This document shows, one piece after another, positions 1-64,000 of a stretch of DNA of 64,000 nucleotides. How positions within the stretch are numbered: position 1 is the first letter of the stretch; each line of letters begins with the position of its first letter. The notes under the pieces were generated by a model that worked only from the letters and a program-made list of their open reading frames with translations, searched no databases and was not told the DNA's origin. Where the stretch lies: positions 16,801-80,800 of the forward strand of contig CAWCLV010000009.1 of NCBI GenBank assembly GCA_963796485.1, given 5' to 3'. Source of the DNA: Bryobacterales bacterium. Lineage in GTDB: Bacteria > Acidobacteriota > Terriglobia > Bryobacterales > Bryobacteraceae. Position numbers and translations under genes: made by a program.

Positions 1-1235
1 TTTGCCTGCGCCATCGCGGCCTTCGTCTTGGGAATGAGAGCCGGGGCAGCCAGCGCAAGCGCCAGGATCGCAACGAACGTGGCGACGTAGCCCAGGACGA
101 ACTTCGGAAATCGCTCCCAGATCTGGATTGCTTTGACCTTCTCCCCCGGCTTCGGCTCGATCTTCGCCGACCAGATCCAGGCCAGCACGAATGCCCAGAC
201 GCCGATGAAGATGTCGATGAAGACCTTCACGGTGGTGCTTGCCCCCAGTATCCAGCCGGGTTGGTAATGGATCCCGTTCGCGGCAGCCTTGGCGCGGATC
301 AGGGCTTCGGCGATGGCCCCGCTGGTAACCGCCGCCCCGTCCGTTTTCACCGCCAATCCCATCCAGGCCCCTGCCACCATAGGTTCGCGGTAAAGGAAAG
401 TCTGCGCCAGGAACGGCAGCGCGACCATCTCGACAACGGCGAAAATCACGACCAGTGACGAGACCATCACCGGAACGACCGGCCTCGCTTTAATGGCCGA
501 ACCCGTGGCAATTGCCGCGGAAACGCCACAGATGGAGATTCCGGATGCCAGCGGCGCGGCCCACTCACGGCTGAAGCCGAAGTAGCGGCGAGCCACATAA
601 TAGACCACCGCCCAATAAATAAGGTAGGCGGCGACGATGGCACACAGGCCGTGGAACATCATGGACGTGGCCAGCCCCGTCTGTTCGGCTGCGGTAACGC
701 CTAACATTCCCCCCAGGATGACGATGCCCGTTTTCACGTACAACTCCGGCCGGATGGCTTCTTTCATCCGGGCCGCGGCAAAGGGAAAGAAGTTGGCCAG
801 GATCAATCCGGCCGCGAGCGCCACGATGAAGCCCGCCTCGTTCGTCAGGCTGAGCGACCATCCGATTCCGAAAGCGGCACGCTTGTCGCCGGTCGCGGCA
901 ATGTACGCCCAGCTTCCAAGAATCCAGCAGAGATAGCTTGCGAAGAAGACGAACGTGAACCCCTTAGCGAAGCGCAGCGGGTCGAAATGGAGCGCGCTTG
1001 CTCCCAGGGTAAGGAGGACCACCAGAAAAAGGTATGTGAGCAGCAGGGAAGCCGGCCCGCCCAGGGCGGCGTAGCTTTTCGAAGCCGGGGCCAGGGCGGT
1101 GGAGACATTGGTCCAGACGGAGGTCGTGACGGCCCATCCCAGCAGGTCGCGTCCAATAAAGCCCGCCAGCGAGAGAGCAAAAATGAACAGGCCGAGCAAT
1201 ACCGCGAGCCAGTCTTCCGTGAGCCCCTTTTTCAT
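1..1235 (-). CDS. YeiH/UPF0324-family polytopic membrane protein (family often annotated as putative sulfate exporter); C-terminal end runs off the window
   Basis: I translated the reverse strand by hand from the ATG at 1235-1233 (MKKGLTEDWLAVLLGLFIFALSLAGF...). The frame stays open to position 1, so it is absent from the ORF track (no stop in window). The product is multi-TM and contains ASGISICGVSAAIATGS, resembling the G-x-SICG motif of E. coli YeiH. The start overlaps the dsrP stop (ATGA). Confidence 0.6.
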   Translation of the reverse strand, partial: MKKGLTEDWLAVLLGLFIFALSLAGFIGRDLLGWAVTTSVWTNVSTALAPASKSYAALGGPASLLLTYLFLVVLLTLGASALHFDPLRFAKGFTFVFFASYLCWILGSWAYIAATGDKRAAFGIGWSLSLTNEAGFIVALAAGLILANFFPFAAARMKEAIRPELYVKTGIVILGGMLGVTAAEQTGLATSMMFHGLCAIVAAYLIYWAVVYYVARRYFGFSREWAAPLASGISICGVSAAIATGSAIKARPVVPVMVSSLVVIFAVVEMVALPFLAQTFLYREPMVAGAWMGLAVKTDGAAVTSGAIAEALIRAKAAANGIHYQPGWILGASTTVKVFIDIFIGVWAFVLAWIWSAKIEPKPGEKVKAIQIWERFPKFVLGYVATFVAILALALAAPALIPKTKAAMAQA

Positions 1236-2428
1236 CGAACCGCCTCCGCCAGGGAAGTCTCGACAACGAACATCGACTCGCCGCGCACCGAAAGCGCGAT
1301 CTTGTAGAACACGGTAAGCATCAGCGCCCCAATTGCCCAGATCCCCAGGGCGATCAGCGCCTCGGGAAGAGACGGCGCGTACGTGGTCACCGCCCCCAGC
1401 GGTGACGGCACAAAGGCGGCGACGATCAGGCCAATGCCTTTATCGATCCAAAGCGAAAAGAAGACCATGGCGCACGCTATAGCGAGCAAGTTGTTCCTAT
1501 AACGATAGCGCGGAACTATCAACAGAAGTAGCGACGCGGCAGCGAGCGCCATGGATAGCCACATCCACGGCACCAGCGGCCCGTGCCCCCCCAATCCGGT
1601 GAAAAGGTAGCGGAGCGGCTGTTCGTCTTCCGGTATCCCGCTGTAGAGCGCCGTGAAGAGTTCCATCAGGACGAAAAAGACATTGATCACCATCGCGTAC
1701 GTGACGACCAGGCTCAGCTTGCGCAGAGCGCCGGCTCCAGGCGGGAACTTTGTGAGCTTACCGATCAGCATGCATAAGAGGATCAGCAACGCGGGTCCGG
1801 CCGCGAAGGCCGATGCCAGGAAGCGGGGCGCCAGAATGGCGGTCAGCCAGAGAGGCCGGCCGGGCAGGCCGCAGTAGAGAAACGCCGTAACGGTATGGAT
1901 GCTGACGGCCCATGGGATCGACAACAGAATTACGGGACGGATCCAGCGGGGTGGCGCAACCCCTTCGCGCTCGGCGCGGAGTGTGATCCACGCAATTACT
2001 GCGTTCAGCACCAGGTAGCCTCCCAGCGAAACCATGTCCCAGAACATCAGCGAGTGCGGGGTCGGATAGAGCAGTACGTTGAAGACGCGCGAAGGCTGCC
2101 CCATGTCCACGAAGATGAAAAGCATGCACATGGTCACCGCCGCCACCGCCAGGAACTCTCCCAAAATAGTGATTCGCGCGAAATCCTTGACATGATGCAG
2201 GTAATAAGGCAGCACCACCATTACGGCGGAAGCGGCCACGCCTACCAAAAAGGTGAACTGGGCGATGTACAGGCCCCAGGAAACGTCGCGGCTCATGCCG
2301 GTCACGGCCAGGCCGTATTGCAGTTGGTAGAGATAGCACGCGAAACCGGCGCCGATCACCAGGAGAAGGCCGAGAATCCAGAGCCGGTACCCGCGGCTGC
2401 CTGTAAGTGCCTTCTCAAATAGAAACAT
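1232..2428 (-). CDS. dsrP: DsrP, NrfD/PsrC-type integral membrane quinone-interacting subunit
   Basis: 398-aa polytopic membrane ORF. It is the last gene in a canonical M-K-J-O-P order, 9 nt after dsrO. Confidence 0.85.
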   Translation of the reverse strand: MFLFEKALTGSRGYRLWILGLLLVIGAGFACYLYQLQYGLAVTGMSRDVSWGLYIAQFTFLVGVAASAVMVVLPYYLHHVKDFARITILGEFLAVAAVTMCMLFIFVDMGQPSRVFNVLLYPTPHSLMFWDMVSLGGYLVLNAVIAWITLRAEREGVAPPRWIRPVILLSIPWAVSIHTVTAFLYCGLPGRPLWLTAILAPRFLASAFAAGPALLILLCMLIGKLTKFPPGAGALRKLSLVVTYAMVINVFFVLMELFTALYSGIPEDEQPLRYLFTGLGGHGPLVPWMWLSMALAAASLLLLIVPRYRYRNNLLAIACAMVFFSLWIDKGIGLIVAAFVPSPLGAVTTYAPSLPEALIALGIWAIGALMLTVFYKIALSVRGESMFVVETSLAEAVR

Positions 2429-2437
2429 ATGGAATCC

Positions 2438-3157
2438 TCACACGATGTAGTAGACCTGCGGGTGCGTGCCCAGTTCGGGCTTTCGCCGAACCGTGTGCCG
2501 CGTCCGAAGGAGTTCCCGAATGGCCGAGCGCGGATCGGCGAGGTTGCCGAAGACCAGCGCTTTCTCCGGGCACGCCTCCACGCACGCCGGGGGCTTTCCG
2601 ACTGCGAGCCGCTCGCTGCAAAAATTGCACTTCTCCACAACGCCTTTGGTGCGGGTGGGAAATTCACGGTTCACATTGTGAATATAGGGGCGCGGGTCCA
2701 TCCAGTTGAAACTGCGGGAACCGTACGGACAGGCGGCCATGCAGTACCGGCAGCCGATGCAGCGGTGCCAGTCCATGGCAACGATTCCGTCCTCGCGCCG
2801 GAAGGTGGCTTGTGTCGGGCAGACCCGCACGCACGGGGGATTGTCGCAGTGGTTGCACAACAGCATGAATGGCACGGCCGGCACTTCCGCGTAATCCGCC
2901 TCGATGGCGAAGGCATGCTGCGCGGAATCCTTCCAGATCCAACGGACGTCGCGCCGAGGGTCGGGAATCGACGGGACGTTATGCGCCTGGTTGCAGGCGG
3001 CGATGCACTTCGTGCAATTCGGCTGCTTCAGGCACTTCGCCACGTCCACGACCATTCCCCAGCGCGCCGGCGTCACCGCGGCGCGCAACCTGCCCGCGCA
3101 GTTGGCGAGGAAGGAGAGTCCGCTGAGCCGCAGGAACGATTGCCTGGTGATCGTCAT
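2438..3157 (-). CDS. dsrO: DsrO, periplasmic 4Fe-4S ferredoxin-like subunit
   Basis: Start moved to [13 protein letters not shown] (Tat-like leader, 4-nt overlap with dsrJ) instead of track start 3421. Several Cys clusters are present ([34 protein letters not shown]...CVEACP). Confidence 0.85.
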
Positions 3158-3555
3158 TTGGCGCCCCCGGTGTTGGCCTTGAAGTCGGAGTGGCAGTCCC
3201 AACAAGGGATTGAAACAGCTTCGTAGTTGTGGCAGCGGTCGCAAAACTCGGCCCTGCCGGCGGTATGGCACTGTTCGAGACACGTCGAAGTGAGGCTCAT
3301 GTTGTAGCGCTGCCCGTTGAACGCCGTGAACTCGCGCCCTCCCTGCCGGACGACCTGCTCCCTCCAGTCGAGCAACAACTTCATGTGCGACGACTTCATG
3401 TAGGCCACGGGCGCCACACACTGCCGCGCACCGGCGGGCAGCACCGGGTTCGGCCCCTTGGGCGTAACCGCCGCGGAGAGGTTGTGCCAGAGCGGGAACG
3501 TGGCGAACACAAGGAAGATCGCCAAGGCCGTCCAGATAATGCCGCGATCACGCAT
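3154..3555 (-). CDS. dsrJ: DsrJ, membrane-anchored triheme cytochrome c
   Basis: 133 aa with an N-terminal hydrophobic anchor and exactly three CxxCH motifs (CLEQCH, CDRCH, CWDCH). Confidence 0.85.
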
Positions 3556-5158
3556 GGACCACCTCCGCCTTTGCCAGCGGCTCGCCGCGTAAGTCGGTGG
3601 TTCGTGGATGCTCGCCGCGCATGACGAGCGCGTTGCCCACCAGTTCGTGAATCCCGGCGACCTCCACCCCGGGCACCCAATACTCCAGAAGCGGCGGGAG
3701 AGTGGCTTTGTCGATGGCGCAGATGCACGTCAACAGGTTCACTCCGTAGCGCTCGTGGACGTATCTCACGGCATTGGCGCGAGGAAGTCCGCCGCGCATC
3801 CGCATTTCGAAATTTTCGTCCGTGCCCAGGCCCGACCCGCTCCCGCAACAAAACGTCTGCTCCCGAATCGTGTTCTCCGGCATCTCGTGGAACTGGTTGC
3901 ATACGCTGTGCAGGATATAGCGCGGCTCCTCGAGCAGCCCCATGGAACGCGCGGGGTTGCAGGAATCGTGAAACGTCACGTTCCAGCGATCGTTTCGGGA
4001 AGGGTCCAGCCGGAGCTTGCCGTTATGGATCAGGTCGGCCGTGAATTCGCAGATGTGCACCATCCTGGTGGATCGCGTATTCTCGAAGCGCGTGCCGGTT
4101 ACGGGGGAGACCGGCACCTCCAGGAAGTCGGCGGGCCCGTTCATCGTGTCCATGTACTGATGCAGGACACGCCACATGTGGCCGCACTCGCCGCCCAGGA
4201 TCCACTTCACTCCCAGCCGCTTGGCCTCCGCATAGATCTTGGCGTTCAGCCGCTTGATCATCTCGTGGGAGTTGAACAGGCCGAAATTGCCGCCTTCGGA
4301 GGCGTACGCGCTGAATGTATAATCCAGGCCAATCTCGTGAAACAGGGCCAGGTAGCCAAGGAACGTATAGTAATGCGGCGTCCCGAAGTAATCGGCCGAG
4401 GGCACGATGAACAGCACTTCGGCGCCCTTGCGGTTGATCGAGGCGTCCACCCGGATACCGGTGAGCTCTTCGAGTTCGTCCACCGCGAAATCCACACTGT
4501 CTTTGAAGCCATGCGGCTGCACACCGAGGTGATTACCGGTGCGAAAGCAGTTGGCCGCCGGTTCGAGCACCCAATTGATGTTGCACCCGATCAGGTTCAA
4601 TAACTCGCGGCCGATCATCGTGATCTCCGCGGTATCGATTCCATAGGGGCAGAACACCGAGCAGCGCCGGCACTCGGTGCATTGATAGAAGTAGTAGAAC
4701 CACTCCTTGATGACGTCTTCGGTCAGGTCGCGGGCTCCGGCAAGCTCGCCCAGGAGGCGGCCGGCCGGCGTGAAGTAGCGACGGTACACGCTCCGCATCA
4801 ACTCGGCGCGCAGCACCGGCATGTTCTTCGGATCGCCGGAGCCGAGGAAGAAGTGGCACTTATCCGCGCACGCCCCGCAGCGCACGCAGATGTCCATGAA
4901 AAGCCGGAAGGAGCGGAATTTTTCGAGCCGCTCCTTCATGCCGTCGAGGATGATCCGCTTCCAGTCCGGTGGAAGTTTCCAATCCTCGTCGAAGGGTTGC
5001 CACTCGCGGGCGTTAGGAAGGCCGAGATACTTCAGATTTTTGGGAAGAGCGCTATAACAAAAGGTGCCCTTGCGGAACTCGACCGCCGGATCCATCCAGT
5101 CGCGAGGCTGGGGCCCGTACTGAATCTGCACGAGTTCTTCCGGTTTCGGCTGGGACAT
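3548..5158 (-). CDS. dsrK: DsrK, HdrD-like cytoplasmic Fe-S/CCG-domain subunit
   Basis: 536 aa with Fe-S motifs CVRCGACADKC and CTECRRCSVFCP, plus a CCG-type motif (FCCGSGSG). It follows dsrM with a 3-nt gap. Confidence 0.9.
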   Translation of the reverse strand: MSQPKPEELVQIQYGPQPRDWMDPAVEFRKGTFCYSALPKNLKYLGLPNAREWQPFDEDWKLPPDWKRIILDGMKERLEKFRSFRLFMDICVRCGACADKCHFFLGSGDPKNMPVLRAELMRSVYRRYFTPAGRLLGELAGARDLTEDVIKEWFYYFYQCTECRRCSVFCPYGIDTAEITMIGRELLNLIGCNINWVLEPAANCFRTGNHLGVQPHGFKDSVDFAVDELEELTGIRVDASINRKGAEVLFIVPSADYFGTPHYYTFLGYLALFHEIGLDYTFSAYASEGGNFGLFNSHEMIKRLNAKIYAEAKRLGVKWILGGECGHMWRVLHQYMDTMNGPADFLEVPVSPVTGTRFENTRSTRMVHICEFTADLIHNGKLRLDPSRNDRWNVTFHDSCNPARSMGLLEEPRYILHSVCNQFHEMPENTIREQTFCCGSGSGLGTDENFEMRMRGGLPRANAVRYVHERYGVNLLTCICAIDKATLPPLLEYWVPGVEVAGIHELVGNALVMRGEHPRTTDLRGEPLAKAEVVHA

Positions 5159-5161
5159 GAC

Positions 5162-6157
5162 TCAGGACCTTTCGACCGGTAGGCCGGCCGCCTCGATCTT
5201 GTCGTGGAACTCCTCTTCCCATTCCTCGTAGGTGTGGACCTTCACGGGGTAATTCCAGGGGTTGACATGCCGCTTCATCCGGTTGTTGTTCGCGAGATTG
5301 CGGGTCGGGCTGAGGAATACGCCGCCCAGGTGTACCAGTTTGCTGAACGGTAGATACGCAGCCAGAGTACAAACCAGCATCAGATGAACGAAGAACAGCG
5401 CACCCGGATCGGAAGGCAGGGTGGGCGAGAAGACCGTCAGCGAAAGAGCAAGCTGCTTGACGGCCACGCCATCCACCCGTGAGAAGTACCGCATCCAGAC
5501 GCCTGTCCCGGTGATTCCCAGGAGGAGAAAGAGAGCGAAGTAATCCGTGAAGAGAGAGATGAACCGCACCTGCGGATCGCGAAAGCGCCGCTGCAGAAGG
5601 TAGAGAAGCGCCGCGAGCACGGCGACATCGGTGAGCAGGAGCGCGGGCGCTCCGATCCGGAAGAAGCCGTCCAGCTTCTCGAGCACCACCGCAACGCCGG
5701 GCACCGGCTCCACGAAGAACCGCAGATGCCGCAACAGAATAATCAGGAGCGACCAGTGGAATGCCAGCGCGCCGAGCCAAAGCCACCTGGCTTCTGCCTG
5801 AATCAGCCTGGGGCTTGCTTCAAGCCTCGACCGCGTGTTGCGGAAAAGGCTGCGGAACAGCAGAACTTCAAGCAGCATCCGGGCGACCACACCCGGCGTG
5901 GAATACGGGCTATCCAACCAGCCTGCCTTGATCCACGGCAATGACTTCTGCTGGCTGCAAACCGTCGGAATGCGAAATGGTACCGGCGACCTTGACCAGC
6001 GAATAACCCGCCAACTGAGTCCGGCTAACAGGATGGTCAGCGCGGCATACGGAACCGCGGCAGCCAGCGGCATCTGCACCCACGCAATCCGGCTCCCAGC
6101 CGCCGACAACAGCGAGATCGCGGCCACCAGCGATGCTGCCGCCAGCGCTTTTCTCAC
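5162..6157 (-). CDS. dsrM: DsrM, NarI-like dihaem cytochrome b membrane subunit
   Basis: 331-aa membrane ORF with His-bearing helices (FHWSLLIILLRHLRFF; FFVHLMLVCTLAAYLPFSKLVHLGG) typical of the NarI/HdrE/DsrM type. Confidence 0.85.
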   Translation of the reverse strand: MRKALAAASLVAAISLLSAAGSRIAWVQMPLAAAVPYAALTILLAGLSWRVIRWSRSPVPFRIPTVCSQQKSLPWIKAGWLDSPYSTPGVVARMLLEVLLFRSLFRNTRSRLEASPRLIQAEARWLWLGALAFHWSLLIILLRHLRFFVEPVPGVAVVLEKLDGFFRIGAPALLLTDVAVLAALLYLLQRRFRDPQVRFISLFTDYFALFLLLGITGTGVWMRYFSRVDGVAVKQLALSLTVFSPTLPSDPGALFFVHLMLVCTLAAYLPFSKLVHLGGVFLSPTRNLANNNRMKRHVNPWNYPVKVHTYEEWEEEFHDKIEAAGLPVERS

Positions 6158-6639
6158 CGGGCACCTCGCTCTTGCCAGGCCGATACCTCGCTCGGCGCCA
6201 ACCGGCGTTCCAGCACGAAAACACGCCTTCGGACTTCGTTGGCCCGCACCTCGTACGTCCGCTCCCGGTACTTCATATAGAGGTCGAGTGCCAGCAGCAC
6301 CAGTTCGTCGATTCGCCCGTTCAGCAGTTCCCGGTCGGCGCCGGCGAGTTCAACGCGCAGAATATCTTTGAGCTGAAACAGGAACTCCAACGCCCGGCTC
6401 GGAGGCACGTTCTCCACGGCGCGCATCTGCATCAGCGAATCGAGCGCGCCGTTTACGCGTTCACGGTCCATGCCGAGACACAACTCATCGAGCAGCGTGA
6501 GCAGCGCCTTCCGCATGGTCTGTCCCGACGGATTCCGAAACGGATCCCGTTCCGTGGCGAGGAACTCCGCCCCTTGCGGCGGATAGGTGCGGAGCACCCG
6601 CCGGAACCACACTTCGGCAATCAGATCCCTGCCCTCCAT
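6154..6639 (-). CDS. dsrT: DsrT-like protein (RsbRD N-terminal-domain type)
   Basis: Start placed at MEGRDLIAEVWF (track start 6765 would overlap dsrC). The DPFRNPSG...MQMRAVENVPPSRALEFLFQLKDIL pattern matches my recollection of DsrT. It sits directly upstream of dsrM, as in other dsr loci. Confidence 0.65.
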   Translation of the reverse strand: MEGRDLIAEVWFRRVLRTYPPQGAEFLATERDPFRNPSGQTMRKALLTLLDELCLGMDRERVNGALDSLMQMRAVENVPPSRALEFLFQLKDILRVELAGADRELLNGRIDELVLLALDLYMKYRERTYEVRANEVRRRVFVLERRLAPSEVSAWQERGAR

Positions 6640-6653
6640 GGCCCGCCTCCCGG

Positions 6654-6971
6654 CTATACGCAGCCTGTCGGCTTCGGAAGGCCGGCCAGCTTGCAGGCAC
6701 CCTTCGCAGGGCCCGATGGAAACAACTGGTAGATCTCGTTCAGCTTGAACCCGGTTTCCTTGCACAGTTTCCGGATCATGGGAGCGATCCCGAACTGCAG
6801 GTAATAGTTCCTCAGGTAGTTGATGATCTTCCAGTGGGCTTCCGTCAGTTCCGCGACCCCCTCGGAAGTGGCAAAATCGGTAGCCACATCCTGGTTCCAG
6901 ATCGAGGGCTCCTGCAGAAACCCGTCCTCATCCACGTCGTACGTCTTGCCATTACTTTCGAATACCGGCAC
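6654..6971 (-). CDS. dsrC: DsrC (TusE/DsrC family) with both redox-active C-terminal cysteines
   Basis: 105 aa ending in CKLAGLPKPTGCV, which is the canonical Cys-x10-Cys-x C-terminal arm. Confidence 0.92.
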   Translation of the reverse strand: MPVFESNGKTYDVDEDGFLQEPSIWNQDVATDFATSEGVAELTEAHWKIINYLRNYYLQFGIAPMIRKLCKETGFKLNEIYQLFPSGPAKGACKLAGLPKPTGCV

Positions 6972-6989
6972 TTCACACCTCCTGGTGAG

Positions 6990-8651
6990 TTAATTCATCT
7001 CCAAATACCCGCAGGGGCAGGCTTCGGCGCATTTCTTACAGCCGTTGCAAAGCTCCAGCTTGACCTTGTAATGTTCGCCCTTCGGCAGCTTGACGAAGCA
7101 GTTATTGGTGCAGTACATCCAGCATGTTTCGCAGTCCATGCACATGCCGCATGACATGCATCGCTTCGCTTCGGCCAGGGCTTCCGCCTCGCCGAGCCCC
7201 ACTTGGACCTCGGTTTCGGCGTCCCTCTGTTCCACCGGCACGTCCCCGCGCTCGTGGCGCTCCGCGGGTGGGTACCAGTCGAGCTTCACCTGCTCCGGTG
7301 TAATGCACGGACCGGGCACGGGTCGTTCCAGCGGCTGGTTGCGAATCCACGCATCGATCGCTTCCGCCGCGAACCGGCCCTGTGCGATCGCGATCGTGAC
7401 CAGCCCGAGTTCGACGCTGTCGCCTCCGGCGAAAACACCCTCCATGCCGGCCACGGCGGCATCATTCGTCGGAATCCACTTCTCTCCATTGCGTGCAAGA
7501 TCGAGTCCGTTGAGTTTCGGCTCCTGGCTGATCGCGGCGATGATGGTTGTCGCTTCCAGGTCGAACTCGGAACCGGGCCGCGGCACGGGACGCGGGCGCC
7601 CCGAGGCATCCGGCGTTCCGAGATCCATGCGAACGCAACGGAGACCGCTAGCTTCGCCGTTATGGCGCAGCACTGCGACCGGCGCGGTCAGGAATTGAAT
7701 TCGGACTCCCTCCTCGAGCGCTCCGTCGATCTCCGGCTTGATGGCCGGCATCTCCGAACGCGACCGGCGGTAGAGAATCGTCACATCGGCTCCGAGCCGC
7801 TTACTGACACGCGCCGAATCAATCGCGGTATCGCCGCCGCCGATCACCAGCACCTTCTTGCCGATCCGGACCTCCTCGCCGCTATTGACGCGGTTCAGAA
7901 ACTCCGTGCCGGTCAGGACGTTCGGCGCGTCGTCCCCGGGAATCCGCAGTTGGATACCCCGGTGGGCGCCGACCCCGACGAAAATCGCTTTGTATCGATT
8001 GCGGAGATCCTCTAAAGGAACATCGCTTCCCACTACGGTGTTACATTTCAGGTCGACGCCGAGTTCCAGGATCCGGTTGACCTCCGCATCCAGGACCTCG
8101 CGCGGCAGCCGGTACTTGGGAATGCCGTAGCGCAGCATGCCGCCGGCCTCGCGGAAGGCTTCAAATATCGTGACAGGATATCCGCGCCGGGCAAGCTGGT
8201 AGGCGCAGGAGAGCCCCGCCGGCCCGGCGCCTATGACGGCGACGCTTTCTGTGCGCTTTTCGGCGGTCAACCGCTCCAGTTTCAGACCTTGAGCGATTCC
8301 GAAATCGCCCACGAATTGCTCGAGCGCATTAATGGCGACTGCGCCATCCTTCTTACGACGGTTGCAGGCGTCCTCGCAGAGGTGCGGGCAGACTCGCCCG
8401 CACACTGCAGGGAAGGGGTTCCGGTCCGTGATCGTCTTCCACGCTATACGGTACGCTTCGTCCATCGAGCGCCCGAAAGCTTCCGCCTGCGCGATGGTCG
8501 TCAGCCACCCGCGAATATCCGTTCCTCCCGGACAGCCGCCCGCGCAGGGCGGCGCCTTGGGAACGTAAGCCGGCCGCTGCGGGCTGATCTCCGCTCCGGC
8601 CGGGGCGGTTGCCTTGATCACCGGCTTTTTCACTTGTTTAAACAGCGGCAT
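6990..8651 (-). CDS. dsrL: DsrL, GltD-like NAD(P)H:acceptor oxidoreductase with C-terminal 2x[4Fe-4S] ferredoxin domain
   Basis: 553 aa with an N-terminal Cys cluster (CGRVCPHLCEDAC) and two Rossmann motifs (VAVIGAGPAGLSCA; VLVIGGGDTAIDSA). The C-terminal ferredoxin part reads CMSCGMCMDCETC...CNGCKKCAEACP. Confidence 0.8.
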   Translation of the reverse strand: MPLFKQVKKPVIKATAPAGAEISPQRPAYVPKAPPCAGGCPGGTDIRGWLTTIAQAEAFGRSMDEAYRIAWKTITDRNPFPAVCGRVCPHLCEDACNRRKKDGAVAINALEQFVGDFGIAQGLKLERLTAEKRTESVAVIGAGPAGLSCAYQLARRGYPVTIFEAFREAGGMLRYGIPKYRLPREVLDAEVNRILELGVDLKCNTVVGSDVPLEDLRNRYKAIFVGVGAHRGIQLRIPGDDAPNVLTGTEFLNRVNSGEEVRIGKKVLVIGGGDTAIDSARVSKRLGADVTILYRRSRSEMPAIKPEIDGALEEGVRIQFLTAPVAVLRHNGEASGLRCVRMDLGTPDASGRPRPVPRPGSEFDLEATTIIAAISQEPKLNGLDLARNGEKWIPTNDAAVAGMEGVFAGGDSVELGLVTIAIAQGRFAAEAIDAWIRNQPLERPVPGPCITPEQVKLDWYPPAERHERGDVPVEQRDAETEVQVGLGEAEALAEAKRCMSCGMCMDCETCWMYCTNNCFVKLPKGEHYKVKLELCNGCKKCAEACPCGYLEMN

Positions 8652-8662
8652 GGTTCAGGTCC

Positions 8663-9097
8663 CTACGCGTACGGGTAAATGTTGCGCTTGAAATCCTCGA
8701 GCTGGCCGAGCAGCCGGTCGTGCTTCTTCTCGTCTTCCAGCAGGTATGTCAACAGGTGCCGCTGGACGAACAGCCGGCAGTTCTTGCGGGCGGACTCGGC
8801 CAATTCGATGGTCTTCTTCTCCATCTCCGCGTGCTTCTCCACCATGTCCCAGATATCGCCCAGCTCTTCGGGCGTCAGCGTGAAGGCTTGCTGCTCCACA
8901 CTATCGAGCAGCACCTGCTGGACACGATGATGCATCTGGGAGTCCTGGCGGATGATCTCCATCACCAGCCGGATCAGTGGGTTCTTCGTCTTGGCGATCA
9001 CCGCGCTGGTGTGCGTGATGGTGGCGGTCTCGATGTCTTGCCAGTTCTTCAGGAGTACCGTGAGCTCTTCAGGATTTTCGGCCGGCTTGGGACTCAT
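8663..9097 (-). CDS. Uncharacterised all-helical 144-aa protein between dsrB and dsrL
   Basis: Clean ORF, 16 nt after dsrB and 11 nt before dsrL. It is charged and amphipathic (MSPKPAENPEELTVLLKNWQDIE...EDEKKHDRLLGQLEDFKRNIYPYA), has no Cys, and matches no family I can name. Confidence 0.6.
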   Translation of the reverse strand: MSPKPAENPEELTVLLKNWQDIETATITHTSAVIAKTKNPLIRLVMEIIRQDSQMHHRVQQVLLDSVEQQAFTLTPEELGDIWDMVEKHAEMEKKTIELAESARKNCRLFVQRHLLTYLLEDEKKHDRLLGQLEDFKRNIYPYA

Positions 9098-9113
9098 GTT
9101 CAGCCTCGCTTTC

Positions 9114-10211
9114 CTAAAACCGGAGGTGCGCGGAGCGTGCGTACGTCATGCCCGCGTTCTTAAAGTCGTCGATGTGGTAGCGCGTAAATTCGATCCCGGT
9201 CAACTGGAAGAAGCGCGGCCAGCCGATACGCTCGATCCATTCGCCCACGCGTTCGAATTTCCGTGCATTCGCCGCATAGACCTCGACGATATTCGTCACG
9301 GCGTTCACCACTTCGGGCCACCGCGGCGGGTGATTCGGCAGGTAAGGAATGGCCAGCTTGGTGAATTTCGGCGAACTGCGGGCGTTGCTCACCTTGCCGC
9401 CAACCCAAATGGAAATTCCATCGTTCTCCGGATCGTTCAGCGGCATTGCCGGGCAGACCGTGTAGCAGTTGCCGCAGAACATGCACTGTTCTTCCAGGAC
9501 TTCCACCGATTGCTTTCCGGCGACGGTCGTCGGCCGGATCGCGCCCGTGGGGCAGGAGGCGATCAGGGTCGGAACCTCGCAGATCTTGGGCAGCACGTCA
9601 TGCCGGACCTTCGGAGGCGTGCGGTGGATTCCCAGGACTGCAATATCGGAACAGTGAACCGCGCCGCACATATTCAGGCAGCAGGCCACCGCAATCCGCA
9701 ATTTCGCCGGGAGCTTCTCCGCCACGAAGTAGGGATAGAGCTCATCCATCATGCACTTGACCAGGCCCGAGGCGTCCGTCGCGGAAGAGTGGCAGTGCAC
9801 CCAGCCTTGGGTATGCACGATGTTGCTGATGCTGGCGTTGGTGCCGCCCACGGGGTAGCCGGCGGCCTTCAGATCCTGAACCAGCAGTTCGATATGCGCC
9901 GGATCTTCCAGCAGAAACTCCACGTTGTTGCGGCTCGTGAACCGGAGATATCCGCCCGAGTGCTTGTCGGCAAGATCGGCAAACAGCCGGATCGTATGGA
10001 CGCTCAACAGGCGCGGCGATCCCGCCCGAACCGTGTACAACTTCTCGCCCGATTCCGCTACGTGACAGAGCACCCCGGGAGCGAGAGTCTCATGGTACTT
10101 CCACCGTCCGTAATTCCGCTTGACCACCGGTGGCAGGTATTTTTCGTATTGCGGCGGTCCGATGTCGGTAATTCGTTTTGGCTGTGCTGTCATTTTGGCC
10201 TCCTCGCTCAC
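9114..10211 (-). CDS. dsrB: Dissimilatory sulfite reductase beta subunit
   Basis: 365 aa with HTQGWVHCH, a ferredoxin insert and CPTGAIRP. The start overlaps the dsrA stop by 4 nt. Confidence 0.93.
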
Positions 10212-11395
10212 TTCTGGTCGCTCTTCTGGAAAAAGATGTAGGGGTTGTCACGCGGCGCGGTGACCATCTCGGGCGCCGGCTCCAGGCCGATCGCGTCCAG
10301 GAAGTTCGCCATTCCCACGCGCTGAATGAGTTCGCCGATGCGCTCGCGATTCTTGCCGTACTCGTCCCAGAATTCCCACAACCTGGAGATCAACTCTTTC
10401 AGGGTTTCGAAGAGTTCCTCGGCGGGAATGAATGGAATCAGAACGGAAGAGAGCAGGGCGCCTTGCACGATGGGGGCCTTGGCGCCGATCAGGATTGCGG
10501 CTCCGCGCTCTTTGCCCGGCTGGAGGGCCTTCGGCATCACGTTGATGCAGTGCATACAGCGGACGCACTCGTGATTTTCGATCGCCAGCTTCTTCCCGTC
10601 CCAGCTCATGCATCGGCTCGGGCACCGGTCACAGACGTCCTTCTGGATATCGAGGCCGCCGGCCGCATACTCGGCTACCGCGGCGTCGTCCTGCTGAATG
10701 TCGTCTTTCCAGATGCCGATGATCGAAAGATCCGAGCGCGCCGCCGCAGCCACGCAATCGTTGGCGCATCCGGCGCACTTGATCTTGAATTTGTACGGGA
10801 ACGGCGGACGGTGCAGTTCGTCCTGGTAGGCCTGCGTGAAGTCATAACAGAGCTTCATCGTGTCGTAGCATGCCCACTCGCAGCGGGCCGGGCCCACACA
10901 ACACGAGGGCGTCCGCAAGCAGGACCCGGAACCGCCCAGATCAAAACCCGCTTCCGTGAGTTCCTTGAACGTGGGCTCCAGTTCATCGGTCTTCGTGCCG
11001 AGGAAGATGATGTCGCCGGTGGATCCGTGCATGTTGGTAAGGCCGGAACCATGGCGCTCCCAGATGCCGCAAAGGGTCCGGAGCGCTTCGCTCGTGTAGA
11101 ACCACCCGGAGGGCTGGTTGACGCGGAGCGTATGGAAGTGGGCGACCTTCGGAAACTGTTCCGGTACATCGCTGTACCTGCCGATCACGCCGCCGCCATA
11201 GCCGAGTACACCGACGATGCCGCCGTGTTTCCAATGGCCTTTCCTCTCTTCGTAGGAGAGTTCCAACTGCCCCAGCAGATCGTCGCACATGGGACTGACA
11301 TCGCTGGTCTTCTTGATCTCCGTGACAAAGCTCGGCCAGGGCCCTTTCTCGAGCTCGTCCAGCAGCTCTGTCTTCGGCTTTCCGTTTTCCGCCAT
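10208..11395 (-). CDS. dsrA: Dissimilatory sulfite reductase alpha subunit
   Basis: 395 aa with [22 protein letters not shown] and the siroheme/Fe-S Cys region [13 protein letters not shown]. Confidence 0.93.
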
Positions 11396-11403
11396 ATGGT
11401 CTC

Positions 11404-12471
11404 CTATGAACGTGCGTTGAATGTCCTGGATCTTGCCATCGCCACCGTCCGGTACGCGAGGTGCGCGAACTTGGAATAGGGGGCGTAGAGCAGCAGGCCG
11501 AAGATCAACACCAGGTGGATGTAGTAAACCGCATACATGGCCCTGGTCTCTGCCAGCCTGAGCAACTCAGAGGCAACTCCCGTAAAGACGACGCTGCTCA
11601 GCGCCGCCAGAAAGAACCAGTCGAAATAGGTGCTGCGGGCCTGCCCCGCACGCCGGATGAGAAGCAGGGAAACTCCCGCCAGCGCAAAGATTGCCGACAG
11701 GTTCGCAAAGAGTTTCAGTGGGCTCGCCAACGCGAGCGGGGTACGCAGGACGCCGGCCATCGTGCCGATCCCTGCCACCGTTCCAACAATCGCGAGCCCG
11801 ACGAACCCCCAAAGCGTCAGCAGATGGGCCAGGCGCATCCGCGAATCGTCGCATTGTTTGAAGCGCCGGTGCGTGGCGATGTCCTGCATCGCCGCCGTCC
11901 ATCCCATGGGCGGCGAATCTCCGATGCCCCGCGCGAACCTGACGATTCCTACAACGAACGCCAGCAGGGCCAATCCGGAAACCGCGAAGAACAGAGGCTC
12001 CAGCACGCTCGCGGGGAACATGCTTCCGAATTCGAACGGCGCCGCCGGCACGGGCTTGGGCGCCCAAAGGACCACGGCGGCAAAAATCAATGCCGGCAGC
12101 AGAAACAGCAGCGGCAGCCACCTGGGATCGGCAACCAGCGCGCCCATCCAGCCGGGAAAGGCGAAGTGCCGGACCGCCTCGCGGCGGACCGCTCCCAGAA
12201 CATCCCCCGGGCGCGCCCCGCGCGGGCAGCGCTCGGTGCACTTGCCGCAGTTGTGGCATAACCAGATCGCCGGGTCGGAGACCAATCTCGCCTTCAGTCC
12301 CCATTGAGCTTCGATCATCTGCTGACGCGGAAACGGAGACTCCTCCGGCGCGAGCTCACACGCCACCGAACAAGTAGCGCACTGGTAGCATTTCTTGAGG
12401 TCGCCTCCGCCCGAAGCCAGCAGCCGCTTCAGGAACGCGGTATCGGGTTGAATCGACAGCGTGTCTGCCAT
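11404..12471 (-). CDS. qmoC: QmoC, HdrC-like Fe-S domain fused to a cytochrome b membrane domain
   Basis: N-terminal [11 protein letters not shown] and [12 protein letters not shown] motifs followed by about six hydrophobic helices. The gene ends 8 nt before dsrA. Confidence 0.85.
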
Positions 12472-12472
12472 C

Positions 12473-14617
12473 TCAGAACCCCTTGTACGGATTCGGTCCC
12501 AGCGCCCGGATCCGCCCTACGAAATCGTCGAACACCTGCGGCAGCCGGTCCCACTCGTTGATCGCAAGCTGCGTCAGTTGCAGGCGCTCGGATTCCAGTT
12601 GCAGCCGTTGGAGCGTCTCCTTGACGTTTTCCAGCCGGCGCTGCGCCAGTTCGCTGCCCTTCGTGAAGTGGCACTGGTAGTCGTCCCCGTATTTGCAGCC
12701 GACCAGAATGACGCCGTCCATGCCTCGCGAAAGGGCGTCGGCAATCCACACGATATTCAAAGAGCCCAGGCAGCGCAGCGGCACCACCCGCACGCTCGGG
12801 TCGTACTGGCGCCGTTTCAGCCCTGCCAGGTCCATTGCGGGATACGCATCGTTTTCGCAGACCAGCGCGAGAATCCGCGGCTTGTCTTCGTCCTCCTCGG
12901 GAACTTCGATGGCTTTGATCATGGAGGCGATCATGTCCACGGAGTAGTTCTTGAAGGAGACAATGCGTTCCGGGCAGGCTCCCAGACAGACGCCGCAGCG
13001 GCGGCAGCGGTACAAATTTGGCTTCGGAGTTCCCTTGGCATCTTCATCGAGCGCGCCGAACGGGCACTCCTCCGTGCAGCGTTTGCATTGCGTGCAGCGC
13101 TGCAGGAAGAACGACGGATAGGAAAGGTCTCCGCCCCGCGGATGCACCGCCTGACCCCGGGTAGCGAGTTCGACGCACTGAATTGCCTTCAGCGCGGCGC
13201 CCATGGCGTCCTGGCGGGCGCCGGCCGCATCCATCGGGGACCGTGCGGCGCCGGCGGCGTAGATCCCCGTACGCCGCGTCTCGTAGGGAAAGCAGACGAA
13301 ATGCGAATCGGGGAAGCCGTTCGACAGGACCGGTAACTCGGGCCCCTGGCGGTAGGTCAGGTTCAGGATCTTTTCGCCGCCGTTCGGCACCATCCCTGTT
13401 GCCAGCACCACCAGGTCCACGCTGAGCTCGATCGATTCGCCGAGCAGCGTGTGATTCACCGTGACGGTAAGCTTCCCGTCCGCGGCGGGAGTTACCGCTG
13501 CCACTTCACCCTTGGTGAAGAAGTTCAGCGGCTGATCCTGAACGGTACGGTAGAAGCGTTCGTACTGCCCCGGCGTCCGGACATCCTTATATATGACGTA
13601 GACTCGGGCGTCCGGATCCTGCTCCCGGATGTACGTGGTCTGCTTCAGGGTCTCCATGCAGCAGAACGAGGAGCAGTACGGCAGATGATCGGGGTCCCTC
13701 GACCCGGCACACTGCACGAAGAGAATGCTCGCCGCCCGCTGCCCGTTCGAAGGACGTGCCATCTTGCCGGCCGCGGCCATTCGCTCGAAATCGATACTGG
13801 TGATGATGTCGGGGCTCGCGCCATGGCCGAGATGCGCGAGGCGGGAAGCGTCATACGGCGTCCACCCGGTCGCCACCACGATGGCACCGGCACGAATCCG
13901 GCTCTCGCCATTCTCGACGGCCAGGGTGACGTCGAACATCCCCGGCTGGCCTTCGATCCGAATCACCTTTGCGGACCGGAACACCTGGATGCGGGGGTGA
14001 TACTGCACTTGTTCGATGCTCGCGGCCAGGCTATCACCGTCCGGTAGAGTGTAGGGCGGCGCGGCCGGGGCTTGCCTCTTGCATCGGGCGGCGGCGCCGC
14101 CGAGTGTTTCTTCCCTCTCGACCAGAAAGACGGAGTAGCCCGCCGCGGCTGCCTCCAGGGCCGCTGAAATACCGGCCACGCCGCCGCCGATCACCAGGAT
14201 CGCGGCCGAGATCTCGTCCTTGAGCGGCTCCGGAGGTTCGGTCTTCTTCGCTCGCGCGACGCCCATCCGAAGGTAGTCTTCGGCGAGCATCTGCGTATCT
14301 TCATCGTGCGGCTTGTGGCACCAGGCCACGTGCTCGCGGAGGTTGACCCGTTCGAGCACCGCCCCGTGATTGAAATTGAAGACCTCCGCTTTGAATCGCG
14401 GCGAGCAGGCGGCCACGACAGCGATGTCCACAACCCTATCGGCCAGATCCTTGCGGATTTGCGCGCTTCCCTCCGCTCCACAAAGTGCCGGATGCGTGCG
14501 GCAGACGGCCGCTTTGCATTCGCCCGTGGCAACCTTAGAAATCTTTGCGGCATCGACCGCCTCGCCGATACCACATCCGGTGCAGACGTAGACCCCTAGT
14601 TTACCGGCCATGGTCAA
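12473..14617 (-). CDS. qmoB: QmoB, HdrA-like flavoprotein with Fe-S and MvhD-like C-terminal domains
   Basis: 714 aa with FAD motif VIGGGVAGISAALEAA, ferredoxin motifs (CTQCKRCTEECP, CRRCGVCLGACP) and an MvhD-like tail (LVCENDAYPA...LRCLG). Confidence 0.88.
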   Translation of the reverse strand: MTMAGKLGVYVCTGCGIGEAVDAAKISKVATGECKAAVCRTHPALCGAEGSAQIRKDLADRVVDIAVVAACSPRFKAEVFNFNHGAVLERVNLREHVAWCHKPHDEDTQMLAEDYLRMGVARAKKTEPPEPLKDEISAAILVIGGGVAGISAALEAAAAGYSVFLVEREETLGGAAARCKRQAPAAPPYTLPDGDSLAASIEQVQYHPRIQVFRSAKVIRIEGQPGMFDVTLAVENGESRIRAGAIVVATGWTPYDASRLAHLGHGASPDIITSIDFERMAAAGKMARPSNGQRAASILFVQCAGSRDPDHLPYCSSFCCMETLKQTTYIREQDPDARVYVIYKDVRTPGQYERFYRTVQDQPLNFFTKGEVAAVTPAADGKLTVTVNHTLLGESIELSVDLVVLATGMVPNGGEKILNLTYRQGPELPVLSNGFPDSHFVCFPYETRRTGIYAAGAARSPMDAAGARQDAMGAALKAIQCVELATRGQAVHPRGGDLSYPSFFLQRCTQCKRCTEECPFGALDEDAKGTPKPNLYRCRRCGVCLGACPERIVSFKNYSVDMIASMIKAIEVPEEDEDKPRILALVCENDAYPAMDLAGLKRRQYDPSVRVVPLRCLGSLNIVWIADALSRGMDGVILVGCKYGDDYQCHFTKGSELAQRRLENVKETLQRLQLESERLQLTQLAINEWDRLPQVFDDFVGRIRALGPNPYKGF

Positions 14618-15863
14618 CGCTCCGATTCGCGCACTGCAGCGCCTTCAAGGCCGCCCCGGTCGCATCCTGGACCGAGGTGGAAACCTCCGACGGCCGGCGG
14701 ACACACCCCGCCGCCAGGAGGCCGCCTCCGTTCGGCACGTTGAGGAATCCGAATTCATCCCGGTGGAAGCCCGGAGGAAGTCCTTCCGTTTGCGGCACCA
14801 TCCCGGTGGCGAGCACTACCAGTTCGAAGTGCATCGTGTTCTTCCGATTGGCGAGCGCATCTTCCGCCGTCACCAGCAGGTCGCCCGTGGGGCTCTCCTC
14901 CACCTGCGCGACCTTGCCCTTGATCAAGCGGACGTTCGCATCCCTGGTGGTCCGGGAATAGAATTCCTCCAGTCGGCCCGGAGTGCGGATATCGATATAG
15001 AAAATTGTGATCGCGGTTTCTGGATAGAGCGCCCGGATGTAGGCCGCGTGCTTGACCGAGGCCGCGCAACAGGCCGCCGAGCAATAGGGAAGGTGGTTCT
15101 CGTCGCGCGATCCGGCGCATTGCACGAAGGCGACGGTCCGCGGTTCCTGGCTGTCGGAGGGTCTCAGGATGCGGCCGGCCGTCGGGCCGTCGCTCGCGGC
15201 CATACGTTCCAGCATCACGTTGGTAACCACGTTCCGGCAGCGCCCGAACCCCAGGGTGTCGAGACGCGCCGCGTCGTAAGGCTTCCAACCTGTGGCTGCG
15301 ATGATGGCGGAGACGCTGTACTGCCGGACTCGGGGCTGCTCGTCAAGCTCAATCGCCCCGTAGGGGCAGGCATCCACGCATGTTAAACATGTGACGGGGC
15401 AGGCGGACCGATCGATGGCGTACAGTGCCGGATAAGTCATGCCGTGCGGCAGATAGGCGGCCTTGGTTTTGGCCATCCCGTAGTTGTAGTCGTCTTCCCG
15501 TTCCGCGGGGCAGACCTTGGCGCACTCTCCGCAGAGGGTGCACGCCTCCGTTACGCAACGCGGGCTGATGCGGACCGCAACCTCGTATTCGCCCGGCGAC
15601 CCGCTCACGCTCGTGACCTCCGCCAGCGTGAGCACGGTGATCGCGGAATTCCCGCGGAGCCGTCGGAAGTGCATCTCTAGCCCGCAAGCCGGAGGGCACA
15701 TTTTCGGAAAGTACTGGTGCATCCGTGCGACACGGCCGCCGAGTCCGGCCGACTTCTCCACCAGGATCACCGGGACCCCCGTATCCGCCAATTCCACCGC
15801 CGCCGTCAATCCCGCGATGCCGCCGCCGATCACCATTACGGGCTTGCGAACCCCGGCGTTCAT
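14601..15863 (-). CDS. qmoA: QmoA, HdrA-like flavoprotein
   Basis: Start placed at MNAGVRKPVMVIGGGIAGLTAA, which overlaps the upstream stop as ATGA. The protein has an HdrA-like FAD fold and a CTLCGECAKVCP motif. Confidence 0.88.
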   Translation of the reverse strand: MNAGVRKPVMVIGGGIAGLTAAVELADTGVPVILVEKSAGLGGRVARMHQYFPKMCPPACGLEMHFRRLRGNSAITVLTLAEVTSVSGSPGEYEVAVRISPRCVTEACTLCGECAKVCPAEREDDYNYGMAKTKAAYLPHGMTYPALYAIDRSACPVTCLTCVDACPYGAIELDEQPRVRQYSVSAIIAATGWKPYDAARLDTLGFGRCRNVVTNVMLERMAASDGPTAGRILRPSDSQEPRTVAFVQCAGSRDENHLPYCSAACCAASVKHAAYIRALYPETAITIFYIDIRTPGRLEEFYSRTTRDANVRLIKGKVAQVEESPTGDLLVTAEDALANRKNTMHFELVVLATGMVPQTEGLPPGFHRDEFGFLNVPNGGGLLAAGCVRRPSEVSTSVQDATGAALKALQCANRSVDHGR

Positions 15864-16663
15864 TGCGCTTCCTTTTCCCCCACCGAGTTGCGCCGTAGTT
15901 TCATCGAGCGTTCCCCGAAAAGTGCGAACCGGAGCCACTGCATGCCAAAATCGACGAGTTCCTCGTCATCCGTCCGCAGCGCTTCGATGCGGGCCTCGTC
16001 GATATCGAACAGTTGCAGGAACCGCGTTTCGAAGACAAAACGGCGGAAGCGGTCGACGTCGTAGCAGACCATATAAAACATGTCCAGCTGTTGCGGCGTC
16101 AGCGGCGTTTTCCCGTCCCAGAACTCGTGCAGCGTAAGTTCCTTAAAACCGGTGGACATCATTTCGAATTCTTCGATTTGCTGGGCGGCCATCCATTCGC
16201 GGACCGAAACGGACGCTCCCGTTCCATGTCCGTGGCACAGCGCCTCTCGAACGACGAAGTGAAATGGTTGATTCTCTCCCGCAGGCGTCTTCGGTTCCGC
16301 CGCGCCCAGCGGATACATGCGGCACGCCCAAGGGCGGTCCGGATAGACCTGGCAGCCCTGCTCGCACAGGAAGGGGCATCGCCGGGAGCCGTCGTCCTGC
16401 ATACGCAGGATGACCATCGGGAACTTCTGTTCGGGCCCTTGCATGCGCAGCGTGTGCTTCTCCAGCAACTCGGAGGAATCCATGCGCAAGGTGCGCTTCA
16501 GCCGCAGCAGGTCGTAGGGCGTCAGAACGATCGCCACGTCGCGGCAGCATTTCGTGAAGCAGTCCAGTTCCGGACCGCAGTGGAACGTGAAGCAGTCGTC
16601 CGCGCCCATTCGGGCCGTGTCCTTCAGGATCGATTCAGGGGTGATTAGGGTTTCACAGGGCAT
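15860..16663 (-). CDS. YkgJ/UPF0153-type Cys-rich (CxxCxxCC-family) putative Fe-S or Zn protein
   Basis: Start placed at MPCETLITPES. Motifs CFTFHCGPELDCFTKCC and RCPFLCEQGCQVYPDRPWACRMYP match my recollection of the YkgJ/FliB zinc-or-iron chelating domain. The gene is translationally coupled to qmoA. Confidence 0.7.
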   Translation of the reverse strand: MPCETLITPESILKDTARMGADDCFTFHCGPELDCFTKCCRDVAIVLTPYDLLRLKRTLRMDSSELLEKHTLRMQGPEQKFPMVILRMQDDGSRRCPFLCEQGCQVYPDRPWACRMYPLGAAEPKTPAGENQPFHFVVREALCHGHGTGASVSVREWMAAQQIEEFEMMSTGFKELTLHEFWDGKTPLTPQQLDMFYMVCYDVDRFRRFVFETRFLQLFDIDEARIEALRTDDEELVDFGMQWLRFALFGERSMKLRRNSVGEKEAQ

Positions 16664-16949
16664 GGGATAACTCCGCGCGCTCTTCGGGAATGATGTTGCA
16701 GCGGAAGTCCCGGTCGCTCCAGACGGGCAGCGGCCCGCGCTGGCCGGTCTCCGGGTCGATGCGGAAACGGTACGAGGCCGCCAGGCCGTACTGGCGCTCC
16801 ATCCAACTCCAGCCGCGGCTGTAATACGGACACTCGTCGTTGAAACAGACATACTGGAATTCGCCGCCCCAGCTGGAACCCTGGGGATTCGTCCAGCGCG
16901 GCATGCGGTGGCCGCAATGTGGGCAGCGCGGATGGAGCTCATCGTTCAT
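16653..16949 (-). CDS. Small zinc-ribbon-like protein (~98 aa)
   Basis: Start placed at MNDELHPRCPHCGHRMP. It has a CPHC...CFNDEC four-Cys arrangement, lies 52 nt downstream of aprA and overlaps the next gene by 11 nt. Confidence 0.55.
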   Translation of the reverse strand: MNDELHPRCPHCGHRMPRWTNPQGSSWGGEFQYVCFNDECPYYSRGWSWMERQYGLAASYRFRIDPETGQRGPLPVWSDRDFRCNIIPEERAELSHAL

Positions 16950-17001
16950 GACAGGTCTCCCATGGGCGGGAGGATCCGGCCTCCCGCCCTGCTCGGCAGC
17001 T

Positions 17002-18933
17002 TCAAGCACTCGCCAGCGCGGGTTCCTTGGGCTGCGATACGAAGATGTGCAGAACCGGCCGGGCTTTCATTTCCCAGTCTCCGGTCTTGGGGTCGAAGCG
17101 GCAGTTCGCGAAAACATGCCACTTCTCCTCGTCGAGCTTCGGCTTGTCGGCGCGATAGTAATAACCGGGCCACCGTGTTTCCTGGCGGAACAGAATGGTC
17201 CGGACGTGCGCCTCGGCCTGCCACATGCGGTGCACGTTCTCCCAGCACCGCATCAGCTCGTGATGGTTCGTCGCAGCCAGCTTCTCCGAATCCTCCTTCA
17301 GGAAGGCGAGGAGTTCCAGCGCCTTCGTCAGCAGGGCTTCGTTGGTGGTGAACTGCGAGGTGATGCCGCCCGCGTATTCGTCCATGATCTTCTGGAGGCG
17401 GAACATGAACATGCGCGGCTTGATGTAATTCGGATTGATTTCCGGATCGGTGGTCGCGTTCTTGAACTGCTCGAACGTGTCGAGCGGCTTCAGAATTTCG
17501 GCCTTGAGCGCTTCGAGCGCGGCCGGCTCGATCTCCGGCATCGTGTTGTTCTCGACGATGAATTTGATCGCGGCCTTGGCGGCAATGCGCCCTTCGGCGT
17601 GCGACCCCGACGAGAACTTGTGGCTGGAGGCGCCGGAAGCGTCGCCCGCGCAGAACAGGCCGTTCACCGTGGACATGTGAGCGTATCCCCAGAAATACTC
17701 CTTCCGGGTTTCGTCCGTTTGCAGGTCCTCGGGTCCGCTCAGCCATGCACCCGATGCGCCGGAGTGCGATCCGATGAAATACGGCTCGGCCGCGGCTATC
17801 TCGGAACTCCGCTCTTCGGGCTGCACGTTGGTGGATGCCCAGAGCAGAGCTTGCGAGATCGTCATGTCCAGGAAGTCTTCCCAGGCCTCGGACTCGAGAT
17901 CTTTCATTTTCTTTTTGTAGGCCTTCTCATCGCCCTTGTAGGTGTCGGCGATCTGTTGAATGGCCTCTTCCGTGCGCATGTAGATCGGGCCCTTGCCTTC
18001 CATCACGTCCAGCATGCCCAGGTAATTGCGCAGGTTCGCGGGAACGGGCTTGACGCGGCCGTAGGGGCCCCATTTCTCGAGTTCGGGCTTACGGTCGATC
18101 ATGTAGTTGCCGCCCTCGGAGTTGGTCGCGCGCGACTTGAACAGCAGGAACCACGCGCCCACGGGTCCGTACGCATCCTTGAACCGCACCGGGATAAAAC
18201 GCACTTCCTGGCACGTCATCTCGGCGCCGGCTTTGATGGTGAAGTAGGCCGAGGAGCCGGAGTTCCATGGCGGATACCAGGCGCGCCCCATGCCTTCGCC
18301 GGAACTCCTGGGCTTGAACACATGCACCGCGCCGCCCATCGCCACCAGCGTGGCCTTGGACTTGAAGATATAGAACTTGTTCTCGCGGACCGAGAACCCC
18401 ACCGCGCCGGCGCAGCGCTCGCCATCCATCAGCGGTCCGACGATGAATACGCGCTCGAAGATCTGCCCCACGCCGCTCTGCAGCAGGGCGTTCTTGGCGG
18501 CTTCCGCCACCACGACTTTGTAGGACTCGCCGTTGATCATCAACTGCCAGCGGCCCTCGTGCACGTAGGCGCCGTTCTCGTCTTTCCAGATCGGCAGTCC
18601 CCACTTCTCGAACAGATGCACGGTCGAGTCTACGTGGCGGGCGATGTTGGCAACCAGGTCTTCGCGCGTGATGCCCATCAGGTCATTGCGCACGTAATCG
18701 ACATAGTCCTTCACCGTGTTCGCGCCATCCCTCAACCCGACGTACTGGTTGATGGCAGAGAGGCCCATTGCCACCGCTCCCGAGCGGTCCATGGCGGCCT
18801 TGTCCACCAGCGTGACCTTCAGGCCGTTCTCCATGGCCCAATAGGCCGCCTCTACGGCCGCGCCGCAGGCGGCCATGCCGCCGCCCAGAATGAGCAGATC
18901 AGTTTCTACTACTACAGTTTCAAAATCAGCCAT
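17002..18933 (-). CDS. aprA: Adenylylsulfate (APS) reductase alpha subunit
   Basis: 643-aa flavoprotein with LILGGGMAACGAAVEAA and AprA-typical regions (WGLPIW, FRQETRWPGYYYRAD). Confidence 0.93.
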   Translation of the reverse strand: MADFETVVVETDLLILGGGMAACGAAVEAAYWAMENGLKVTLVDKAAMDRSGAVAMGLSAINQYVGLRDGANTVKDYVDYVRNDLMGITREDLVANIARHVDSTVHLFEKWGLPIWKDENGAYVHEGRWQLMINGESYKVVVAEAAKNALLQSGVGQIFERVFIVGPLMDGERCAGAVGFSVRENKFYIFKSKATLVAMGGAVHVFKPRSSGEGMGRAWYPPWNSGSSAYFTIKAGAEMTCQEVRFIPVRFKDAYGPVGAWFLLFKSRATNSEGGNYMIDRKPELEKWGPYGRVKPVPANLRNYLGMLDVMEGKGPIYMRTEEAIQQIADTYKGDEKAYKKKMKDLESEAWEDFLDMTISQALLWASTNVQPEERSSEIAAAEPYFIGSHSGASGAWLSGPEDLQTDETRKEYFWGYAHMSTVNGLFCAGDASGASSHKFSSGSHAEGRIAAKAAIKFIVENNTMPEIEPAALEALKAEILKPLDTFEQFKNATTDPEINPNYIKPRMFMFRLQKIMDEYAGGITSQFTTNEALLTKALELLAFLKEDSEKLAATNHHELMRCWENVHRMWQAEAHVRTILFRQETRWPGYYYRADKPKLDEEKWHVFANCRFDPKTGDWEMKARPVLHIFVSQPKEPALASA

Positions 18934-18949
18934 TGCCGTCGTTCTCCTC

Positions 18950-19390
18950 TCAGTTCGCCAGATGGAACACGTCTGCCAGTCCGAGAGAGGCAGGCTCGGT
19001 AAACAGGGCGGGTGAGTTCAGATCACCCTTCGTTTCGAAACCGCCGTCCGGAACCGCCTTCCCTTCTACTGTCGTGCGGATCGGGAATTTGAACCGCTTG
19101 ATGTTTCCGTTGCGGAATTTGACCGTCCACAGAATGGTGTCGGTGGAACGCATCGGCGTCGCCGACCCGCCCAGCGGCGCGAAATCGGCATAGGTGCGGA
19201 CTTCGACGGCTTGAGTCGGGCAGATCTTGACGCAGTTGTAACACTCCCAGCACATCGAGACGTCCCGGTTGTAGGCTTTCATCTTGTCTCTGTCCAGGAC
19301 CATCAGGTCGTTGGGGCAAATATACTGGCACGCCGTCTTGTCCAGCGCTTTGCATCCATCGCACTTGTCCGGATTGACGTAGCTCGGCAT
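18950..19390 (-). CDS. aprB: Adenylylsulfate reductase beta subunit
   Basis: Start placed at MPSYVNPDKCDGCKALDKTACQYICPND. The protein has two ferredoxin Cys clusters and the AprB C-terminal tail. Confidence 0.92.
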   Translation of the reverse strand: MPSYVNPDKCDGCKALDKTACQYICPNDLMVLDRDKMKAYNRDVSMCWECYNCVKICPTQAVEVRTYADFAPLGGSATPMRSTDTILWTVKFRNGNIKRFKFPIRTTVEGKAVPDGGFETKGDLNSPALFTEPASLGLADVFHLAN

Positions 19391-20025
19391 CAGTTCACCT
19401 TTCCTTCCGCGGGTCTGGTGTCCGGATGGGACTTCAGCGCCCGCCTGTGATGTTGGTAAAAACAATTGCGATTCCCGTACTCCCCGAACCGGCAGCGCTC
19501 GCGATAGTAAATCTCGCATTGCATGCAGATAGCTTCGGGATCCGGGCTGGTACTGACGATCGCGCCGGCCAGACGGTCGAGGAGTTCCGCCGTTCGCTGT
19601 AACTCTCCCGGCGGGAACTGTGCGAGCGCCATCTTGGTCCTGTGGTCGCGGGCAGCCTGATATGCATCCATCAATTTACGGCTGGTTTCCGTCAGCGAGA
19701 GCCGGAATGAACGCCGGTCCTCCTGCGGAGAGACACGGCGCAATAGACGGCGCCGGACCAGTTTGTCGACCGCCTTGCCGGCGGCCCCGCAGGTTACCCC
19801 GAGAAATGCCGCCGCATCGCCAATGGTCAGAACATCCGTGTGGGCAACCAGGTAAAGCAACTTGAGCTGCGAGAAGGTGAGGCTGTCTCCGGAAACCTCG
19901 CGAAGAACCGTGCGTTCGATTACCTCCCGCACGGACCAGGCAAATACGCGCGCGCTGCTCAGAAACTGATTGCTCAGGTCGCTTGTGATCGCGGTCGCCG
20001 CGCTGTCCGTATCGACGGTTTCCAT
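19390..20025 (-). CDS. MarR-family winged-helix regulator with a C-terminal four-Cys extension
   Basis: MarR core reads FSQLKLLYLVAHT..LTIGDAAAFLGVT.GAAGKAVDKLVRRRLLRRV...DRRSFRLSLT. The tail CMQCEIYYRERCRFGEYGNRNCFYQHH lies at 19447-19527. The stop shares one base with the aprB ATG (TGATG). Confidence 0.75.
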   Translation of the reverse strand: METVDTDSAATAITSDLSNQFLSSARVFAWSVREVIERTVLREVSGDSLTFSQLKLLYLVAHTDVLTIGDAAAFLGVTCGAAGKAVDKLVRRRLLRRVSPQEDRRSFRLSLTETSRKLMDAYQAARDHRTKMALAQFPPGELQRTAELLDRLAGAIVSTSPDPEAICMQCEIYYRERCRFGEYGNRNCFYQHHRRALKSHPDTRPAEGKVN

Positions 20026-20061
20026 CGACTCTCCACCTGTTGCGGATGTTTGACCAAGTCG

Positions 20062-20090
20062 AAAGTAAACCTGCTCTAAAGTTGTCGCAA
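20062..20090 (-). promoter_or_regulatory. Candidate sigma70-type promoter for the marR-apr-qmo-dsr array
   Basis: On the reverse strand: TTGCGA, 17 nt, TACTTT, about 40 nt upstream of a GGTGGAGAG Shine-Dalgarno and the marR ATG. Pattern match only. Confidence 0.3.
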
Positions 20091-20282
20091 GATGATTTCA
20101 GGTTATGCAGGTCTGAAGTGGCTGAAAATTGTCACTTGTCCGGGATTTTATGGCTTCATCCGGAGATCGTGGCGAGTTGCTGCCTGCCGTTGGGAGTGGG
20201 CCAGATGCGCTTATCGACAAAAGCTCGCGGAAGGCCGGCACGTGCCCCTGAATTTCCAGAAAATCCGGAGCGCGCGTGGATT

Positions 20283-20296
20283 GAAATCCGGATTTC
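20283..20296. promoter_or_regulatory. Perfect 14-bp palindrome GAAATCCGGATTTC, candidate operator
   Basis: Read directly from the sequence. AAATCCGGA also occurs at 20261-20269. The site lies in the AT-richer 313-bp gap upstream of the marR-like gene. Confidence 0.35.
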
Positions 20297-20338
20297 GCCG
20301 ACGCCGCCTATGATTTCCGGTACGTGAGTGGAAATGTC

Positions 20339-22036
20339 CTACAGGGCCGCTGCCGTGACCAGATGGGTACCGCCTGCCACTGGATCCGTCCGGACAACTT
20401 GCAGCCCAAGCTCGCGGAGCGCGTCGGTCAGTCGTGCGACCGGCCAGTTTCGGCAGCCGCCGCGGATGACGTGACGGCCCAACGCCGAAAGCAGGACCTC
20501 GGGCGCAGGCGACGGCTCCGGCCCCACGAACGAATCGTGGAGAATCAGCAATCCGCCTGGGCCGAGCACACGTGCGGCGTTCGCGAGGGCCGGCTGGAAC
20601 TGGTCGCGTTCACAGCACGCCAGCAGGCCGGAGAACACAACTGCACCGTAGGGGCCGCTGCCGGCAGGAATGGCCGCGGCCGGACCGCCGTTTCCGGCTC
20701 CCGCGAACGGATTGCGGAATTCGAATGCCAGCCCCGGCCAGCGGTTCACGGCCGTATCGCGGTACACCTCGCCGCCCCATCCCACCAACAGTACGGGGCT
20801 GCGCTGCGCAAGATCCACCCGGTCCAGGACCAGCGGCGCGGCGTAACGCGCCATGCACTCACACGAGGATTCGTGAAGATTCCGGAGGTCCGGCGTACTG
20901 CCTTCCTCGCGTCCATTCAACACGTACCGGCCGACTTCGGTGAGCGAGGCCAGGTGCGCCGCATGGTAGAGAATCGCGGGACGCAGGCTCTGCGGCGAAT
21001 CCTCGACCAGATACCGCGCGGCAAGTTCCAGGTTCCGGTATCCCTCGCGTCCGGACTCCAGAATCCCCATCGAAACCAGGCACTCCAGCACTTCCGCGAG
21101 GCCGAGCGTATTCAGCCCGAGCCGCCGCGCCAATTCCGGGGGCGTTCGCCACTCCGCCAGCTGATCGAACAGCGAAACCGCCAGCGCGAACCGCAGCACC
21201 TGGCTGCCCATCCCCGCCGTCGCCAGGCGCAGGAGGGAATCCGGGGATGGCGCCGGTGCGAAGCTTGGGCTCTCGTCCTTCCGACGGGCCAAGTCCCGCT
21301 CCGAGCACTCGAGTTTCTCGCGGAGGCGAACCGCCTCGCCCACAACGAGAGTCGCCGGGGGGCTGATTCCCGCGCGCCGGGCTTCGGACTCGATCGTCGA
21401 TAGCGTGCCCGTGACCACTTTTTCGCCGTGCCAGAACGCCATCTGGATCATCGCGGCGGGAGTCTCGGGGCTGCGGCCGTGCGCAATCAGCTCGCCGGCA
21501 ATGCGGCCAAGGTTATGGACGGACATGAGGAACACCAGCGAGTCCATGCCCGCCAAGGCATCCCAATTCAGGCGGCTCCCGTCCCGGTTCGCTTCGTGGC
21601 CCGTGACAATCGCCACGGTAGAAGCCGCATTCCGGTGGGTGATCGCGATCCCCGCGCTCAACGGAGCCGCCAGAGCCGAAGAGACGCCCGGAATCACTTC
21701 GAACGGTATGGAGTGCTCCGCAAGATATTCGGCCTCCTCCCCGCCGCGGCCGAACAGGAACGGATCGCCCCCTTTGAGCCGGACCACCATTTTGCCTTCG
21801 CGCGCCTTGCGGACCAGCAGGCAGTGGATTTCATCCTGGCGGGTATCGTGCTTCCCGAGGGGCTTGCCCATGTAGATGCGCTCGGCCGCCGGCCTGGCGA
21901 GCGCCAGCACGTCCTCCTGGATCAGGCGATCATAGACCACTACGTCGGCGCCTTGCAGAAGCTTCGCCGCTTTCACGGTGAGCAGTTCAGGATGCCCGGG
22001 GCCGGCGCCCACAATGTACACTTTTCCGATCGCCAT
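20339..22036 (-). CDS. cobA: Uroporphyrinogen-III C-methyltransferase (SUMT/CobA) fused to an O-methyltransferase-family-like C-terminal domain
   Basis: The N-terminal ~245 aa carry VYIVGAGPGHPELLTVKA and GGDPFLFGRGGEE (SUMT). After a Pro/Ser linker comes a winged-helix dimerisation-like segment, then a class-I MTase-like fold (VLLVGWGGEV...RVLGPGGLLILHD). Confidence 0.8.
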   Translation of the reverse strand: MAIGKVYIVGAGPGHPELLTVKAAKLLQGADVVVYDRLIQEDVLALARPAAERIYMGKPLGKHDTRQDEIHCLLVRKAREGKMVVRLKGGDPFLFGRGGEEAEYLAEHSIPFEVIPGVSSALAAPLSAGIAITHRNAASTVAIVTGHEANRDGSRLNWDALAGMDSLVFLMSVHNLGRIAGELIAHGRSPETPAAMIQMAFWHGEKVVTGTLSTIESEARRAGISPPATLVVGEAVRLREKLECSERDLARRKDESPSFAPAPSPDSLLRLATAGMGSQVLRFALAVSLFDQLAEWRTPPELARRLGLNTLGLAEVLECLVSMGILESGREGYRNLELAARYLVEDSPQSLRPAILYHAAHLASLTEVGRYVLNGREEGSTPDLRNLHESSCECMARYAAPLVLDRVDLAQRSPVLLVGWGGEVYRDTAVNRWPGLAFEFRNPFAGAGNGGPAAAIPAGSGPYGAVVFSGLLACCERDQFQPALANAARVLGPGGLLILHDSFVGPEPSPAPEVLLSALGRHVIRGGCRNWPVARLTDALRELGLQVVRTDPVAGGTHLVTAAAL

Positions 22037-22149
22037 ATGATTTCCCGCGCAGTTTTTCCTTGCGTTCGCGGGCCAAGCGAATACGATGATATTGTGACCC
22101 GCAAGTCGGAAATTGTCCAGTAAGGGCGGGTCTCAGAGGGTTTTACTTC

Positions 22150-22959
22150 ATGTCGGTGATCACTATTTCCAGAGGTTCATTCAGCGGCGGCAAGATGCTG
22201 GCCGAGTGCCTGTCCGGCGCACTTGGGTATCGCTGCGTTGATCGCGAAGTCATCGTGGAGCGAGCGGCCGCGCACGGAGTCTCCCAGGAGGAGCTTCGCG
22301 ATGCGTTGCAGAAGCCGCCGACGTTCCTGGATCGTTTCCAGCACAAGAAATACCTTTACCTCGTTCTGATCCAGGCGGCGCTATGCGAGGAAGTGAGAAC
22401 CGGGCGGGCTGTATATCACGGCAACGCCGGGCACCTGCTGCTTAAGGGCGGGCCACACATCCTGAGAGTGCGCATCATCGCCCCGATCGAGTTCCGTATC
22501 AGAATGGCGCAGGACCGTCTGAAGCTCAGCCGCGCGGAAGCTTTGGAGCATATTGGCAAAATGGACCAGGACCGGCGCCGGTGGACGCAGTACCTCTACG
22601 GCGTCGATTGGGGCGACCCCGCCAACTACGATATCGTCGTCAACCTGGAGTTCATGGAAATCTGCGAGGCATGCGAAGCCATCGCGACTCTGGCCCGCCA
22701 GAGGTGTTTCGAGTTCACGGCGTGCTGCCAGGCGGCGATGGACGACCTCACGCTCGCCAGCCAGGTCCGGGCCGCTGTGGCACTCAACGGCTCCACTTCG
22801 CACCTCGAGGTGGAAGTGACCGCGAAGGACGGCGTACTCTCGATCCGCGGCGGAGTCTCCAACATGAGGGATGTGGTGGAAGTGAGGCGCATTGCTTCGG
22901 AGATGCCGGGAGTGGTCAGCCTGAACCTGGATGAGCTGGCGTCGCCAGTGCGCGCCTGA
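22150..22959 (+). CDS. Cytidylate-kinase-like family protein fused to a C-terminal BON domain (paralog 1)
   Basis: MSVITISRGSFSGGKMLAECLSGALGYRCVDRE matches my recollection of the degenerate P-loop of the cytidylate kinase-like family. The C-terminus LEVEVTAKDGVLSIRGGVSNMRDVVEVRRIASEMPGVVSL is BON-like. Confidence 0.7.
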   Translation: MSVITISRGSFSGGKMLAECLSGALGYRCVDREVIVERAAAHGVSQEELRDALQKPPTFLDRFQHKKYLYLVLIQAALCEEVRTGRAVYHGNAGHLLLKGGPHILRVRIIAPIEFRIRMAQDRLKLSRAEALEHIGKMDQDRRRWTQYLYGVDWGDPANYDIVVNLEFMEICEACEAIATLARQRCFEFTACCQAAMDDLTLASQVRAAVALNGSTSHLEVEVTAKDGVLSIRGGVSNMRDVVEVRRIASEMPGVVSLNLDELASPVRA

Positions 22960-22997
22960 GCGGCTCGATCCCTGCGCACGGACAGGGGTCGAGCCGC
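22960..22997. terminator. Strong hairpin between convergent genes (possible bidirectional terminator)
   Basis: GCGGCTCGATCCCTG, 8-nt loop, CAGGGGTCGAGCCGC: a 15-bp stem with one G-U pair, starting directly after the stop at 22957-22959. No U-tract on either side. Confidence 0.5.
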
Positions 22998-23007
22998 GGC
23001 CGGGAGG

Positions 23008-24315
23008 TCAGACCCTGGCGCTCACTCCGACGGTTTCTTTCGTGGCGGGCAGGTGCCGAAGATCATGCCCCGTGTACACCTGCCGTGGGCGCGCGATCTT
23101 CTGTTCGGGATCCCTCATCAGCTCATCCCACTGGGCCAGCCATCCGACAGTTCGCGGAATGGCGAACAGGACGGTGAACATGCTCGGATGGAACCCCATG
23201 GCCTGGTAGATGATGCCCGAGTAAAAATCCACGTTCGGGTACAACTTCCGCGAAACGAAGTACTCGTCTTCGAGCGCGATTCTCTCCAGTTCGAGCGCGA
23301 TATCCAGCCGCGTGTTACGCCCGGTTACCTGGAACACCTGCTCGGCCGCCCACTTGATGATCCGCGCGCGCGGGTCATAGTTTTTGTAAACGCGGTGGCC
23401 GAATCCCATGAGCTTCATCTTCCCGGACTTCACCTGCTCCATGTATGCGGGGATGTTTTTGATGCTGCCGATCTGGTCAAGCATCTTCAGGACCTGTTCG
23501 TTGGCGCCCCCGTGGAGCGGTCCGGATAGGGCCGCCGCGGCGGCGGCTGTGGACAGGTATGGATCGGCCTGGGAACTGGCCACCGAACGCATCGCATTCG
23601 TGCTGCAGTTCTGCTCGTGATCGGCGTGCAGAATGAACAGGATGTCCAGAGCGCGTGCCAGTACCGGGTTCGCCGCATACTTCGGCTCGGTCATCTTCCA
23701 CAGCATGTTCATGAAGTTGGCCGTGTAGCCCAAATCGTTGTCCGGATAGACGTAAGGCAGGCCGAGGCTATGCCGGTAAGTGTAAGCGGCGATCGTCGGT
23801 ATCTTGGCGATAAGCCGGGCGATCTGCACCTTCCGGTTCGCCGGATCGAGAACATTGCGGGCTTCCGGGTATACCGTAGACAACGCCGCAACGGTGCTCA
23901 CGAGCATGCCCATGGGATGGGCATCGTACCGGAAACCCTCCAGAAATTTCTTCGTAGTCTCGTGGATCATCGTGTGGTACGTGATCGCACGAACCCATTC
24001 CTTCAACTGTTCGGGTTCGGGAAGCTCCCCGTTGAGAAGCAGGTATGCAACTTCCAGAAACGTACACTTCTCGGCTAACTCCTCGATCGGGTATCCGCGA
24101 TATCGCAGGATTCCCTTGTCGCCGTCGATGAACGTGATACTGCTGCGGCAGGAGGCGGTATTCATAAACGCAGGGTCATAGGTCATGATCCCGAAATCTT
24201 CCGCATCCTCCTTGATATGACGAAGGTCCATGGCACGGATCGTGCCGTGGTCCACGGGTAGGTCATAGACCCTGTCCGTGCGCCCATCGGTAATTTTTAA
24301 GGCTTGCTCATTCAT
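23008..24315 (-). CDS. gltA: Citrate synthase (type II)
   Basis: 435 aa with the GFGHRVYKNYDPRA signature and LHADHEQN. Confidence 0.92.
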   Translation of the reverse strand: MNEQALKITDGRTDRVYDLPVDHGTIRAMDLRHIKEDAEDFGIMTYDPAFMNTASCRSSITFIDGDKGILRYRGYPIEELAEKCTFLEVAYLLLNGELPEPEQLKEWVRAITYHTMIHETTKKFLEGFRYDAHPMGMLVSTVAALSTVYPEARNVLDPANRKVQIARLIAKIPTIAAYTYRHSLGLPYVYPDNDLGYTANFMNMLWKMTEPKYAANPVLARALDILFILHADHEQNCSTNAMRSVASSQADPYLSTAAAAAALSGPLHGGANEQVLKMLDQIGSIKNIPAYMEQVKSGKMKLMGFGHRVYKNYDPRARIIKWAAEQVFQVTGRNTRLDIALELERIALEDEYFVSRKLYPNVDFYSGIIYQAMGFHPSMFTVLFAIPRTVGWLAQWDELMRDPEQKIARPRQVYTGHDLRHLPATKETVGVSARV

Positions 24316-24428
24316 CTGTCGCTCAGGCTTTCTTCACATTCGACTCCGCGACGCCCTATTGCGTTCGCGGGCCCCGGGGACAGCGCGGCTTCGCCAAATC
24401 CGGCTAACTCTGTTCCCGGCGAGAAAAG

Positions 24429-24440
24429 TATGCTATAAGT
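24429..24440 (+). promoter_or_regulatory. Extended -10 promoter element TATGCTATAAGT (copy A)
   Basis: TGcTATAAG fits the TGnTATAAT consensus. The identical 12-mer recurs at 26265-26276. Confidence 0.5.
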
Positions 24441-24469
24441 TTTTCGAAGCTACAAGCAGTAAGTTTCGA

Positions 24470-24489
24470 CCCGATGATCCGGCATCGGG
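24470..24489 (+). promoter_or_regulatory. Conserved 5'-leader hairpin (copy A)
   Basis: CCCGATG-ATCCGG-CATCGGG. The 16-mer GATGATCCGGCATCGG is identical to the one at 26302-26317. It ends 17 nt upstream of the ATG. Confidence 0.5.
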
Positions 24490-24505
24490 GGATTGGGATT
24501 GTAAG

Positions 24506-25414
24506 ATGGGCGCAACTGCCGATATCACCGGATCTCCCCTTGACCCGTCGCAAAGGTGCTCCTTGAGCACAAGGGTAACTGCCTCACAGGACAGCGGGAC
24601 CGCGCTTCTGATCTCGCGGGGAACCATGTCCGGGGCTGCGCTGATCGCCGAATGCCTCTCCCGCAGAAGCGGTGTACGCTGCGTCACCAGAGAGCACCTG
24701 GCATCCGCCATCAACAGCTACGGCGGCCTGGCAACGCGAATCGCGGAACAGATTCGCCGCGCCGATCACGCGTACGACCAGTTCAGCCATATCCGCCGGC
24801 CTTACCTGATTTTGATGCGGCGCGCGCTGCTCGAATACGCGCGAGCGGGCGGACTGGCGTACTTCGGCTACTCGGGGCACCTGCTCGTTCCCAGAATTCC
24901 GCACTTTGCGCGCATCCGGCTGATCGCCCCCCTCGAAGTGCGCGTCGCCCGTACGCGGCAGTCGTTGGGCTATTCCGAAGAGCAAGCCAGAGAGTATATC
25001 CGCGACCTGGACGCAGAGCGCGCGCACTGGGCGCGCCTGATGTACGGCATCGATATCCGGCAGCCTTCCGGATACGACTTTTGCGTCAATCTGGAACGGC
25101 TGACGCTCCCGGGCGCCTGCGATCTGCTGGTGAACATTCGCGAGCAGCCCGAATTCCAACCCACGCCGGCCTCCGTCGCGCAGGTCGAGAGCGAGTACCT
25201 CGCCACGCAGGTGCTGGCCGCGCTGGCGCTCGATCCGGAGACTCTCTCGATCGAACTTGCCGCAACCGCCGCGGACGGAGCGGTACGCCTGGTGGGCCCG
25301 TATCTCCCCGGCGCCGCCCTGGAGCAGGCGCTTTCGGTGGCCCGAGCCGTCCCGGGAGTCCGCCAGGTGGAGTATGAACCAGGTTATACACCAGCCTTCA
25401 GTTATGCATCCTGA
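24506..25414 (+). CDS. Cytidylate-kinase-like/BON protein (paralog 2, N-terminally extended)
   Basis: Start placed at MGATADITG so that the conserved ALLISRGTMSGAALIAECLSRRSGVRCV block is retained. It aligns by eye with paralogs 1 and 3 over the full length (RIRLIAPLEVRV, VNLERLTL). Start is uncertain. Confidence 0.65.
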   Translation: MGATADITGSPLDPSQRCSLSTRVTASQDSGTALLISRGTMSGAALIAECLSRRSGVRCVTREHLASAINSYGGLATRIAEQIRRADHAYDQFSHIRRPYLILMRRALLEYARAGGLAYFGYSGHLLVPRIPHFARIRLIAPLEVRVARTRQSLGYSEEQAREYIRDLDAERAHWARLMYGIDIRQPSGYDFCVNLERLTLPGACDLLVNIREQPEFQPTPASVAQVESEYLATQVLAALALDPETLSIELAATAADGAVRLVGPYLPGAALEQALSVARAVPGVRQVEYEPGYTPAFSYAS

Positions 25415-25459
25415 TCGGACGCGATATCCCCCGAAATCCAAAGTGAAGGGAAACGATTT

Positions 25460-26218
25460 ATGCCAGAACTGCACACTGCCGGCCGGACCGGCATCTTTTC
25501 GCTGCTTACGCGGCTGACTGAACTGGAACAGGCGCAATCCGAGGCCATGTTCGAACAGAGTGCGCTGGCACGGGACAGGACACGGACCACGTCGGACCTG
25601 GCACTCTACTCCGCCAAAACGGCCGAGAATGCGGTCACCCAGACCAGCCTCGCCAAGGAGCGAACCGGCCTCACGAGGGAACAGACCAGGCTCTCCACGC
25701 GGAGCAGCGAGCTCGCTTCGATCCGAACCGAGTTTGCGCGCGAACGGACCGGCTACGCGGAAGAGCGCACCCGCCTCGCCACGCAGCGCACCGAGATGGC
25801 GGCCAGGAGGGTGAAGTTGGCCGAGGCACGGAACGAACTTGCCGAGCGCCGCACGACGCTTTCCCGGGAACGCAGCTCCCTGGCCGGCGTTCGCACCGGC
25901 CTGTCTCATCGCCGCACCGTGACGGCGCTCACGAGGACGCGCCTGTCTTTCCAGCGGACGGAACTCGCGCGGGGCCGAACGGCGCTCGCCCTCATCCGCA
26001 CCGGACTTTCGTTCCTGACGCTGGGCGTGACGTTTCTCCGGTACTTCGGACTGTCGCGGTGGACGCCCTTCGATATAGCCCTGATCCTCTCCAGTCTGGT
26101 GGCGGTCTGGTTCGGAGCCCGCGGCTATCGCCGGGCAGCCGCCGCCGAGAAACTGGTGCAACGGGTGCTGGGCAGGGACAAGGGGATGGATGAGGTGCTC
26201 GCCGAGACCGTAGGCTGA
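25460..26218 (+). CDS. DUF202/YidH-like membrane protein with a long heptad-repeat N-terminal region
   Basis: 252 aa. ERTxLA-type motifs repeat many times, followed by two C-terminal TM helices (LSFLTLGVTFLRYFGL; IALILSSLVAVWFGA). Confidence 0.65.
   Translation: MPELHTAGRTGIFSLLTRLTELEQAQSEAMFEQSALARDRTRTTSDLALYSAKTAENAVTQTSLAKERTGLTREQTRLSTRSSELASIRTEFARERTGYAEERTRLATQRTEMAARRVKLAEARNELAERRTTLSRERSSLAGVRTGLSHRRTVTALTRTRLSFQRTELARGRTALALIRTGLSFLTLGVTFLRYFGLSRWTPFDIALILSSLVAVWFGARGYRRAAAAEKLVQRVLGRDKGMDEVLAETVG
25577..26017 (+). repeat. 21 in-register heptads of [R/Q][T/S]xLxxx (coding, 21-nt periodicity)
   Basis: Residues 40-186 parse without register breaks: RTGLTRE/QTRLSTR/SSELASI/RTEFARE/RTGYAEE/RTRLATQ/.../RTALALI/RTGLSFL. 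Thirteen heptads start with RT. Confidence 0.8.
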
Positions 26219-26264
26219 GGGCAGCGGAAGCCCAATCCCATTTTTCTGGTCTCGCCGTGAAATC

Positions 26265-26276
26265 TATGCTATAAGT
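26265..26276 (+). promoter_or_regulatory. Extended -10 promoter element TATGCTATAAGT (copy B)
   Basis: Identical 12-mer to 24429-24440, located 70 nt upstream of the first TauE start. Confidence 0.5.
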
Positions 26277-26296
26277 CACTCGATAACGTATTTTGA

Positions 26297-26320
26297 GGTC
26301 TGATGATCCGGCATCGGACC
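26297..26320 (+). promoter_or_regulatory. Conserved 5'-leader hairpin (copy B)
   Basis: GGTCTGATG-ATCCGG-CATCGGACC. It has the same loop and upper stem as copy A. The lower stem differs but still pairs, with one G-U. Confidence 0.5.
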
Positions 26321-26346
26321 GAGTTCCGGGAGGACGGGGCGAAATA

Positions 26347-27324
26347 ATGTCGGTCTTTTTACCGATTGCCGGAGTCAGCATCAATCTCTGGATCCTGGTC
26401 GGAGCCGGGGCGCTTGTGGGCTTCCTCTCCGGTCTCCTGGGTGTGGGCGGCGGGTTCCTGCTCACTCCCATTCTGATGCTGGTAGGCATCCCTCCCACCG
26501 TCGCCGCAGCCTCCGACTCCTGTCAGATCGTGGCCGCCTCTTCGTCCGCGGTAGCCGCTCACTTCCGCCTCGGGAACGTGGATTTCAAGATGGGCCTGAC
26601 CCTGCTCTCCGGAGGCTTGGTCGGCGCGGGCATCGGTGTCGAACTGATCAAAGTACTGCGCTCGATCGGGAACGCCGACTCGCTGATCACCATCACGTAC
26701 ATTCTGGTGTTGGGGGCGGTGGGCGGCTCCATGTTCGTCGCCAGCCTGAAAAATCTCCGGCGCGGACCGATGGAGTCCAGGGAGCGCAAGAAGGCCCCTT
26801 CCGCGGGGATCCTGCGACGCCTGCCCCTCCAGGCGTATTTCCCGCGATCGAATGTCCATCACTCCCTTCTGGTGCCGTTCGCGCTGTGCATCATGGTGGG
26901 CATCCTGGCATCCATCATGGGCGTCGGCGGCGCTTTTATGATGGTGCCGATGATGGTGTACGTGCTCGGCATGCCGGCGCACGTAGCGGTCGGCACGTCG
27001 CTGTTTCAAACGCTGTTCACCTGTGCGGGCGTGACCTACATGCAGTCCGCCACCAACCACACGGTGGATCTTGTGCTCGCGCTCCTGCTTGCCGCCGGTT
27101 CCACGATCGGCGCGCAGGCGGGTGCGCGCCTGACCAAATTCCTGCGGGGCGACCAGTTGCTCATTATCCTGGCCACCCTGGCACTTGTGGTCGTGGTCAA
27201 AATGCTGGTGGGCGTCCTGGTGGCACCGTCGAACCTGCTCAGTCCCGCCGCGCATGCCGCGCTGGACTGGCATTCCCTTCCCGCTTGGGGCGGGCAGATC
27301 TGGAGGATTGTCGTCAATGTGTAG
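26347..27324 (+). CDS. TauE/SafE-family anion (sulfite/sulfonate-type) permease, copy 1
   Basis: Start placed at MSVFLPIAG. The LLGVGGGFLLTPILM motif repeats internally as IMGVGGAFMMVPMM, and the protein has about 8 TM helices. Confidence 0.75.
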   Translation: MSVFLPIAGVSINLWILVGAGALVGFLSGLLGVGGGFLLTPILMLVGIPPTVAAASDSCQIVAASSSAVAAHFRLGNVDFKMGLTLLSGGLVGAGIGVELIKVLRSIGNADSLITITYILVLGAVGGSMFVASLKNLRRGPMESRERKKAPSAGILRRLPLQAYFPRSNVHHSLLVPFALCIMVGILASIMGVGGAFMMVPMMVYVLGMPAHVAVGTSLFQTLFTCAGVTYMQSATNHTVDLVLALLLAAGSTIGAQAGARLTKFLRGDQLLIILATLALVVVVKMLVGVLVAPSNLLSPAAHAALDWHSLPAWGGQIWRIVVNV

Positions 27325-27604
27325 CTGGTGCGGAAGATTGGCCGGTTTCGTTCTCCTGCTCCTAACCGTTCCGGCGAAGGCCGCCGAGGGCGGAGGCCAG
27401 CCTATCGTTCTGGTGGCGGATAGCCGGCTATTCTCCGGCGCATTGGCATGGTGGGCGAATGTCTACAACGAGAGCCGCTGGGAATTCACGCTGCTGACGA
27501 TCGTCGTTATCCCGCTATTAGGGCTGTTAATGGGCAAGGCGAGCGCCATCGTGCTATCCGGCATGGGCGTCAATCTGAAATCCAGAGTGCTGGCGGAGCG
27601 CTGA
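27317..27604 (+). CDS. Small (~95 aa) signal-peptide plus one-TM protein between the two TauE genes
   Basis: MCSWCGRLAGFVLLLLTVPAKAAEG is followed by a hydrophobic helix (FTLLTIVVIPLLGLLMG). The start overlaps the TauE-1 stop and the gene ends 12 nt before TauE-2. Confidence 0.5.
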   Translation: MCSWCGRLAGFVLLLLTVPAKAAEGGGQPIVLVADSRLFSGALAWWANVYNESRWEFTLLTIVVIPLLGLLMGKASAIVLSGMGVNLKSRVLAER

Positions 27605-27616
27605 AAAGGAGCCGAT

Positions 27617-28684
27617 ATGGATTCTCTTTATCTGCTGATGCCGATCGCGGGCACCTACATCTTCTGGCCGGGCCTGGTTGTGCTCGGACTGGGGGTCGGG
27701 ATGATCAGCGGGTTTTTCGGAATGGGCGGCGGGTGGATGGTCACTCCGGGGCTGAATATTCTCGGCTTCCCGATGGCATTTTCCATCGGCACGGGAGTCA
27801 CCCAGATGGCCGGCCCCTCCCTGGTTTCGTCTCTCCGCCACGCGAAGTTCGGAAATGTCGATTACAAGCTCGGCTTGATCATGGTCGGCGGTACCGTGGC
27901 CGGTTTTGAGCCGGGAGCGCGGCTGGTGATGTGGCTCGAGCGCTATGGCCGGGTTGACCAATACGTGCAATACGGCTACCTCGTGCTCCTCTCGCTCATC
28001 GCCTGGCTGGTCTTCACCGACATCCATCGAAAAAATTCGAAAGAGCGGGAGGCGCGCGCGCTCGGCCGGCCGGCGGAGGAGATTTCGGCGGGCATCGAGT
28101 GGCATAAAGCCCTGCAAAAGATCCGGATTCCTCCCATCGTTTATTTCCCGAAAGCCGGTGTGCGCTGCTCTGTCTGGCTTCCTGTGTCCGTCAGCTTCGT
28201 GACGGGTTTGATGGCGGGCGTCTTTGGAATTGGAGGCGGGCTGATCCGCATGCCTGCGCTGATCTATCTGGTCGGGCTCCCCACCCACGTCGCGGTTGGC
28301 ACCGACCTGTTCGAAGTGACCATTTCCGGCCTGTACGGGGCCGCCTCGTACAGCTACAAGGGCCGCACGGAATTGCTGGCCGCCGTGATCATGCTGGTCG
28401 GCGCGTGCGTCGGGGCGCAGATCGGCGCCGTCACTACCAAGTACGTCAAAGGCTACGGGATCCGGCTCTTTTTCGGAATCGCGGTAATCGGGTGCGCGGT
28501 ATCGATTGTGATGAAGCTGATCGCCGCGGCGTATCCATCCGCCGCCCGTTACCTGAATCCCGCCGCCGCGACACTGATCCTGGGACTGGTGGGAGCACTG
28601 TCACTTTATATTTTTATCCGGTTCCTTCGCGGCGTGTCGGAAGAGCGCGCCGCACGGAAGCATATGGCCCATGCGGCGGATTAA
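27617..28684 (+). CDS. TauE/SafE-family permease, copy 2, with a ~60-aa charged central loop
   Basis: Motifs FFGMGGGWMVTPGL and VFGIGGGLIRMPAL, with a central HRKNSKEREARALGRPAEEISAG insert. Confidence 0.75.
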   Translation: MDSLYLLMPIAGTYIFWPGLVVLGLGVGMISGFFGMGGGWMVTPGLNILGFPMAFSIGTGVTQMAGPSLVSSLRHAKFGNVDYKLGLIMVGGTVAGFEPGARLVMWLERYGRVDQYVQYGYLVLLSLIAWLVFTDIHRKNSKEREARALGRPAEEISAGIEWHKALQKIRIPPIVYFPKAGVRCSVWLPVSVSFVTGLMAGVFGIGGGLIRMPALIYLVGLPTHVAVGTDLFEVTISGLYGAASYSYKGRTELLAAVIMLVGACVGAQIGAVTTKYVKGYGIRLFFGIAVIGCAVSIVMKLIAAAYPSAARYLNPAAATLILGLVGALSLYIFIRFLRGVSEERAARKHMAHAAD

Positions 28685-28698
28685 GGAGCAGATCAGCG

Positions 28699-29292
28699 AT
28701 GCCGGCTGGTGAGAGAATTGGCGTAATCCTGTCGCTGGCGGTTCTCGCCGGCTGCGGGAGTTTCGGACGCGTAAACCAGGGACAGGTGATTGCGTATGAC
28801 CGAAGTTCGGGGCTGATCACCCTGATCGGCGATTCGAACTACCGGGACCCGTCGCATCCCCGCTTCGATGTTCTTCCACCGGTCGAAATCCGGACTCCCG
28901 CCGATCCTGCCGAGATGGGCCCGGAACCGGAGCCCGGCAAGCTGCTGGAACTCGACTGGCGAAACCGCCGTGCCGTGATCTTCGATGCCGCGGAAGCCAG
29001 GATCAGGGCCATTTCCTACGAGGTGGTCTCCGAGCAGAATGGCGTTGCGCCGGACGATCCGCGCGTCAGCAGGGTTGTATACCCGGCCGTAGAACGCGAG
29101 CGTGGAACCATCGCCTCGTACTTCCCGCGATATCGCAAGCTGCTCGTCTTTTCCGTCCCGGCCGAATACCTCGGCCTGCCCTTAGACACCTGGAAGGCCG
29201 GCGACGAGATCCGGTATTACTACAAAGACCCGCAGCGCGCGCTGCGGCTGATGAACGTCAGCAAAACAGACCTGAACAAGGCGGGCAAATGA
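28699..29292 (+). CDS. Lipoprotein of unknown function (possibly DUF4881-like)
   Basis: Start placed at MPAGERIGVILSLAVLAGCGS (LAGC lipobox). About 197 aa with no other motif. The DUF4881 suggestion is from memory only. Confidence 0.55.
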   Translation: MPAGERIGVILSLAVLAGCGSFGRVNQGQVIAYDRSSGLITLIGDSNYRDPSHPRFDVLPPVEIRTPADPAEMGPEPEPGKLLELDWRNRRAVIFDAAEARIRAISYEVVSEQNGVAPDDPRVSRVVYPAVERERGTIASYFPRYRKLLVFSVPAEYLGLPLDTWKAGDEIRYYYKDPQRALRLMNVSKTDLNKAGK

Positions 29293-30053
29293 CGCTGGCG
29301 CTGCTCTTTCCGCTGCTGCTCTACGGCGGCGGAGCGGTGCCCGCGCCGCTCTCCTGCCGGATCACGCCGCCCGGGATCGAAGTCGGTGCGTTCTACAGCG
29401 GAGCCGACGTGAAGATCGAGGGCACGGTGGCGGCGGAATCCAAGGTCATCGTCACCGTCACCGGCTCGGAGCGGCCCGAGGCTTTCAACCGCAAGGGCCG
29501 CTTCGGCCCGATATGGCTCACGGCCGGCCGCGTGCGGATCTCGGGTGTGCCTTCGCTGTACCTCCGGTTTAGCTCGGAACCGATCGCATGCCTTCTCCGG
29601 CCCGAAACGATTGCCCGCTACGGCTTCGACGAAGCGTCGCTGAAGGAACGCATGCGTATCGAACCGGCGGAACACGGCATTGACGCGATCCGTTCCGAAT
29701 ACCTGGCGCTGAAGCGGGAGAGGAAGACCTATGCGCTGGCGGAACGCGGAGTGAATCTGGGGCAAGCAGCGGACTGTACGCCGTTCGCGATTGCGCTTCG
29801 CTGGCCTTCGAAAGCTCCTCCCGGCACCTATCAGGTGCGGGTGTACGAGGTGAAACAGGGCGCGGTAGTCAATGAACTTTCCATGCCGTTCGGGGTGGTG
29901 CGCAGCGGTTTTCCCGCATGGCTGGCCGTGCTCTCCGAAAAGGATGCGCCTGTCTACGGGCTGACAGCCGTTCTGGTCGGTGCGCTCGCGGGGTTTGGAA
30001 TCGACTTCCTGACCACGCGGATTTTCGGCAAAAAACGGACCGTTTCCCACTGA
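29289..30053 (+). CDS. TIGR02186/Alph_Pro_TM-like protein (signal peptide, large exoplasmic domain, C-terminal TM)
   Basis: 254 aa with the segment VTGSERPEAFNRKGRFGPIWLTAG...VPSLYLRF and a C-terminal helix (LTAVLVGALAGFGIDFL). It resembles a family I recall as a neighbour of TauE genes. There is a 4-nt overlap with the lipoprotein gene. Confidence 0.55.
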   Translation: MTLALLFPLLLYGGGAVPAPLSCRITPPGIEVGAFYSGADVKIEGTVAAESKVIVTVTGSERPEAFNRKGRFGPIWLTAGRVRISGVPSLYLRFSSEPIACLLRPETIARYGFDEASLKERMRIEPAEHGIDAIRSEYLALKRERKTYALAERGVNLGQAADCTPFAIALRWPSKAPPGTYQVRVYEVKQGAVVNELSMPFGVVRSGFPAWLAVLSEKDAPVYGLTAVLVGALAGFGIDFLTTRIFGKKRTVSH

Positions 30054-30087
30054 AGGCGCGCAATCCGGTTATAGTCAGGCTTCAACG

Positions 30088-32640
30088 ATGCGGTGGTGGC
30101 GGCACAAAGTCGGCGCGGCTCTTGAAACACCGGTCGAGGCGGTGGGCCGGGTTCGCGCCAAGTACGTCACTTTCCGGGGACTGCTCACTGCCAACAACGA
30201 GTCCCTGGAGCTCATGGCTGGGCTGCAGGAAGATCTGCAGTACGTCCCGCCCAGGCGCGACGTACTCGGAGACCGCATCGCGGTGATCTTCGGCCGCATC
30301 GGGGAAGTCGTCACGGCGCTCGAACAGCTGACCGGAATGCGTCATGCCGCGCTCACCTCCGCGCTGCAGGCACAGCAGCTCGAGATCGAGCGCTACGCCG
30401 CCGCACTCGAAGAGTTGCGCCGGCCCCGTCTTTCCGCCTGGCTTTCCGAAGTCAACGCCGCGTCGGAAGAAGACGTCGGCAGCAAAGCTTCCATGCTGGG
30501 CGAAATCCGGAACAAACTCGGCCTGCCCGTACCGGACGGCTTCGTGCTCACCACCGAAGCCTACCGCCAGGTGTGCGGCATCCCGATCTGGCAGGAGATT
30601 CGCGATGCCACCCGCGATCTGGACCTGAACGATCTCGAAGCCGTCGGGCGCGCGTCCGAGGGGCTCACGGCGAAAGCGCTGGAGTGCCCTCTCCCGCGCG
30701 CCGTCGAGGTCGCCATTACCGGACGTACCGATGCGCTGCTCAAGCATGGAGGAGCCCTCGCGGTGCGCTCCAGCGCCAAGGGCGAGGGAGGAGCGAAGTC
30801 CTACGCCGGTCAGTTTCTGAGTCTCTTGAACGTGCCGCGGGAGAAGTCCCTCGATGCCTACCGCCGCGTGATTGCGGCGCGCTTCGCGGAACGCGCGCTC
30901 TATTACCGTCTCTCGAACGGCCTGCTGGAAGTGGATAACCCGATGGCGGTCCTGTTTCTGCCCGTGATCTCCGCGCGCGCTTCGGGGATTATGTACACTC
31001 GCGATCCGAACGACGCGAAGTGCCCGCATGTCTGGATCACCTCGACGCGCGGGCTGGGTCTCGAAATCGCGAGCGGGCGGATCCCGGCGGACCTGTTCCT
31101 GGTGACCCGCTCCAGGCCGCATACCGTGGCGCAGCGGAATATCGTCCACAAAGAGGCCTCGCTGGTTCTGGAAGAGGGCGAAGGCGTGGCTTCCGTCCCC
31201 GTTCCCCCGGGGGCACAAGACGCGCCGAGCCTTCAGGAGGGCACGCTGCACACCCTGGCGGAATGGGCCGTCCGCCTGGAAGATTATTTTCACGCGCCGC
31301 AGGATGTCGAGTGGGTCCTCGGCGAGGATAGCCGGCTCTGGGTCGTACAATCAAGGCCCCTGGCGAGCGCCGATGCGGCACACGTCAAGCCGAGGTCCCG
31401 GCCGAAAGCCGGCCCACGGCTGGAAGGCGGGCGTACCATCTATCCGGGACAAACGTCAGGACCGGCTTTCCTGGCGGATGACATTCCGAGCATCGCCAAA
31501 GCGCCTTCCGGTTCCGTGGTCTTCATCCGCAAGCCATCGCCCGAAATCGTCGAAATTTTTCCGCGGATCGCCGGGCTCGTGGCCGAATGGGGCAACGTCA
31601 CCGGCCACGCGGCGGCTCTGCTGCGCGAATTCCAGATTCCTTCGGTCTTCCTGATGCCGGGGGTATTCGAGAAGCTGAGCGACGGCGAGCCGGTCAGCCT
31701 GGATGCCGTCGGAAGCCGTATCTACAGCGGTATCCTCTGGCCGGCCAGCCGGCGGGAACAGGCGCTCCCGGAGCGCTACGCCCAGCGCAAGGGAGATCCC
31801 ATCGCCCAGCGGCTGCTTACGCTCACCCTGCTCGACCCTTCGGCACACAACTTCCGTCCCGCGGGCTGCCAGTCGGGGCACGACGTCCTGCGCTACTGCC
31901 ACGAGAAGGCGATCGAAGCCATGTTCGAGATCAACGACTATGCACTCGAACACGGCATGAAGACCGCGCGCAAATTATCGACCGCGCTGCCGCTGAACTT
32001 CCTGGTGATGGATCTCGGTGGAGGGTTCGAGGCCGGCGAGAACGCGAGCCCGGAGATCGCCCCGGCCAAAATCATCTCCAGGCCATTCCAGGCCCTGTGG
32101 AAAGGGATTACGCACCCGGAGGTCACCTGGACGCGGGAAATGCCGGCGGCGATCGGCGACCTCGCTTCGGTGCTCGCGTCGTCGCTGACGCCTCAGAGTG
32201 GGGGCATTCGGCCGCTCGGCGACAGGAGCTACCTGCTGGTTGCGGACGAGTACATGAACCTGAACTCGCGCCTGGCCTACCACTACAGCCTGGTGGATGC
32301 GTGCATCTCGGATAACCCCAACGACAATTACATCTCGTTCCGTTTCGAAGGCGGCGGCGCCACGCGGCAACGGCGCAGCCTGCGTGCGTGCTTTCTCGAA
32401 AAGGTGCTCACCCGGTACGGGTTCAAGGTAGACCGCCGCACAGACCTGGTAAATGCGTGGTTTCGAAAAGCCCCCGCCGAACAGACTGCCGAACGCCTCG
32501 ATATCCTGGGCCGCCTGCTGGCGTGCTCGAGCCAGCTTGACATGTACATGACCAGCCGGGAAGTCATGGGCTGGTACGTAGACCAGTTTCTCAAAGGCAA
32601 CTACTCCTTCCTCAATTCGCAGGCAAGCGCCGGTTTATAA
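30088..32640 (+). CDS. PEP-utilizing-enzyme-like phosphotransferase (PPDK_N ATP-grasp plus phosphohistidine swivel) with non-canonical N- and C-terminal regions
   Basis: VGSKASMLGEIRNKLGLPVPDGFVLTTEAY marks the start of PPDK_N. The swivel motif is GNVTGHAAALLREFQIPSV (His codon 31606-31608). I cannot match the last ~290 aa to the PEP/pyruvate TIM barrel. Confidence 0.7.
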   Translation: MRWWRHKVGAALETPVEAVGRVRAKYVTFRGLLTANNESLELMAGLQEDLQYVPPRRDVLGDRIAVIFGRIGEVVTALEQLTGMRHAALTSALQAQQLEIERYAAALEELRRPRLSAWLSEVNAASEEDVGSKASMLGEIRNKLGLPVPDGFVLTTEAYRQVCGIPIWQEIRDATRDLDLNDLEAVGRASEGLTAKALECPLPRAVEVAITGRTDALLKHGGALAVRSSAKGEGGAKSYAGQFLSLLNVPREKSLDAYRRVIAARFAERALYYRLSNGLLEVDNPMAVLFLPVISARASGIMYTRDPNDAKCPHVWITSTRGLGLEIASGRIPADLFLVTRSRPHTVAQRNIVHKEASLVLEEGEGVASVPVPPGAQDAPSLQEGTLHTLAEWAVRLEDYFHAPQDVEWVLGEDSRLWVVQSRPLASADAAHVKPRSRPKAGPRLEGGRTIYPGQTSGPAFLADDIPSIAKAPSGSVVFIRKPSPEIVEIFPRIAGLVAEWGNVTGHAAALLREFQIPSVFLMPGVFEKLSDGEPVSLDAVGSRIYSGILWPASRREQALPERYAQRKGDPIAQRLLTLTLLDPSAHNFRPAGCQSGHDVLRYCHEKAIEAMFEINDYALEHGMKTARKLSTALPLNFLVMDLGGGFEAGENASPEIAPAKIISRPFQALWKGITHPEVTWTREMPAAIGDLASVLASSLTPQSGGIRPLGDRSYLLVADEYMNLNSRLAYHYSLVDACISDNPNDNYISFRFEGGGATRQRRSLRACFLEKVLTRYGFKVDRRTDLVNAWFRKAPAEQTAERLDILGRLLACSSQLDMYMTSREVMGWYVDQFLKGNYSFLNSQASAGL

Positions 32641-32902
32641 TCGAGTTAGGTGGTGAGGGGATACAACCGGCAATGGAAGGAAATCCGCATCCGTGGCGTA
32701 TTATGACCGTGGTGTTCCTCGGCGTGCTGCTGGTGTCTTTCTGCATCCAAAAGCTGTTCGATCCGGCCGGTCAATTCGCCGCCGCTCTGTTCCGGCACAA
32801 CGCCGCGCCCGTACACTCCCACACTTCCGGTATTGACCTCGCGCCCAAGGCACCCTAGTATAGAACTGGATTTTAAGATCGGAAATTCAGTTGGAGGCCT
32901 TC

Positions 32903-33151
32903 ATGCCAGTTACCGTCGAAATCCTCGCGGACGAGATGTACGCTCTCATTTCCGAATACGCCGGCAAGCGCAATCTCAAGGCCGGCGACCTGACCAAGGA
33001 AATGATCGCCCGGCATGGCGATGCAGCTTGCACCAAGGATGATTGCAAGCTGGCCATACGCGCCCTGATCGAATCGCAGCGATGTGTCTACAGCTATCTT
33101 GGCGGCTCTTACATTCAGCTGCCTCCCAAGGAATCGCCGTCGGGCGACTGA
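32903..33151 (+). CDS. Small winged-helix-like protein, tentatively DsrD-like
   Basis: 82 aa starting at an ATG with GGAGG 6 nt upstream (the track uses TTG at 32891). KLAIRALIESQRCVYSYLGGSYIQL loosely parallels the KKILTALVNDEVLEYWSSGSTTMYGL region of Desulfovibrio DsrD as I recall it. It lies immediately upstream of dsrN, as in dsrABDN loci. Confidence 0.45.
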   Translation: MPVTVEILADEMYALISEYAGKRNLKAGDLTKEMIARHGDAACTKDDCKLAIRALIESQRCVYSYLGGSYIQLPPKESPSGD

Positions 33152-33184
33152 ATCCGTAACGAAAGCACGGCGGCGCTGGCCGAA

Positions 33185-34555
33185 GTGCCCCGCCTGGTCG
33201 TCGCCGGACTTTCGGGGGAGTCGGGCAAGACTCTCGTCTCACTGGCGATGTTGTTGGAACTGCGGCGCCGGGGTCTGCCTGTGCGCGCATTCAAGAAGGG
33301 GCCTGACTACATCGATGCTTCCTGGCTCGAGTGGGCCACGAACAAGCCGGTGCGCAATCTCGACACCTATCTCATGGGATTCGATCGCGTCTCCGGTTCT
33401 TTCGCATGGCACGCCGTACCTGCCGGCCTGAACCTGGTCGAAGGGAACCGCGGGCTGTTCGATGGTCTCGATGCGCGCGGCACCCACAGCACGGCGGAAC
33501 TCGCCAAGTCTCTGCAGGCGCCCGTGGTCCTGGTGGTGAACGCAACCAAGATCACGCGCACGGCCGCGGCCCTGGTGCTCGGATGCCAGAAGCTGGACCC
33601 GGCGTTGTGGATTGCCGGCGTGATCGTAAACCAGGTGGCGGGGGCGCGGCACGCCCGTATCGTGCGGGAAGCCATCGAATCCACCTGCTTGATCCCGGTG
33701 CTGGGAGTCGTGCCACGCGCTCAACCCGGCGCGTTTCCGCCGACCCGCCACCTTGGCCTGGTCACTCCGGACGAATACACCGGCCGGGAGGTGCTCGCGT
33801 GCCATCTGCTCGACCTGGTAGTTCCCCACCTCGACGTGGACAGACTGCTGAAAATAGCCCGGGATGCGCCACCCCTGCCCACGCCGGCGTTGGAATCCGA
33901 TGGCGGCTCGGAGGGACGCGGCCTGACAATCGGCTACCTGCACGACAGCGCATTCTGCTTCTACTATCCGGAAAACTTCGATGCGCTGAGGGCGTCCGGG
34001 GCGCGGCTGGTTCCCGTCTCCGCGCTCTCAGACGTGGAGTTGCCGGCTGAGTTGGATGCGCTTTACATCGGGGGCGGATTCCCGGAAACGCACGCGCACG
34101 CACTGTCGGCCAACTCGCGGTTTCTCGCATCGGTGCGAGCCCGCGCCCTCGCCGGGCTGCCGGTCTATGCCGAGTGCGGGGGCCTGATGTTCCTCTCCCG
34201 CTCCATGCTCTGGCAGGGGACGCGGTACCCCATGGCCGGGGTTCTGCCGTTCGATGTCGAAGTGGAGGCGGCGCCCCAGGGCCACGGCTATATCGAATTG
34301 GAAGTGGACCGTCCGAATCCCTTCTTTGAGGCGGGCACGCGACTCCGCGGCCACGAGTTCCACTATTCGCGCATCGTTCTCGAAGGCGCCCCCCCGGCGA
34401 CGGCTTGCGCCGTGCTTCGCGGCACTGGATGCTTCTCCGGGCGTGACGCCGTGGTGTCGCACAACGTGTGGGCGTCCTATGCGCATCTGCATGCCCTGGC
34501 TACGCCGGAATGGGCGCGCGGATTTCTGCGGGCCGCCCGGGTCAGTGTCGCGTAA
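33185..34555 (+). CDS. dsrN: DsrN (CbiA/CobB-type a,c-diamide synthase; siroheme amidation)
   Basis: 456 aa with N-terminal VVAGLSGESGKT (ATP-binding) and a C-terminal glutamine amidotransferase part (YAECGGLMFL, GHEFHYS). Confidence 0.8.
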   Translation: MPRLVVAGLSGESGKTLVSLAMLLELRRRGLPVRAFKKGPDYIDASWLEWATNKPVRNLDTYLMGFDRVSGSFAWHAVPAGLNLVEGNRGLFDGLDARGTHSTAELAKSLQAPVVLVVNATKITRTAAALVLGCQKLDPALWIAGVIVNQVAGARHARIVREAIESTCLIPVLGVVPRAQPGAFPPTRHLGLVTPDEYTGREVLACHLLDLVVPHLDVDRLLKIARDAPPLPTPALESDGGSEGRGLTIGYLHDSAFCFYYPENFDALRASGARLVPVSALSDVELPAELDALYIGGGFPETHAHALSANSRFLASVRARALAGLPVYAECGGLMFLSRSMLWQGTRYPMAGVLPFDVEVEAAPQGHGYIELEVDRPNPFFEAGTRLRGHEFHYSRIVLEGAPPATACAVLRGTGCFSGRDAVVSHNVWASYAHLHALATPEWARGFLRAARVSVA

Positions 34556-35333
34556 CGCCGTTCTCCCCGGCAGGCACCAATTCCACCGGAATCCGGTCGA
34601 TCAGCGCCAGAATCTCAGTTGCCTTGAACGGTTCTTCGATCTTGGCAAACACCCCAGGGGTACGGATAGAGTGGCTCAGCGAGCCTTTGCGAATCGCCAG
34701 AATGATCCTGCTTCCGGCGGTGCGCGGATCGGACGCCAGGGCATCCAGTAGAGCCATTCCGAGACTCTCCAGAACGGCTTGGTCAATCACGACAAAAGCC
34801 GGCCGGAATACCGTAATGATCGCGGAGGCGTCATAACCGCGTCGCGCGAACCGAAAGTCCACGGAGCCGCTCTCTCGCTTCGCCAGGTCTTGAATCAGAT
34901 TCTCGTCGCGGGTGATCACCAGCACGTTCGTAGGTTCCCCGTGCACCCGCCGGTAGTAGGGGCACTCCTGGCATGCACTCGTGCAAAAGCGCCTTGCGTG
35001 GTTGGCGCCCTTCACGAGGTTGACCATGCGGAAACACCACATCGCCTGAACCTGATGAACGATGCAATCCAGGCACGCCGCACCGGGATCGTGGTTCATG
35101 TATTCCCAGCAGCGCATGGGACGCGAGCAAAGCGCCGCGTGGTCTTCCCACTGCTTCTCGCCGGCCGGATCCTGAGAGAGCACCAGGAGTAGATCCCGCT
35201 CCTCCACCCGGTAATGCCCACCGGCCGTTCGACTCGCCGGCAGGCGCCCCTTCTTGATCCATTTCAGAACCGTGTCCGGCTTGACGGAGCACATTCGGGC
35301 GGCTTTTCCGGTGGTCAGCAACGTAGCTGCCAT
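34542..35333 (-). CDS. Excisionase/MerR-type HTH regulator with a central 8-Cys region and a receiver-like C-terminal domain
   Basis: Start placed at MAATLLTTGKAARMCSVKPDTVLKWIKKGRLPASRTAGGHYRV (HTH_17-like). The Cys-rich block is at 34962-35129. The C-terminal CheY-like pattern reads VLVITRDEN...FVVIDQ. Confidence 0.65.
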   Translation of the reverse strand: MAATLLTTGKAARMCSVKPDTVLKWIKKGRLPASRTAGGHYRVEERDLLLVLSQDPAGEKQWEDHAALCSRPMRCWEYMNHDPGAACLDCIVHQVQAMWCFRMVNLVKGANHARRFCTSACQECPYYRRVHGEPTNVLVITRDENLIQDLAKRESGSVDFRFARRGYDASAIITVFRPAFVVIDQAVLESLGMALLDALASDPRTAGSRIILAIRKGSLSHSIRTPGVFAKIEEPFKATEILALIDRIPVELVPAGENGVTRH

Positions 35334-35527
35334 GACGGGGAACCTCAGATCCGCTGTCCATATTGTCCACAAGAACGAACGCCTGGTCAATAGGTAAGAG
35401 GTCTGATTTTCTCGGTTTCGCGCCACGGCGGCGCTTCCGTCCGGGTTCTCTCCCACAGACGCGCTGAATATCACGCAACCCACTGATAATTGAGTACTTA
35501 AACAACATCAAGAACGCAAAAAACACG

Positions 35528-35556
35528 GTGACTTTTTGCAATTCCCGCTCTATTAT
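35528..35556 (+). promoter_or_regulatory. Candidate sigma70 promoter for sat
   Basis: GTGACT, 17 nt, TATTAT, about 68 nt upstream of the sat ATG. AGGAGG lies 7 nt before the ATG. Pattern match only. Confidence 0.35.
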
Positions 35557-35623
35557 TTAGCTGAATCATATCGGAAAGTCTGAAAATTCGACTCTCGCAA
35601 CTGTTGCTGACAGGAGGCTATCG

Positions 35624-36889
35624 ATGAGTAATCTGATTCTTCCGCATGGGGGTGGAGACCTGCTTCCCCTCCTGCTCGATGACGAGGCCAGGCGGGAAGA
35701 ACTCCGCAAAGCCGAACACCTTAAAAAAGTACCGATGACCAGCCGCGAAACCAGCGATCTGATCATGATGGGAATCGGCGCATTCACCCCGCTCCGCGGG
35801 TTCATGGGCCGCGACGATTGGCACGGCTGTTGTGACTCCTACCGGATGGTGAGCCGGCCCGGGCTCTTCTGGCCCATCCCGATCACCCTCTCGGCGGAAG
35901 AGGACTACACCAAATCGATCGCGATCAATGAGGAAGTGGCCCTCTGGGATACCGAAACCGAAGCGATCATGGGGACCATGCGGGTTACCGAAAAATACAA
36001 GATCGACAAAGACTACGAGTGCAAGCAGATCTTCCGCACCACGGATCCCGCCCACCCCGGTGTGCAAAAAGTGATGGAGCAGGGTTGTGTAAATCTGGCG
36101 GGACCCGCAAAGGTCCTCTCCGAGTCGTACTACCCCGAGATGTTCCCCGGCATCTACCAGCGCCCGGCCGAAGCCCGCAAACAGTTTGCGGAAAGAGGCT
36201 GGTCCACGGTCGCCGCCTTGCAGCTTCGCAATCCGATGCACAACTCGCACGCTTATCTTGCGTGGACCGCAATCGAGGTCTGCGACGGCGTCTATATCCA
36301 TCAACTCGTGGGCAAACTCAAACCGGGCGATATCCCCGCCGAGGTACGGGTGAAAGCCATCGACGCGCTGGTGAACAAGTACTTCCGCCGCGACCGCGTG
36401 ATTCAAGGCGGATATCCGATGGAGATGCGGTACGCCGGCCCTCGCGAGGCCCTGCTGCACGCCCTCTTCCGCCAGAACTACGGCTGCACGCACCTGATCG
36501 TAGGACGCGACCACGCCGGAGTCGGCGACTATTACGGGCCGTTCGACGCGCAGAAGATCTTCAACGAAATTCCGGCCGGCGCCCTGCTTCTACAGCCGCT
36601 CTGCATGGACTGGACGTTCTACTGCTACCAGTGCGGAAGCATGGCCTCCATGAAGACCTGCCCGCACGAGAGCAAGGCCGTCATCGACGAGAACGGGAAC
36701 TACAAGGGCGGCGCGCGCCTGCTGCTTTCCGGAACGCTGTTGCGCAAACTGATGAGCGAGGGCAAGCCGGTTCCGGCGGAGTTCTCGAAACCCGAAGTCA
36801 TCGCGATTCTGAAGGAGTACTACGACAGCCTCGAAGAGAAGGTCGAGGTCAAACTCCACGGCGCCGCGACTGGTGATACGAAACACTAA
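35624..36889 (+). CDS. sat: Sulfate adenylyltransferase (ATP sulfurylase)
   Basis: 421 aa with [13 protein letters not shown] and VGRDHAGVG motifs. Confidence 0.92.
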
Positions 36890-36904
36890 AACCGGGGGAT
36901 CCAA

Positions 36905-38368
36905 ATGGCGCTGATTCCGGTGCTGCCTCCTGAAATCCGGCGGGATCCCAAATCCCGCCGGCTCGCCACCGATGCGGAGTTGGAACGGGCCCTTGCCGTC
37001 GCAAAGAAACCGGGCACGGTGGAACGGCAGCGGCTTCCGGTGCGCTATCACGTGGAGGATTGCGCTCCCGGAGATCGCCCGCGCCGTTTCCTGGAGGCCT
37101 TCGCCGCCATACTCAAGCACACCCATTACCGCCTGGCGTTGGAACACTATATCCGAGTGAGCGCCAAGTGCGCCCGCTGCGCTACGCACTGCCAGGTGTA
37201 CATGGCCACCGGCGCTCCGCGCGACATCCCGTGCCACCGCAGCGAGCTTCTGCTCTCGGTATACCGCAGGCATTTCACCGTGGCGGGCGTGCTGCGCGGC
37301 CGGGTTCTCGGTGACCCGGGCCTTACCGATGAGAAGATCCGGGAAATGGCGGACGCTTTCTACAACTGCACCGCGTGCCGCCGCTGCACCCTGGAGTGTC
37401 CGATGGGGATCGACCACGGGCTCGTCACGCACCTCGGCCGCTACATACTCTCGGAAATCGGGATCGTCCCTCGCGGGCTGGCGGTAAGTGTCAGGGAGCA
37501 ACTCGCGGGCAAGTCGGGTAACACGTCCGCGGTTCCCGTTCCCGCCCTGCTCGATAGCCTCGAATTCCTCAGCGACGACATGAAAGAGCAGACCGGCAGA
37601 GACATCCCCTTTCCGATCGACAGGCAGGGCGCCGAGTACCTGTTCCTCGCTCCCGTATCCGACTACCTCATGGAAGCCGACACGCTCATGGGCTGCGCCG
37701 CGGTCTTTCGGGCAACCGGCGACTCCTGGACCATCGGCACCGGCTATTTCGACGCGATCAACTACGGGTTGTTCTACAACGATCAGGTGATGGAGCACGT
37801 GGCATGTAAAATCCGGGCCGAGGCCGAGAGGCTCCAGGTCAGGAAGCTCCTGATCGGCGAATGCGGCCACGCCTCCCGAACCGCCAAAGCCTTTTATCCC
37901 ACTTACTGCGGCGGCGCCGGCGCGCTTCCGGTGACCAGCATTCTCGAATACACGCACGCCGCATGGAAACAGGGGCGGCTCAAACTGAACCCGGCGGCGA
38001 TCGCCGAAAAGGTGACCTATCACGACCCCTGTAACTTCGCCCGCTCCGGATGGATCATCGACCAGCCCCGCGAACTGCTGCGCGCCTTCTGCAGCGACTT
38101 TGTCGAAATGACTCCCCGCGCCCGCCAGAACATTTGCTGCGGAGGAGGAGGGGGCACGGTCTCGATCGATGAAATCAAGCCATATCGCACGCTGGTGGGC
38201 GGGCGCGCCAAGGCCGAACAGATTCGCGCTACCGGCGCCAGGTACTGCGTCGCGCCATGCGCTAACTGCAAGAAGCAACTTCGCGAACTGGTAGAGGAAC
38301 ACAAGATTGATTGCCAGATTGTGGGTCTTCACGACCTTCTGTTCAAGGCAATCCGGTTTGAAGATTAG
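36905..38368 (+). CDS. HdrD/DsrK/HmcF-like Fe-S oxidoreductase with CCG domains
   Basis: 487 aa with CARCATHC, CTACRRCTLECP, HDPCNFAR and NICCGGGGG motifs. It starts 15 nt after sat. Confidence 0.8.
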   Translation: MALIPVLPPEIRRDPKSRRLATDAELERALAVAKKPGTVERQRLPVRYHVEDCAPGDRPRRFLEAFAAILKHTHYRLALEHYIRVSAKCARCATHCQVYMATGAPRDIPCHRSELLLSVYRRHFTVAGVLRGRVLGDPGLTDEKIREMADAFYNCTACRRCTLECPMGIDHGLVTHLGRYILSEIGIVPRGLAVSVREQLAGKSGNTSAVPVPALLDSLEFLSDDMKEQTGRDIPFPIDRQGAEYLFLAPVSDYLMEADTLMGCAAVFRATGDSWTIGTGYFDAINYGLFYNDQVMEHVACKIRAEAERLQVRKLLIGECGHASRTAKAFYPTYCGGAGALPVTSILEYTHAAWKQGRLKLNPAAIAEKVTYHDPCNFARSGWIIDQPRELLRAFCSDFVEMTPRARQNICCGGGGGTVSIDEIKPYRTLVGGRAKAEQIRATGARYCVAPCANCKKQLRELVEEHKIDCQIVGLHDLLFKAIRFED

Positions 38369-38488
38369 GAACCCGTGGTAGAAGTGCACAACCACCGCTT
38401 ACTGGCGTGCGCGGCTCTGTAGGGTCAGTGACTTACTGAACCGCGACCGTGAGGGAGCGGCCTTTGCCACAGGCTGTTAGGAGGCGAC

Positions 38489-39238
38489 TTGGAGGGCTGG
38501 ATCGAATTCGGCCGGGGACCGCTGTTCCGGTTCGCGTTCGTGCTGATGCTGCTGGGGCTGGCACGCCTGTTGCTGCTTACGTTCATCGGGCTTTGGGAAG
38601 TCGCGCGAACCACTCCCAGCTCTTCCCTGCCGTGGCCGGACCTCGTCCGGAACACCTTCGGATGGCTGATCCCGGTGGGGCGGCTCTGGCGCCGGCGCCC
38701 GGTTTACAGCACGATCTCCTTCGCCTTCCACATCGGCCTTCTGCTCGTGCCGCTCACTCTCGCGGCACACGTACTGCTATGGAAGCGGGCCGTGGGTTTT
38801 GCGTGGCCCGCTATTCCCTATTCGCTGGCGAACTGGTTGACCGTGACCGTCATCTGCACGGGGCTGGTGCTGTTCCTGGCCAGGGCGCTGCACACGGGTA
38901 GCCGCAGCCTTAGCCGCGCGCAGGACTTCGCCTGGCCGCTCCTGCTGGTGACACCATTCCTGAGCGGCTACCTGTGCTCGAACGCGGCGTTGAGCCCACA
39001 GGCGTACCGCGGGTTCTTTCTGGTCCACATCTATTCGGCCGACGTGGTCCTGCTGCTGATTCCTTTCACCAAGATCGCCCACTGCGTCCTGGCGCCGCTC
39101 TCGCAGCTGGTGAGTGCGATGAGTTGGAAACTGACTCCGGGCGCAGGCGATCGAGTCGAAGAAACGCTGGGCTACGCGGACCGGCCTACCTGGATCGAGG
39201 GCTCTCGCCTCGCGGAGCCGGTGCGCAAGGAGGCATGA
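38489..39238 (+). CDS. NarI/DsrM/HmcE-like cytochrome b membrane subunit
   Basis: TTG start with AGGAGG 4 nt upstream. The product has 5-6 TM helices, and FLVHIYSADVVLLLIPFTKIAHCV parallels FFVHLMLVCTLAAYLPFSKLVHLG of the DsrM in this window. Confidence 0.7.
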   Translation: MEGWIEFGRGPLFRFAFVLMLLGLARLLLLTFIGLWEVARTTPSSSLPWPDLVRNTFGWLIPVGRLWRRRPVYSTISFAFHIGLLLVPLTLAAHVLLWKRAVGFAWPAIPYSLANWLTVTVICTGLVLFLARALHTGSRSLSRAQDFAWPLLLVTPFLSGYLCSNAALSPQAYRGFFLVHIYSADVVLLLIPFTKIAHCVLAPLSQLVSAMSWKLTPGAGDRVEETLGYADRPTWIEGSRLAEPVRKEA

Positions 39239-39999
39239 TGCAAACCGCAATCCTCAACGATACAACGAAGTGCATCGGCTGCAACGAATGCGCGCTGGCC
39301 TGCCACAAAGCGAATCACCTGGCGGCCGATGAGCCCCGAAGATGGGACTTGGACGACGGCCTGTCCGCCCGCAACTGGACATCGGTGATCGAGCCCGCGC
39401 CCGGGAAGTACGTCCGCAAACAATGCCGGCACTGCCTGGAACCGGCCTGCGCCTCCGCCTGCCCCGTCGGCGCGCTCACGCGGACCGCGATGGGTCCGGT
39501 GGTCTACGATTCTTCGAAATGCATGGGATGCCGCTACTGCATGATGGCCTGTCCCTTCGGCATCCCGCGCTACTCCTGGGCCGAGCCGGTGCCCTACGTG
39601 CGCAAGTGCATTCTCTGCTACGACCGCTTGCGCGAGGGAGAGAAGCCCGCCTGCACGGAGGCATGCCCGGCGAAAGCGACGATCTTCGGCGATCGCCGGG
39701 AGTTGCTCGCGGAAGCGCATCGGCGCCTTCGGGAGCAACCGGACCGGTATGTGCAGAAAGTCTGGGGCGAGCAGGAAATTGGCGGCACCTCCGTGCTCTA
39801 CCTCTCCGATCTCGATCTGTCGTTCCTCACCGGAAACCGTTCCCTCGGCATGGAGCCGCTTCCCGAACGCACCAGCCTGGCCATGGAGGCCGTACCGTTC
39901 ACATTTGCGGGCGTGCTGGCGGGTCTTGCCGGCCTGAGCTGGATCATCCGGCGGAGAATCAAGCTGGCCGAGATCCCGGAGGAGCCGCACCGTGACTAG
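39235..39999 (+). CDS. 4x[4Fe-4S] ferredoxin-like subunit (DsrO/HmcB/HybA type) with C-terminal TM helix and no obvious signal peptide
   Basis: Start MMQTAILNDTTKCIGCNECALAC overlaps the upstream stop (ATGA). Further motifs are CRHCLEPACASACP, CMGCRYCMMACP and CILCYDRL...CTEACP. The C-terminal helix is FTFAGVLAGLAGLSWII. Confidence 0.8.
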   Translation: MMQTAILNDTTKCIGCNECALACHKANHLAADEPRRWDLDDGLSARNWTSVIEPAPGKYVRKQCRHCLEPACASACPVGALTRTAMGPVVYDSSKCMGCRYCMMACPFGIPRYSWAEPVPYVRKCILCYDRLREGEKPACTEACPAKATIFGDRRELLAEAHRRLREQPDRYVQKVWGEQEIGGTSVLYLSDLDLSFLTGNRSLGMEPLPERTSLAMEAVPFTFAGVLAGLAGLSWIIRRRIKLAEIPEEPHRD

Positions 40000-41830
40000 A
40001 GTCAGGCGGTTCAAGCTCCTGTTATGGATCCTGGCGGGGCTGGCGACGGCGGTAGCCTGTTCGCGGTTCGTGTTCGGCCTCGGCGCCACCACCAATCTGA
40101 CCGACGCCACTCCCTGGGGCATCTGGATCGGCTTCGACGTGATGAGCGGCGTCGCTCTAGCCGCCGGCGGCTTCATCGTGACCGCGACGGTCTATGTCTT
40201 CCGGCTGGATCGATTCCACACCATCGTCCGGCCGGCCGTGCTGACCGCCTTCCTCGGATACGCGGCGGTTGCGGCAGGCCTGTTATTCGACCTCGGCCTG
40301 CCTTGGAACATCTGGCACATGATCGTGTTCTGGAACCCGCACTCCGCGCTCTTCGAAGTGGGCTGGTGCGTGATGCTGTACCTGACCGTGCTGGCGCTCG
40401 AATTCTTCCCCGTGCCGGCCGAGGAGTTTCGCGCCCTGGCGCGCGTGCGCACGTTCCTGCTGCGGTTTCGCTTTCCGCTGGTGCTCATCGGAATCGGCCT
40501 CTCCACGCTGCACCAGTCTTCACTCGGCTCGCTTTACCTGATCATGCCCTACCGGCTGCACCCTCTCTGGTACACGCCCCTGCTTCCCGTGTTATTCCTG
40601 ACGTCGGCGATCGGCCTGGGCCTGATGATGGTAATCGCCGAGAGTCACTTTACGGCGTACCTCTACCGGAGGCAGCCAGAGACGCCGCTCCTGGAGCGAC
40701 TGGGCGCGGCTGCACGGTGGGTGCTTCTGTTCTACGCCGTATTGCGCTTTGGCGATTTGGCCGGCCGCGGCCGCGTTGCCGAACTGGCGGGAGCCGGATG
40801 GCAGGTCAAGCTGTTCTGGGTGGAACTGGCCATGATGGCGCTCGGCCCGGCAATCCTGCTCTCCGTGCCGCGCGTGCGTGCTTCCCGTGCGGGGCAGTGG
40901 ACGGCGGCGATCATCGGCATCTGCGGCGTGATCCTGAACCGCATCGATGTGGGCGGACTGGCCCATCAGCGGCAGACGCCGCTATACCTCCCTTCCTGGA
41001 CCGAGATCGCGATCAGCGCCGGGGTGGTTGCCGGGGGCGTGCTTGCGTTCCTCTTCTTCATCGAGCATTTCCGGATCTGGGAGGAACGTCCCGTCGATCC
41101 TCAAGCCGACCCCTCGAACTTACCGGAGTTCGACCCCGTGGGAATGACGTGGCTGGGTATTCCGGGCGTCGCGGGACGAACCGTCTACTCCCTGGGATTC
41201 ATCGTGGCAGCCGCCGCGGGGTTCGCCCTCCTGGCCCCACAGCCCGCCGCCAGCCGCGGAATCGAGAAGACCGCGGCCCACCGCGCGCGCGGCGCGGAGA
41301 TCCTCTGGATCGATGGCAACCTGAACGGCCGCGGCGTGTCCTTTCCGCACCAGAAGCACATCGATTCGCAAGGCGGCAAGCTCTCCTGCCCGCGCTGTCA
41401 TCATATGAACCTCCCGCGCGATCAGGCCAGCGGCTGCTATCAATGCCATCGCGATATGTATACCGCCAGCGACGCGTTCGGGCACGACTGGCACGCCGCA
41501 CCCCACGGCGGCAAGCTGGCTTGCGGCCAGTGCCATCCGCCGGACCAGCCTCGTACCGCCTTGACCAGCAAGCCATGTACGGCCTGCCACAAGGACCTGA
41601 TCCCGCCCCAAGCCCCGTACCGAATTGCCGGTTACAACGCCCGAAGCTATGCGGATTCCATGCATGGGCTCTGCATCGGCTGTCACCGGCAGGAGGCCGT
41701 AAAGCGGAACAAGCCCGACATGCCGCGTTGCGCGTGGTGCCATAAAGAGTCGCGAACTTTCGTAGACGGCGCGGCACTGGCGCAGGCCGGCGAGCCCGCG
41801 CGCACGAACGTTGTTTTGCCGCCCTGGTAG
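39992..41830 (+). CDS. NrfD/DsrP/HmcC-like membrane subunit fused to a C-terminal six-heme class-III-like cytochrome c
   Basis: GTG start overlapping the upstream stop. About 430 aa are polytopic membrane domain. The tail has FPHQKH plus six CxxCH motifs (CPRCH, CYQCH, CGQCH, CTACH, CIGCH, CAWCH) between 41387 and 41742. Confidence 0.8.
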   Translation: MTRVRRFKLLLWILAGLATAVACSRFVFGLGATTNLTDATPWGIWIGFDVMSGVALAAGGFIVTATVYVFRLDRFHTIVRPAVLTAFLGYAAVAAGLLFDLGLPWNIWHMIVFWNPHSALFEVGWCVMLYLTVLALEFFPVPAEEFRALARVRTFLLRFRFPLVLIGIGLSTLHQSSLGSLYLIMPYRLHPLWYTPLLPVLFLTSAIGLGLMMVIAESHFTAYLYRRQPETPLLERLGAAARWVLLFYAVLRFGDLAGRGRVAELAGAGWQVKLFWVELAMMALGPAILLSVPRVRASRAGQWTAAIIGICGVILNRIDVGGLAHQRQTPLYLPSWTEIAISAGVVAGGVLAFLFFIEHFRIWEERPVDPQADPSNLPEFDPVGMTWLGIPGVAGRTVYSLGFIVAAAAGFALLAPQPAASRGIEKTAAHRARGAEILWIDGNLNGRGVSFPHQKHIDSQGGKLSCPRCHHMNLPRDQASGCYQCHRDMYTASDAFGHDWHAAPHGGKLACGQCHPPDQPRTALTSKPCTACHKDLIPPQAPYRIAGYNARSYADSMHGLCIGCHRQEAVKRNKPDMPRCAWCHKESRTFVDGAALAQAGEPARTNVVLPPW

Positions 41831-41844
41831 CGGGAGGGAGAACC

Positions 41845-42843
41845 ATGCCGAATTTGTTCAGCGCCCTCGCGGAGCAGGCCTGCGGCGCCAAACGTTGCGA
41901 GGACGCAATCCACGCGCTCGAAAGCGACTTGCAGCGTCAGCCCTCGGACGCGCTCGCCTGCTACGAACTCGGGCTATGCTATAGCGGCGGCTGCCATTCT
42001 CACTCGCTGGTCTCTCCGGAAATGGCGGTTGCGTACCTGCGCCGGGCGCTCTGCCTGACCAACGATACCGGACTCCTGCGCGCCTACATCCTGGAAGCCC
42101 TGGGCAACACGCTCGCTGGTGAAACAAACTCCCGAAATGCGGACGCGCTATGCGAAGCGATCGCCTGCCACTCTCAAGCCGCCGACCTATACCGCGCCGC
42201 CGGAAAGTCTGCCGATCGCGCCCGGGCGCAGTTCAACCTGGGCAACTCTTGTTGCGAACTGTCCGAGGCAACCGGGGAAAACCACTGGCGGGAAGCGATC
42301 GGCCATTATGAGGATGCCCTGGCGGTCCGCACTCCCGGGAAAGACCCGGCAGGACGCGCTGCCGTACTCGAGAACCTCGGGACGGCTTACCGCCAGCTTC
42401 GCGGCAGCTATGTGGAAAAGGCAGTCGGCTGTTATCGGCGGGCGCTCCGGTTGTGTTCTCCAACCGGGAGCCCTGCCCGTTATGCGGCTCTTCAAAACAA
42501 TCTCGGCAATGCCCTCCTTTCCCTCCCGGTCACCGATGAAACAACGGCCTGCAGGAATGCACGGCGGGCGCTCCGCCGCTTCAACTGCGCCCTGAATGTT
42601 CTCTCCCCCGATCCCCCCGGCTGCAGCTACGGCATTACTCAGTGCAACAGGGGGCAGGCCTATCGCCGGCTGTCCCGTGGACGGGACCGGCAAGCCGCCC
42701 TCGCCGCGAAATGCCTGAAGGACGCGTACGCCGTCTTTGTCTCATGCGGCGAACAGCAATACGCCGAAGTAGCGAAAGAACAGCTGAATCAACTTCGCGG
42801 CGGCGCGTGCGAACATGAAGATCGTCATGCAAATCGCTCCTGA
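41845..42843 (+). CDS. TPR-like repeat protein, Cys-rich
   Basis: 332 aa with recurring A-x-x-x-Y/L-x-x-A-L helical repeats (AVAYLRRAL, AIGHYEDAL, AVGCYRRAL). Confidence 0.6.
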   Translation: MPNLFSALAEQACGAKRCEDAIHALESDLQRQPSDALACYELGLCYSGGCHSHSLVSPEMAVAYLRRALCLTNDTGLLRAYILEALGNTLAGETNSRNADALCEAIACHSQAADLYRAAGKSADRARAQFNLGNSCCELSEATGENHWREAIGHYEDALAVRTPGKDPAGRAAVLENLGTAYRQLRGSYVEKAVGCYRRALRLCSPTGSPARYAALQNNLGNALLSLPVTDETTACRNARRALRRFNCALNVLSPDPPGCSYGITQCNRGQAYRRLSRGRDRQAALAAKCLKDAYAVFVSCGEQQYAEVAKEQLNQLRGGACEHEDRHANRS

Positions 42844-43795
42844 GTGGATTTGCGAAAGGGTCTGGAAACTGACGAACGAACGTCTCCCGGGATCGCCGGT
42901 CGTCTGGCAGGACACCACCAACTTCATGGCGATTGAAAGAGGCCACGTGGTGGACCTCCAGGGCGATCTGTTCCTGGTGCGCTCCAACGAACATGAGGGG
43001 AGATTCGGAATCGACGACCAGCCGAAGTTCTGGGTGAAGCACGCACTTCACCTGGAAACGGGCAGGATGCATATCCTCAAGCTCTTATGCCAGGAGGAGT
43101 TCGTTGCCCGCGTGGGGAGCCTGGAATTCCACTGCCGGCGCAGCGCGGAAAAAGAGGCCCGGGTTCTCGAGTTGGTCAAGGGCGATTCACGATTCATGCA
43201 AGGCCGGTCGGTACCCGATTCGCGCGGGAACCCGGTGCGAGTGATCGACTTCATCCAGGGGGTGGATTTTCTGAGCCACCTCCACTCACTGCGCGTCTCT
43301 CACGAGGAATACTGCCGGACCCTGCTGCCTGGAATTCTCTCGAAAGTGGCCGCAAGCCTGGCTGCAATTCAGCGGTTGCACGATGCGGCTATGTGCCACG
43401 GCGATATTCGAAACGACCACCTGCTGATCGAACGCACCACCGGCTGCTACAAATGGATCGATTTCGATCTGAATGAGAACTCGGCGGCCTTCGACATCTG
43501 GAGCGCCGGCAACATTCTGCACTGCGCGGCGGCTAAGGGCTTCGTGACCTTTCGTGAAGCAATCGAGGCGAATCCCGCTCTTGCGGGACGCCTCTCCGAT
43601 GAAGACGCCTGCGTGTTCTTCCCCCACCGCGTCATGAACCTGCGCAAGGTTTTTGCCTACCTGCCGGAGTCTCTGAACCAGGTCCTTCGGCGGTTTTCCC
43701 GTGGCGCCCCACGCCCCTATGACCGCATGTCGCAGATTGCCGGCGACGTCGCCGCCTGCGCGGCGTCTATGGGGTGCGGTGGAGTGCGATGCTGA
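42815..43795 (+). CDS. Atypical protein-kinase-like fold protein
   Basis: HGDIRNDHLLI (catalytic-loop-like) and WIDFDL (DFG-like) are present, but no glycine-rich loop is recognisable. The start overlaps the TPR gene by 29 nt, so the start is uncertain. Confidence 0.55.
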   Translation: MKIVMQIAPEWICERVWKLTNERLPGSPVVWQDTTNFMAIERGHVVDLQGDLFLVRSNEHEGRFGIDDQPKFWVKHALHLETGRMHILKLLCQEEFVARVGSLEFHCRRSAEKEARVLELVKGDSRFMQGRSVPDSRGNPVRVIDFIQGVDFLSHLHSLRVSHEEYCRTLLPGILSKVAASLAAIQRLHDAAMCHGDIRNDHLLIERTTGCYKWIDFDLNENSAAFDIWSAGNILHCAAAKGFVTFREAIEANPALAGRLSDEDACVFFPHRVMNLRKVFAYLPESLNQVLRRFSRGAPRPYDRMSQIAGDVAACAASMGCGGVRC

Positions 43796-44564
43796 TTCCC
43801 GATACACCCGGAACCGTAGCGGCAACCCGGCGGATCGCTTCGTCGTCGTCTTCGGCGAATTCTCCTCTGACCACGACACTTCCGCGGCGGGATTCCACTT
43901 CCACTTCGAGATGCAGCGTCGAAGGGCTCAGGGTGAGTGCTTTGCGAACGCTGCCGGCGACCGCCAGATCATGCAACGCTGCCTCATCCTCCGGTTTGAG
44001 TTCAAAGGCGCCCCCCTCAATGAGCGCTATCACCAGATCGCACGCCTGATCGAGAGTCAGGCGCTCCAGGTTGACGACCAGATCGTACTCCGAAGGATCG
44101 CTCCAGTCCACACCATAAAGAAATTGCGTCCACTGCCTCCGATCCCGATCTGTTTCGGCGATATGCGCGGCGGCATCCCTTCGACTGAGGTGCAGCCGGT
44201 CGGCGGCAAGCCGGACTCGGAACTCCAGCGGAGCGATCACCCGCAAACGGATTAAGCCCGGAACCCCCTTCAGCAACAAATGGCCGGCGAGCCCGTGGTA
44301 GACGGCGCAACCGCCGCGTACCTCCTGAAGCAGCGCGGCTTGGATCAGGACCTGATACGTATAGCGTCTGTGGTTCGATGTGCCGGGAAAAGCCGGGGGC
44401 TGCTCCAGGGCAGCCTGCAAATCATACTCGGAAACCCTGGAAGTAGCGGCTTTGCGCAACAGGTAATTGAGATCGATCGAGCGGTAGCTGAGCCTCCGGC
44501 TCAGGCACTCCGCAAGGACCGAACCTCCGCTGAGGGTACCACGCGAAATCGTGACGATCGCCAT
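43767..44564 (-). CDS. Cytidylate-kinase-like/BON protein (paralog 3)
   Basis: MAIVTISRGTLSGGSVLAECLSRRLSYRSID and IRLRVIAPLEFRVRLAADRL...VVNLERLTL are collinear with paralog 1. The 3' end overlaps the convergent kinase-like gene by 29 nt. Confidence 0.7.
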   Translation of the reverse strand: MAIVTISRGTLSGGSVLAECLSRRLSYRSIDLNYLLRKAATSRVSEYDLQAALEQPPAFPGTSNHRRYTYQVLIQAALLQEVRGGCAVYHGLAGHLLLKGVPGLIRLRVIAPLEFRVRLAADRLHLSRRDAAAHIAETDRDRRQWTQFLYGVDWSDPSEYDLVVNLERLTLDQACDLVIALIEGGAFELKPEDEAALHDLAVAGSVRKALTLSPSTLHLEVEVESRRGSVVVRGEFAEDDDEAIRRVAATVPGVSGISIALHRTP

Positions 44565-44654
44565 CGGGCTTAGGCCCCGGGGACGACTATAACATCACTA
44601 TAGCCAGGCGTGGTTCAAGCCGCCCCTCAGCCCCTTCCCTGCTTGACCTGTAGG

Positions 44655-45485
44655 TCAGCCCGGGGGGCGGCGGGCCGCGATCACACGGGGGATTCCCGCC
44701 AGGTCCGGCTCGATGTGGAGATCCTTCCACCCGGACAGCTTGCCGCTGACGTGACCGGCGCTGCCGAAACCCAGCTCCAGCATCAGCCAGCCGCCCTCGC
44801 GCAGCACCCGGGGGCAGTCGCCGATGATGCGGTCGTAAATCTCGAACCCGCTCTCCCCGGCGAACAAGGCCACGGGCGGCTCCCAGTCGCGCACTTCACG
44901 CTGCAGGCCCTGCTTTTCCCTGAGCGGAACGTACGGCGGATTCGAAACCACAAGGTCCATGCTGGCCGGCTCGATCGCCTCCATCAAATCGCAGACGACC
45001 AGCCCGACCTGCGAGCACAGGCGCCCGGCGTTGGCCTTTGCCACCGCGGCCGCGGCCGGCGAGATGTCGGTCGCGACGGCTGCGGCACCCGTTTCCAATT
45101 GCAGTGTCACCGCCAACGCACCCGACCCGGCGCCCACGTCGAGAATCCGCTGCGCTCCCGCCGCCAAGCGCAGCGCCACCTCCACAACGTGCTCCGTTTC
45201 GGGGCGCGGGATCAAGACGTCCGGCGTAACGCGAAATTCCCGGCCGTAGAATTCCTGCCGGTGAGTGATGTATTGCGTCGGCTTGCCCTGTATCCGCTCG
45301 TGCAGATACCGGCCGTAGTGGATCCACTCCACCTCCCGCAATTCCTGCTCGGGATGCGCAAACAGGTAGACGCGTTCGCGCCGCAGCGCGTGAGATAACA
45401 GAACCTCGGCAGTGAGCCGGGGAACCGCGACACCGGCGTTCTCCAGCAGGCGAGTGCCTTGCAGGAGCGCCGTCTGCAGCGTCAT
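44655..45485 (-). CDS. prmC: Release-factor glutamine N5-methyltransferase
   Basis: VVSNPPYVP motif, SAM motif ILDVGAGSGALAV, and position directly after prfA. Confidence 0.88.
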   Translation of the reverse strand: MTLQTALLQGTRLLENAGVAVPRLTAEVLLSHALRRERVYLFAHPEQELREVEWIHYGRYLHERIQGKPTQYITHRQEFYGREFRVTPDVLIPRPETEHVVEVALRLAAGAQRILDVGAGSGALAVTLQLETGAAAVATDISPAAAAVAKANAGRLCSQVGLVVCDLMEAIEPASMDLVVSNPPYVPLREKQGLQREVRDWEPPVALFAGESGFEIYDRIIGDCPRVLREGGWLMLELGFGSAGHVSGKLSGWKDLHIEPDLAGIPRVIAARRPPG

Positions 45486-45492
45486 TGCCGGA

Positions 45493-46587
45493 TCAGGCGA
45501 CCGCCTGTTCCCCCGTGTCGCCCAGTTTCTTGGTGCGGTAATAGGTGGTCAGGGCCTCGACAACCTGGTCCAGTTTGCCGTCCATCACGAAATCCAATTG
45601 ATGGAGCGTCAACCCGATGCGATGGTCCGTCACGCGGTTCTGCGGGAAATTGTAGGTCCGGATCTTCTCGCTCCGGTCGCCCGACCCGACCATGCTGCGG
45701 CGCTCGGCGCCCAGCGCGGCCTGCTGCTTCTCCAGTTCCATCTCGTAGAGCCGGGAACGCAGCACCCGCTCCGCCTTGGCGCGGTTCTTGATCTGCGATT
45801 TCTCGTCCTGGCATGACACCACCAGGCCGGTCGGCAGGTGCGTGATGCGAACCGCCGAATACGTCGTATTGACCGACTGTCCGCCAGGGCCGGAAGAGCA
45901 GAAGGTATCGATCCGGATGTCCTTGGGGTCGATCCTGATTTCCACCTCGTCCGCTTCGGGCAGCACCGCCACCGTGATCGCCGACGTGTGGACGCGGCCC
46001 TGCTGCTCCGTAACCGGAACGCGCTGTACCCGGTGCACGCCGCTTTCGTACTTCAGCTTGCTGTACACCTTCTCCCCGCTCACCAGGGCGATGACTTCCT
46101 TCAGGCCGCCGACCGAAGATTCGCTGCTCGACGTAAGTTCGATCTTCCAGTTCTGCGACTCGGCATACCGGGAGTACATCCGGAAGATCTCGGCCGCGAA
46201 CAGCGTGGCCTCGTCCCCGCCGGTTCCGGCGCGGATTTCGAGCACCACGTTCTTATCGTCGTTGGGATCTTTCGGCAGCAGCAGAATCTTGAGTTCTTCT
46301 TCGTACCGCGCGAACTCGGGCTCCTGTTGGACTACTTCCTCTTCGGCCATCGCACGCAGTTCGGCGTCGTGCTCGTCGAGCATGGCCTTTGCCTGCGCCA
46401 GCGAATCCGCCGCCTTCTTCCACTCGCGATACTTGGCCACCACCTCGGCAAGTTCGCTGTGGGCCTTCGTTATTCTGCGGTACTGCTCGGCATCGCCGAT
46501 CACTGCCGGATCGGCCATCTGCCCGTTGAGGTCGTCAAAACGCTTTTCGAGCAGGTCGAGCTTCTGAACTACTTGAGGGGAGAGCAT
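45493..46587 (-). CDS. prfA: Peptide chain release factor 1
   Basis: [11 protein letters not shown] (GGQ) and the RF1-type context [14 protein letters not shown]. Confidence 0.93.
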
Positions 46588-46593
46588 GTCGAT

Positions 46594-47581
46594 TTAGGCG
46601 ATGACCAGTTCCCCGCCCTGGGACTTTTCGAGAGCCATGGCTTCATCCAGGGCCTTGATCGCAACCGCCGTCTGGTCATCGGCGGGCGGCTTGGTGGTAA
46701 TGCGCTGCATCCATAGTCCCGGAGCCGTCAGGGTCGCGAGGAACGATCCCCGGCGCTTCGCCGCGAACCGGATCAGCTCATACGCGATACCCGCGATCAG
46801 CGGCACCAGCACGACGCGCGAGACCAGCTTCGCGGCGAACCCGTCGAACGGGATCAGCGCGTAGCAAGGAATCGCCAGAACGAAAATCACAAAAAGGAAA
46901 CTGGTTCCGCATCGCGGATGGAAGGTCGAAAACCGCTGCGCATTCTCGACCGTCACCGGCTGGCCGGATTCGAAGTTGTAGACCACCTTGTGCTCGGCGC
47001 CGTGATATTCGAAAACGCGGTGGATGTCCTTCATCCGCGAAAGCGTGTAGAGCAGCAGGAGAAGAATCACCAGCCGCACACAGCCGTCCACCAGGTTGAA
47101 CGCCAGCCTACCCTGAAGCACCGGGTACACCGCGGAGAGTTTGGTTGCAATAAAAAGCGGCACGAACTTGTACGCGAAAATGAAGAACGCCAGGGAGAAG
47201 AGAATCGGGCCCGCCAGCGCCCACCCCGGAATCTCCTTCGGGGCCTCGCCGCCGGGATTCAGTTTCGGATCGTCAAGCGCCGCGGCCGCGGAATACTTCA
47301 GCGCCCGGCCTCCCAGTTTCAAGGCCTGATACAGCGTGCCGATCCCGCGGAAAACCGGGTAGCGGTAGATCTTGTATTGCTCCGACATGCGGACCAGAGG
47401 CATCTGCTCCGTGACGATCTCGCCGTCCGGCTTCCGTACGGCAACGCAGTAACTGTGGGGTGCCCGCATCATGACCCCCTCCATGACTGCCTGCCCGCCG
47501 ACGAGCGTTTCTTCGCCGCTCTCCAGGATCGGCATTAGCTGCAAATGGGTGAACAGACGGAAGAAGGTACTCGGGGACACA
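46594..47581 (-). CDS. DUF1385/YqhQ-like membrane protein
   Basis: GGQAVMEGVMMR and EYHGAEHKVV motifs. A GTG at 47581 preceded by GAGAGG is proposed as the start. The ATG alternative is 47535, and track start 47757 looks too long. Confidence 0.65.
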
Positions 47582-47668
47582 AAACCTCTCAGTGTTTCTT
47601 CTCCATTATACGCCAGCAGGCCGGAGGCCCGTCTGGTAGTGTACCTGCTTACCCCGTCCCAGGGATCC

Positions 47669-48595
47669 ATGCACCTCCTGACCAACGGCGTCCTCGTCGC
47701 TATCATCGCGCACGGACTCATCGGCATCTCCCTGGTCTGGGACAAAATCCTGCTCAAAGAGCCCGAAACGCAGAACCTGATCTCCTATGTCTTCTGGATG
47801 GGAGCGATCAGCGTATTCGGGGTCATCCTGATTTTCTTCGGGTTCCACATGCCCCCACTTTGGGTGATCGGGCTGTCGTTCGGTGCGGGAGCCTTCCAAA
47901 TGGTTGCAGTCTTCTTCTACTACCTCGCCCTGAAAAGGGGGGAGGCCTCGGAAGCACTGGCCGTGATGGGCGGGTTCTCGCCCGCGGCAACGGCGCTCAT
48001 CGGCTGGCCCCTGCTCGGCACCGTAGCCGGCGAGGGCGGCCTTCTCGGTTTCGCACTGATGGTGGGAGGCGGCTTCGTCATGTTCCTGACCGAGAATATG
48101 AACTATCGCAAACTGCTGCCCCCCGTTCTGATCGCATCCGGCTCATTCGGGTTGGTGAACGTAGTTCAGAAGATCGTGTTCAACCACGTAAACTTTGTCA
48201 GCGGATACGTATTCTTCACGATCGGCACGTTCGCGGCGGCCATGTTCCTTCTCGTCCGAAAATCCTGGCGCACGCAGATCTTCGAAAGCAGCGGAGGCGC
48301 CGAGCCGAGCAGCAGATTCTGGTACATGGTCAACCGCTTCCTGGCCGGCGTCGGTTCCTTCCTCGTCTATTACGCCATCAGCCGCGCCAATCCGGCCCTG
48401 GTCGATGCCATCTCCGGCGTGCGCTACGTGATCATCTTTCTGGGAGCGTACTTCATCACCAGGTGGAAACCCGAGTGGCTCGAGGAGGACTTCCACGGAA
48501 TGGTGCTGGTCGGGAAGATCATCGCAACCCTGCTGGTGATCGCCGGACTGGTGATCGTGGGTTTGCACGGAGGCCCCGGCGCTTCCACCGCCTGA
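47669..48595 (+). CDS. 10-TM DMT/EamA-like membrane protein
   Basis: Start placed at MHLLTNGVLVAIIAHG. The product is hydrophobic throughout with two similar halves. Confidence 0.5.
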   Translation: MHLLTNGVLVAIIAHGLIGISLVWDKILLKEPETQNLISYVFWMGAISVFGVILIFFGFHMPPLWVIGLSFGAGAFQMVAVFFYYLALKRGEASEALAVMGGFSPAATALIGWPLLGTVAGEGGLLGFALMVGGGFVMFLTENMNYRKLLPPVLIASGSFGLVNVVQKIVFNHVNFVSGYVFFTIGTFAAAMFLLVRKSWRTQIFESSGGAEPSSRFWYMVNRFLAGVGSFLVYYAISRANPALVDAISGVRYVIIFLGAYFITRWKPEWLEEDFHGMVLVGKIIATLLVIAGLVIVGLHGGPGASTA

Positions 48596-48602
48596 CCGGG
48601 GA

Positions 48603-48968
48603 CTACCGCAGAGAAAGCAGTCCGACTCCACACGCCACCAGGCAGGCGCCCAGCCAGCGCTGCCAGTGTACCTGCTCTTTCAGAATCCACTTCGCCAGGA
48701 TGGTCTCGATCATATAACTCCCGGCCGTGGCGGGGATCGCAAAGCTCAGGTCGGCAATCGACAGCAGCGAGAGCAGCGCGAAAAAACCCACGAACATCGC
48801 GACCACGCCGCCGACCACATACCGGTTTCGCGAGATCGAGCGAATCAGCCGCCGGATACCCGATGGATGGAAGTCTTCGACGCCGCCATGCTGCCGCATG
48901 CCGAATGCGTTGAGAAGGTCCCCCGTGGCGTTGCAGGCGATAATGACCGCTACCAGGATCCACCTCAT
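48603..48968 (-). CDS. Half-size EamA/DMT-type membrane protein
   Basis: 121 aa, about 4 TM helices, with a 4-nt overlap with the upstream half-size partner. Confidence 0.55.
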   Translation of the reverse strand: MRWILVAVIIACNATGDLLNAFGMRQHGGVEDFHPSGIRRLIRSISRNRYVVGGVVAMFVGFFALLSLLSIADLSFAIPATAGSYMIETILAKWILKEQVHWQRWLGACLVACGVGLLSLR

Positions 48969-49396
48969 CGCGTTTGCACCTCCCCTTCGGGATGGTCCGG
49001 TGTGGGCGCCGTGCGCGGGCGGGTGCGGCCGACGACGAGGACGCCGCAGAAAATCAGCGCAATACCCGACCAGTGGGCCAGCGAAACGTGTTCACCCAGC
49101 GTAAAGGCCCCGAGGATCGCGGTCAGCACGTAAGCGGAGGCGGTAATGGGAAGAACGTAGGTCAGGTCTGCCCAACTCAGCAGAGAGAGTTGGGCAATCA
49201 GCCAGCAGGCGAGCAGAAAAACGCCTGACAGTATCCACACATTGGCGAAAACCGGCAGAAAGGCTGCCGGCGAAAATGTGACGGTTGCGCCGATATGGCG
49301 CATCCCGATGCTCAGGAAATAGTTGCCGCCCACGTTGAGCAGCACGGCCGCGATCGCAAGACTGCGAACCAGGTTCCTGCGGTGCCCGTGATTCAT
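48965..49396 (-). CDS. Half-size EamA/DMT-type membrane protein
   Basis: 143 aa, about 4 TM helices, paired with 48603-48968. Confidence 0.55.
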   Translation of the reverse strand: MNHGHRRNLVRSLAIAAVLLNVGGNYFLSIGMRHIGATVTFSPAAFLPVFANVWILSGVFLLACWLIAQLSLLSWADLTYVLPITASAYVLTAILGAFTLGEHVSLAHWSGIALIFCGVLVVGRTRPRTAPTPDHPEGEVQTR

Positions 49397-49577
49397 AGCT
49401 CACTCGCGTGATCTTGTGCGGGCCCTGTCGTGTGACAGCCCATCCTTGGGGAAGTCCCCTAGAACCATCTAATCATGAAGAGGAACTCGTTGCAGGCGCG
49501 GCAGCCACAACGGGCGTTCTCAGCAGGTTTCTTCTCTTAAGATGCGCGTTCTCTTCGCGTAGTTCCGCACAGTCCGA

Positions 49578-50417
49578 TCAACGGAATAGCGCCCCGAAGG
49601 CATTGTCGAGCTGCGAATACCGAAACGGGTAGCCGGCGGCTTCCGCCTGCCGCGGCAACACGCGCTGGCTCGCCAGCAGCATTTCCGACATCTCGCCGAA
49701 CAACACCTGCAACACGGCCGAGGGCACGGGGAAAATGGCGGGTCGGTGCAGCGCTTTCGCCAGCGAGCGGGTGAAATCGGAGTTCGTCACCGGTTCCGGA
49801 GCCACGCCATTCACCGGACCGCGCAAGTCATGGTCCAGGCAGAACGCGATCAGCGAAACCAGATCCTGCACGTGAATCCAGGACGTCCACTGGTGCCCGG
49901 TACCGATTCGCCCGCCGAGCCCCAGCCGGAACGGCGGCAGCATGCGCTGGAGCGCTCCGCCCTTGGGGTCGAGCACCAACCCGGTCCGGACCATCACCAC
50001 ACGCACGCCGAGCGCCTCGGCCGCCTGTGCTTCCCGTTCCCACTGGACGCAGACCTCGGAGAGAAAGCCCTTGCCCGGAGCGGAGGCTTCCGTGAGGACT
50101 TCGTCGCCGCGCGAACCGTAATAGCCGATCGCCGAGGCGCTGATCAGAACCTTGGGACGGCTCTGAATCCCCGCCATCGCCTCCACCAGCCGGCGGGTGC
50201 CCTGCACCCGGCTATCGAGAATCCGCTGTTTCGTCGCGGGCGTCCACCGCTGCGCAACCGGCTCGCCCGCCAGGTGGATCACGGCGTCCGCATCACCCAG
50301 GGCGGCCGGATCCCAACCGCCGGTCCGATGGCTCACCGGCCGGATGGTGTGGCCCGACAGCACCGGCCGCAAGCGGCTGCCAATGAAGCCCGATGCGCCC
50401 GAAAGCACGATGTTCAT
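49578..50417 (-). CDS. YfcH/TIGR01777-like NAD-dependent epimerase-family protein
   Basis: Start placed at MNIVLSGASGFIGSRL, which overlaps the photolyase stop (ATGA). The C-terminal part is DUF1731-like. Confidence 0.75.
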   Translation of the reverse strand: MNIVLSGASGFIGSRLRPVLSGHTIRPVSHRTGGWDPAALGDADAVIHLAGEPVAQRWTPATKQRILDSRVQGTRRLVEAMAGIQSRPKVLISASAIGYYGSRGDEVLTEASAPGKGFLSEVCVQWEREAQAAEALGVRVVMVRTGLVLDPKGGALQRMLPPFRLGLGGRIGTGHQWTSWIHVQDLVSLIAFCLDHDLRGPVNGVAPEPVTNSDFTRSLAKALHRPAIFPVPSAVLQVLFGEMSEMLLASQRVLPRQAEAAGYPFRYSQLDNAFGALFR

Positions 50418-51793
50418 GAAGCCACCTCCTCGATCTCGCGGATGTAGGCGGCGGTATCGGTCTTGCGGTCCATGCCGCCGCGGGTCATGGAGCGCACCGT
50501 GCCGTAGATTCGGCGCTCGGGCCAGGGACGGTCGTGCAGCCCGAAGCACCAAAGGATGTTGGCGTAAGTATTGGGGTCGCGGCCGTCCAGGGCGTACCGG
50601 TCGTGCAGGTGGATCATCGTGGCCAGCGCCTCTTCCGGCGTTGCCGACCATTCGAGGATCATCTTGCCCCAATACATTCGGTAATACCCGTGAATTTTAC
50701 CGCGGATAAGCAACTCTTTCTGCGTCGCATTCCACAGGTCGTCGTGCGTGGCCGCGGCTTCGAATTGCTCCAGGGTGTATACCGGATCGCGGCGGTCGCG
50801 GCGGTGCGCCTTCAGCGTCTTGAGCGCCCATTCCGGCAGCACGGAAAGGCTGTCCACGCGCTCTACATGGTAGGCGAAATTGAAGGCCAGCTCGCGGCGG
50901 ACAATCAGCTCTTCGAGAAATTCGTCCGCTGCCAGGCCGTGTTCGGCCGCGTACTCCCGGACGGCCAGTGCGATCTCCAGCGCCGAGATGTGCCCGAAGT
51001 GCAGATATGGGCTAAGGTCCGATGTGGCATGCGCGGAAGGCTCGTTCTTGAAGCCGGAGTAGCGGCTCAACCGGTGCTTCAGGAACGTGTGGAGACGGCT
51101 CAGGGCGGCCTTGCGTCCGCCCGGGAAATCCGAACTGGGGCGGACGGTGTGATCAGTCCGGCTGGAGACAGCGGTTTTCGCGATGGACTTCGCCGCCGGA
51201 TACGCCCGCTTCACACGCACCGGGGGAAGCGGCCTCAGAAAATTCGGCAGCAGCCGCTGAATCTTCGGGCGGATCGAATAGGCGGCATAAGCGCGGCCCC
51301 CGGGGACGGCCGTATGCGGCACGACACAGCTCGAATCCACCGCGAAGCATGGAACGTCAAGAGCGGACGGATCCTCCGCCGAAAGCGACGCCGGCCAGTC
51401 GTCCGTCACCACCGCGGCGGCGCCCCGAACGTGCCTGTCCACCGCCTTTTCGCCGAGCCGGTACCCTACTCCGAGTTTGCCCAGGTCCGCCGCAAATTCC
51501 CCAGCCCCTTCCAGCACGAATTGATGGAAGCGGTCGCTGGCGTACGGGTCGTCCGTGCGGACATTCTCGGCCGCCAGCACCGGCACACCCAGGTTGTTCG
51601 CCAAGCCGGCGGCGAAAACCAGCGAGGGGTTGAACTGCACGCGGCGGGCCGACCGGACCCAGTAAAGCACGTACTTGCCGCCCTCTCTGGCGGGCTTTTC
51701 GTTCAGCTTTCGGACGTACTGCTCCACACCTATAGGATTCCGGGAGGGAGTCGCCGGGTACAATAAATGCCATGCGGGCCTGGAACCGGGCAA
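50414..51793 (-). CDS. Deoxyribodipyrimidine photolyase (class II-like)
   Basis: KYVLYWVRSARRVQFNPSL near the N-terminus and a C-terminal FAD-binding region (YYRMYWGK, WCFGLHDRPW). The true start may be a GTG near 51727. Confidence 0.75.
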   Translation of the reverse strand: MPGSRPAWHLLYPATPSRNPIGVEQYVRKLNEKPAREGGKYVLYWVRSARRVQFNPSLVFAAGLANNLGVPVLAAENVRTDDPYASDRFHQFVLEGAGEFAADLGKLGVGYRLGEKAVDRHVRGAAAVVTDDWPASLSAEDPSALDVPCFAVDSSCVVPHTAVPGGRAYAAYSIRPKIQRLLPNFLRPLPPVRVKRAYPAAKSIAKTAVSSRTDHTVRPSSDFPGGRKAALSRLHTFLKHRLSRYSGFKNEPSAHATSDLSPYLHFGHISALEIALAVREYAAEHGLAADEFLEELIVRRELAFNFAYHVERVDSLSVLPEWALKTLKAHRRDRRDPVYTLEQFEAAATHDDLWNATQKELLIRGKIHGYYRMYWGKMILEWSATPEEALATMIHLHDRYALDGRDPNTYANILWCFGLHDRPWPERRIYGTVRSMTRGGMDRKTDTAAYIREIEEVAS

Positions 51794-52797
51794 AACTACT
51801 TTGGGGATATCTCGCGCGCCGGAGCAGGCTGGCCGCCCTGCCGGTGGAGTACATCGTCGAGACCACCGCGAAGTGCAATCTGTATTGCCCGATGTGCCCG
51901 CGCGAGACCCACAAGCAGCCCAAAGCGGATATGGCCGATGACGTCTTCGAGCGCCTGGTGCGCGAGTCCGGCGAATCCGCCGAGCACATGATGCTGATCG
52001 GTCTCGGAGAGCCCTTTATGGACCGCCAGATCTTCGAGCGCATCGAGTTCTGCCATCGCCATAGCATTTCCACGCTGCTCTCGACGAACGGCACCTTTCT
52101 CGACGAAGCCTGTGCGACCAAAATCCTCGATTCACCCCTGGAGCAGATCACCCTCAGCTTCGACGGCGCGAAGAAGGAAACGTTCGAGTTCTACCGGAAA
52201 GGCGCCAAGTTCGAAAAGGTGCGGGACAACTTCGTCCGGTTCGCCCGCATGAAGGCGGAGCGGCGGTCGAAACTGCAAATCGTGGTGCAGATGGTGCAGA
52301 TGGACGGCAACGCGTCCGAGGTCGGCGATTTCATGCGCTTCTGGAGCGGACTCCCCGGCGTGGACCAGGTGCGGATCAAGGCGGACGAGACCAACCTCAT
52401 GCGCCCCGATGCCGGACACACCGCCGGCGAGTGGAAACACCCCTGCCATTACCTGTGGCGCGGCCCGATGTACGTCAAGCAGAACGGAGATATCTATCCC
52501 TGCTGCCAGAGTTACATGCTGGATGGGGCGCCCGTCGGGAACATCGGCGAGCAGAGCCTCGTAAACATCTGGAACGGGAAGCCCATGCAGGAGCTGAGGC
52601 ACCTCCACGCGACGGGGCGCGGCGGAGAGGTAGATATGTGCTCGCGCTGCTGCACCACGATTCCGCACCCCGCCCTGGTAACCGGCAGCCTGATTCTCCA
52701 CGGCCGCACGGTGCGCCGGCTGTTACCGCTGGTCGAGCGACTGACGTACCTTTCGAAGCTGCCGCGGAAGCTGCTGCTACCGGCGCGCCGGAAGTAA
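51772..52797 (+). CDS. Radical SAM enzyme with C-terminal SPASM-like Cys cluster
   Basis: CNLYCPMC (CxxxCxxC), GLGEPF, and C-terminal CHYLW...PCCQSY...CSRCC. Confidence 0.75.
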   Translation: MRAWNRAKLLWGYLARRSRLAALPVEYIVETTAKCNLYCPMCPRETHKQPKADMADDVFERLVRESGESAEHMMLIGLGEPFMDRQIFERIEFCHRHSISTLLSTNGTFLDEACATKILDSPLEQITLSFDGAKKETFEFYRKGAKFEKVRDNFVRFARMKAERRSKLQIVVQMVQMDGNASEVGDFMRFWSGLPGVDQVRIKADETNLMRPDAGHTAGEWKHPCHYLWRGPMYVKQNGDIYPCCQSYMLDGAPVGNIGEQSLVNIWNGKPMQELRHLHATGRGGEVDMCSRCCTTIPHPALVTGSLILHGRTVRRLLPLVERLTYLSKLPRKLLLPARRK

Positions 52798-52811
52798 GTC
52801 CGGCCCGAACG

Positions 52812-55800
52812 CTACTGGACTTGCAGCGTCACCGGTTTCGAATCGATGCCGTTCACGGTCACCACCAGCGGTTGCGGGCCCGACGGAGCCCCCTGCGGCA
52901 CCTCTGCGTTGATCTGGTACAGCCCAACGTACGGGGGAGTCAGGCCGCTGAAATCGACCTTGGCGGCAACGCCACCGATCTTCACCGTCGGCAGCACGTT
53001 TGTCTGGGCCAAAGCTTGCGAGGGACTCGGGTCGCCCGAGGCCGGCTGGTTCGATACCGGACCCAGCCCATTCGCATAGATGATGATTGTTTGGCCCTTC
53101 TGCGCCGGGTTCGAGGAGGTGATGAGCTGGTAGTTGCTGTCCTGCACCGCCGGTCCCGGAAACACACCAGGAGAGTAACTGTTGAGCGGAACCGTAATCA
53201 GGTTGCTCTCCAGCCCGCCGAAATTCACCTTCAGGGTCACCGACGACTGCCCCGCGAATTCCCACGGGATCTGCACATTCACCTGCCCCGGGCTCACGAA
53301 GTGCAGATGGCCGGGCAGCGAAAGACCGCCGCCGAAAAAACTCACGCTGATCGTGGAGAGCGAGACCGGCAGAAAAGGCGTCGAAACGACCTGCCGGGAA
53401 TCCGAGAGCCCTGCACCGAAGATCGAAATGTAGGACCCGGGCGCCAATCCCTGGCCGGCCTGAAACGTGGCAGCGTCCACCACACCGTTGGCGGGGATGA
53501 TCGGGAACGGCATGGTGACGCCATCCCACGTCTGCGTCAGTGAGCCGCTAGTGCCGGTGATGACCTGCTCGCCGGGTACGGAGTCGAAATTAATGGATAC
53601 ATAGCCGGTTCCCAAAAGGTCGGCACCGGAATCGCCGACGTCGATTGTCGCCGTGCCCTTGGGAACGGCGAACGAGAGCGGGGCGCCCTGCACGGGCACG
53701 CCCGCCGAATCGATCAGGCGCATCGGAAAGAGCCTCTGCTGCAGTCCCGTGTTGAACAGGAAGTTGCCGCAGCAGAGAGGAAACACATCGCTCGCCAGTC
53801 CGCTTCCCACCAGGTATTGGAACGGCAGGTGCAAATCTTTCCTTCCGGAAGTGCTGACCACCAGGAATCCGTCGTACGACCCCGGATTCGGCCTGCTTCC
53901 GCTGAGCGTCACCGAGACGGTGTTCCATTGTCCCGCGGCCACCGTCAGGCTCGACGGGCTCACTTTCACCGAGGCACTCGCGGCATTCGGCTGATTGACC
54001 GCGATGCTGAACGTCGCGCTCGATCCCGTCATGTTGGTGATCGTGACCGTGCGGCTGATGGAAATCGTAGTGGACGCAACCGCCCCGAATTCGATGGTAT
54101 CCGGAACCAGCGTCGCCGATGCGTTCACCGCGTCGCCCGCGCTGAGCTTCCCGGCGCCCGCGGCGTCGATGCTTGCCGTGCCGCCCTGATCCGTTACGTC
54201 CTGTGTCGCGGTGTTCACCACCAGCGACTTGATTTGGGCGGCCGTGATGCCCGACCCGAACTTCTGTTTCACCAGGGCCACCGCGCCCGCGACCATCGGA
54301 ACCGCATAACTGGTCCCGGTCACGCCCGCGTACCCGGACGCGTTGTAAACCGGCCCGTTCGGATCGTACTTCTGAGCCGCCGTGTAGAGGTCGGCGCCGG
54401 GAGCGACCAGTTCCGGTTTGATCACCGTCGTCGGCGTATTGGCGAAAGTTCCAATCGACGGTCCGCGCGAGGAGGCCGGCCACATGGCGTTTGCGGTAGT
54501 GTTCGACGCCTGAAACGTGGGGTCGAATGTGACGGTCGTATTCGAATGCGACGAGAGATAGCTTTTCACCGCAACGCCGTCGTTGTTGCCGATCACCATG
54601 GCCGGAATGCCGGTGTCCTGCACGCCCAGAGAAGAGAACGGCGTATTCTGCCCGCTCGGCAGGTACAGGGCTACCCCAATCGCGCCCGCGTTCTGGGCGT
54701 TGATCATCTTATCGCTGTCGAAGCACGTGCCCCGCTGAATCAGCGCGATGGCATTGGCCAGAGAACCCGCGGGCAGGGCGCTGCACGCCAGTCCGTCATT
54801 CCCCAAGGTGGCCACGTCGACAATCGGCCCGCTCACCGCGATGTGCGGACCGTCGCCGAACAGCGCATGGATGTTCCCCATTCCGCTCACCACCAGGGAT
54901 TGATACAGGACGTGCGAGTTCATCGTCGCTCCGACCGTGATCGCCGAAGGCGCCGTGCCGGGGGTATGAATCGTGGCGAGCGTTTGCGCCTTTCCACTGA
55001 CGTTGCCATCGTTGCCGGCCGCGGCTACCACCACCAGGCCGTTCTTCACCGCGTTCTCCACGGCCTGCACCATCACGTCGCACTGGCCGCCGCAGGCCGG
55101 ATCCACATCGAGCGGACCTGACCACTCCGGGTCGCCTTCGTGCATGGAGAGAGTGACCACGTCCATCCCGTCGTTGAGAGCGTCCTGAAGCGCCTGAACC
55201 ACCGCATCGACCGTGCCCCAGTAATTTACGCCGGGCGAGCCGAAAACTTTATAGTTGCCCAGAAACGCCTTCGGAGCGACGCCCTGAATCGAACCTCGCG
55301 GGCTGTTGTTCTGCGCGCCGGCGGCGATCATTGCGATAGCCGTGCCGTGCCCCTGGCGGTCGCGCGGCGAGAGGTCGTCGGGCCACGCCGTCCCCATCGG
55401 GTCGGACGGGTCGAAGGGAGCGGCCACCATGCTGACATAACTCCGCGCCACGATTACCTTGTTGTTGGTGTAGGCACAATCGCTGCCGCTGCATTTCGGG
55501 AAACCGGCGGGCGGGTTCAAGGACGGATCCTGGAACCCGGGATGGTTCTGGTCGATGCCCGAATCGATGATGCCGATCTTGATCCCGGCGCCCGCATTCG
55601 AAGCGCCGCCGACCGCGCTCCACGCCGTCGAGACGTTCGTCAGGTCGAGCGCCGTATCGAGATCCATAAAGACGGGCGGCGTCGGAACCACGTGCGCCAC
55701 CCCCGGGATGTTTCGCAGCTCCGCGGCAGTCTGGGGCGTAGCGCTGACGAATATCGCGTTCACCAGCACCTGTCCCGACGCGTGCACGGGAACCTTGCGA

Positions 55801-56009
55801 CGCGCCAACTCCGCGATCACGCCGCTTTGCGCGTTCCGTATTTTCGCAAGCTGTGCCTTAGCCTGGGGGCCCTGAAGAGCCAGCCTGGACTGGGTCGTTT
55901 GGGCTACCGGGGAATCCTGAAGAATGACTGCGTACTCGGCCAGCCGTCCACCGGGCTGGGCAAACGCTGCCAAGGCCAGCACAAAAAACAGGGAAACCGC
56001 CTTTTGCAT
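52812..56009 (-). CDS. Secreted subtilisin-like (S8) serine protease with PA domain, Ig-like repeats and a Solibacter-type C-terminal domain
   Basis: Start placed at MQKAVSLFFVLALAAFAQ (signal peptide). The triad contexts are IGIIDSGID, GHGTAIAM and GTSYAVPMVAG. The C-terminal ~200 aa (ATFQAGQGLAPGSYISIFG...GLYQINAEVP) match my recollection of TIGR03437. Confidence 0.85.
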   Translation of the reverse strand: MQKAVSLFFVLALAAFAQPGGRLAEYAVILQDSPVAQTTQSRLALQGPQAKAQLAKIRNAQSGVIAELARRKVPVHASGQVLVNAIFVSATPQTAAELRNIPGVAHVVPTPPVFMDLDTALDLTNVSTAWSAVGGASNAGAGIKIGIIDSGIDQNHPGFQDPSLNPPAGFPKCSGSDCAYTNNKVIVARSYVSMVAAPFDPSDPMGTAWPDDLSPRDRQGHGTAIAMIAAGAQNNSPRGSIQGVAPKAFLGNYKVFGSPGVNYWGTVDAVVQALQDALNDGMDVVTLSMHEGDPEWSGPLDVDPACGGQCDVMVQAVENAVKNGLVVVAAAGNDGNVSGKAQTLATIHTPGTAPSAITVGATMNSHVLYQSLVVSGMGNIHALFGDGPHIAVSGPIVDVATLGNDGLACSALPAGSLANAIALIQRGTCFDSDKMINAQNAGAIGVALYLPSGQNTPFSSLGVQDTGIPAMVIGNNDGVAVKSYLSSHSNTTVTFDPTFQASNTTANAMWPASSRGPSIGTFANTPTTVIKPELVAPGADLYTAAQKYDPNGPVYNASGYAGVTGTSYAVPMVAGAVALVKQKFGSGITAAQIKSLVVNTATQDVTDQGGTASIDAAGAGKLSAGDAVNASATLVPDTIEFGAVASTTISISRTVTITNMTGSSATFSIAVNQPNAASASVKVSPSSLTVAAGQWNTVSVTLSGSRPNPGSYDGFLVVSTSGRKDLHLPFQYLVGSGLASDVFPLCCGNFLFNTGLQQRLFPMRLIDSAGVPVQGAPLSFAVPKGTATIDVGDSGADLLGTGYVSINFDSVPGEQVITGTSGSLTQTWDGVTMPFPIIPANGVVDAATFQAGQGLAPGSYISIFGAGLSDSRQVVSTPFLPVSLSTISVSFFGGGLSLPGHLHFVSPGQVNVQIPWEFAGQSSVTLKVNFGGLESNLITVPLNSYSPGVFPGPAVQDSNYQLITSSNPAQKGQTIIIYANGLGPVSNQPASGDPSPSQALAQTNVLPTVKIGGVAAKVDFSGLTPPYVGLYQINAEVPQGAPSGPQPLVVTVNGIDSKPVTLQVQ

Positions 56010-56054
56010 AGCACCGCCATAGACGTCCTTGACGTCTGTTCTGTTGCACACCGA

Positions 56055-56900
56055 CTAAGTATCTTTCGTACGTTGGATCTCATCCGCGACATCGGCCGCC
56101 GCGCGCATCTCGCGGACGTCGTGCACCCGCAAAATATGCGCTCCGTACAGGATCGCCGCCGCCACCGCCGCGGCCGTCGCGCACTTGGTTTCTTCCACAT
56201 CCTCGTGCGCAAGGAACGATTTACGGGAGGGGCCCACCAGAATAGGCACATCGAGCGCATTCAACATGCCGAGCGCCCCAATAATCAGCGAATTCTGTTC
56301 CTTCCGCTTGCCGAAGCCGATCCCCGGGTCGATCACCAGCCTCGTTTTGTCGATACCCACCCGTCTGGCGCGGCTCACCGCGGCGTCCAGGTCGCGGGTA
56401 ATTGTCCCCATCGGATCCGGCATCGGGCTCAGCTTCGGCCACATCTCCGGCCGCCCGCGCATATGGTTCAGGATGAGCCCCGCGTTGTGGTTCGACACCA
56501 CCCGCGATAACTGCGGCTCAATCGTCAGGCCTGAGGGATCGTTGATGATCTCGACCCCGAGTTCGAGCGCCCGTTCGGCCACCTCGGCCTTGTACGTATC
56601 CACCGAAATCGGGATTCCCAACTGCCCGCGCAGCTTTTTGAGGACCGGAATCAGCCGCCGCATCTCTTCCGCGGCCGAAATGCGCGCCGAATTGGGCTTC
56701 GTGGACTCCGCCCCGATGTCCAGGATATCCGCGCCCTGCTCCTCGAGTTCGAGAGCGCGCGCAAAAGCCCGGTCCGGGTCGGTGTATTTTCCTCCGTCCG
56801 AAAACGAATCCGGCGTCACGTTCAGGACGCCCATCAGCACTGTGCGGTCGCCGAGTTTGATCTCTCGTTGTTTGAGCTTCCAGAAAAAGAGCTTTCTCAC
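56055..56900 (-). CDS. folP: Dihydropteroate synthase
   Basis: MGVLNVTPDSFSDGG and DPGIGFGK motifs. Confidence 0.9.
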   Translation of the reverse strand: MRKLFFWKLKQREIKLGDRTVLMGVLNVTPDSFSDGGKYTDPDRAFARALELEEQGADILDIGAESTKPNSARISAAEEMRRLIPVLKKLRGQLGIPISVDTYKAEVAERALELGVEIINDPSGLTIEPQLSRVVSNHNAGLILNHMRGRPEMWPKLSPMPDPMGTITRDLDAAVSRARRVGIDKTRLVIDPGIGFGKRKEQNSLIIGALGMLNALDVPILVGPSRKSFLAHEDVEETKCATAAAVAAAILYGAHILRVHDVREMRAAADVADEIQRTKDT

Positions 56901-56922
56901 TGTTCTCTACAGGTTCGCATAC

Positions 56923-58179
56923 TCACTCGTACCGCAGGCACACGATGGGATCCAGATTGGCCGCGCGGTTGGCGGGATAGTAGCCGAAGAACAGCCCCAC
57001 TCCCACCGAGATCGCCACCCCCATCACCACCCAGAACGGCGAAAGCGAGGCCGGAATCGAAAGCAGCGTACGCACCGCCAGGGAAATCAGCCCGCCGACC
57101 AGAATTCCGATCACGCCTCCGGTGCCCGAGAGCATCACCGCCTCCATCAGAAATTGGGCGCGAATGTCCGAGCGGCGCGCGCCGATGGCTTTGCGCACCC
57201 CGATCTCCGCCGTCCGTTCCGTAACCGAGATCAGCATAATGTTCATCACGCCGATGCCGCCCACCAGCAGGCCGATCGAGCCGATCGCCCCGGTCAGCAG
57301 CGCCATGGCGCCTGTAAGCTGGTTCCACAGGTCGGTGAAGAAACTCGGATCGGCCACGTCGAAATCGTTCTCCGCGTTATGAGCGACGCGCCGGCGGCGC
57401 CGCATCTGCTCCACGACGTGGTCTCTAACCTCATCGAGGTTGGCGTCCTCGCGCACCGTGAAGATCAGGAAAATTTCGCGGACCTCGGGATAGTTCTTGT
57501 GAAAATTCGAGAGCGGGATCACCGCGAACTGGTCCACGCCGAACCCGCCGAACAGCCCGGGGTCCTTCTCGAAAACCCCGATCACCTCGTAGGGCCGGCC
57601 GTTGAGCCGCACCTCCTTGCCGAGGGGGTCGGTGTGCGGAAACAACGAATCGGCAATCGCGTCGCCGATCACCACGACCGCCCGTTGGTGCTCTTCGTCG
57701 AACGCGGAGACGTAGCGGCCCGTTGCCACGGTGAACAGGGGCAGGGCCGCCGCGTAATCCGGCTCCGTGCCGCGCAAAATCAGCCGTTCCACGTGCTCGT
57801 TGGCGTAGGCTATCGAATCGGATTGCTGCCCCAGGTTGATCCGCTGCGCGAACGCCGTCGAAACATCCAGCCCCGGGACGTTCTCCTTCAGATACTGAGC
57901 GTCGGATATCTGAAGGTACTTCCGCGTGCGGATCTTCGCCGGCAGGCGTCCGGCCCCCGTGAATCCCGGCGGAATTCGCGTGATGAAGAACGAGCGCGAC
58001 CCGAAGGAGTTGATGCGGTTTAAGATGTAGCCGTTGAGCCCGTCGATAATCGCCGCCACCGAGATCACGCTGGTCACTCCGATCACGATCCCGAGAATCG
58101 TCAGGAACGACCGCCCCTTGCGCGAGCGCAACGTGTCCATCGCCACCCGGAGGTTTTCGTGCAATTCGGAGCGTGTCAT
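56923..58179 (-). CDS. MacB/FtsX-type ABC transporter permease
   Basis: Start placed at MTRSELHENL. Architecture is an N-terminal TM helix, a periplasmic domain, then a C-terminal FtsX 3-TM bundle (VTERTAEIGVRKAIGA). Confidence 0.8.
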   Translation of the reverse strand: MTRSELHENLRVAMDTLRSRKGRSFLTILGIVIGVTSVISVAAIIDGLNGYILNRINSFGSRSFFITRIPPGFTGAGRLPAKIRTRKYLQISDAQYLKENVPGLDVSTAFAQRINLGQQSDSIAYANEHVERLILRGTEPDYAAALPLFTVATGRYVSAFDEEHQRAVVVIGDAIADSLFPHTDPLGKEVRLNGRPYEVIGVFEKDPGLFGGFGVDQFAVIPLSNFHKNYPEVREIFLIFTVREDANLDEVRDHVVEQMRRRRRVAHNAENDFDVADPSFFTDLWNQLTGAMALLTGAIGSIGLLVGGIGVMNIMLISVTERTAEIGVRKAIGARRSDIRAQFLMEAVMLSGTGGVIGILVGGLISLAVRTLLSIPASLSPFWVVMGVAISVGVGLFFGYYPANRAANLDPIVCLRYE

Positions 58180-58181
58180 GA

Positions 58182-59435
58182 TTATTCCGCCCGCAGCGCG
58201 ACCACCGGGTCGAGTTTCGCGGCTTTCATCGCCGGATAGATCCCGAAGAACAGCCCGATGATCGAGCTGAGCACCAGCCCCAGAATGGCCACCCACGTTT
58301 GCACCGATGCCGGGAAAGCCGTCAACTGCCGGAGACCGAGCGCGCAGAGGAAACCAAGCGCGATCCCGATCGCTCCTCCGGCCAGGCATTGCAGCACGCT
58401 CTCCGTGAGGAACTGGCGCAGCACATCGCCCTGCGTGGCGCCGATCGCCCGGCGCACGCCGATTTCCTTGGTCCGCTCGGTGACGCTCACCAGCATCACG
58501 TTCATGATCACGATCCCGCCCACCACGGCCGAGATCGAGCTGATCATCACGAACACGGCGAAAAATGCCGAGCTGATGCTCTGCCAGAGCGCAATGTAGC
58601 TCTGGGCCGTCCCGATGAAGAAGTCGTCGTCCTTACCGGCGCCCACATGGCGCCGCGCGCGCAGCACCCTGCGCACGTCGTCCTGCGCCATATTGAAAAC
58701 GGCATCGCCGCCCCCTGCCTGAATGCTGAGCGTCAGGCTGTTCCGCTGCCCCCTGAGCTTCAGGTACGTGCGCAGCGGGACCACGATAAACGTGTCCTGG
58801 TCCTGGCCGAGCACGCTCCCGATTTTTTCGAAGGTGCCGATTACCGTGAACTCGGCGTTCCCCGCGCGGATCACCTTACCCATGGGGTCCGTGTCCGGGA
58901 AGAATTCCTGGGCCACGCGGTCGCCGATCAGGCAGACATCCACCACGTGCCGGTCTTCCAGTTCCGTGAAGTAGCGGCCCAGCGAGACCGTGCGGGTGTC
59001 AATCACCGACATCGAAGGAGTGTGCCCGTACATCGTCGCGTCTTCGAGTTCGTGGTCCTTGTAGCGAAGCGGCGCGCCGCTGCTGAGGACCGCGCCGACC
59101 GCCTGGCAGTGCGGGCAGCCCCCGGCCACCGCGCTCATATCGTCCGGGTACAGAAACTTGTTGCGCTGGGCTTTGGTCAGAACGGTGAAATCGGTCACCG
59201 CGAACGGCATTCGGGAGACCCGGAACACATTGGTCCCGAGGTCCGCGATCTTCTGTTCGACATAAAGATTCGCGCCCTGAACCAGGGTCATCACGGTGAT
59301 CAGCGTGGCGACCCCCATCGTCAGCCCCAGCACCGTAAGCGAAGCGCGCAGTTTGTGGGCGCGAATCGAGTCGGCTGCCAGTGCCAGGTTGTCGGCGGCC
59401 CCAATCATAGAGACTGTGATTCTATCAGGGGGCAC
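58182..59435 (-). CDS. MacB/FtsX-type ABC transporter permease (tandem paralog)
   Basis: Same architecture as the neighbouring permease (VTERTKEIGVRRAIGA). No ATPase gene lies adjacent in the window. Confidence 0.8.
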   Translation of the reverse strand: MPPDRITVSMIGAADNLALAADSIRAHKLRASLTVLGLTMGVATLITVMTLVQGANLYVEQKIADLGTNVFRVSRMPFAVTDFTVLTKAQRNKFLYPDDMSAVAGGCPHCQAVGAVLSSGAPLRYKDHELEDATMYGHTPSMSVIDTRTVSLGRYFTELEDRHVVDVCLIGDRVAQEFFPDTDPMGKVIRAGNAEFTVIGTFEKIGSVLGQDQDTFIVVPLRTYLKLRGQRNSLTLSIQAGGGDAVFNMAQDDVRRVLRARRHVGAGKDDDFFIGTAQSYIALWQSISSAFFAVFVMISSISAVVGGIVIMNVMLVSVTERTKEIGVRRAIGATQGDVLRQFLTESVLQCLAGGAIGIALGFLCALGLRQLTAFPASVQTWVAILGLVLSSIIGLFFGIYPAMKAAKLDPVVALRAE

Positions 59436-59460
59436 GGCGTTCGGATGCTACGCTAGAATA

Positions 59461-60360
59461 TTGCGCCACCACCCGCTTTTCAGGCCCTACTTTGCCCTCG
59501 CTGCGGTCTGCCTCGTCTGGGGAACCACGTACCTGGCGATTCGCATGTCGCTCGAATCGTTCGCGCCGCTGCCGCTGGTCTCGGTGCGGTACATCCTCTC
59601 GGGCGGGCTGCTGGTTCTTTTTGCCAGGTGGCGCGGCGCTCACCTTCCAAAAGGACGCGAACTGGCGGCCATGTGCTTGAGCGGATTCTTCACGCTCGGG
59701 GTCGGGAACGGCGCGCTGGTTTACTCCGAATTGACCGTGCCGAGCGGCATTGCCGGCCTGATCATCACGATCTCGCCCTTTTGGATGGTCGGCATGGAAG
59801 CTTTGCTGCCGGGCGGCGAGCGCCTCCACGCCCCCACCGTCGGCGGCATGGCGATCGGGCTGCTTGGAGCGTGCCTCCTGTTCACTCCCGACTCGGGACC
59901 GCAAAGCGCGCACCTGAGCATTTTAAGCGGCTTCCTGCTGCTGCAACTCGGCATGGCAGGCTGGTCGTTCGGCTCGATTTACCAGCGCCGCCAGACCGGC
60001 AAGACCCATCCGGTGATCGCAGGCGGAGTGCAGCAGCTAGCCGCGGGCCTGATTCTCTCCCCGTTCGCCGCTATCTTCCACGGGCACCCCGTCCATTGGA
60101 GCACCCGGGGAGTCACGGCGCTCCTCTACCTGGTGTTCTGCGGGTCGATTGTGGGCTATAGCTGTTATGCCTACGCGCTCGACCGCCTTCCGGTGGCAAT
60201 CGTCAGCGTCTACCCATACGTCAACGCGGTGGTCGCCGTCACCCTGGGCTGGCTATTTTATAACGAGGCGTTCGGCAAGCGCGAGGCCATGGCAATGGTG
60301 GTGATCTTTGCCGGAGTGGCACTGGTGAAGCGCTACTCCAAGAAGCCTGCGGCCGGTTAA
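59461..60360 (+). CDS. EamA-family (DMT) transporter
   Basis: 10-TM duplicated EamA pattern (VWGTTYLAIR...). There is no in-frame ATG near the conserved N-terminus, so TTG at 59461 is proposed. Start is uncertain. Confidence 0.65.
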   Translation: MRHHPLFRPYFALAAVCLVWGTTYLAIRMSLESFAPLPLVSVRYILSGGLLVLFARWRGAHLPKGRELAAMCLSGFFTLGVGNGALVYSELTVPSGIAGLIITISPFWMVGMEALLPGGERLHAPTVGGMAIGLLGACLLFTPDSGPQSAHLSILSGFLLLQLGMAGWSFGSIYQRRQTGKTHPVIAGGVQQLAAGLILSPFAAIFHGHPVHWSTRGVTALLYLVFCGSIVGYSCYAYALDRLPVAIVSVYPYVNAVVAVTLGWLFYNEAFGKREAMAMVVIFAGVALVKRYSKKPAAG

Positions 60361-60992
60361 TTCGACTGGCGCCCCACAAATTTGGCGCCGAGCGCCCCGC
60401 CCGCAATGCTCAGCCCGGTGATGAAGAAGAAAAACAGCGTAAACGAGAGAAGCAGGAGAAAGAAGATTCCGGAACCGGTCTGAAAGAACGACATAATCTG
60501 CTGTTGGATAGCCGGATCCTGGCCGTGGAAACCCTTGCTCATCTGCTCCTGTAAGATCGGGCCCAATTTTCCGTTGAGTGCATCGGGCACAAGTTGCACC
60601 GTGAAAGCGATTGCCGATAGTGCAAAAGTGAGCAACCCGGTAATCCACCCCAACCGCACGCCGGCTCCGACATTCACGAAGCTGCCCGTTCTCCGGTGGT
60701 AAAAGTACACCGCGAAGAACCCCGCCGCAATCCAGGTGAAAAACGGCAGGAACAAGTTCAGCACGGTGGCGCCGACCGAAACCAGCAGCGCAATCCTCAC
60801 CGCAACCGGATTGTGAAAATTCAGCGGCTGCGCTTGCGGAGGGGGCGGCGGGGGCGGCGCAACCGGAGCGGGCTCGGGCTCCTGCCGGACTTCCGGCTCG
60901 ACCGCCGCGATCTCCCGCTGCGGCTTTCCGCACTTATGGCAAAATAACGACCCCGGAGCGAGCTCGGTACCGCATGTACACGTTTCTGGCAT
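60357..60992 (-). CDS. Zinc-ribbon plus Pro-rich linker plus 4-TM membrane protein
   Basis: Start placed at MPETCTCGTELAPGSLFCHKCGKP, followed by a PPPPPPPQ linker and hydrophobic helices. Confidence 0.55.
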   Translation of the reverse strand: MPETCTCGTELAPGSLFCHKCGKPQREIAAVEPEVRQEPEPAPVAPPPPPPPQAQPLNFHNPVAVRIALLVSVGATVLNLFLPFFTWIAAGFFAVYFYHRRTGSFVNVGAGVRLGWITGLLTFALSAIAFTVQLVPDALNGKLGPILQEQMSKGFHGQDPAIQQQIMSFFQTGSGIFFLLLLSFTLFFFFITGLSIAGGALGAKFVGRQSN

Positions 60993-61041
60993 TATCACCG
61001 CTGCTACTTCCAGTTTGACGCAGCCGGACACCGGCAGGCAA

Positions 61042-62016
61042 CTAACGGAAGCGAACCTTGACGTCGGGCCGGTTTTCAAGCTGCGTGGTGTCCAGGAACC
61101 GAACCCTCGCCGGGTGCGACGTCATCACCACCGCTTCTGTGTGAATTCCGTCGCCCGTGAACCGCACCCCTTTCAGCAGATTGCCGTCCGTGACCCCGCA
61201 GGCGGCGAACACCAGGTTGCGGCCGGGGGCGAGTTCCGGCGTGTTGTAGATCCGGTTTGCGTCATGGATACCCATTGCCTGCATGCGCTCTTTCTGGGCT
61301 TCGTCCTTGACCACCAGACGTCCCAGGATCTCGCCGTTCAGGCAGCGCAGCGCGGCCGCGGTTAGCACGCCTTCCGGGGCTCCGCCGGACCCCATCACCG
61401 CATGCACGCCGGTCCCGGCCACGGCAGCCGCGATCCCCGCCGACAGGTCGCCATCCGAAATCAGACGGATGCGCGCTCCGGCTTCGCGGATGTCCGCCAT
61501 CAACTGCCGGTGGCGGGGACGGTCGAGCACCACCACCACCAAATCGTCCACGCCGCGCTGCAGCCGGCGGGCGATGGCCTTCAGGTTCTGCTTCACCGGA
61601 GCATCCAGGTCTACCGCGCCCTTGGCCGCGGGCCCCACCACGATTTTCTCCATGTAGCAATCCGGCGCGTGCAGCAACCCGCCGGGTTCCGAAGCCGCCA
61701 GCACGGTGATGGCGCCGGCGCCGCCCGTGGCACAGAGATTCGTGCCTTCGAGAGGGTCCACCGCGATATCCACGGGCACGGGCGACCCGTTGTTCCGGCA
61801 CCCCACGCGCTCGCCGATGAACAGCATCGGGGCTTCATCGCGCTCACCTTCCCCGATCACGATGGTGCCGTCAAGCGGGATGGTGTCGAGGCACCGGCGC
61901 ATCGATTCCACGGCCGCCTGGTCCGCCGCATTCGCGTTGCCCATCCCCATGGTGCGGGCCGAAGCGATGGCGGCATCTTCCACCACGCGCAGCAATTCAA
62001 GCGAGAGATCGAACAT
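61042..62016 (-). CDS. glpX: Class II fructose-1,6-bisphosphatase
   Basis: 324 aa with [19 protein letters not shown] and GGAPEGV motifs typical of GlpX. Confidence 0.9.
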
Positions 62017-62033
62017 GTGGTAGCTTTCTCCTC

Positions 62034-63005
62034 ATGAGCAATCAAACAGTCCTGGTCCTGGCCGATCCTACGGAGCCACAGCTCGCCATGCTCGAACAGT
62101 TGCCGCCGGAGACCGGGATCGCTGTCGGAAACACGGTCGGGGCATTCAAGAGGGCCGCTCCCGATGCCACTATTATTTTTAACTGGTCCCTTTCCGGGAA
62201 GCTGCTGCGCGAGGTCTACCTCATGTGCCCGCGCGTACAATGGGTACACACCCGATCGGCCGGGCTGGACAGTCTCCTATTCCCGGAACTGATTGAGAGC
62301 CCGGTGGTTCTCACCAATGGCAGCGGCGTCTTCAGCCAGTCGCTGGGGGAATTTGCCCTGGCCGCCATTCTCTTTTTCGCGAAGGACCTGCGGCGCATGG
62401 TCCGCAACCAGGAAGCCGGCAGGTGGGAGCAGTTCGACATCACCGCAATCGAGGGCCAGACGGTCGGAATCGTCGGCTACGGCGATATCGGACGCGCCGT
62501 CGCCACCCGCGTTCGGGCGATGGGGATGCGGGTGCTGGCAATGAAGCGAAGCGGCCCGTCCGCCTCCAATCCGGATCCGCTCGTCAGCCGGATCTACGGC
62601 CCCTCGGAACTCCTCGAAATGCTGGCCGATTGCGACTACGTGGTGGTCTCCGCGCCGCTGACCCCGGCAACTCAGGGCATGATCGGCGCCGAAGCCTTCG
62701 CCGCCATGAAGTCCTCCGCCGTAGCGATCAACATCGGCCGCGGACCCGTAATCGACGAGACCGCCATGGTTCAGGCGCTCGCCGCCGGCATGATCAAAGG
62801 CGCGGCCCTCGATGTCTTCGACCAGGAGCCGCTCCCCCCGGGGCATCCATTTTACGCGCTGCCGAACGTCCTGCTCTCGCCGCATTGCGCCGACCATACG
62901 CCGGATTGGATGGACCAGGCGATGCGCTTCTTTCTCGAGCAGTTCGAGCGCTTCCTCTGCGGAACTCCGCTGAAGAACGTGGTGGAAAAAACTCGGGGCT
63001 ACTGA
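62034..63005 (+). CDS. D-isomer-specific 2-hydroxyacid dehydrogenase family protein
   Basis: GIVGYGDIGRAV NAD motif, NIGRGPVIDE, and the catalytic His context SPHCAD. Confidence 0.85.
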   Translation: MSNQTVLVLADPTEPQLAMLEQLPPETGIAVGNTVGAFKRAAPDATIIFNWSLSGKLLREVYLMCPRVQWVHTRSAGLDSLLFPELIESPVVLTNGSGVFSQSLGEFALAAILFFAKDLRRMVRNQEAGRWEQFDITAIEGQTVGIVGYGDIGRAVATRVRAMGMRVLAMKRSGPSASNPDPLVSRIYGPSELLEMLADCDYVVVSAPLTPATQGMIGAEAFAAMKSSAVAINIGRGPVIDETAMVQALAAGMIKGAALDVFDQEPLPPGHPFYALPNVLLSPHCADHTPDWMDQAMRFFLEQFERFLCGTPLKNVVEKTRGY

Positions 63006-63973
63006 GGGTCGAGCAGGACTTTTAGCGTCCCCCGGGCAGCCGCCTTCTCGAATGCCCGGCCCGCTTCGGCCAGCGGAAATCTTGCGTCAATCATCTCTTC
63101 CACCGGGATCACGCCGCGCTCGAGCAGCGGCAGTGCCGCTTCGAAGCGGCCGCACCGTGACCCCACCAGCGTGATCTCGTTCACGATAATCGGCGCGGTA
63201 TCCACCCCGACCGTGCCGTGAACCGTGGATTTCAGAATCAGGGTGCCGCGCGGCCGCGTCATCGCCACCGCGGCCCGCATACCCTCGGCGCTGCCGGTGG
63301 CATCTACCACCCAGCCGTAGGCGGCCACCGGCAGCGACTGCGCGATCTCCGTCGCCACCCCGGCCTTTTCGGCAATCCGTAGCTTCTCCGCGTGATGCCC
63401 GAATTGATGGACCCGAAGCCCCGTCGCCTGGAGGACCATCGCGATCAGCAGCCCCAGCTTCCCGTCCCCCAGCACCGCCACCGATTCGCTGCAGGGAATC
63501 AACACCTGGTCGAGGATCTCGCACGCCGCCGCCAGCGGCTCCGCAAACACCGCGCGTTCAAGCGGCATCGCATCCGGCAAGACGTGAAGGTTTCGCTCCG
63601 GCAGCGTGAGGAACTCGGCAAAGGCCCCCGGGTGTTTTACGATTCCGAGCACGGTCCGGCGCGGACAGTGCCGCCCCAATCCCTGCCGGCACCACTCGCA
63701 ATCCTGACAGGCGAGATTGATTTCTCCCACCACCCGCTTGCCCACAAGCTCGCGGCTTTCCGCCTCGACCACTTCCGCCGCGAATTCGTGCCCGGGCGTC
63801 CCTGCGAAGCCGTAATAGCCTCGCTGCAATTCGAGATCGGTATTGCAAATTCCGGCCGCCAGCAGCCGCAGCAGCGCGTAGCCCTCGGGGCGCCGGAGCA
63901 TCGGTATCTGCCGTACCGTCACGGCGCCGTTTTCCAGGTGGACCGCCAACATCCCCCTATAATAGAACTTCAT
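62999..63973 (-). CDS. Zinc-type medium-chain alcohol dehydrogenase/reductase family protein
   Basis: GICNTDLE and GHEFAAEVVE (catalytic Zn ligands) plus VAVLGDGKLGLL (Rossmann motif). Confidence 0.85.
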   Translation of the reverse strand: MKFYYRGMLAVHLENGAVTVRQIPMLRRPEGYALLRLLAAGICNTDLELQRGYYGFAGTPGHEFAAEVVEAESRELVGKRVVGEINLACQDCEWCRQGLGRHCPRRTVLGIVKHPGAFAEFLTLPERNLHVLPDAMPLERAVFAEPLAAACEILDQVLIPCSESVAVLGDGKLGLLIAMVLQATGLRVHQFGHHAEKLRIAEKAGVATEIAQSLPVAAYGWVVDATGSAEGMRAAVAMTRPRGTLILKSTVHGTVGVDTAPIIVNEITLVGSRCGRFEAALPLLERGVIPVEEMIDARFPLAEAGRAFEKAAARGTLKVLLDPQ

Positions 63974-64000
63974 GCCAGCGGAGCTTGCCTGTTTCGAGAA

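Follow-up and report, generated by a model that had tools for sequence, protein, structure and literature searches.

What is a membrane redox module doing directly behind the gene for ATP sulfurylase, and does it belong to sulfur metabolism? The window analysed here, 64,000 nucleotides from the genome of a soil acidobacterium (Bryobacterales), carries sat (35624..36889, + strand, 421 aa; Pfam ATP-sulfurylase and PUA_2; NCBIfam NF003166 467 bits, cutoff 387) followed on the same strand by four genes, here K2, M2, O2 and P2c, which an earlier note had described as four tightly packed genes 15 nt behind sat. The gap to sat is indeed 15 nt, because the sat TAA ends at 36889 and the K2 ATG, with a GGGGGA ribosome-binding site ahead of it, lies at 36905; the tight packing does not hold throughout, since K2 and M2 are separated by 120 nt (38369..38488, + strand). 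This spacer has an AGGAGG ribosome-binding site at its 3' end and folds no better than shuffled sequences (z = -0.38), and in related loci the K2-M2 gap varies from -44 to 331 nt. The last three genes are joined by overlaps, as claimed: O2 overlaps M2 by 4 nt (ATGA) and P2c overlaps O2 by 8 nt.

Apparently sat is gene 1 of a transcription unit that includes the module. A promoter-like site, GTGACT-17-TATTAT, lies upstream of sat (35528..35556, + strand; a consensus match that does not imply function), and it is the only such match on the + strand between 35300 and 42200; there is no terminator-like site at any gene junction. Together with the 15-nt gap and the two overlaps, this supports co-transcription of the module with sat. 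GC3 of the four ORFs is 0.73-0.83, as in the neighbouring genes. A TPR protein gene (41845..42843, + strand, 332 aa; Pfam TPR_12) starts 14 nt past P2c, is kept behind the module in locus L001, and may close the unit or be its penultimate gene. Divergent from sat is the gene for an HTH_17/MerR-like regulator with a Cys-rich region (34542..35483, - strand; Pfam), kept in L001, L044 and the metagenome-assembled genome CO124 (gene 304). Upstream of the unit are dsrD and dsrN (32891..34555, + strand), the former an 86-aa ORF whose product is near-identical to CO124 DsrD and the latter with CbiA and GATase_3 domains (Pfam).

The module types named by the earlier note, a CCG protein, a NarI-like cytochrome b, a 4x[4Fe-4S] protein and an NrfD protein fused to a six-haem cytochrome, agree with Pfam and NCBIfam searches. 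K2 (36905..38368, + strand, 487 aa) is a DsrK/HdrD-like Fe-S protein (Pfam CCG 45 bits, plus Fer4_8) with two ferredoxin-type Cys motifs and then a C-terminal CCG domain, whose catalytic motif, C376-x34-C411 C412 G-x39-C452-x2-C455 (38030..38269, + strand), has all five Cys invariant in 35 orthologues; no transmembrane segment is predicted. Its sequence marks K2 as cytoplasmic and its HdrD/DsrK-type CCG site as intact. M2 (38489..39238, + strand, 249 aa; TTG start after the AGGAGG) is a NarI/HmcE-like integral membrane cytochrome b with about five hydrophobic helices and a weak Nitrate_red_gam match (Pfam, 20.7 bits, under the cutoff of 22.9). It is predicted to bind two haems b, for which its four invariant His (H81, H94, H180 and H198, across 43-44 homologues) would suffice.

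O2 (39235..39999, + strand, 254 aa) is a HybA/HmcB-like 4x[4Fe-4S] protein (Pfam Fer4_11 79 bits) with 16 Cys, enough for four clusters and all invariant in 43-44 homologues. Its C-tail helix and the conserved RRR(M/I)K patch that follows align with the tail anchor of E. coli HybA, and O2 is held in the membrane by its C-terminus. P2c (39992-41830, + strand, 612 aa; GTG start; Pfam NrfD and Cytochrom_CIII) begins with P2, a HybB/HmcC-like NrfD core of residues 1-367 (39992..41092, + strand; Pfam NrfD 66 bits) with ten transmembrane helices by hydropathy and in an AlphaFold2 model, and its K/R-rich N-terminus is predicted to be cytoplasmic. HybB residues R89, Y99, E148 and H184, which are needed for HybB function (PMC8076601), align with R80, Y90, E137 and H174 of P2c. 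An eleventh helix (residues 397-417; 41180..41242, + strand; hydropathy, with a low-confidence AlphaFold2 helix at 398-413) would return the chain across the membrane to the periplasm, where the six-haem class III (c3-type) cytochrome domain is placed (41348..41830, + strand; Pfam Cytochrom_CIII 48 bits, Cytochrome_C7 and Cytochrom_c3_2). Its six CxxCH motifs, at residues 466, 482, 511, 529, 561 and 580, are invariant in 44 homologues, as are H453, H471, H498, H501 and H558. Between them, the four products reach from the cytoplasm through the membrane into the periplasm.

Across phyla the four genes stay together as one unit, and the module stands repeatedly within dsr/apr/sat clusters. The K-M-O-P::c order recurs in 51 retrieved loci, in which two pairs (L002/L003 and L004/L005) are the same locus twice, from Acidobacteriota, Zixibacteria, Ignavibacteria/Kapabacteria, Gemmatimonadota, Planctomycetota and Eisenbacteria. 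A dsr, apr or sat gene lies within 10 kb in 17 of the 41 loci whose flanks total 8 kb or more, as against 0 of 21 HybAB-like outgroup loci (Fisher p = 2.3e-4), and in 12 of the 29 with at least 5 kb on each side, counts that overstate independence because related genomes and the duplicated pairs are included. The linkage comes in at least five different arrangements; recurrent association of such operons with sulfur genes, on which the earlier note had staked its case, is borne out. The narrower claim that the module is hard-wired behind sat fares less well: the adjacency is real and is found in the window, L001 and L044 (and in reverse order in L010), but CO124 has the synteny PPDK-dsrD-dsrN-HTH-sat-TPR without the module, sat being followed directly by the TPR gene, and carries the module on another contig. 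Adjacency to sat is therefore a lineage-specific juxtaposition, and the dsr cluster is the recurrent partner across phyla. Nor is a transmembrane complex coupled to sat without precedent, as had been supposed, given the classical sat-aprBA-qmoABC operons (PMC6338057) and the sat genes adjoining dsrM2/dsrK2 listed by Hausmann et al.

The remaining 24 of the 41 adequately flanked loci (~59%) have no sulfur gene within 10 kb, which would fit a general quinol:cytochrome c or extracellular electron-transfer module, unrelated to sulfur and carried with anaerobic gene islands. Such a module would also account for the regulators often found with the genes, namely a sigma-54 activator, a PAS histidine kinase and a pair of receiver proteins (27 of 44 loci have a PAS kinase with response regulators of the module's own), and for the CO-dehydrogenase-like, rhodanese and metal-resistance neighbours in Korobacteraceae (L004/L005). 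Yet K2, with its invariant thiol/disulfide site, is the most conserved subunit (75-92% identity among the best 120 database matches, vs 63-88% for P2c), the dsr linkage is far above the outgroup, and in CO124 the module is induced with sulfur genes, so that we regard this explanation as unlikely, though the most serious of those we weighed.

The expression data come from published transcriptomes of CO124, a sulfate-reducing acidobacterium whose genes 670-673 are the orthologous module (locus L086; the lengths of contig and genes agree). From about 0 RPKM under oxic conditions these genes rise to 1-7.6 RPKM under anoxic, sulfate-reducing conditions, the same level as dsrMKJOP, with log2 fold changes of -4.1 to -5.9 and adjusted p of 1.6e-4 to 1.8e-12 (PMC10564751 Supplementary Data 2); dsr, apr and sat are co-induced (PMC10564751), and so is the TPR orthologue that adjoins sat there. 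Expression of the module is low in absolute terms (RPKM < 8), and many genes are anoxia-induced.

The same complex could run in the oxidative direction, passing electrons from DsrC-bound sulfur through K2 and M2 to quinone and the periplasmic haems. The source would be sulfide or sulfur oxidation or disproportionation, and the sink oxidases or external acceptors. dsrL stands beside dsrAB in the window and in many linked loci, the possibility that these Acidobacteria run the pathway in reverse is discussed by Hausmann et al. (PMC6018796), and for Hmc of D. alaskensis a flow out of the cytoplasm into the periplasm has been proposed (PMC4215793). Against these points, the window has dsrD, which marks the reductive mode, and the CO124 module stays off in oxic cultures and is switched on under anoxia while sulfate is being reduced (PMC10564751); we consider an oxidative role improbable, slightly more so than a general electron-transfer module.

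What we favour, as the probable reading, is a single compact, as yet unnamed transmembrane complex of the Hmc/Tmc/DsrMKJOP superfamily, acting as an Hmc/Tmc-type conduit that links the periplasm or the quinone pool to a DsrC-type disulfide in the cytoplasm. The invariant CCG site of K2, the recurrent dsr linkage and the co-induction with sulfate reduction make this role the best supported, and with it the earlier proposal of a second route to a DsrC-like acceptor, although DsrC itself is suggested by homology and gene context. The periplasmic haem domain would be the point where electrons come in or go out; O2 would relay them to P2, whose quinone site may be coupled to proton movement, as it is in HybB; passage to the cytoplasm would run through the two b haems of M2; and K2 would reduce a protein disulfide or trisulfide, most likely that of DsrC. 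The complex would thus be an Hmc/Tmc-like second route to sulfite reduction alongside DsrMKJOP. In this genome the module appears to have been placed between sat and its usual TPR neighbour, and would consequently be transcribed with sat from the sat promoter.

One anomaly remains for the proposed complex, the conserved lack of a signal peptide on O2. No N-terminal signal is present in O2 or in any homologue examined, and an in-frame stop lies 11-30 codons ahead of the first O2 Cys in at least 25 loci; E. coli HybA, to which O2 is 36% identical, has 38 extra N-terminal residues. Nor does the cluster encode a Tat-signal partner that would account for the passage of O2 to the periplasmic face. 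Should the FeS domain of O2 remain cytoplasmic, the electron path set out above does not hold. The earlier note had overlooked this missing export signal.

Comparison with curated families (NCBIfam) places K2 nearest DsrK (294 bits, cutoff 400), ahead of TmcB (198) and HmcF (196), and the other three subunits nearest Hmc: M2 scores 127 with HmcE (cutoff 275) and 116 with TmcC; O2 scores 244 with HmcB (cutoff 420), 200 with HybA (cutoff 263) and 105 with DsrO; and P2 scores 294 with HmcC (cutoff 550), 275 with HybB (cutoff 450), 118 with QrcD and 32 with DsrP. No window subunit reaches an equivalog cutoff of the Hmc, Tmc, Dsr, Qrc or Hyb models, nor does any of the 35 and 44 homologues scanned.

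The Hyb scores, and the 32% identity of P2 to E. coli HybB over 342 aa, bear on a further possibility, that O2 and P2c are HybA and HybB and serve a group-2 [NiFe] hydrogenase as its electron-transfer part in the membrane. Homologues are named 'Ni/Fe-hydrogenase cytochrome b subunit' and 'HybB-like' in databases, and automatic annotation and Dyksma & Pester 2023 assign the genes likewise, the CO124 module being filed as 'NiFe hydrogenase group 2 - Hyb / hydB' (PMC10564751 Supplementary Data 2); the module has thus already been seen, and its expression measured, under a hydrogenase label. For a related gene pair, export together with a Tat-signal hydrogenase has been proposed (bioRxiv 10.1101/2023.11.02.564894), and O2, which lacks a signal of its own, could leave the cytoplasm in the same way. 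However, both subunits score below the Hyb cutoffs and below their own Hmc scores, no hydrogenase subunit gene occurs among the recurrent neighbours (44 loci) or beside the window module, and hyb operons (E. coli hybOABCDEFG) have no CCG protein, NarI-like cytochrome b or cytochrome c domain, which makes a hydrogenase role quite improbable. The favoured reading would instead make this an unnamed complex, recurrent beside sulfite-reduction genes in several little-studied phyla and mislabelled as part of a hydrogenase.

DsrMKJOP offers the same five functional module types, K2 scores best with DsrK, and some JGI records name K2 homologues '[DsrC]-trisulfide reductase subunit K', as if this were a duplicate performing the same quinol-dependent reduction of DsrC trisulfide. 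The window has a canonical dsrMKJOP (1232..6157, - strand; all five genes pass NCBIfam equivalog cutoffs), and its products are distant: K2 is 34% identical to DsrK, O2 34% to DsrO and P2 26% to DsrP, while M2 has no significant similarity to the resident DsrM and no match to the DsrM model. The module lacks a DsrJ homologue and has the six-haem c3-type domain in its place, its gene order differs, and M2, O2 and P2 are Hmc/Hyb-like rather than Dsr-like; we give a duplicated DsrMKJOP very little credence, and 'second DsrMKJOP' is a misnomer. Nor do the subunits belong to the curated Hmc or Tmc families, their scores lying below the cutoffs and the gene order, F-E-B-C::cytochrome in Hmc naming, being different. 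In function, the likeness we propose is to Hmc and Tmc, which are thought to carry electrons to or from periplasmic cytochromes, with DsrC or a similar acceptor at the cytoplasmic end (PMC4215793).

The window comes from an acidobacterium and contains a dissimilatory sulfur island, whose minus-strand genes run from 19519 down to 1232 in the order aprB-aprA, two small genes, qmoABC, dsrAB, a gene for a 144-aa conserved hypothetical protein, a dsrL-like gene, dsrC, a dsrT-like ORF and dsrMKJOP, and all named genes of this cluster score above the NCBIfam equivalog cutoffs. On the plus strand, two TauE/SafE genes, an Alph_Pro_TM gene, a PPDK-like gene, dsrD and dsrN precede sat (35624-36889), from which an HTH_17/MerR-like gene (34542-35483, minus strand) diverges. 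After 15 nt sat is followed, on the same strand, by the four genes of the module: K2 (36905-38368), encoding a DsrK/HdrD-like CCG protein; M2 (38489-39238), a NarI-like cytochrome b; O2 (39235-39999), a HybA/HmcB-like 4x[4Fe-4S] protein; and P2c (39992-41830), a HybB/HmcC-like NrfD core (P2) with an extra helix and a six-haem domain. A plus-strand TPR gene (41845-42843) begins 14 nt past P2c. All four module ORFs show strong third-position GC bias, the M2-O2 overlap is ATGA, and that between O2 and P2c is 8 nt long.

The anatomy reported in the earlier note, four ORFs after sat with a 15-nt gap and two overlaps, is correct; its description of the genes as tightly packed fits the sat junction and the M2/O2/P2c overlaps, but K2 and M2 are separated by 120 nt (-44 to 331 nt across related loci), so the cluster is looser than described. 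The sole plus-strand promoter-like site within 35300-42200 is upstream of sat; a search of the gene junctions of the sat-module unit in the same range found no terminator-like sites, and the module unit contains no fifth small gene. A regulatory RNA or terminator in the K2-M2 spacer was considered and rejected, as the spacer folds no better than shuffled sequences and has no terminator-like site. The closest relatives of the studied genes come from Bryobacteraceae and 'Candidatus Sulfopaludibacter' MAGs. No database record matches the fusion protein exactly, and the nearest relative is 88% identical (locus L001, one of the homologous loci retrieved from other genomes).

K2 has no transmembrane segment and contains two ferredoxin-type Cys groups and the CCG motif C376-x34-CCG-x39-C452xxC455 (C376, C411, C412, C452, C455); all of these cysteines are invariant in 35 orthologues, a set filtered by adjacency from which DsrK paralogues of 8 loci were left out. 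It is the most conserved subunit, with 75-92% identity among the best 120 database matches, and among PDB sequences it has a distant match to the 'iron-sulfur-binding reductase' 9ojn (E = 1.7e-11). M2 contains some five hydrophobic helices, and its H81, H94, H180 and H198 are invariant in 43-44 homologues, a four-His pattern of the NarI type with two predicted haems b. The pair combines what is expected of an HdrD-type CCG protein with a NarI-type cytochrome b, namely CxnCCGxnCxxC in K2 and four predicted haem-ligand histidines in two helices of M2.

P2c matches Pfam NrfD (PF03916) over residues 35-318 with 66.2 bits against a gathering score of 25.8. Its K/R-rich N-terminus is followed by ten helices; the P2 helices are 32% identical to E. 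coli HybB over 342 residues, and R80, Y90, E137 and H174 of P2c align to HybB Arg89, Tyr99, Glu148 and His184, replacement of which lowers hydrogen oxidation according to work cited in PMC8076601. An eleventh helix (residues 397-417) precedes a C-terminal domain that has six CxxCH motifs and five more invariant His and is assigned by Pfam to the class III (c3) cytochromes. Since the N-terminus is predicted to be cytoplasmic and the number of helices is odd, the haem domain would be periplasmic, the compartment in which c-type haem is attached. An AlphaFold2 monomer of P2c (15 sequences) is a low-confidence model, with a mean pLDDT of 54 and values below 50 in the cytochrome domain, and was used for helix counting only; its helices are consistent with the ten-plus-one count. 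Searching PDB sequences with P2c gave no match. Relatives of the fusion number in the thousands in sequence databases; the best 120 are all 602-641 aa long with NrfD and cytochrome c3 domains, and full-length fusions make up dozens of 50%-identity cluster representatives.

The 16 Cys of O2, which form four ferredoxin motifs, are invariant, and the protein has a hydrophobic C-terminal helix. Its alignment to E. coli HybA (36% identity) begins at HybA residue 39, leaving the Tat signal region of HybA (its first 38 residues) without an equivalent in O2. In-frame stops 11-30 codons ahead of the first Cys motif preclude a signal peptide in at least 25 loci; its absence is conserved in the window and 43 homologous loci. 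A conserved RRR(M/I)K patch after the C-terminal helix aligns with the tail anchor of HybA, and this anchor, together with the HybB topology of P2, argues for an iron-sulfur domain on the periplasmic face. For a signal-less, tail-anchored FeS protein with a HybB-like partner, hitch-hiking with a Tat-signal [FeFe] hydrogenase has been proposed (bioRxiv 10.1101/2023.11.02.564894). No Tat-signal partner for O2 is encoded in or near the module cluster. Either O2 is exported with a Tat-signal partner encoded elsewhere, or its export is unconventional, or it is a cytoplasmic protein and electrons take another path than in the Hmc model.

For family placement we used the equivalog cutoffs of curated NCBIfam HMMs. 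K2 scores best against DsrK (294, cutoff 400), followed by TmcB (198, cutoff 735) and HmcF (196, cutoff 750); M2 against HmcE (127, cutoff 275), followed by TmcC (116, cutoff 240), with no DsrM match; O2 against HmcB (244, cutoff 420), followed by HybA (200, cutoff 263), DsrO (105, cutoff 200) and QrcC (69, cutoff 400); and P2 against HmcC (294, cutoff 550), followed by HybB (275, cutoff 450), QrcD (118, cutoff 570) and DsrP (32, cutoff 350). The haem domain of P2c reaches 20 bits against HmcA (cutoff 400). The K2 and P2 rankings are unchanged in all 35 K2 and 44 P2c homologues scanned, in which the best E-values (3e-64 for HmcF, 4.4e-98 for HmcC) remain far from reaching the cutoffs; the comparison of M2 with HmcE covers the window protein only. 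K2 retains an intact CCG motif and scores 294 where the window's own DsrK scores 735 against the same model. That the module might be a plain duplicate of DsrMKJOP is highly improbable: the identities to the window's own Dsr proteins are 34% (K2-DsrK), 34% (O2-DsrO) and 26% (P2-DsrP), and BLAST detects no significant similarity between M2 and the window's DsrM (E = 0.06). Together, these scores and identities place the module in the Hmc/Tmc/Dsr superfamily, with three Hmc-like subunits and one DsrK-like subunit, and, as judged by profile cutoffs, outside every curated family tested (Hmc, Tmc, Dsr, Qrc and Hyb). The earlier note had called it a second DsrMKJOP/Hmc-like complex; the Hmc likeness stands, but it is not a second Dsr complex, given that M2, O2 and P2 score best against Hmc. 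Nor, by these cutoffs, do the subunits fall within Hmc or Tmc, and the gene order differs.

We sampled loci by scanning one genome per GTDB species, which gave 80 loci, and by exact protein look-up. K2-M2-O2-P2c occur in the same order in 51 fetched loci, in which L002/L003 and L004/L005 are each one locus fetched twice. These loci come from Acidobacteriota (Bryobacterales, Terriglobia, Vicinamibacterales and Thermoanaerobaculia), Zixibacteria, Gemmatimonadota, Ignavibacteria, Kapabacteria, Melioribacteraceae, Planctomycetota and Eisenbacteria. A dsr, apr or sat gene lies within 10 kb of the module in 12 of 29 loci whose flanks each extend 5 kb or more and in 17 of 41 whose flanks add up to 8 kb or more, as against 0 of 21 outgroup loci, these being HybA/HybB-like pairs without K2 and M2 from the same scan (Fisher p = 2.3e-4); the module counts are somewhat inflated by related genomes and the two duplicated loci. 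The linkage of homologous operons to sulfur genes is thus recurrent.

The arrangements are diverse: sat-module-TPR (the window, L001, L044); dsrMKJOP-(dsrD-dsrN)-module (L002, L011, L028); dsrL-dsrC-dsrMKJOP-module-sat (L010); module-(kinase, regulators)-dsrAB-144aa-dsrL-dsrN-dsrC (L025, L030, L037, L040, L046, L055); dsrBA divergent and upstream of the module (L060); and aprB about 6 kb upstream (L053, L054, L056). Such differing arrangements argue for repeated juxtaposition of the module and sulfur genes. What recurs beside the module is the dsr cluster and not sat, so the tie to sat claimed in the earlier note holds locally, in the window, L001 and L044, but the general linkage is to dsr. 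A PAS histidine kinase directly follows P2c in 27 of 44 loci (e.g. L004 11857-14608), receiver-domain proteins, usually two, lie downstream in 29, and a sigma-54-type activator lies upstream in 15, from which it appears that the module often has its own dedicated regulatory set; the window lacks this set. The module could instead be a quinol:cytochrome unit unrelated to sulfur metabolism; set against the dsr linkage, we regard this reading as unlikely.

Expression data are available for an orthologue. The module products of L086 (contig JARLGM010000007.1, 92,532 bp; 475, 254, 250 and 613 aa) match in size genes 670-673 (1428, 765, 753 and 1842 nt; NODE_7_length_92532) of CO124, an acidobacterial MAG with published transcriptomes (Dyksma & Pester 2023, PMC10564751, Supplementary Data 2). 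Genes 670-673 are at about 0 RPKM under oxic and at 1-7.6 RPKM under anoxic, sulfate-reducing conditions, with log2 fold changes of -4.1 to -5.9 (adjusted p 1.6e-4 to 1.8e-12), and the level and pattern are those of CO124 dsrMKJOP (PMC10564751). The CO124 sat region, PPDK-dsrD-dsrN-HTH-sat-TPR (genes 307 to 302), has the synteny of the window minus the module, indicating that in the window lineage sat and its TPR neighbour are separated by the module; in CO124 it is on a different contig from sat, beside TauE, Alph_Pro_TM and cytidylate-kinase-like genes, families that also occur in the window. In CO124 the orthologous TPR gene (gene 302) directly adjoins sat and shows anoxic induction (log2FC -6.5). 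This suggests that sat-TPR is a conserved pair into which the module was inserted.

Several other genes of the island recur elsewhere. The 144-aa hypothetical protein, encoded between dsrB and dsrL (8663-9097, minus strand), has no Pfam or NCBIfam match and has homologues at the equivalent position in L025, L037, L046 and L055; its CO124 orthologue (gene 1362) shows strong anoxic induction, and it may be an unnamed dsr-associated protein. Between qmoA and aprA lie two small conserved genes (15860-16942 and 16653-17009, minus strand), one with a CxxCxxCC Zn/Fe-chelating domain; the pair is also present, and induced under anoxia, in CO124 (genes 1368 and 1369). The HTH_17/MerR-like protein, whose middle region is rich in Cys and whose C-terminal part resembles a receiver, is a possible redox-sensing regulator of the sat unit; its gene also adjoins sat in L001, L044 and CO124 (gene 304), and the Gemmatimonadota loci L052 and L059 encode homologues of about 40% identity. 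Three Cytidylate_kin2 (cytidylate-kinase-like) paralogues lie at 22150-22959 (plus), 24278-25414 (plus) and 43767-44564 (minus), the first and third with a BON domain; one homologue adjoins the CO124 module (L086 3704-4513) and another is in L001. Upstream of dsrD-dsrN, on the plus strand, are the two TauE/SafE-family (sulfite exporter-like) membrane proteins (26293-27324 and 27617-28684), the Alph_Pro_TM protein (29289-30053) and the PPDK-like protein (30088-32640).

We consider it reasonably probable that the module is an Hmc/Tmc-like electron conduit between the periplasm or the quinone pool and DsrC. The observations behind this proposal are the cofactor motifs, the predicted topology, the conservation of the unit, the dsr linkage and the co-induction with the pathway. 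The periplasmic six-haem domain would exchange electrons with periplasmic donors or acceptors, and O2 would connect it to the quinone site of P2, where the HybB functional residues are kept; the two b haems of M2 would conduct electrons across the membrane to K2, whose CCG cluster would reduce, or in reverse oxidise, a protein-bound disulfide or trisulfide, most plausibly that of DsrC. Such a role has been proposed for Hmc and Tmc in Desulfovibrio (PMC4215793). The same complex might run in the oxidative direction; with the CO124 genes induced under sulfate-reducing conditions, we think this quite unlikely.

Much of terrestrial sulfate and sulfite reduction is, to our knowledge, now assigned by metagenomics to phyla without cultured sulfate reducers. 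The energy conservation of these organisms is still modelled on Desulfovibrio, and as far as we know they are credited only with DsrMKJOP and Qmo, sometimes with Qrc. Being conserved, regulated, co-induced with dsr and found travelling with it, the module is a candidate for the missing periplasm-to-cytoplasm electron link and should interest those who study how newly discovered reducers of sulfate and sulfite obtain their energy. A broader and doubtful reading is that it forms the main link between periplasm or quinones and DsrC in the phyla with non-classical dsrAB (Acidobacteriota, Ignavibacteria/Kapabacteria, Zixibacteria, Gemmatimonadota, Planctomycetota and Eisenbacteria), replacing the Hmc/Tmc and soluble cytochrome c3 of Desulfovibrio. 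If so, a module directly upstream of dsrAB might even substitute for DsrMKJOP, carriers in the periplasm or outside the cell could be coupled to DsrC redox cycling through the exposed six-haem domain, and the signal-less O2 would imply an undescribed route of export or assembly. The NrfD::hexahaem fusion offers a simple marker gene that is currently annotated as a hydrogenase subunit, an annotation that inflates the H2 metabolism inferred from soil metagenomes and bears on 'HybB-like' calls; together with the signal-less tail-anchored FeS protein, it raises questions of assembly and proton coupling for NrfD-type complexes.

We found no description of the module in the literature on Hmc-like complexes and dsrM2K2; it had already been recorded under a misleading hydrogenase name. 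DsrMK-like genes named dsrM2/dsrK2 have been reported from sulfur islands of peatland Acidobacteria, beside sat in SbA2 and SbA3 (Hausmann et al. 2018, PMC6018796). Their locus tags describe an M-then-K pair beside aprB or dsrA, and the gene number is too low for a four-gene module; equating them with the module was rejected as unproven, since tag order and gene counts do not fit and suggest a different paralogue pair. They are probably a paralogue of the kind found beside aprB in Gemmatimonadota loci. One such NarI-like and CCG pair, in M-then-K order and adjoining aprB, lies at 2050-3042 and about 3375-4655 of L053 (also in L054 and L056), with a CCG protein about 31% identical to K2; it is probably of the dsrM2/dsrK2 type of Hausmann et al. 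and a third paralogous family.

The module differs from QrcABCD: no QrcB-like (molybdopterin-like) gene accompanies the module, the QrcC and QrcD scores are 69/400 and 118/570, and the module has a cytoplasmic CCG protein where Qrc has none. TmcABCD, proposed to pass periplasmic electrons to DsrC (PMC4215793), combines, like the module, a CCG protein, a NarI-like cytochrome b and a c3-type cytochrome. Tmc, however, lacks NrfD-like and periplasmic FeS subunits, where the module has an NrfD-like and an FeS subunit, and its tetrahaem TmcA is a separate protein, accompanied by TmcD; K2 and M2 score 198 and 116 against TmcB and TmcC cutoffs of 735 and 240.

HybA-HybB of E. coli hydrogenase 2 resembles O2 (36% identity) and P2 (32% identity), and the tail anchor and functionally tested HybB residues are kept; FeS/HybB-like pairs next to c-type cytochromes, including a signal-less variant, have been described (bioRxiv 10.1101/2023.11.02.564894). 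This likeness would suit a hydrogenase-2 membrane module. We nevertheless judge that reading very unlikely: HybO/HybC hydrogenase genes neither adjoin the module in the window nor figure among the recurrent neighbours of 44 loci, the HybA and HybB scores (200/263 and 275/450) are under cutoff, the cytochrome is fused rather than separate, and K2 and M2 bring in a thiol/disulfide module on the cytoplasmic side.

DsrMKJOP, also named HmeABCDE, is built from the same module types; the CCG motif of K2 is of the DsrK type, DsrK is the model that K2 matches best, and in many genomes the module is genetically linked to dsrAB and dsrC. It differs in having no DsrJ-type trihaem subunit, an M2 unrelated to DsrM as far as BLAST and the NCBIfam model detect, a P2 with just 32 bits against DsrP and the order K-M-O-P rather than M-K-J-O-P; a complete canonical dsrMKJOP is also present in the window.

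The closest likeness in composition is to HmcABCDEF of Desulfovibrio (PMC4215793; bioRxiv 10.1101/2023.11.02.564894), in which HmcF (a CCG protein), HmcE (a NarI-like cytochrome b), HmcB (a 4x[4Fe-4S] protein with a C-terminal tail) and HmcC (a HybB-like NrfD protein) are the counterparts of K2, M2, O2 and P2, four of its six subunits; both systems have a periplasmic multihaem c3-family cytochrome and the same periplasm-membrane-cytoplasm layout. HmcA, however, is a separate periplasmic 16-haem cytochrome, whereas the module's six haems are joined to the C-terminus of the NrfD subunit via the extra helix; the small membrane subunit HmcD is absent; the order is F-E-B-C::cytochrome in all 51 loci instead of A-B-C-D-E-F; HmcB has a Tat signal and a C-terminal anchor, whereas O2 keeps the anchor and 16 Cys without the signal; the scores are far under the equivalog cutoffs (196/750, 127/275, 244/420 and 294/550); and the module occurs in Acidobacteriota, relatives of Bacteroidota, Gemmatimonadota and other phyla, not in Desulfovibrionales. 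Its gene order, fused six-haem domain and lack of HmcD make the module distinct from Desulfovibrio Hmc; it is a variant within a known superfamily and introduces no new principle.

Follow-up and report, generated by a model that had tools for sequence, protein, structure and literature searches.

Gene organization of the locus

The gene P2::cyt encodes an NrfD-type membrane core continued in frame by a multiheme cytochrome domain, and it is preceded on the same strand of the 64-kb window (the whole stretch of DNA that was analysed) by sat and three genes for redox proteins:

35624 to 36889, plus strand: sat, sulfate adenylyltransferase (Pfam ATP-sulfurylase and PUA_2; NCBIfam NF003166, 467 bits, cut-off 387)
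36905 to 38368, plus strand: K2, cytoplasmic DsrK/HmcF/HdrD-like iron-sulfur protein with an intact CCG signature (NCBIfam, Pfam)
38489 to 39238, plus strand: M2, HmcE/TmcC-like (NarI-type) membrane subunit with two putative b-type hemes (NCBIfam)
39235 to 39999, plus strand: O2, HmcB/HybA-like 4x[4Fe-4S] protein (NCBIfam)
39992 to 41830, plus strand: P2::cyt, NrfD::cytochrome fusion, GTG start, 612 aa

Only 15 nt separate sat from K2 downstream, and start and stop codons overlap between module genes, with O2 sharing 4 nt with M2 and 8 nt with P2::cyt. A weak sigma-70-like site lies at 35528-35556 and no convincing terminator was found inside the sat-module cluster; sat is probably the first gene of the module's transcription unit. 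The order K2-M2-O2-P2::cyt recurs in at least 14 loci of several phyla, and on sequence grounds P2::cyt is best read as one subunit of a four-gene Hmc/Dsr-like module.

K2 matches Pfam CCG and Fer4_8, carries the motifs DPC...CCGGGGG...CAPCANC and CTACRRCTLEC, and scores best against DsrK in NCBIfam (294 bits, cut-off 400), followed by TmcB (198) and HmcF (196, cut-off 750). M2, with histidines at positions 81, 94, 135, 180 and 198, reaches 127 bits against HmcE (cut-off 275) and 116 bits against TmcC, both below cut-off. O2 ends in a membrane helix followed by RRRIK, and its matches are HmcB (245 bits, cut-off 420, covering profile positions 34-290 only), HybA (199) and DsrO (111, cut-off 200). 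Because all NCBIfam matches in the module to HmcB/C/E/F, DsrK and HybB stay below the equivalog cut-offs, function is not transferable by name.

The module sits in a dsr/apr/qmo island with a separate canonical dsrMKJOP at about 1232-6157 on the minus strand. The succession of sat and module with dsrN nearby is found in this window and in two Bryobacterales loci (L016, L021); at L002 the module follows dsrMKJOP, and at L013 it lies near a fragment of a DsrA/B-like (NIR_SIR) gene. Outside Bryobacterales the neighbours of the module in most loci are sigma-54 and two-component regulators rather than sulfur genes, a point against the explanation preferred below. Clustering of the ORFs around 31 fused loci recovered only regulators, a NifX-like protein and M54 peptidases as flank families, with neither a partner bearing a Tat signal nor a cytochrome gene conserved there. 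In Planctomycetota a gene for a 23-heme cytochrome comes after the module (locus L017).

The fusion and its distribution

Both parts of P2::cyt exceed their Pfam cut-offs, which bears out the original prediction that NrfD-like helices and a six-CxxCH domain share one ORF. NrfD (PF03916) matches aa 35-318 with 66.2 bits (cut-off 25.8), and Cytochrom_CIII (PF02085) matches aa 495-584 with 47.9 bits (cut-off 22.9), which places the heme domain in class III. The ORF has a GC3 of 0.82, similar to real genes nearby, and a calculated product mass of 67.2 kDa, or ~71 kDa with six hemes. A six-frame scan of the window found 11 CxxCH motifs in total, six in P2::cyt and two in dsrJ, while 20,000 shuffled versions of the protein held 0.011 on average and one at most. 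Among sequencing runs, a DNA run containing 6% of the sampled words turned up, and no RNA run.

Both domains occur together in more than 120 homologs of full length (602-641 aa, 63-88% identity), the nearest being from a Bryobacterales MAG (88%). Among the best 150 cluster representatives at 50% identity, 70 have at least two CxxCH motifs (range 2-14, exactly six in 43), placed after a conserved extra hydrophobic segment. Fusions of NrfD with a multiheme domain, for which a search in other genomes had been suggested, are thus abundant in public sequence data. Their carriers span about ten phyla, mostly uncultured, and include Bryobacterales, Calditrichota, Zixibacteria, Ignavibacteria, Thermodesulfobacteriota, Planctomycetota, Holophagales, KSB1 and Latescibacterota. 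In a rough neighbour-joining tree of the NrfD part, most hexaheme fusions group in one clade. The homologs bear automatic names such as 'Ni/Fe-hydrogenase cytochrome b subunit' or 'HybB-like'. The NrfD::cytochrome fusion is a real gene, and the alignments indicate that it is conserved and under selection. It would also fix the NrfD:cytochrome stoichiometry. As had been stated beforehand, the NrfD-type subunit and the cytochrome are reported as separate proteins in Dsr, Hmc and NrfD-type complexes, as far as the available text of the sources extends (PMC8076601, PMC10924467, preprint 10.64898/2026.08.25.746951).

The NrfD-type core

P2::cyt can be divided into five parts:

39992 to 41077, plus strand: aa 1-362, 10-helix NrfD-type core of the HmcC/HybB kind, N-terminus predicted cytoplasmic (Pfam, NCBIfam, Foldseek)
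41078 to 41179, plus strand: aa 363-396, linker placed in the cytoplasm (alignment, topology count)
41180 to 41239, plus strand: aa 397-416, predicted 11th transmembrane helix, from cytoplasm to periplasm (Kyte-Doolittle (KD) peak 1.95; AF2 helix 397-413)
41240 to 41341, plus strand: aa 417-450, predicted periplasmic linker, starting PQPAAS-RG, where the hyphen marks a putative cleavage site (alignments)
41342 to 41830, plus strand: aa 451-612 and stop codon, hexaheme class III (c3-like) domain with C-terminal tail (Pfam)

The membrane part had been put at about 430 aa. Its NrfD-like helices were recovered, with ten hydrophobic segments ahead of residue 362, but its length was not: the core spans ~362 aa and is followed by a linker of ~35 aa and then by helix 11. 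The core scores below cut-off against the equivalogs HmcC (NF045714, 294 bits, cut-off 550) and HybB (NF008133, 275 bits, cut-off 450) and against DsrP (32 bits, cut-off 350), and by these profiles it is a relative of HmcC and HybB and an equivalog of neither. The NrfD fold consists of two four-helix bundles that form an eight-helix core, to which the 10-helix subtype adds two flanking helices. In agreement with this fold, the AF2 model of P2::cyt is matched best by ActC, ActF and PsrC in Foldseek (probability 1.0, TM-score on the target 0.53-0.64), with ActC of alternative complex III (6lod_C, 8k9e_C, 6f0k_C) and PsrC (2vpw_C) as top matches. The AF2 model has a pLDDT of 64 overall and ~60-95 in the membrane part; the heme domain and helix 11 are of low confidence, so the packing of helix 11 is not readable from it.

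Residues proposed for the quinone site and proton path of HybB (Table 2 of PMC8076601, within the available text) are largely retained in P2::cyt, which is 32% identical to E. coli HybB over 342 aa. D49, D100, S118, E122 and S180 align with HybB D58, D109, S129, E133 and S190, and H174, S176, S177 and R317 with H184, S186, S187 and R329. Five of the six quinone-site residues are kept, together with the proton-path residues and the gating Arg; the sole replacement among the residues tested is G96 for HybB S105. With the exception of G96, the matching residues are invariant in 52 homologs. The retained site supports a predicted quinone function of the core. In addition, a PsrB-type 4x[4Fe-4S] partner, O2, is encoded directly upstream, a pairing kept in all loci examined.

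Topology and helix 11

The predicted extra hydrophobic helix, SLGFIVAAAAGFALLAP, was recovered at aa 400-416, within the peak of KD 1.95, and a hydrophobic peak at ~377-421 precedes the first CxxCH in nearly all full-length fused representatives. In close homologs S400 and F403 are invariant, and Y399, A406, A407 and G410 are at least 90% conserved. The preceding linker is conserved in the same homologs (W363, R366, P367, D369, P378, W387, L388, G389, P391, R396) and variable in distant hexaheme fusions. The periplasmic linker, whose PQPAAS-RG start resembles the -3/-1 pattern of signal peptidase I sites, varies in length among distant homologs, with inserts of ~40 aa. Because of this site the mature protein could yet be two pieces.

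P2::cyt has 11 hydrophobic segments. Lysine and arginine are distributed 18 inside versus 8 outside (4 outside without the stretch after helix 11), and the means across the 52 homologs are 20.3 inside versus 7.2 outside. Both termini of 10-helix ActC lie on the N-side, according to the available text of PMC8076601. A cytoplasmic N-terminus and an odd number of spans imply a heme domain that faces the periplasm, so the topology count agrees with the expectation that the C-terminus lies outside, and a cytoplasmic N-terminus with periplasmic hemes is supported by these rules.

The hexaheme cytochrome domain

The six CxxCH motifs start at aa 466, 482, 511, 529, 561 and 580 (nt 41387-41729) and together span aa 466-584; all six are invariant in 52 close homologs and 26 distant sequences; FPHQKH is present, as predicted, at aa 451-456. 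The high heme density proposed earlier was borne out, with one heme per 22 residues between aa 453 and aa 584. Pfam Cytochrome_C7 and Cytochrom_c3_2 also match the domain, and hemes 3-6 align weakly with tetraheme cytochrome c3 (1czj, E 0.03). Six histidines outside the motifs (453, 456, 471, 498, 501, 558) are conserved in distant fusions, with H456 replaced in some close homologs, and they would supply six distal ligands, which fits a probable bis-His ligation of the putative hemes. Being predicted periplasmic, the domain could receive six covalently bound hemes.

O2 and its putative export

No N-terminal signal peptide was found on O2 in any of the fused loci examined or in unfused relatives. 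The protein has the anchor and basic tail of a Tat tail-anchored protein, but the twin-arginine signal is absent. It begins 11 residues ahead of the first cluster motif. E. coli HybA aligns from its residue 39 (36% identity, C-terminal anchor included), and HybA residues 1-38 have no counterpart in O2. No upstream extension or alternative start with a Tat signal was found, and in some loci a stop codon stands just upstream of the start. The RVRRFK sequence at the N-terminus of P2::cyt was considered as a twin-arginine signal and rejected, as its RR pair is not conserved. The lack of a signal leaves no evident route for O2 to the periplasmic face of P2, and this counts against the explanation preferred below.

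Proposed mechanism and alternative explanations

On balance, it is reasonably probable that P2::cyt is the quinone-interacting NrfD subunit, with a tethered cytochrome, of a four-subunit transmembrane redox complex, K2-M2-O2-P2::cyt, into which we infer that the four gene products assemble. The P2 core would end in the cytoplasm and helix 11 would recross the membrane, so that the apo-cytochrome domain is exported and its six hemes are attached in the periplasm. The electron route is drawn by analogy with the path proposed from the DsrMKJOP cryo-EM structure, in which, according to the available text, electrons pass from quinol at DsrP through DsrO, DsrJ and DsrM to DsrK (preprint 10.64898/2026.08.25.746951). 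Menaquinol would be oxidised at the P2 site, and electrons would flow to the iron-sulfur clusters of O2, on to the tethered hemes and across the membrane through the M2 hemes to the non-cubane cluster of K2. K2 may then reduce a cytoplasmic disulfide or trisulfide, in this organism most plausibly DsrC-trisulfide. Helix 11 may take the role of the DsrJ anchor helix at the interface between membrane subunits. We infer the order and direction of electron flow, the substrate of K2 and the persistence of the mature protein in one piece. Since canonical DsrMKJOP is also encoded in the window, a DsrC-linked role would be redundant or specialised.

Several alternatives bear on this reading. That a lost stop codon or a frameshift in the assembly joined two genes is a general possibility only, of negligible probability; it is rejected because >120 independent homologs share both architecture and length, as do ~30 loci in genomes of separate studies, and the linker between the two domains is itself conserved. 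Nor does it seem at all probable that P2::cyt is HybB, the membrane cytochrome b subunit of a [NiFe] hydrogenase, as the database names and the identity to E. coli HybB would have it. The HybB model falls far short of its cut-off, HybB has no cytochrome c domain, and the neighbours of P2::cyt are HmcF/E/B-like; moreover, no hydrogenase large-subunit signature stood beside the 47 unfused relatives scanned and no hydrogenase-like family was conserved around the 31 fused loci. This identity was dismissed on gene context and HMM scores. A cleaved precursor is a weightier alternative, although an unlikely one. Helix 11 would be a cleavable internal signal, and a cut after PQPAAS (residue 421) would release a soluble hexaheme c3-like cytochrome (~21 kDa by calculation, ~25 kDa with hemes) from an 11-helix NrfD protein of ~46 kDa, so that the gene fusion would merely couple synthesis and export. 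A parallel is Bradyrhizobium fbcH, a cytochrome b-c1 precursor. The c-region resembles a canonical one, with Pro at -6 and -4, Ala at -3 and Ser at -1, and close and distant homologs keep a small residue at -1 (S/G/T) and mostly A/V/L/I at -3 in an otherwise variable linker. On the other hand, the hydrophobic stretch of ~18 residues exceeds that of typical cleaved signals, and the strong conservation of helix 11 and its preceding linker in close homologs is unusual for a disposable signal. The DsrJ signal peptide is retained as an anchor, and the DsrJ of the window has a similar HNLSAA-V after its anchor helix. In the available account of the solved complex, DsrJ helps form a lipid-exposed menaquinone site at membrane level (preprint 10.64898/2026.08.25.746951).

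An opposite or branched direction of electron flow is conceivable but doubtful. In that case the tethered hemes would accept electrons that hydrogenase, formate dehydrogenase or soluble c3-type cytochromes supply in the periplasm and pass them to menaquinone at P2 (Qrc-like) and/or through M2 to K2 (Hmc/Tmc-like); in a sulfur-oxidising mode electrons would exit to periplasmic acceptors. The module subunits score best against Hmc subunits, and Hmc has been implicated in electron transport from hydrogen to sulfate, as far as the text of PMC10924467 was available. The 23-heme cytochrome after the Planctomycetota module suggests onward periplasmic transfer, and the host lineage carries DsrL, with reverse operation of its pathway proposed in the accessible text of PMC6018796. 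Against this direction, genes for a hydrogenase, a formate dehydrogenase or a soluble cytochrome are not conserved beside the module.

Significance

Many anaerobic respiratory complexes share an NrfD-type subunit as the element that couples them to quinone and possibly translocates ions, and to our knowledge all such subunits described work with separate redox partners. No NrfD-cytochrome c fusion is mentioned in the available text of the literature on NrfD, Tat tail anchors, acidobacterial sulfate reducers, the DsrMKJOP structure, cable-bacteria genomics, multiheme surveys and Dsr evolution, and no published description of the four-gene module was found there. Structure searches returned no solved structure of an Hmc-like complex. 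A natural fusion fixes the pairing of a cytochrome with an NrfD protein, and one heme-stainable membrane protein offers a handle for purifying and solving an Hmc-like complex. In addition, the signal-less O2 raises a concrete question of Tat hitchhiking.

Lineages of soil, peat and sediment (Acidobacteriota, Zixibacteria, Calditrichota, Ignavibacteria, Planctomycetota) carry the module widely, and what is known of their energy metabolism comes from genomes only. At present it is mislabelled as part of a hydrogenase or of a polysulfide reductase, and metabolic reconstructions can be distorted by this. Placed behind sat, with DsrMKJOP and DsrL encoded by the same organism, the module is a candidate basis for the flexibility, so far unexplained, of sulfur metabolism in Acidobacteriota. 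A bolder and less probable reading is that of a distinct, as yet unnamed member of the Hmc/Tmc/Dsr group in at least ten mostly uncultured phyla, with a cytochrome that stays tethered to the NrfD subunit and an iron-sulfur subunit that needs no signal peptide; the latter would call for a Tat carrier not yet recognised or for an NrfD-type complex of unorthodox arrangement. Cotranscribed with sat, it might serve sulfate-reducing Acidobacteriota as a second, dedicated link from the menaquinone pool or periplasmic redox partners to cytoplasmic sulfur chemistry of the DsrC type. If true, such a link could bear on the proposed reversibility of the acidobacterial sulfur pathway.

Comparison with known systems

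The E. coli hydrogenase-2 subunits HybA and HybB are homologous to O2 and P2::cyt, respectively, but the module has no hydrogenase. Alternative complex III is likewise a quinol:cytochrome c module around an NrfD-type subunit, and its 10-helix ActC is the closest solved fold of the membrane part (TM-score 0.57-0.61 on the target). However, the identity is 16-19%, the cytochromes ActA and ActE are separate, and it has neither a CCG protein nor a b-heme subunit. A precedent for a quinol-oxidising membrane domain and a periplasmic multiheme bis-His cytochrome c in one polypeptide is Geobacter CbcL. According to the available text of PMC9129911, its membrane domain is a six-helix di-heme b cytochrome, whereas that of P2::cyt is NrfD-type and cofactor-less, and its nine-heme domain comes first in the chain, after an ordinary N-terminal signal peptide, so that no extra helix is needed. 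The FeS/HybB-like/octaheme modules described in the accessible text of PMC10924467 have the gene order FeS, quinol oxidase, cytochrome c, which is the order that a stop-codon loss would need for such a fusion; there the cytochrome is separate and the FeS protein has a Tat signal, whereas P2::cyt includes its cytochrome and O2 lacks such a signal.

Three of the four module subunits score highest against models of Hmc of Desulfovibrio/Nitratidesulfovibrio vulgaris, namely the P2::cyt core (HmcC), O2 (HmcB) and M2 (HmcE); HmcF also matches K2, yet K2 scores higher against DsrK. The logic is alike, with a multiheme cytochrome c in the periplasm, an FeS protein anchored by its tail, an NrfD-type subunit free of cofactors, a b subunit of the NarI type and a CCG protein in the cytoplasm, as given in the available text of PMC10924467. 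Hmc has a 16-heme HmcA and an HmcD, both lacking from the module, whose B, C, E and F homologs are all below cut-off. The Hmc cytochrome is separate, whereas the six-heme cytochrome of the module is fused to the HmcC-like part through the extra helix. The gene orders also differ (A-B-C-D-E-F in Hmc, F-E-B-C::cyt in the module), and HmcB profile positions 1-33 are missing from O2.

DsrMKJOP has the same five parts: a CCG protein, a heme-bearing membrane subunit, an anchored multiheme cytochrome c, a 4x[4Fe-4S] protein and an NrfD-type subunit. Compared with the Dsr proteins of the window, K2 is 34% identical to DsrK, O2 34% to DsrO and P2 26% to DsrP, while DsrM has no real similarity to M2. 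DsrJ consists of an anchor helix and a heme domain, mimicked by helix 11, the positional counterpart of its N-terminal anchor, and the cytochrome of P2::cyt. DsrJ is triheme with His/Cys ligation, whereas P2::cyt is hexaheme and c3-type with six conserved, putatively distal His, its J-like part fused to P. The DsrO of the window has a Tat-like N-terminus, whereas O2 has no signal peptide. With equivalog cut-offs missed, subunits missing, an M2 that is not DsrM-like and six hemes, Hmc or DsrMKJOP proper is excluded, and the most fitting view of the module is that of a new Hmc/Dsr variant whose cytochrome is tethered to the NrfD subunit.

A conserved NrfD-cytochrome c fusion

The ORF at 39992-41830 (+), with a GTG start and 612 aa, has a third-position GC of 0.82, on par with real genes of the window. 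Its product, here P2::cyt, is matched above curated Pfam cut-offs by NrfD (aa 35-318, 66 bits) and class III cytochrome c (aa 495-584, 48 bits), as well as by the c7 and c3_2 models. The NrfD-like part is followed by a linker of ~35 aa, an 11th helix that includes the hydrophobic stretch SLGFIVAAAAGFALLAP (aa 400-416), and a heme domain with FPHQKH at aa 451-456 and CxxCH motifs at aa 466, 482, 511, 529, 561, and 580, a density of 22 residues per heme. The ORF is as the original prediction had it, except that the NrfD-type part, put there at ~430 aa, spans ~362 aa and ten helices. Translated in six frames, the 64-kb window has 11 CxxCH in total, of which six fall in this frame within 345 nt and two in dsrJ, and 20,000 shuffles of P2::cyt yielded a mean of 0.011 and a maximum of 1; chance does not explain the six motifs.

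Among 5.8 billion clustered proteins, a search found more than 120 homologs with 63-88% identity and a length of 602-641 aa; every one has both domains. Named sources include Bryobacteraceae, Ca. Sulfopaludibacter, Korobacteraceae, and Binataceae, and the automatic names are ‘Ni/Fe-hydrogenase cytochrome b subunit’, ‘HybB-like’, and ‘NrfD/PsrC family’. The closest relative, from a Bryobacterales MAG, is 88% identical; no record of the exact protein was found in protein databases. In an alignment of 52 close homologs, all six CxxCH are invariant, and so are H453, H471, H498, H501, H558, and M489. When 1.84 billion 50%-identity representatives were scanned exhaustively with HMMER, 2611 matched; among the best 150, 70 have at least two CxxCH behind a hydrophobic segment lying around residues 377-421, with exactly six in 43 and 3, 4, 10, 12, 13, or 14 in others. 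Moreover, fusions make up ~30 of the 80 best loci on one-genome-per-species contigs, MAGs throughout, from Bryobacterales, Calditrichota, Zixibacteria, Ignavibacteria/Melioribacteraceae, Thermodesulfobacteriota, Planctomycetota, Holophagales/Thermoanaerobaculia, KSB1, Latescibacterota, Myxococcales, and Riflebacteria. The search of other genomes suggested by the original prediction thus recovered the NrfD plus multiheme architecture, and its presence in homologs, representatives, and loci excludes a frameshift or assembly artefact. In a rough, indicative NJ tree of the NrfD core, most hexaheme fusions share one clade, and those with other heme numbers are interspersed with unfused relatives, a hint of repeated fusion.

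Topology, quinone site, and heme ligation

Hydropathy indicates eleven membrane segments in P2::cyt. With helix bounds from hydropathy and AF2 secondary structure, 18 Lys and Arg lie in loops assigned cytoplasmic and 8 outside, four of the latter within 30 residues of the start of the large exported domain; the means over 52 homologs are 20.3 versus 7.2. Because of this charge distribution and the number of segments, the N-terminus is predicted to lie inside, the ten-helix core to end inside, and helix 11 (aa 397-416) to lead to a cytochrome domain outside, in agreement with the earlier expectation that the extra helix exports the C-terminus. Attachment of c-type heme is possible only on the outer side of the membrane.

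The AF2 model has a pLDDT of 64, with ~60-95 in the membrane part and poor values in the heme domain, as expected without hemes. The top Foldseek matches are ActC of ACIII (6lod_C, 8k9e_C, 6f0k_C), with ActF and PsrC next; according to a review of NrfD proteins, ActC is an NrfD-type subunit of ten helices whose N- and C-terminus both lie on the N-side (PMC8076601). E. coli HybB is 32% identical over 342 aa. Residues listed for HybB in the same review are matched at the quinone site (P2::cyt/HybB: D49/D58, D100/D109, S118/S129, E122/E133, S180/S190), along the N-side proton path (H174/H184, S176/S186, S177/S187), and at the gating arginine (R317/R329), and HybB S105 is the sole one replaced (G96). 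All matching residues are invariant among close homologs, and the core thus has the equipment expected of a quinone-interacting NrfD subunit. In the heme domain, 26 distant hexaheme sequences keep six non-motif His (453, 456, 471, 498, 501, 558), which would suffice to give every heme bis-His ligation. Hemes 3-6 show a weak alignment to tetraheme cytochrome c3 (1czj, E 0.03).

Gene module

P2::cyt is the last gene of a tight cluster with a promoter-like site 5' of sat and no convincing internal terminator.

The sat-P2::cyt cluster and the gene 3' of it
35624-36889, sat, 15-nt gap to K2
36905-38368, K2, DsrK/HmcF-like CCG protein, 120-nt gap to M2
38489-39238, M2, HmcE/TmcC-like membrane protein, 4-nt overlap with O2
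39235-39999, O2, HmcB/HybA-like 4x[4Fe-4S] protein, 8-nt overlap with P2::cyt
39992-41830 (+), P2::cyt, 14-nt gap to TPR gene
41845-42843, TPR gene

K2, whose CCG signature is intact (C-x34-CC-x36-C-xx-C), scores best with DsrK (294 bits), then TmcB and HmcF; M2 matches HmcE and TmcC, and O2 matches HmcB and HybA, all NCBIfam scores being below equivalog cut-offs. The order K2-M2-O2-P2::cyt recurs in at least 14 loci of several phyla. In non-acidobacterial loci, a NifX-like protein often precedes the module, and sigma-54 and two-component regulators follow it.

In these loci (L004-L015, L023), the conserved NifX/Nitro_FeMo-Co-domain protein has ~260-290 aa and a Cys-rich C-terminus, CPxCGK...CCGAH (e.g. 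L009 3892-4767; L014 4266-5036), and the flanking regulators comprise a sigma-54 activator, a PAS histidine kinase, and response regulators. In Planctomycetota, an ~888-aa cytochrome with 23 CxxCH lies behind the fused gene (L017 9857-12523; same position in L018-L020), and no K2 homolog was detected upstream of that gene in these four loci. The unfused relatives (L027-L080, 45-50% identity), most of them in Acidobacteriota, Bacteroidota, and Ignavibacteria, belong to a different conserved unit of signal-less FeS protein, NrfD-type protein, HAMP histidine kinase, sigma-54 response regulator, and M54 (archaemetzincin-like) peptidase (e.g. L062 7201-12840). Most of these loci, L062 included, have no cytochrome or catalytic-subunit gene alongside; two (L039, L047) have a 13-heme cytochrome gene upstream.

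Sulfur island

The window is a dissimilatory sulfur island with a canonical dsrMKJOP, dsrL, a DsrA/B-type gene, qmoABC-like genes, aprA, a pair of TauE genes, dsrN, and sat.

Sulfur genes of the window
1232-2428 (minus), dsrP
about 2438-3163 (minus), dsrO
about 3150-3540 (minus), dsrJ
3548-5158 (minus), dsrK
5162-6157 (minus), dsrM
6990-8651 (minus), dsrL-like gene
10208-11395 (minus), DsrA/B-type sulfite reductase gene (NIR_SIR)
11404-12471 (minus), qmoC-like gene
12473-14617 (minus), qmoB
14601-15938 (minus), qmoA
17002-18933 (minus), aprA
33185-34555, dsrN

The island resembles acidobacterial MAGs of Hausmann et al. (PMC6018796), in which ‘dsrM2/dsrK2’ paralogs, probably corresponding to M2 and K2, lie directly behind sat; that paper does not discuss the two genes downstream. 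Elsewhere, the module is found behind dsrMKJOP (L002), with sat and dsrN (L016, L021), or linked to a DsrA/B-like NIR_SIR fragment (L013).

Canonical DsrMKJOP and a second, Hmc-like module thus share one window. The first heme motif of its DsrJ, CLEQCH, has three residues between the Cys and is followed by CDRCH and CWDCH; behind the DsrJ anchor helix stands HNLSAA↓V, which is signal-peptidase-site-like. Additionally, a 565-aa protein (20339-22036, minus) combines a tetrapyrrole methylase (TP_methylase, SUMT-like) with an O-methyltransferase dimerisation domain; a relationship to the dsrWa-type siroheme genes known from acidobacterial MAGs is possible. Tandem TauE/SafE-family (sulfite exporter-type) membrane proteins are encoded at 26293-27324 and 27617-28684, and an 850-aa protein (30088-32640) has PPDK_N and PEP-utilizers mobile domains, with no C-terminal PEP-utilizers TIM-barrel domain reported. 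The coding status of two ORFs, 24584-26161 (minus, 525 aa) and 56185-58023 (612 aa), is uncertain because their GC3 is rather low (0.66-0.69); neither has a Pfam match at E <= 1e-5.

Proposed electron path

In a proposal based on cryo-EM of DsrMKJOP, as outlined in a preprint (10.64898/2026.08.25.746951), quinol is oxidised at DsrP and electrons pass via DsrO, DsrJ, and DsrM to DsrK, DsrJ touching DsrM and helping to build a lipid-exposed menaquinone site. Since every DsrMKJOP part has a counterpart in K2-M2-O2-P2::cyt, the J-equivalent here being fused to the P-equivalent, a similar path can be proposed. Menaquinol would be oxidised at P2, the NrfD part, and electrons would run via the clusters of O2 and the tethered hexaheme domain, cross the membrane via M2 hemes, and arrive at the K2 CCG cluster for reduction of a cytoplasmic disulfide or trisulfide, with DsrC-trisulfide as the obvious candidate substrate in this organism; helix 11 would serve like DsrJ's anchor helix. 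The fusion with its conservation, the sequence-rule topology, the quinone-site residues, and the gene module are shown by these data, whereas we infer that the four proteins assemble, in which order and direction electrons move, what K2 reduces, and that P2::cyt stays uncleaved. A four-subunit redox complex leading from menaquinol to K2 is the explanation toward which we lean.

The tether itself might be lost, as the stretch behind helix 11, LLAPQPAAS↓RG (Pro at -6 and -4, Ala at -3, Ser at -1), could be cut by signal peptidase I, freeing a 21-kDa apo-cytochrome and leaving a 46-kDa membrane protein. In close and distant homologs alike, a small residue recurs at -1 and an aliphatic one at -3, the remaining linker being variable. 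Against cleavage speak the length of the hydrophobic stretch (~18 residues), the strong conservation of helix 11 in close homologs, and a similar pattern behind the anchor helix of the window's DsrJ, and we regard it as rather unlikely. In the proposed path, the weakest link is the export of O2, which starts with MMQTAILNDTTKCIGC, has no signal peptide, and is aligned by E. coli HybA only from HybA residue 39. The signal peptide is absent in every fused locus examined and in ~45 unfused relatives. The C-terminal helix and RRRIK tail of O2 fit the Tat-dependent, tail-anchored HybA/HmcB type (PMC10924467), and signal-less O2-type FeS subunits among L001-L080 keep the C-terminal anchor and basic tail. 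The sole described signal-less relative is proposed to leave the cytoplasm by hitchhiking on a FeFe hydrogenase that Tat exports (PMC10924467). No Tat-signal carrier is conserved in the flanks of the fused loci; either the carrier would be encoded elsewhere or O2 would be in an unexpected place.

Comparison with known systems

P2::cyt belongs to the NrfD and c3 families; its assignment as an HmcC, HybB, or DsrP equivalog was rejected. Hmc gives the best subunit scores and DsrMKJOP the mechanistic template, but the module is neither Hmc nor DsrMKJOP proper. No description of an NrfD-cytochrome c fusion was found in the literature searched, with the key 2011 genomic survey of Pereira et al. outside it. 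The architecture, assembled from familiar modules, is solid and conserved and probably unreported, while its sequences abound, misleadingly named, in public databases; it offers a useful experimental handle, with an export puzzle attached. Also among the closest systems are the HybA/HybB pair, ACIII as the closest solved fold, and the FeS/HybB-like/octaheme modules of PMC10924467, unfused but with the same gene order. Geobacter CbcL, another of them, sets a precedent by joining a quinol oxidase to a multiheme c domain, but its membrane domain is of the di-heme b kind and its cytochrome is N-terminal (PMC9129911).
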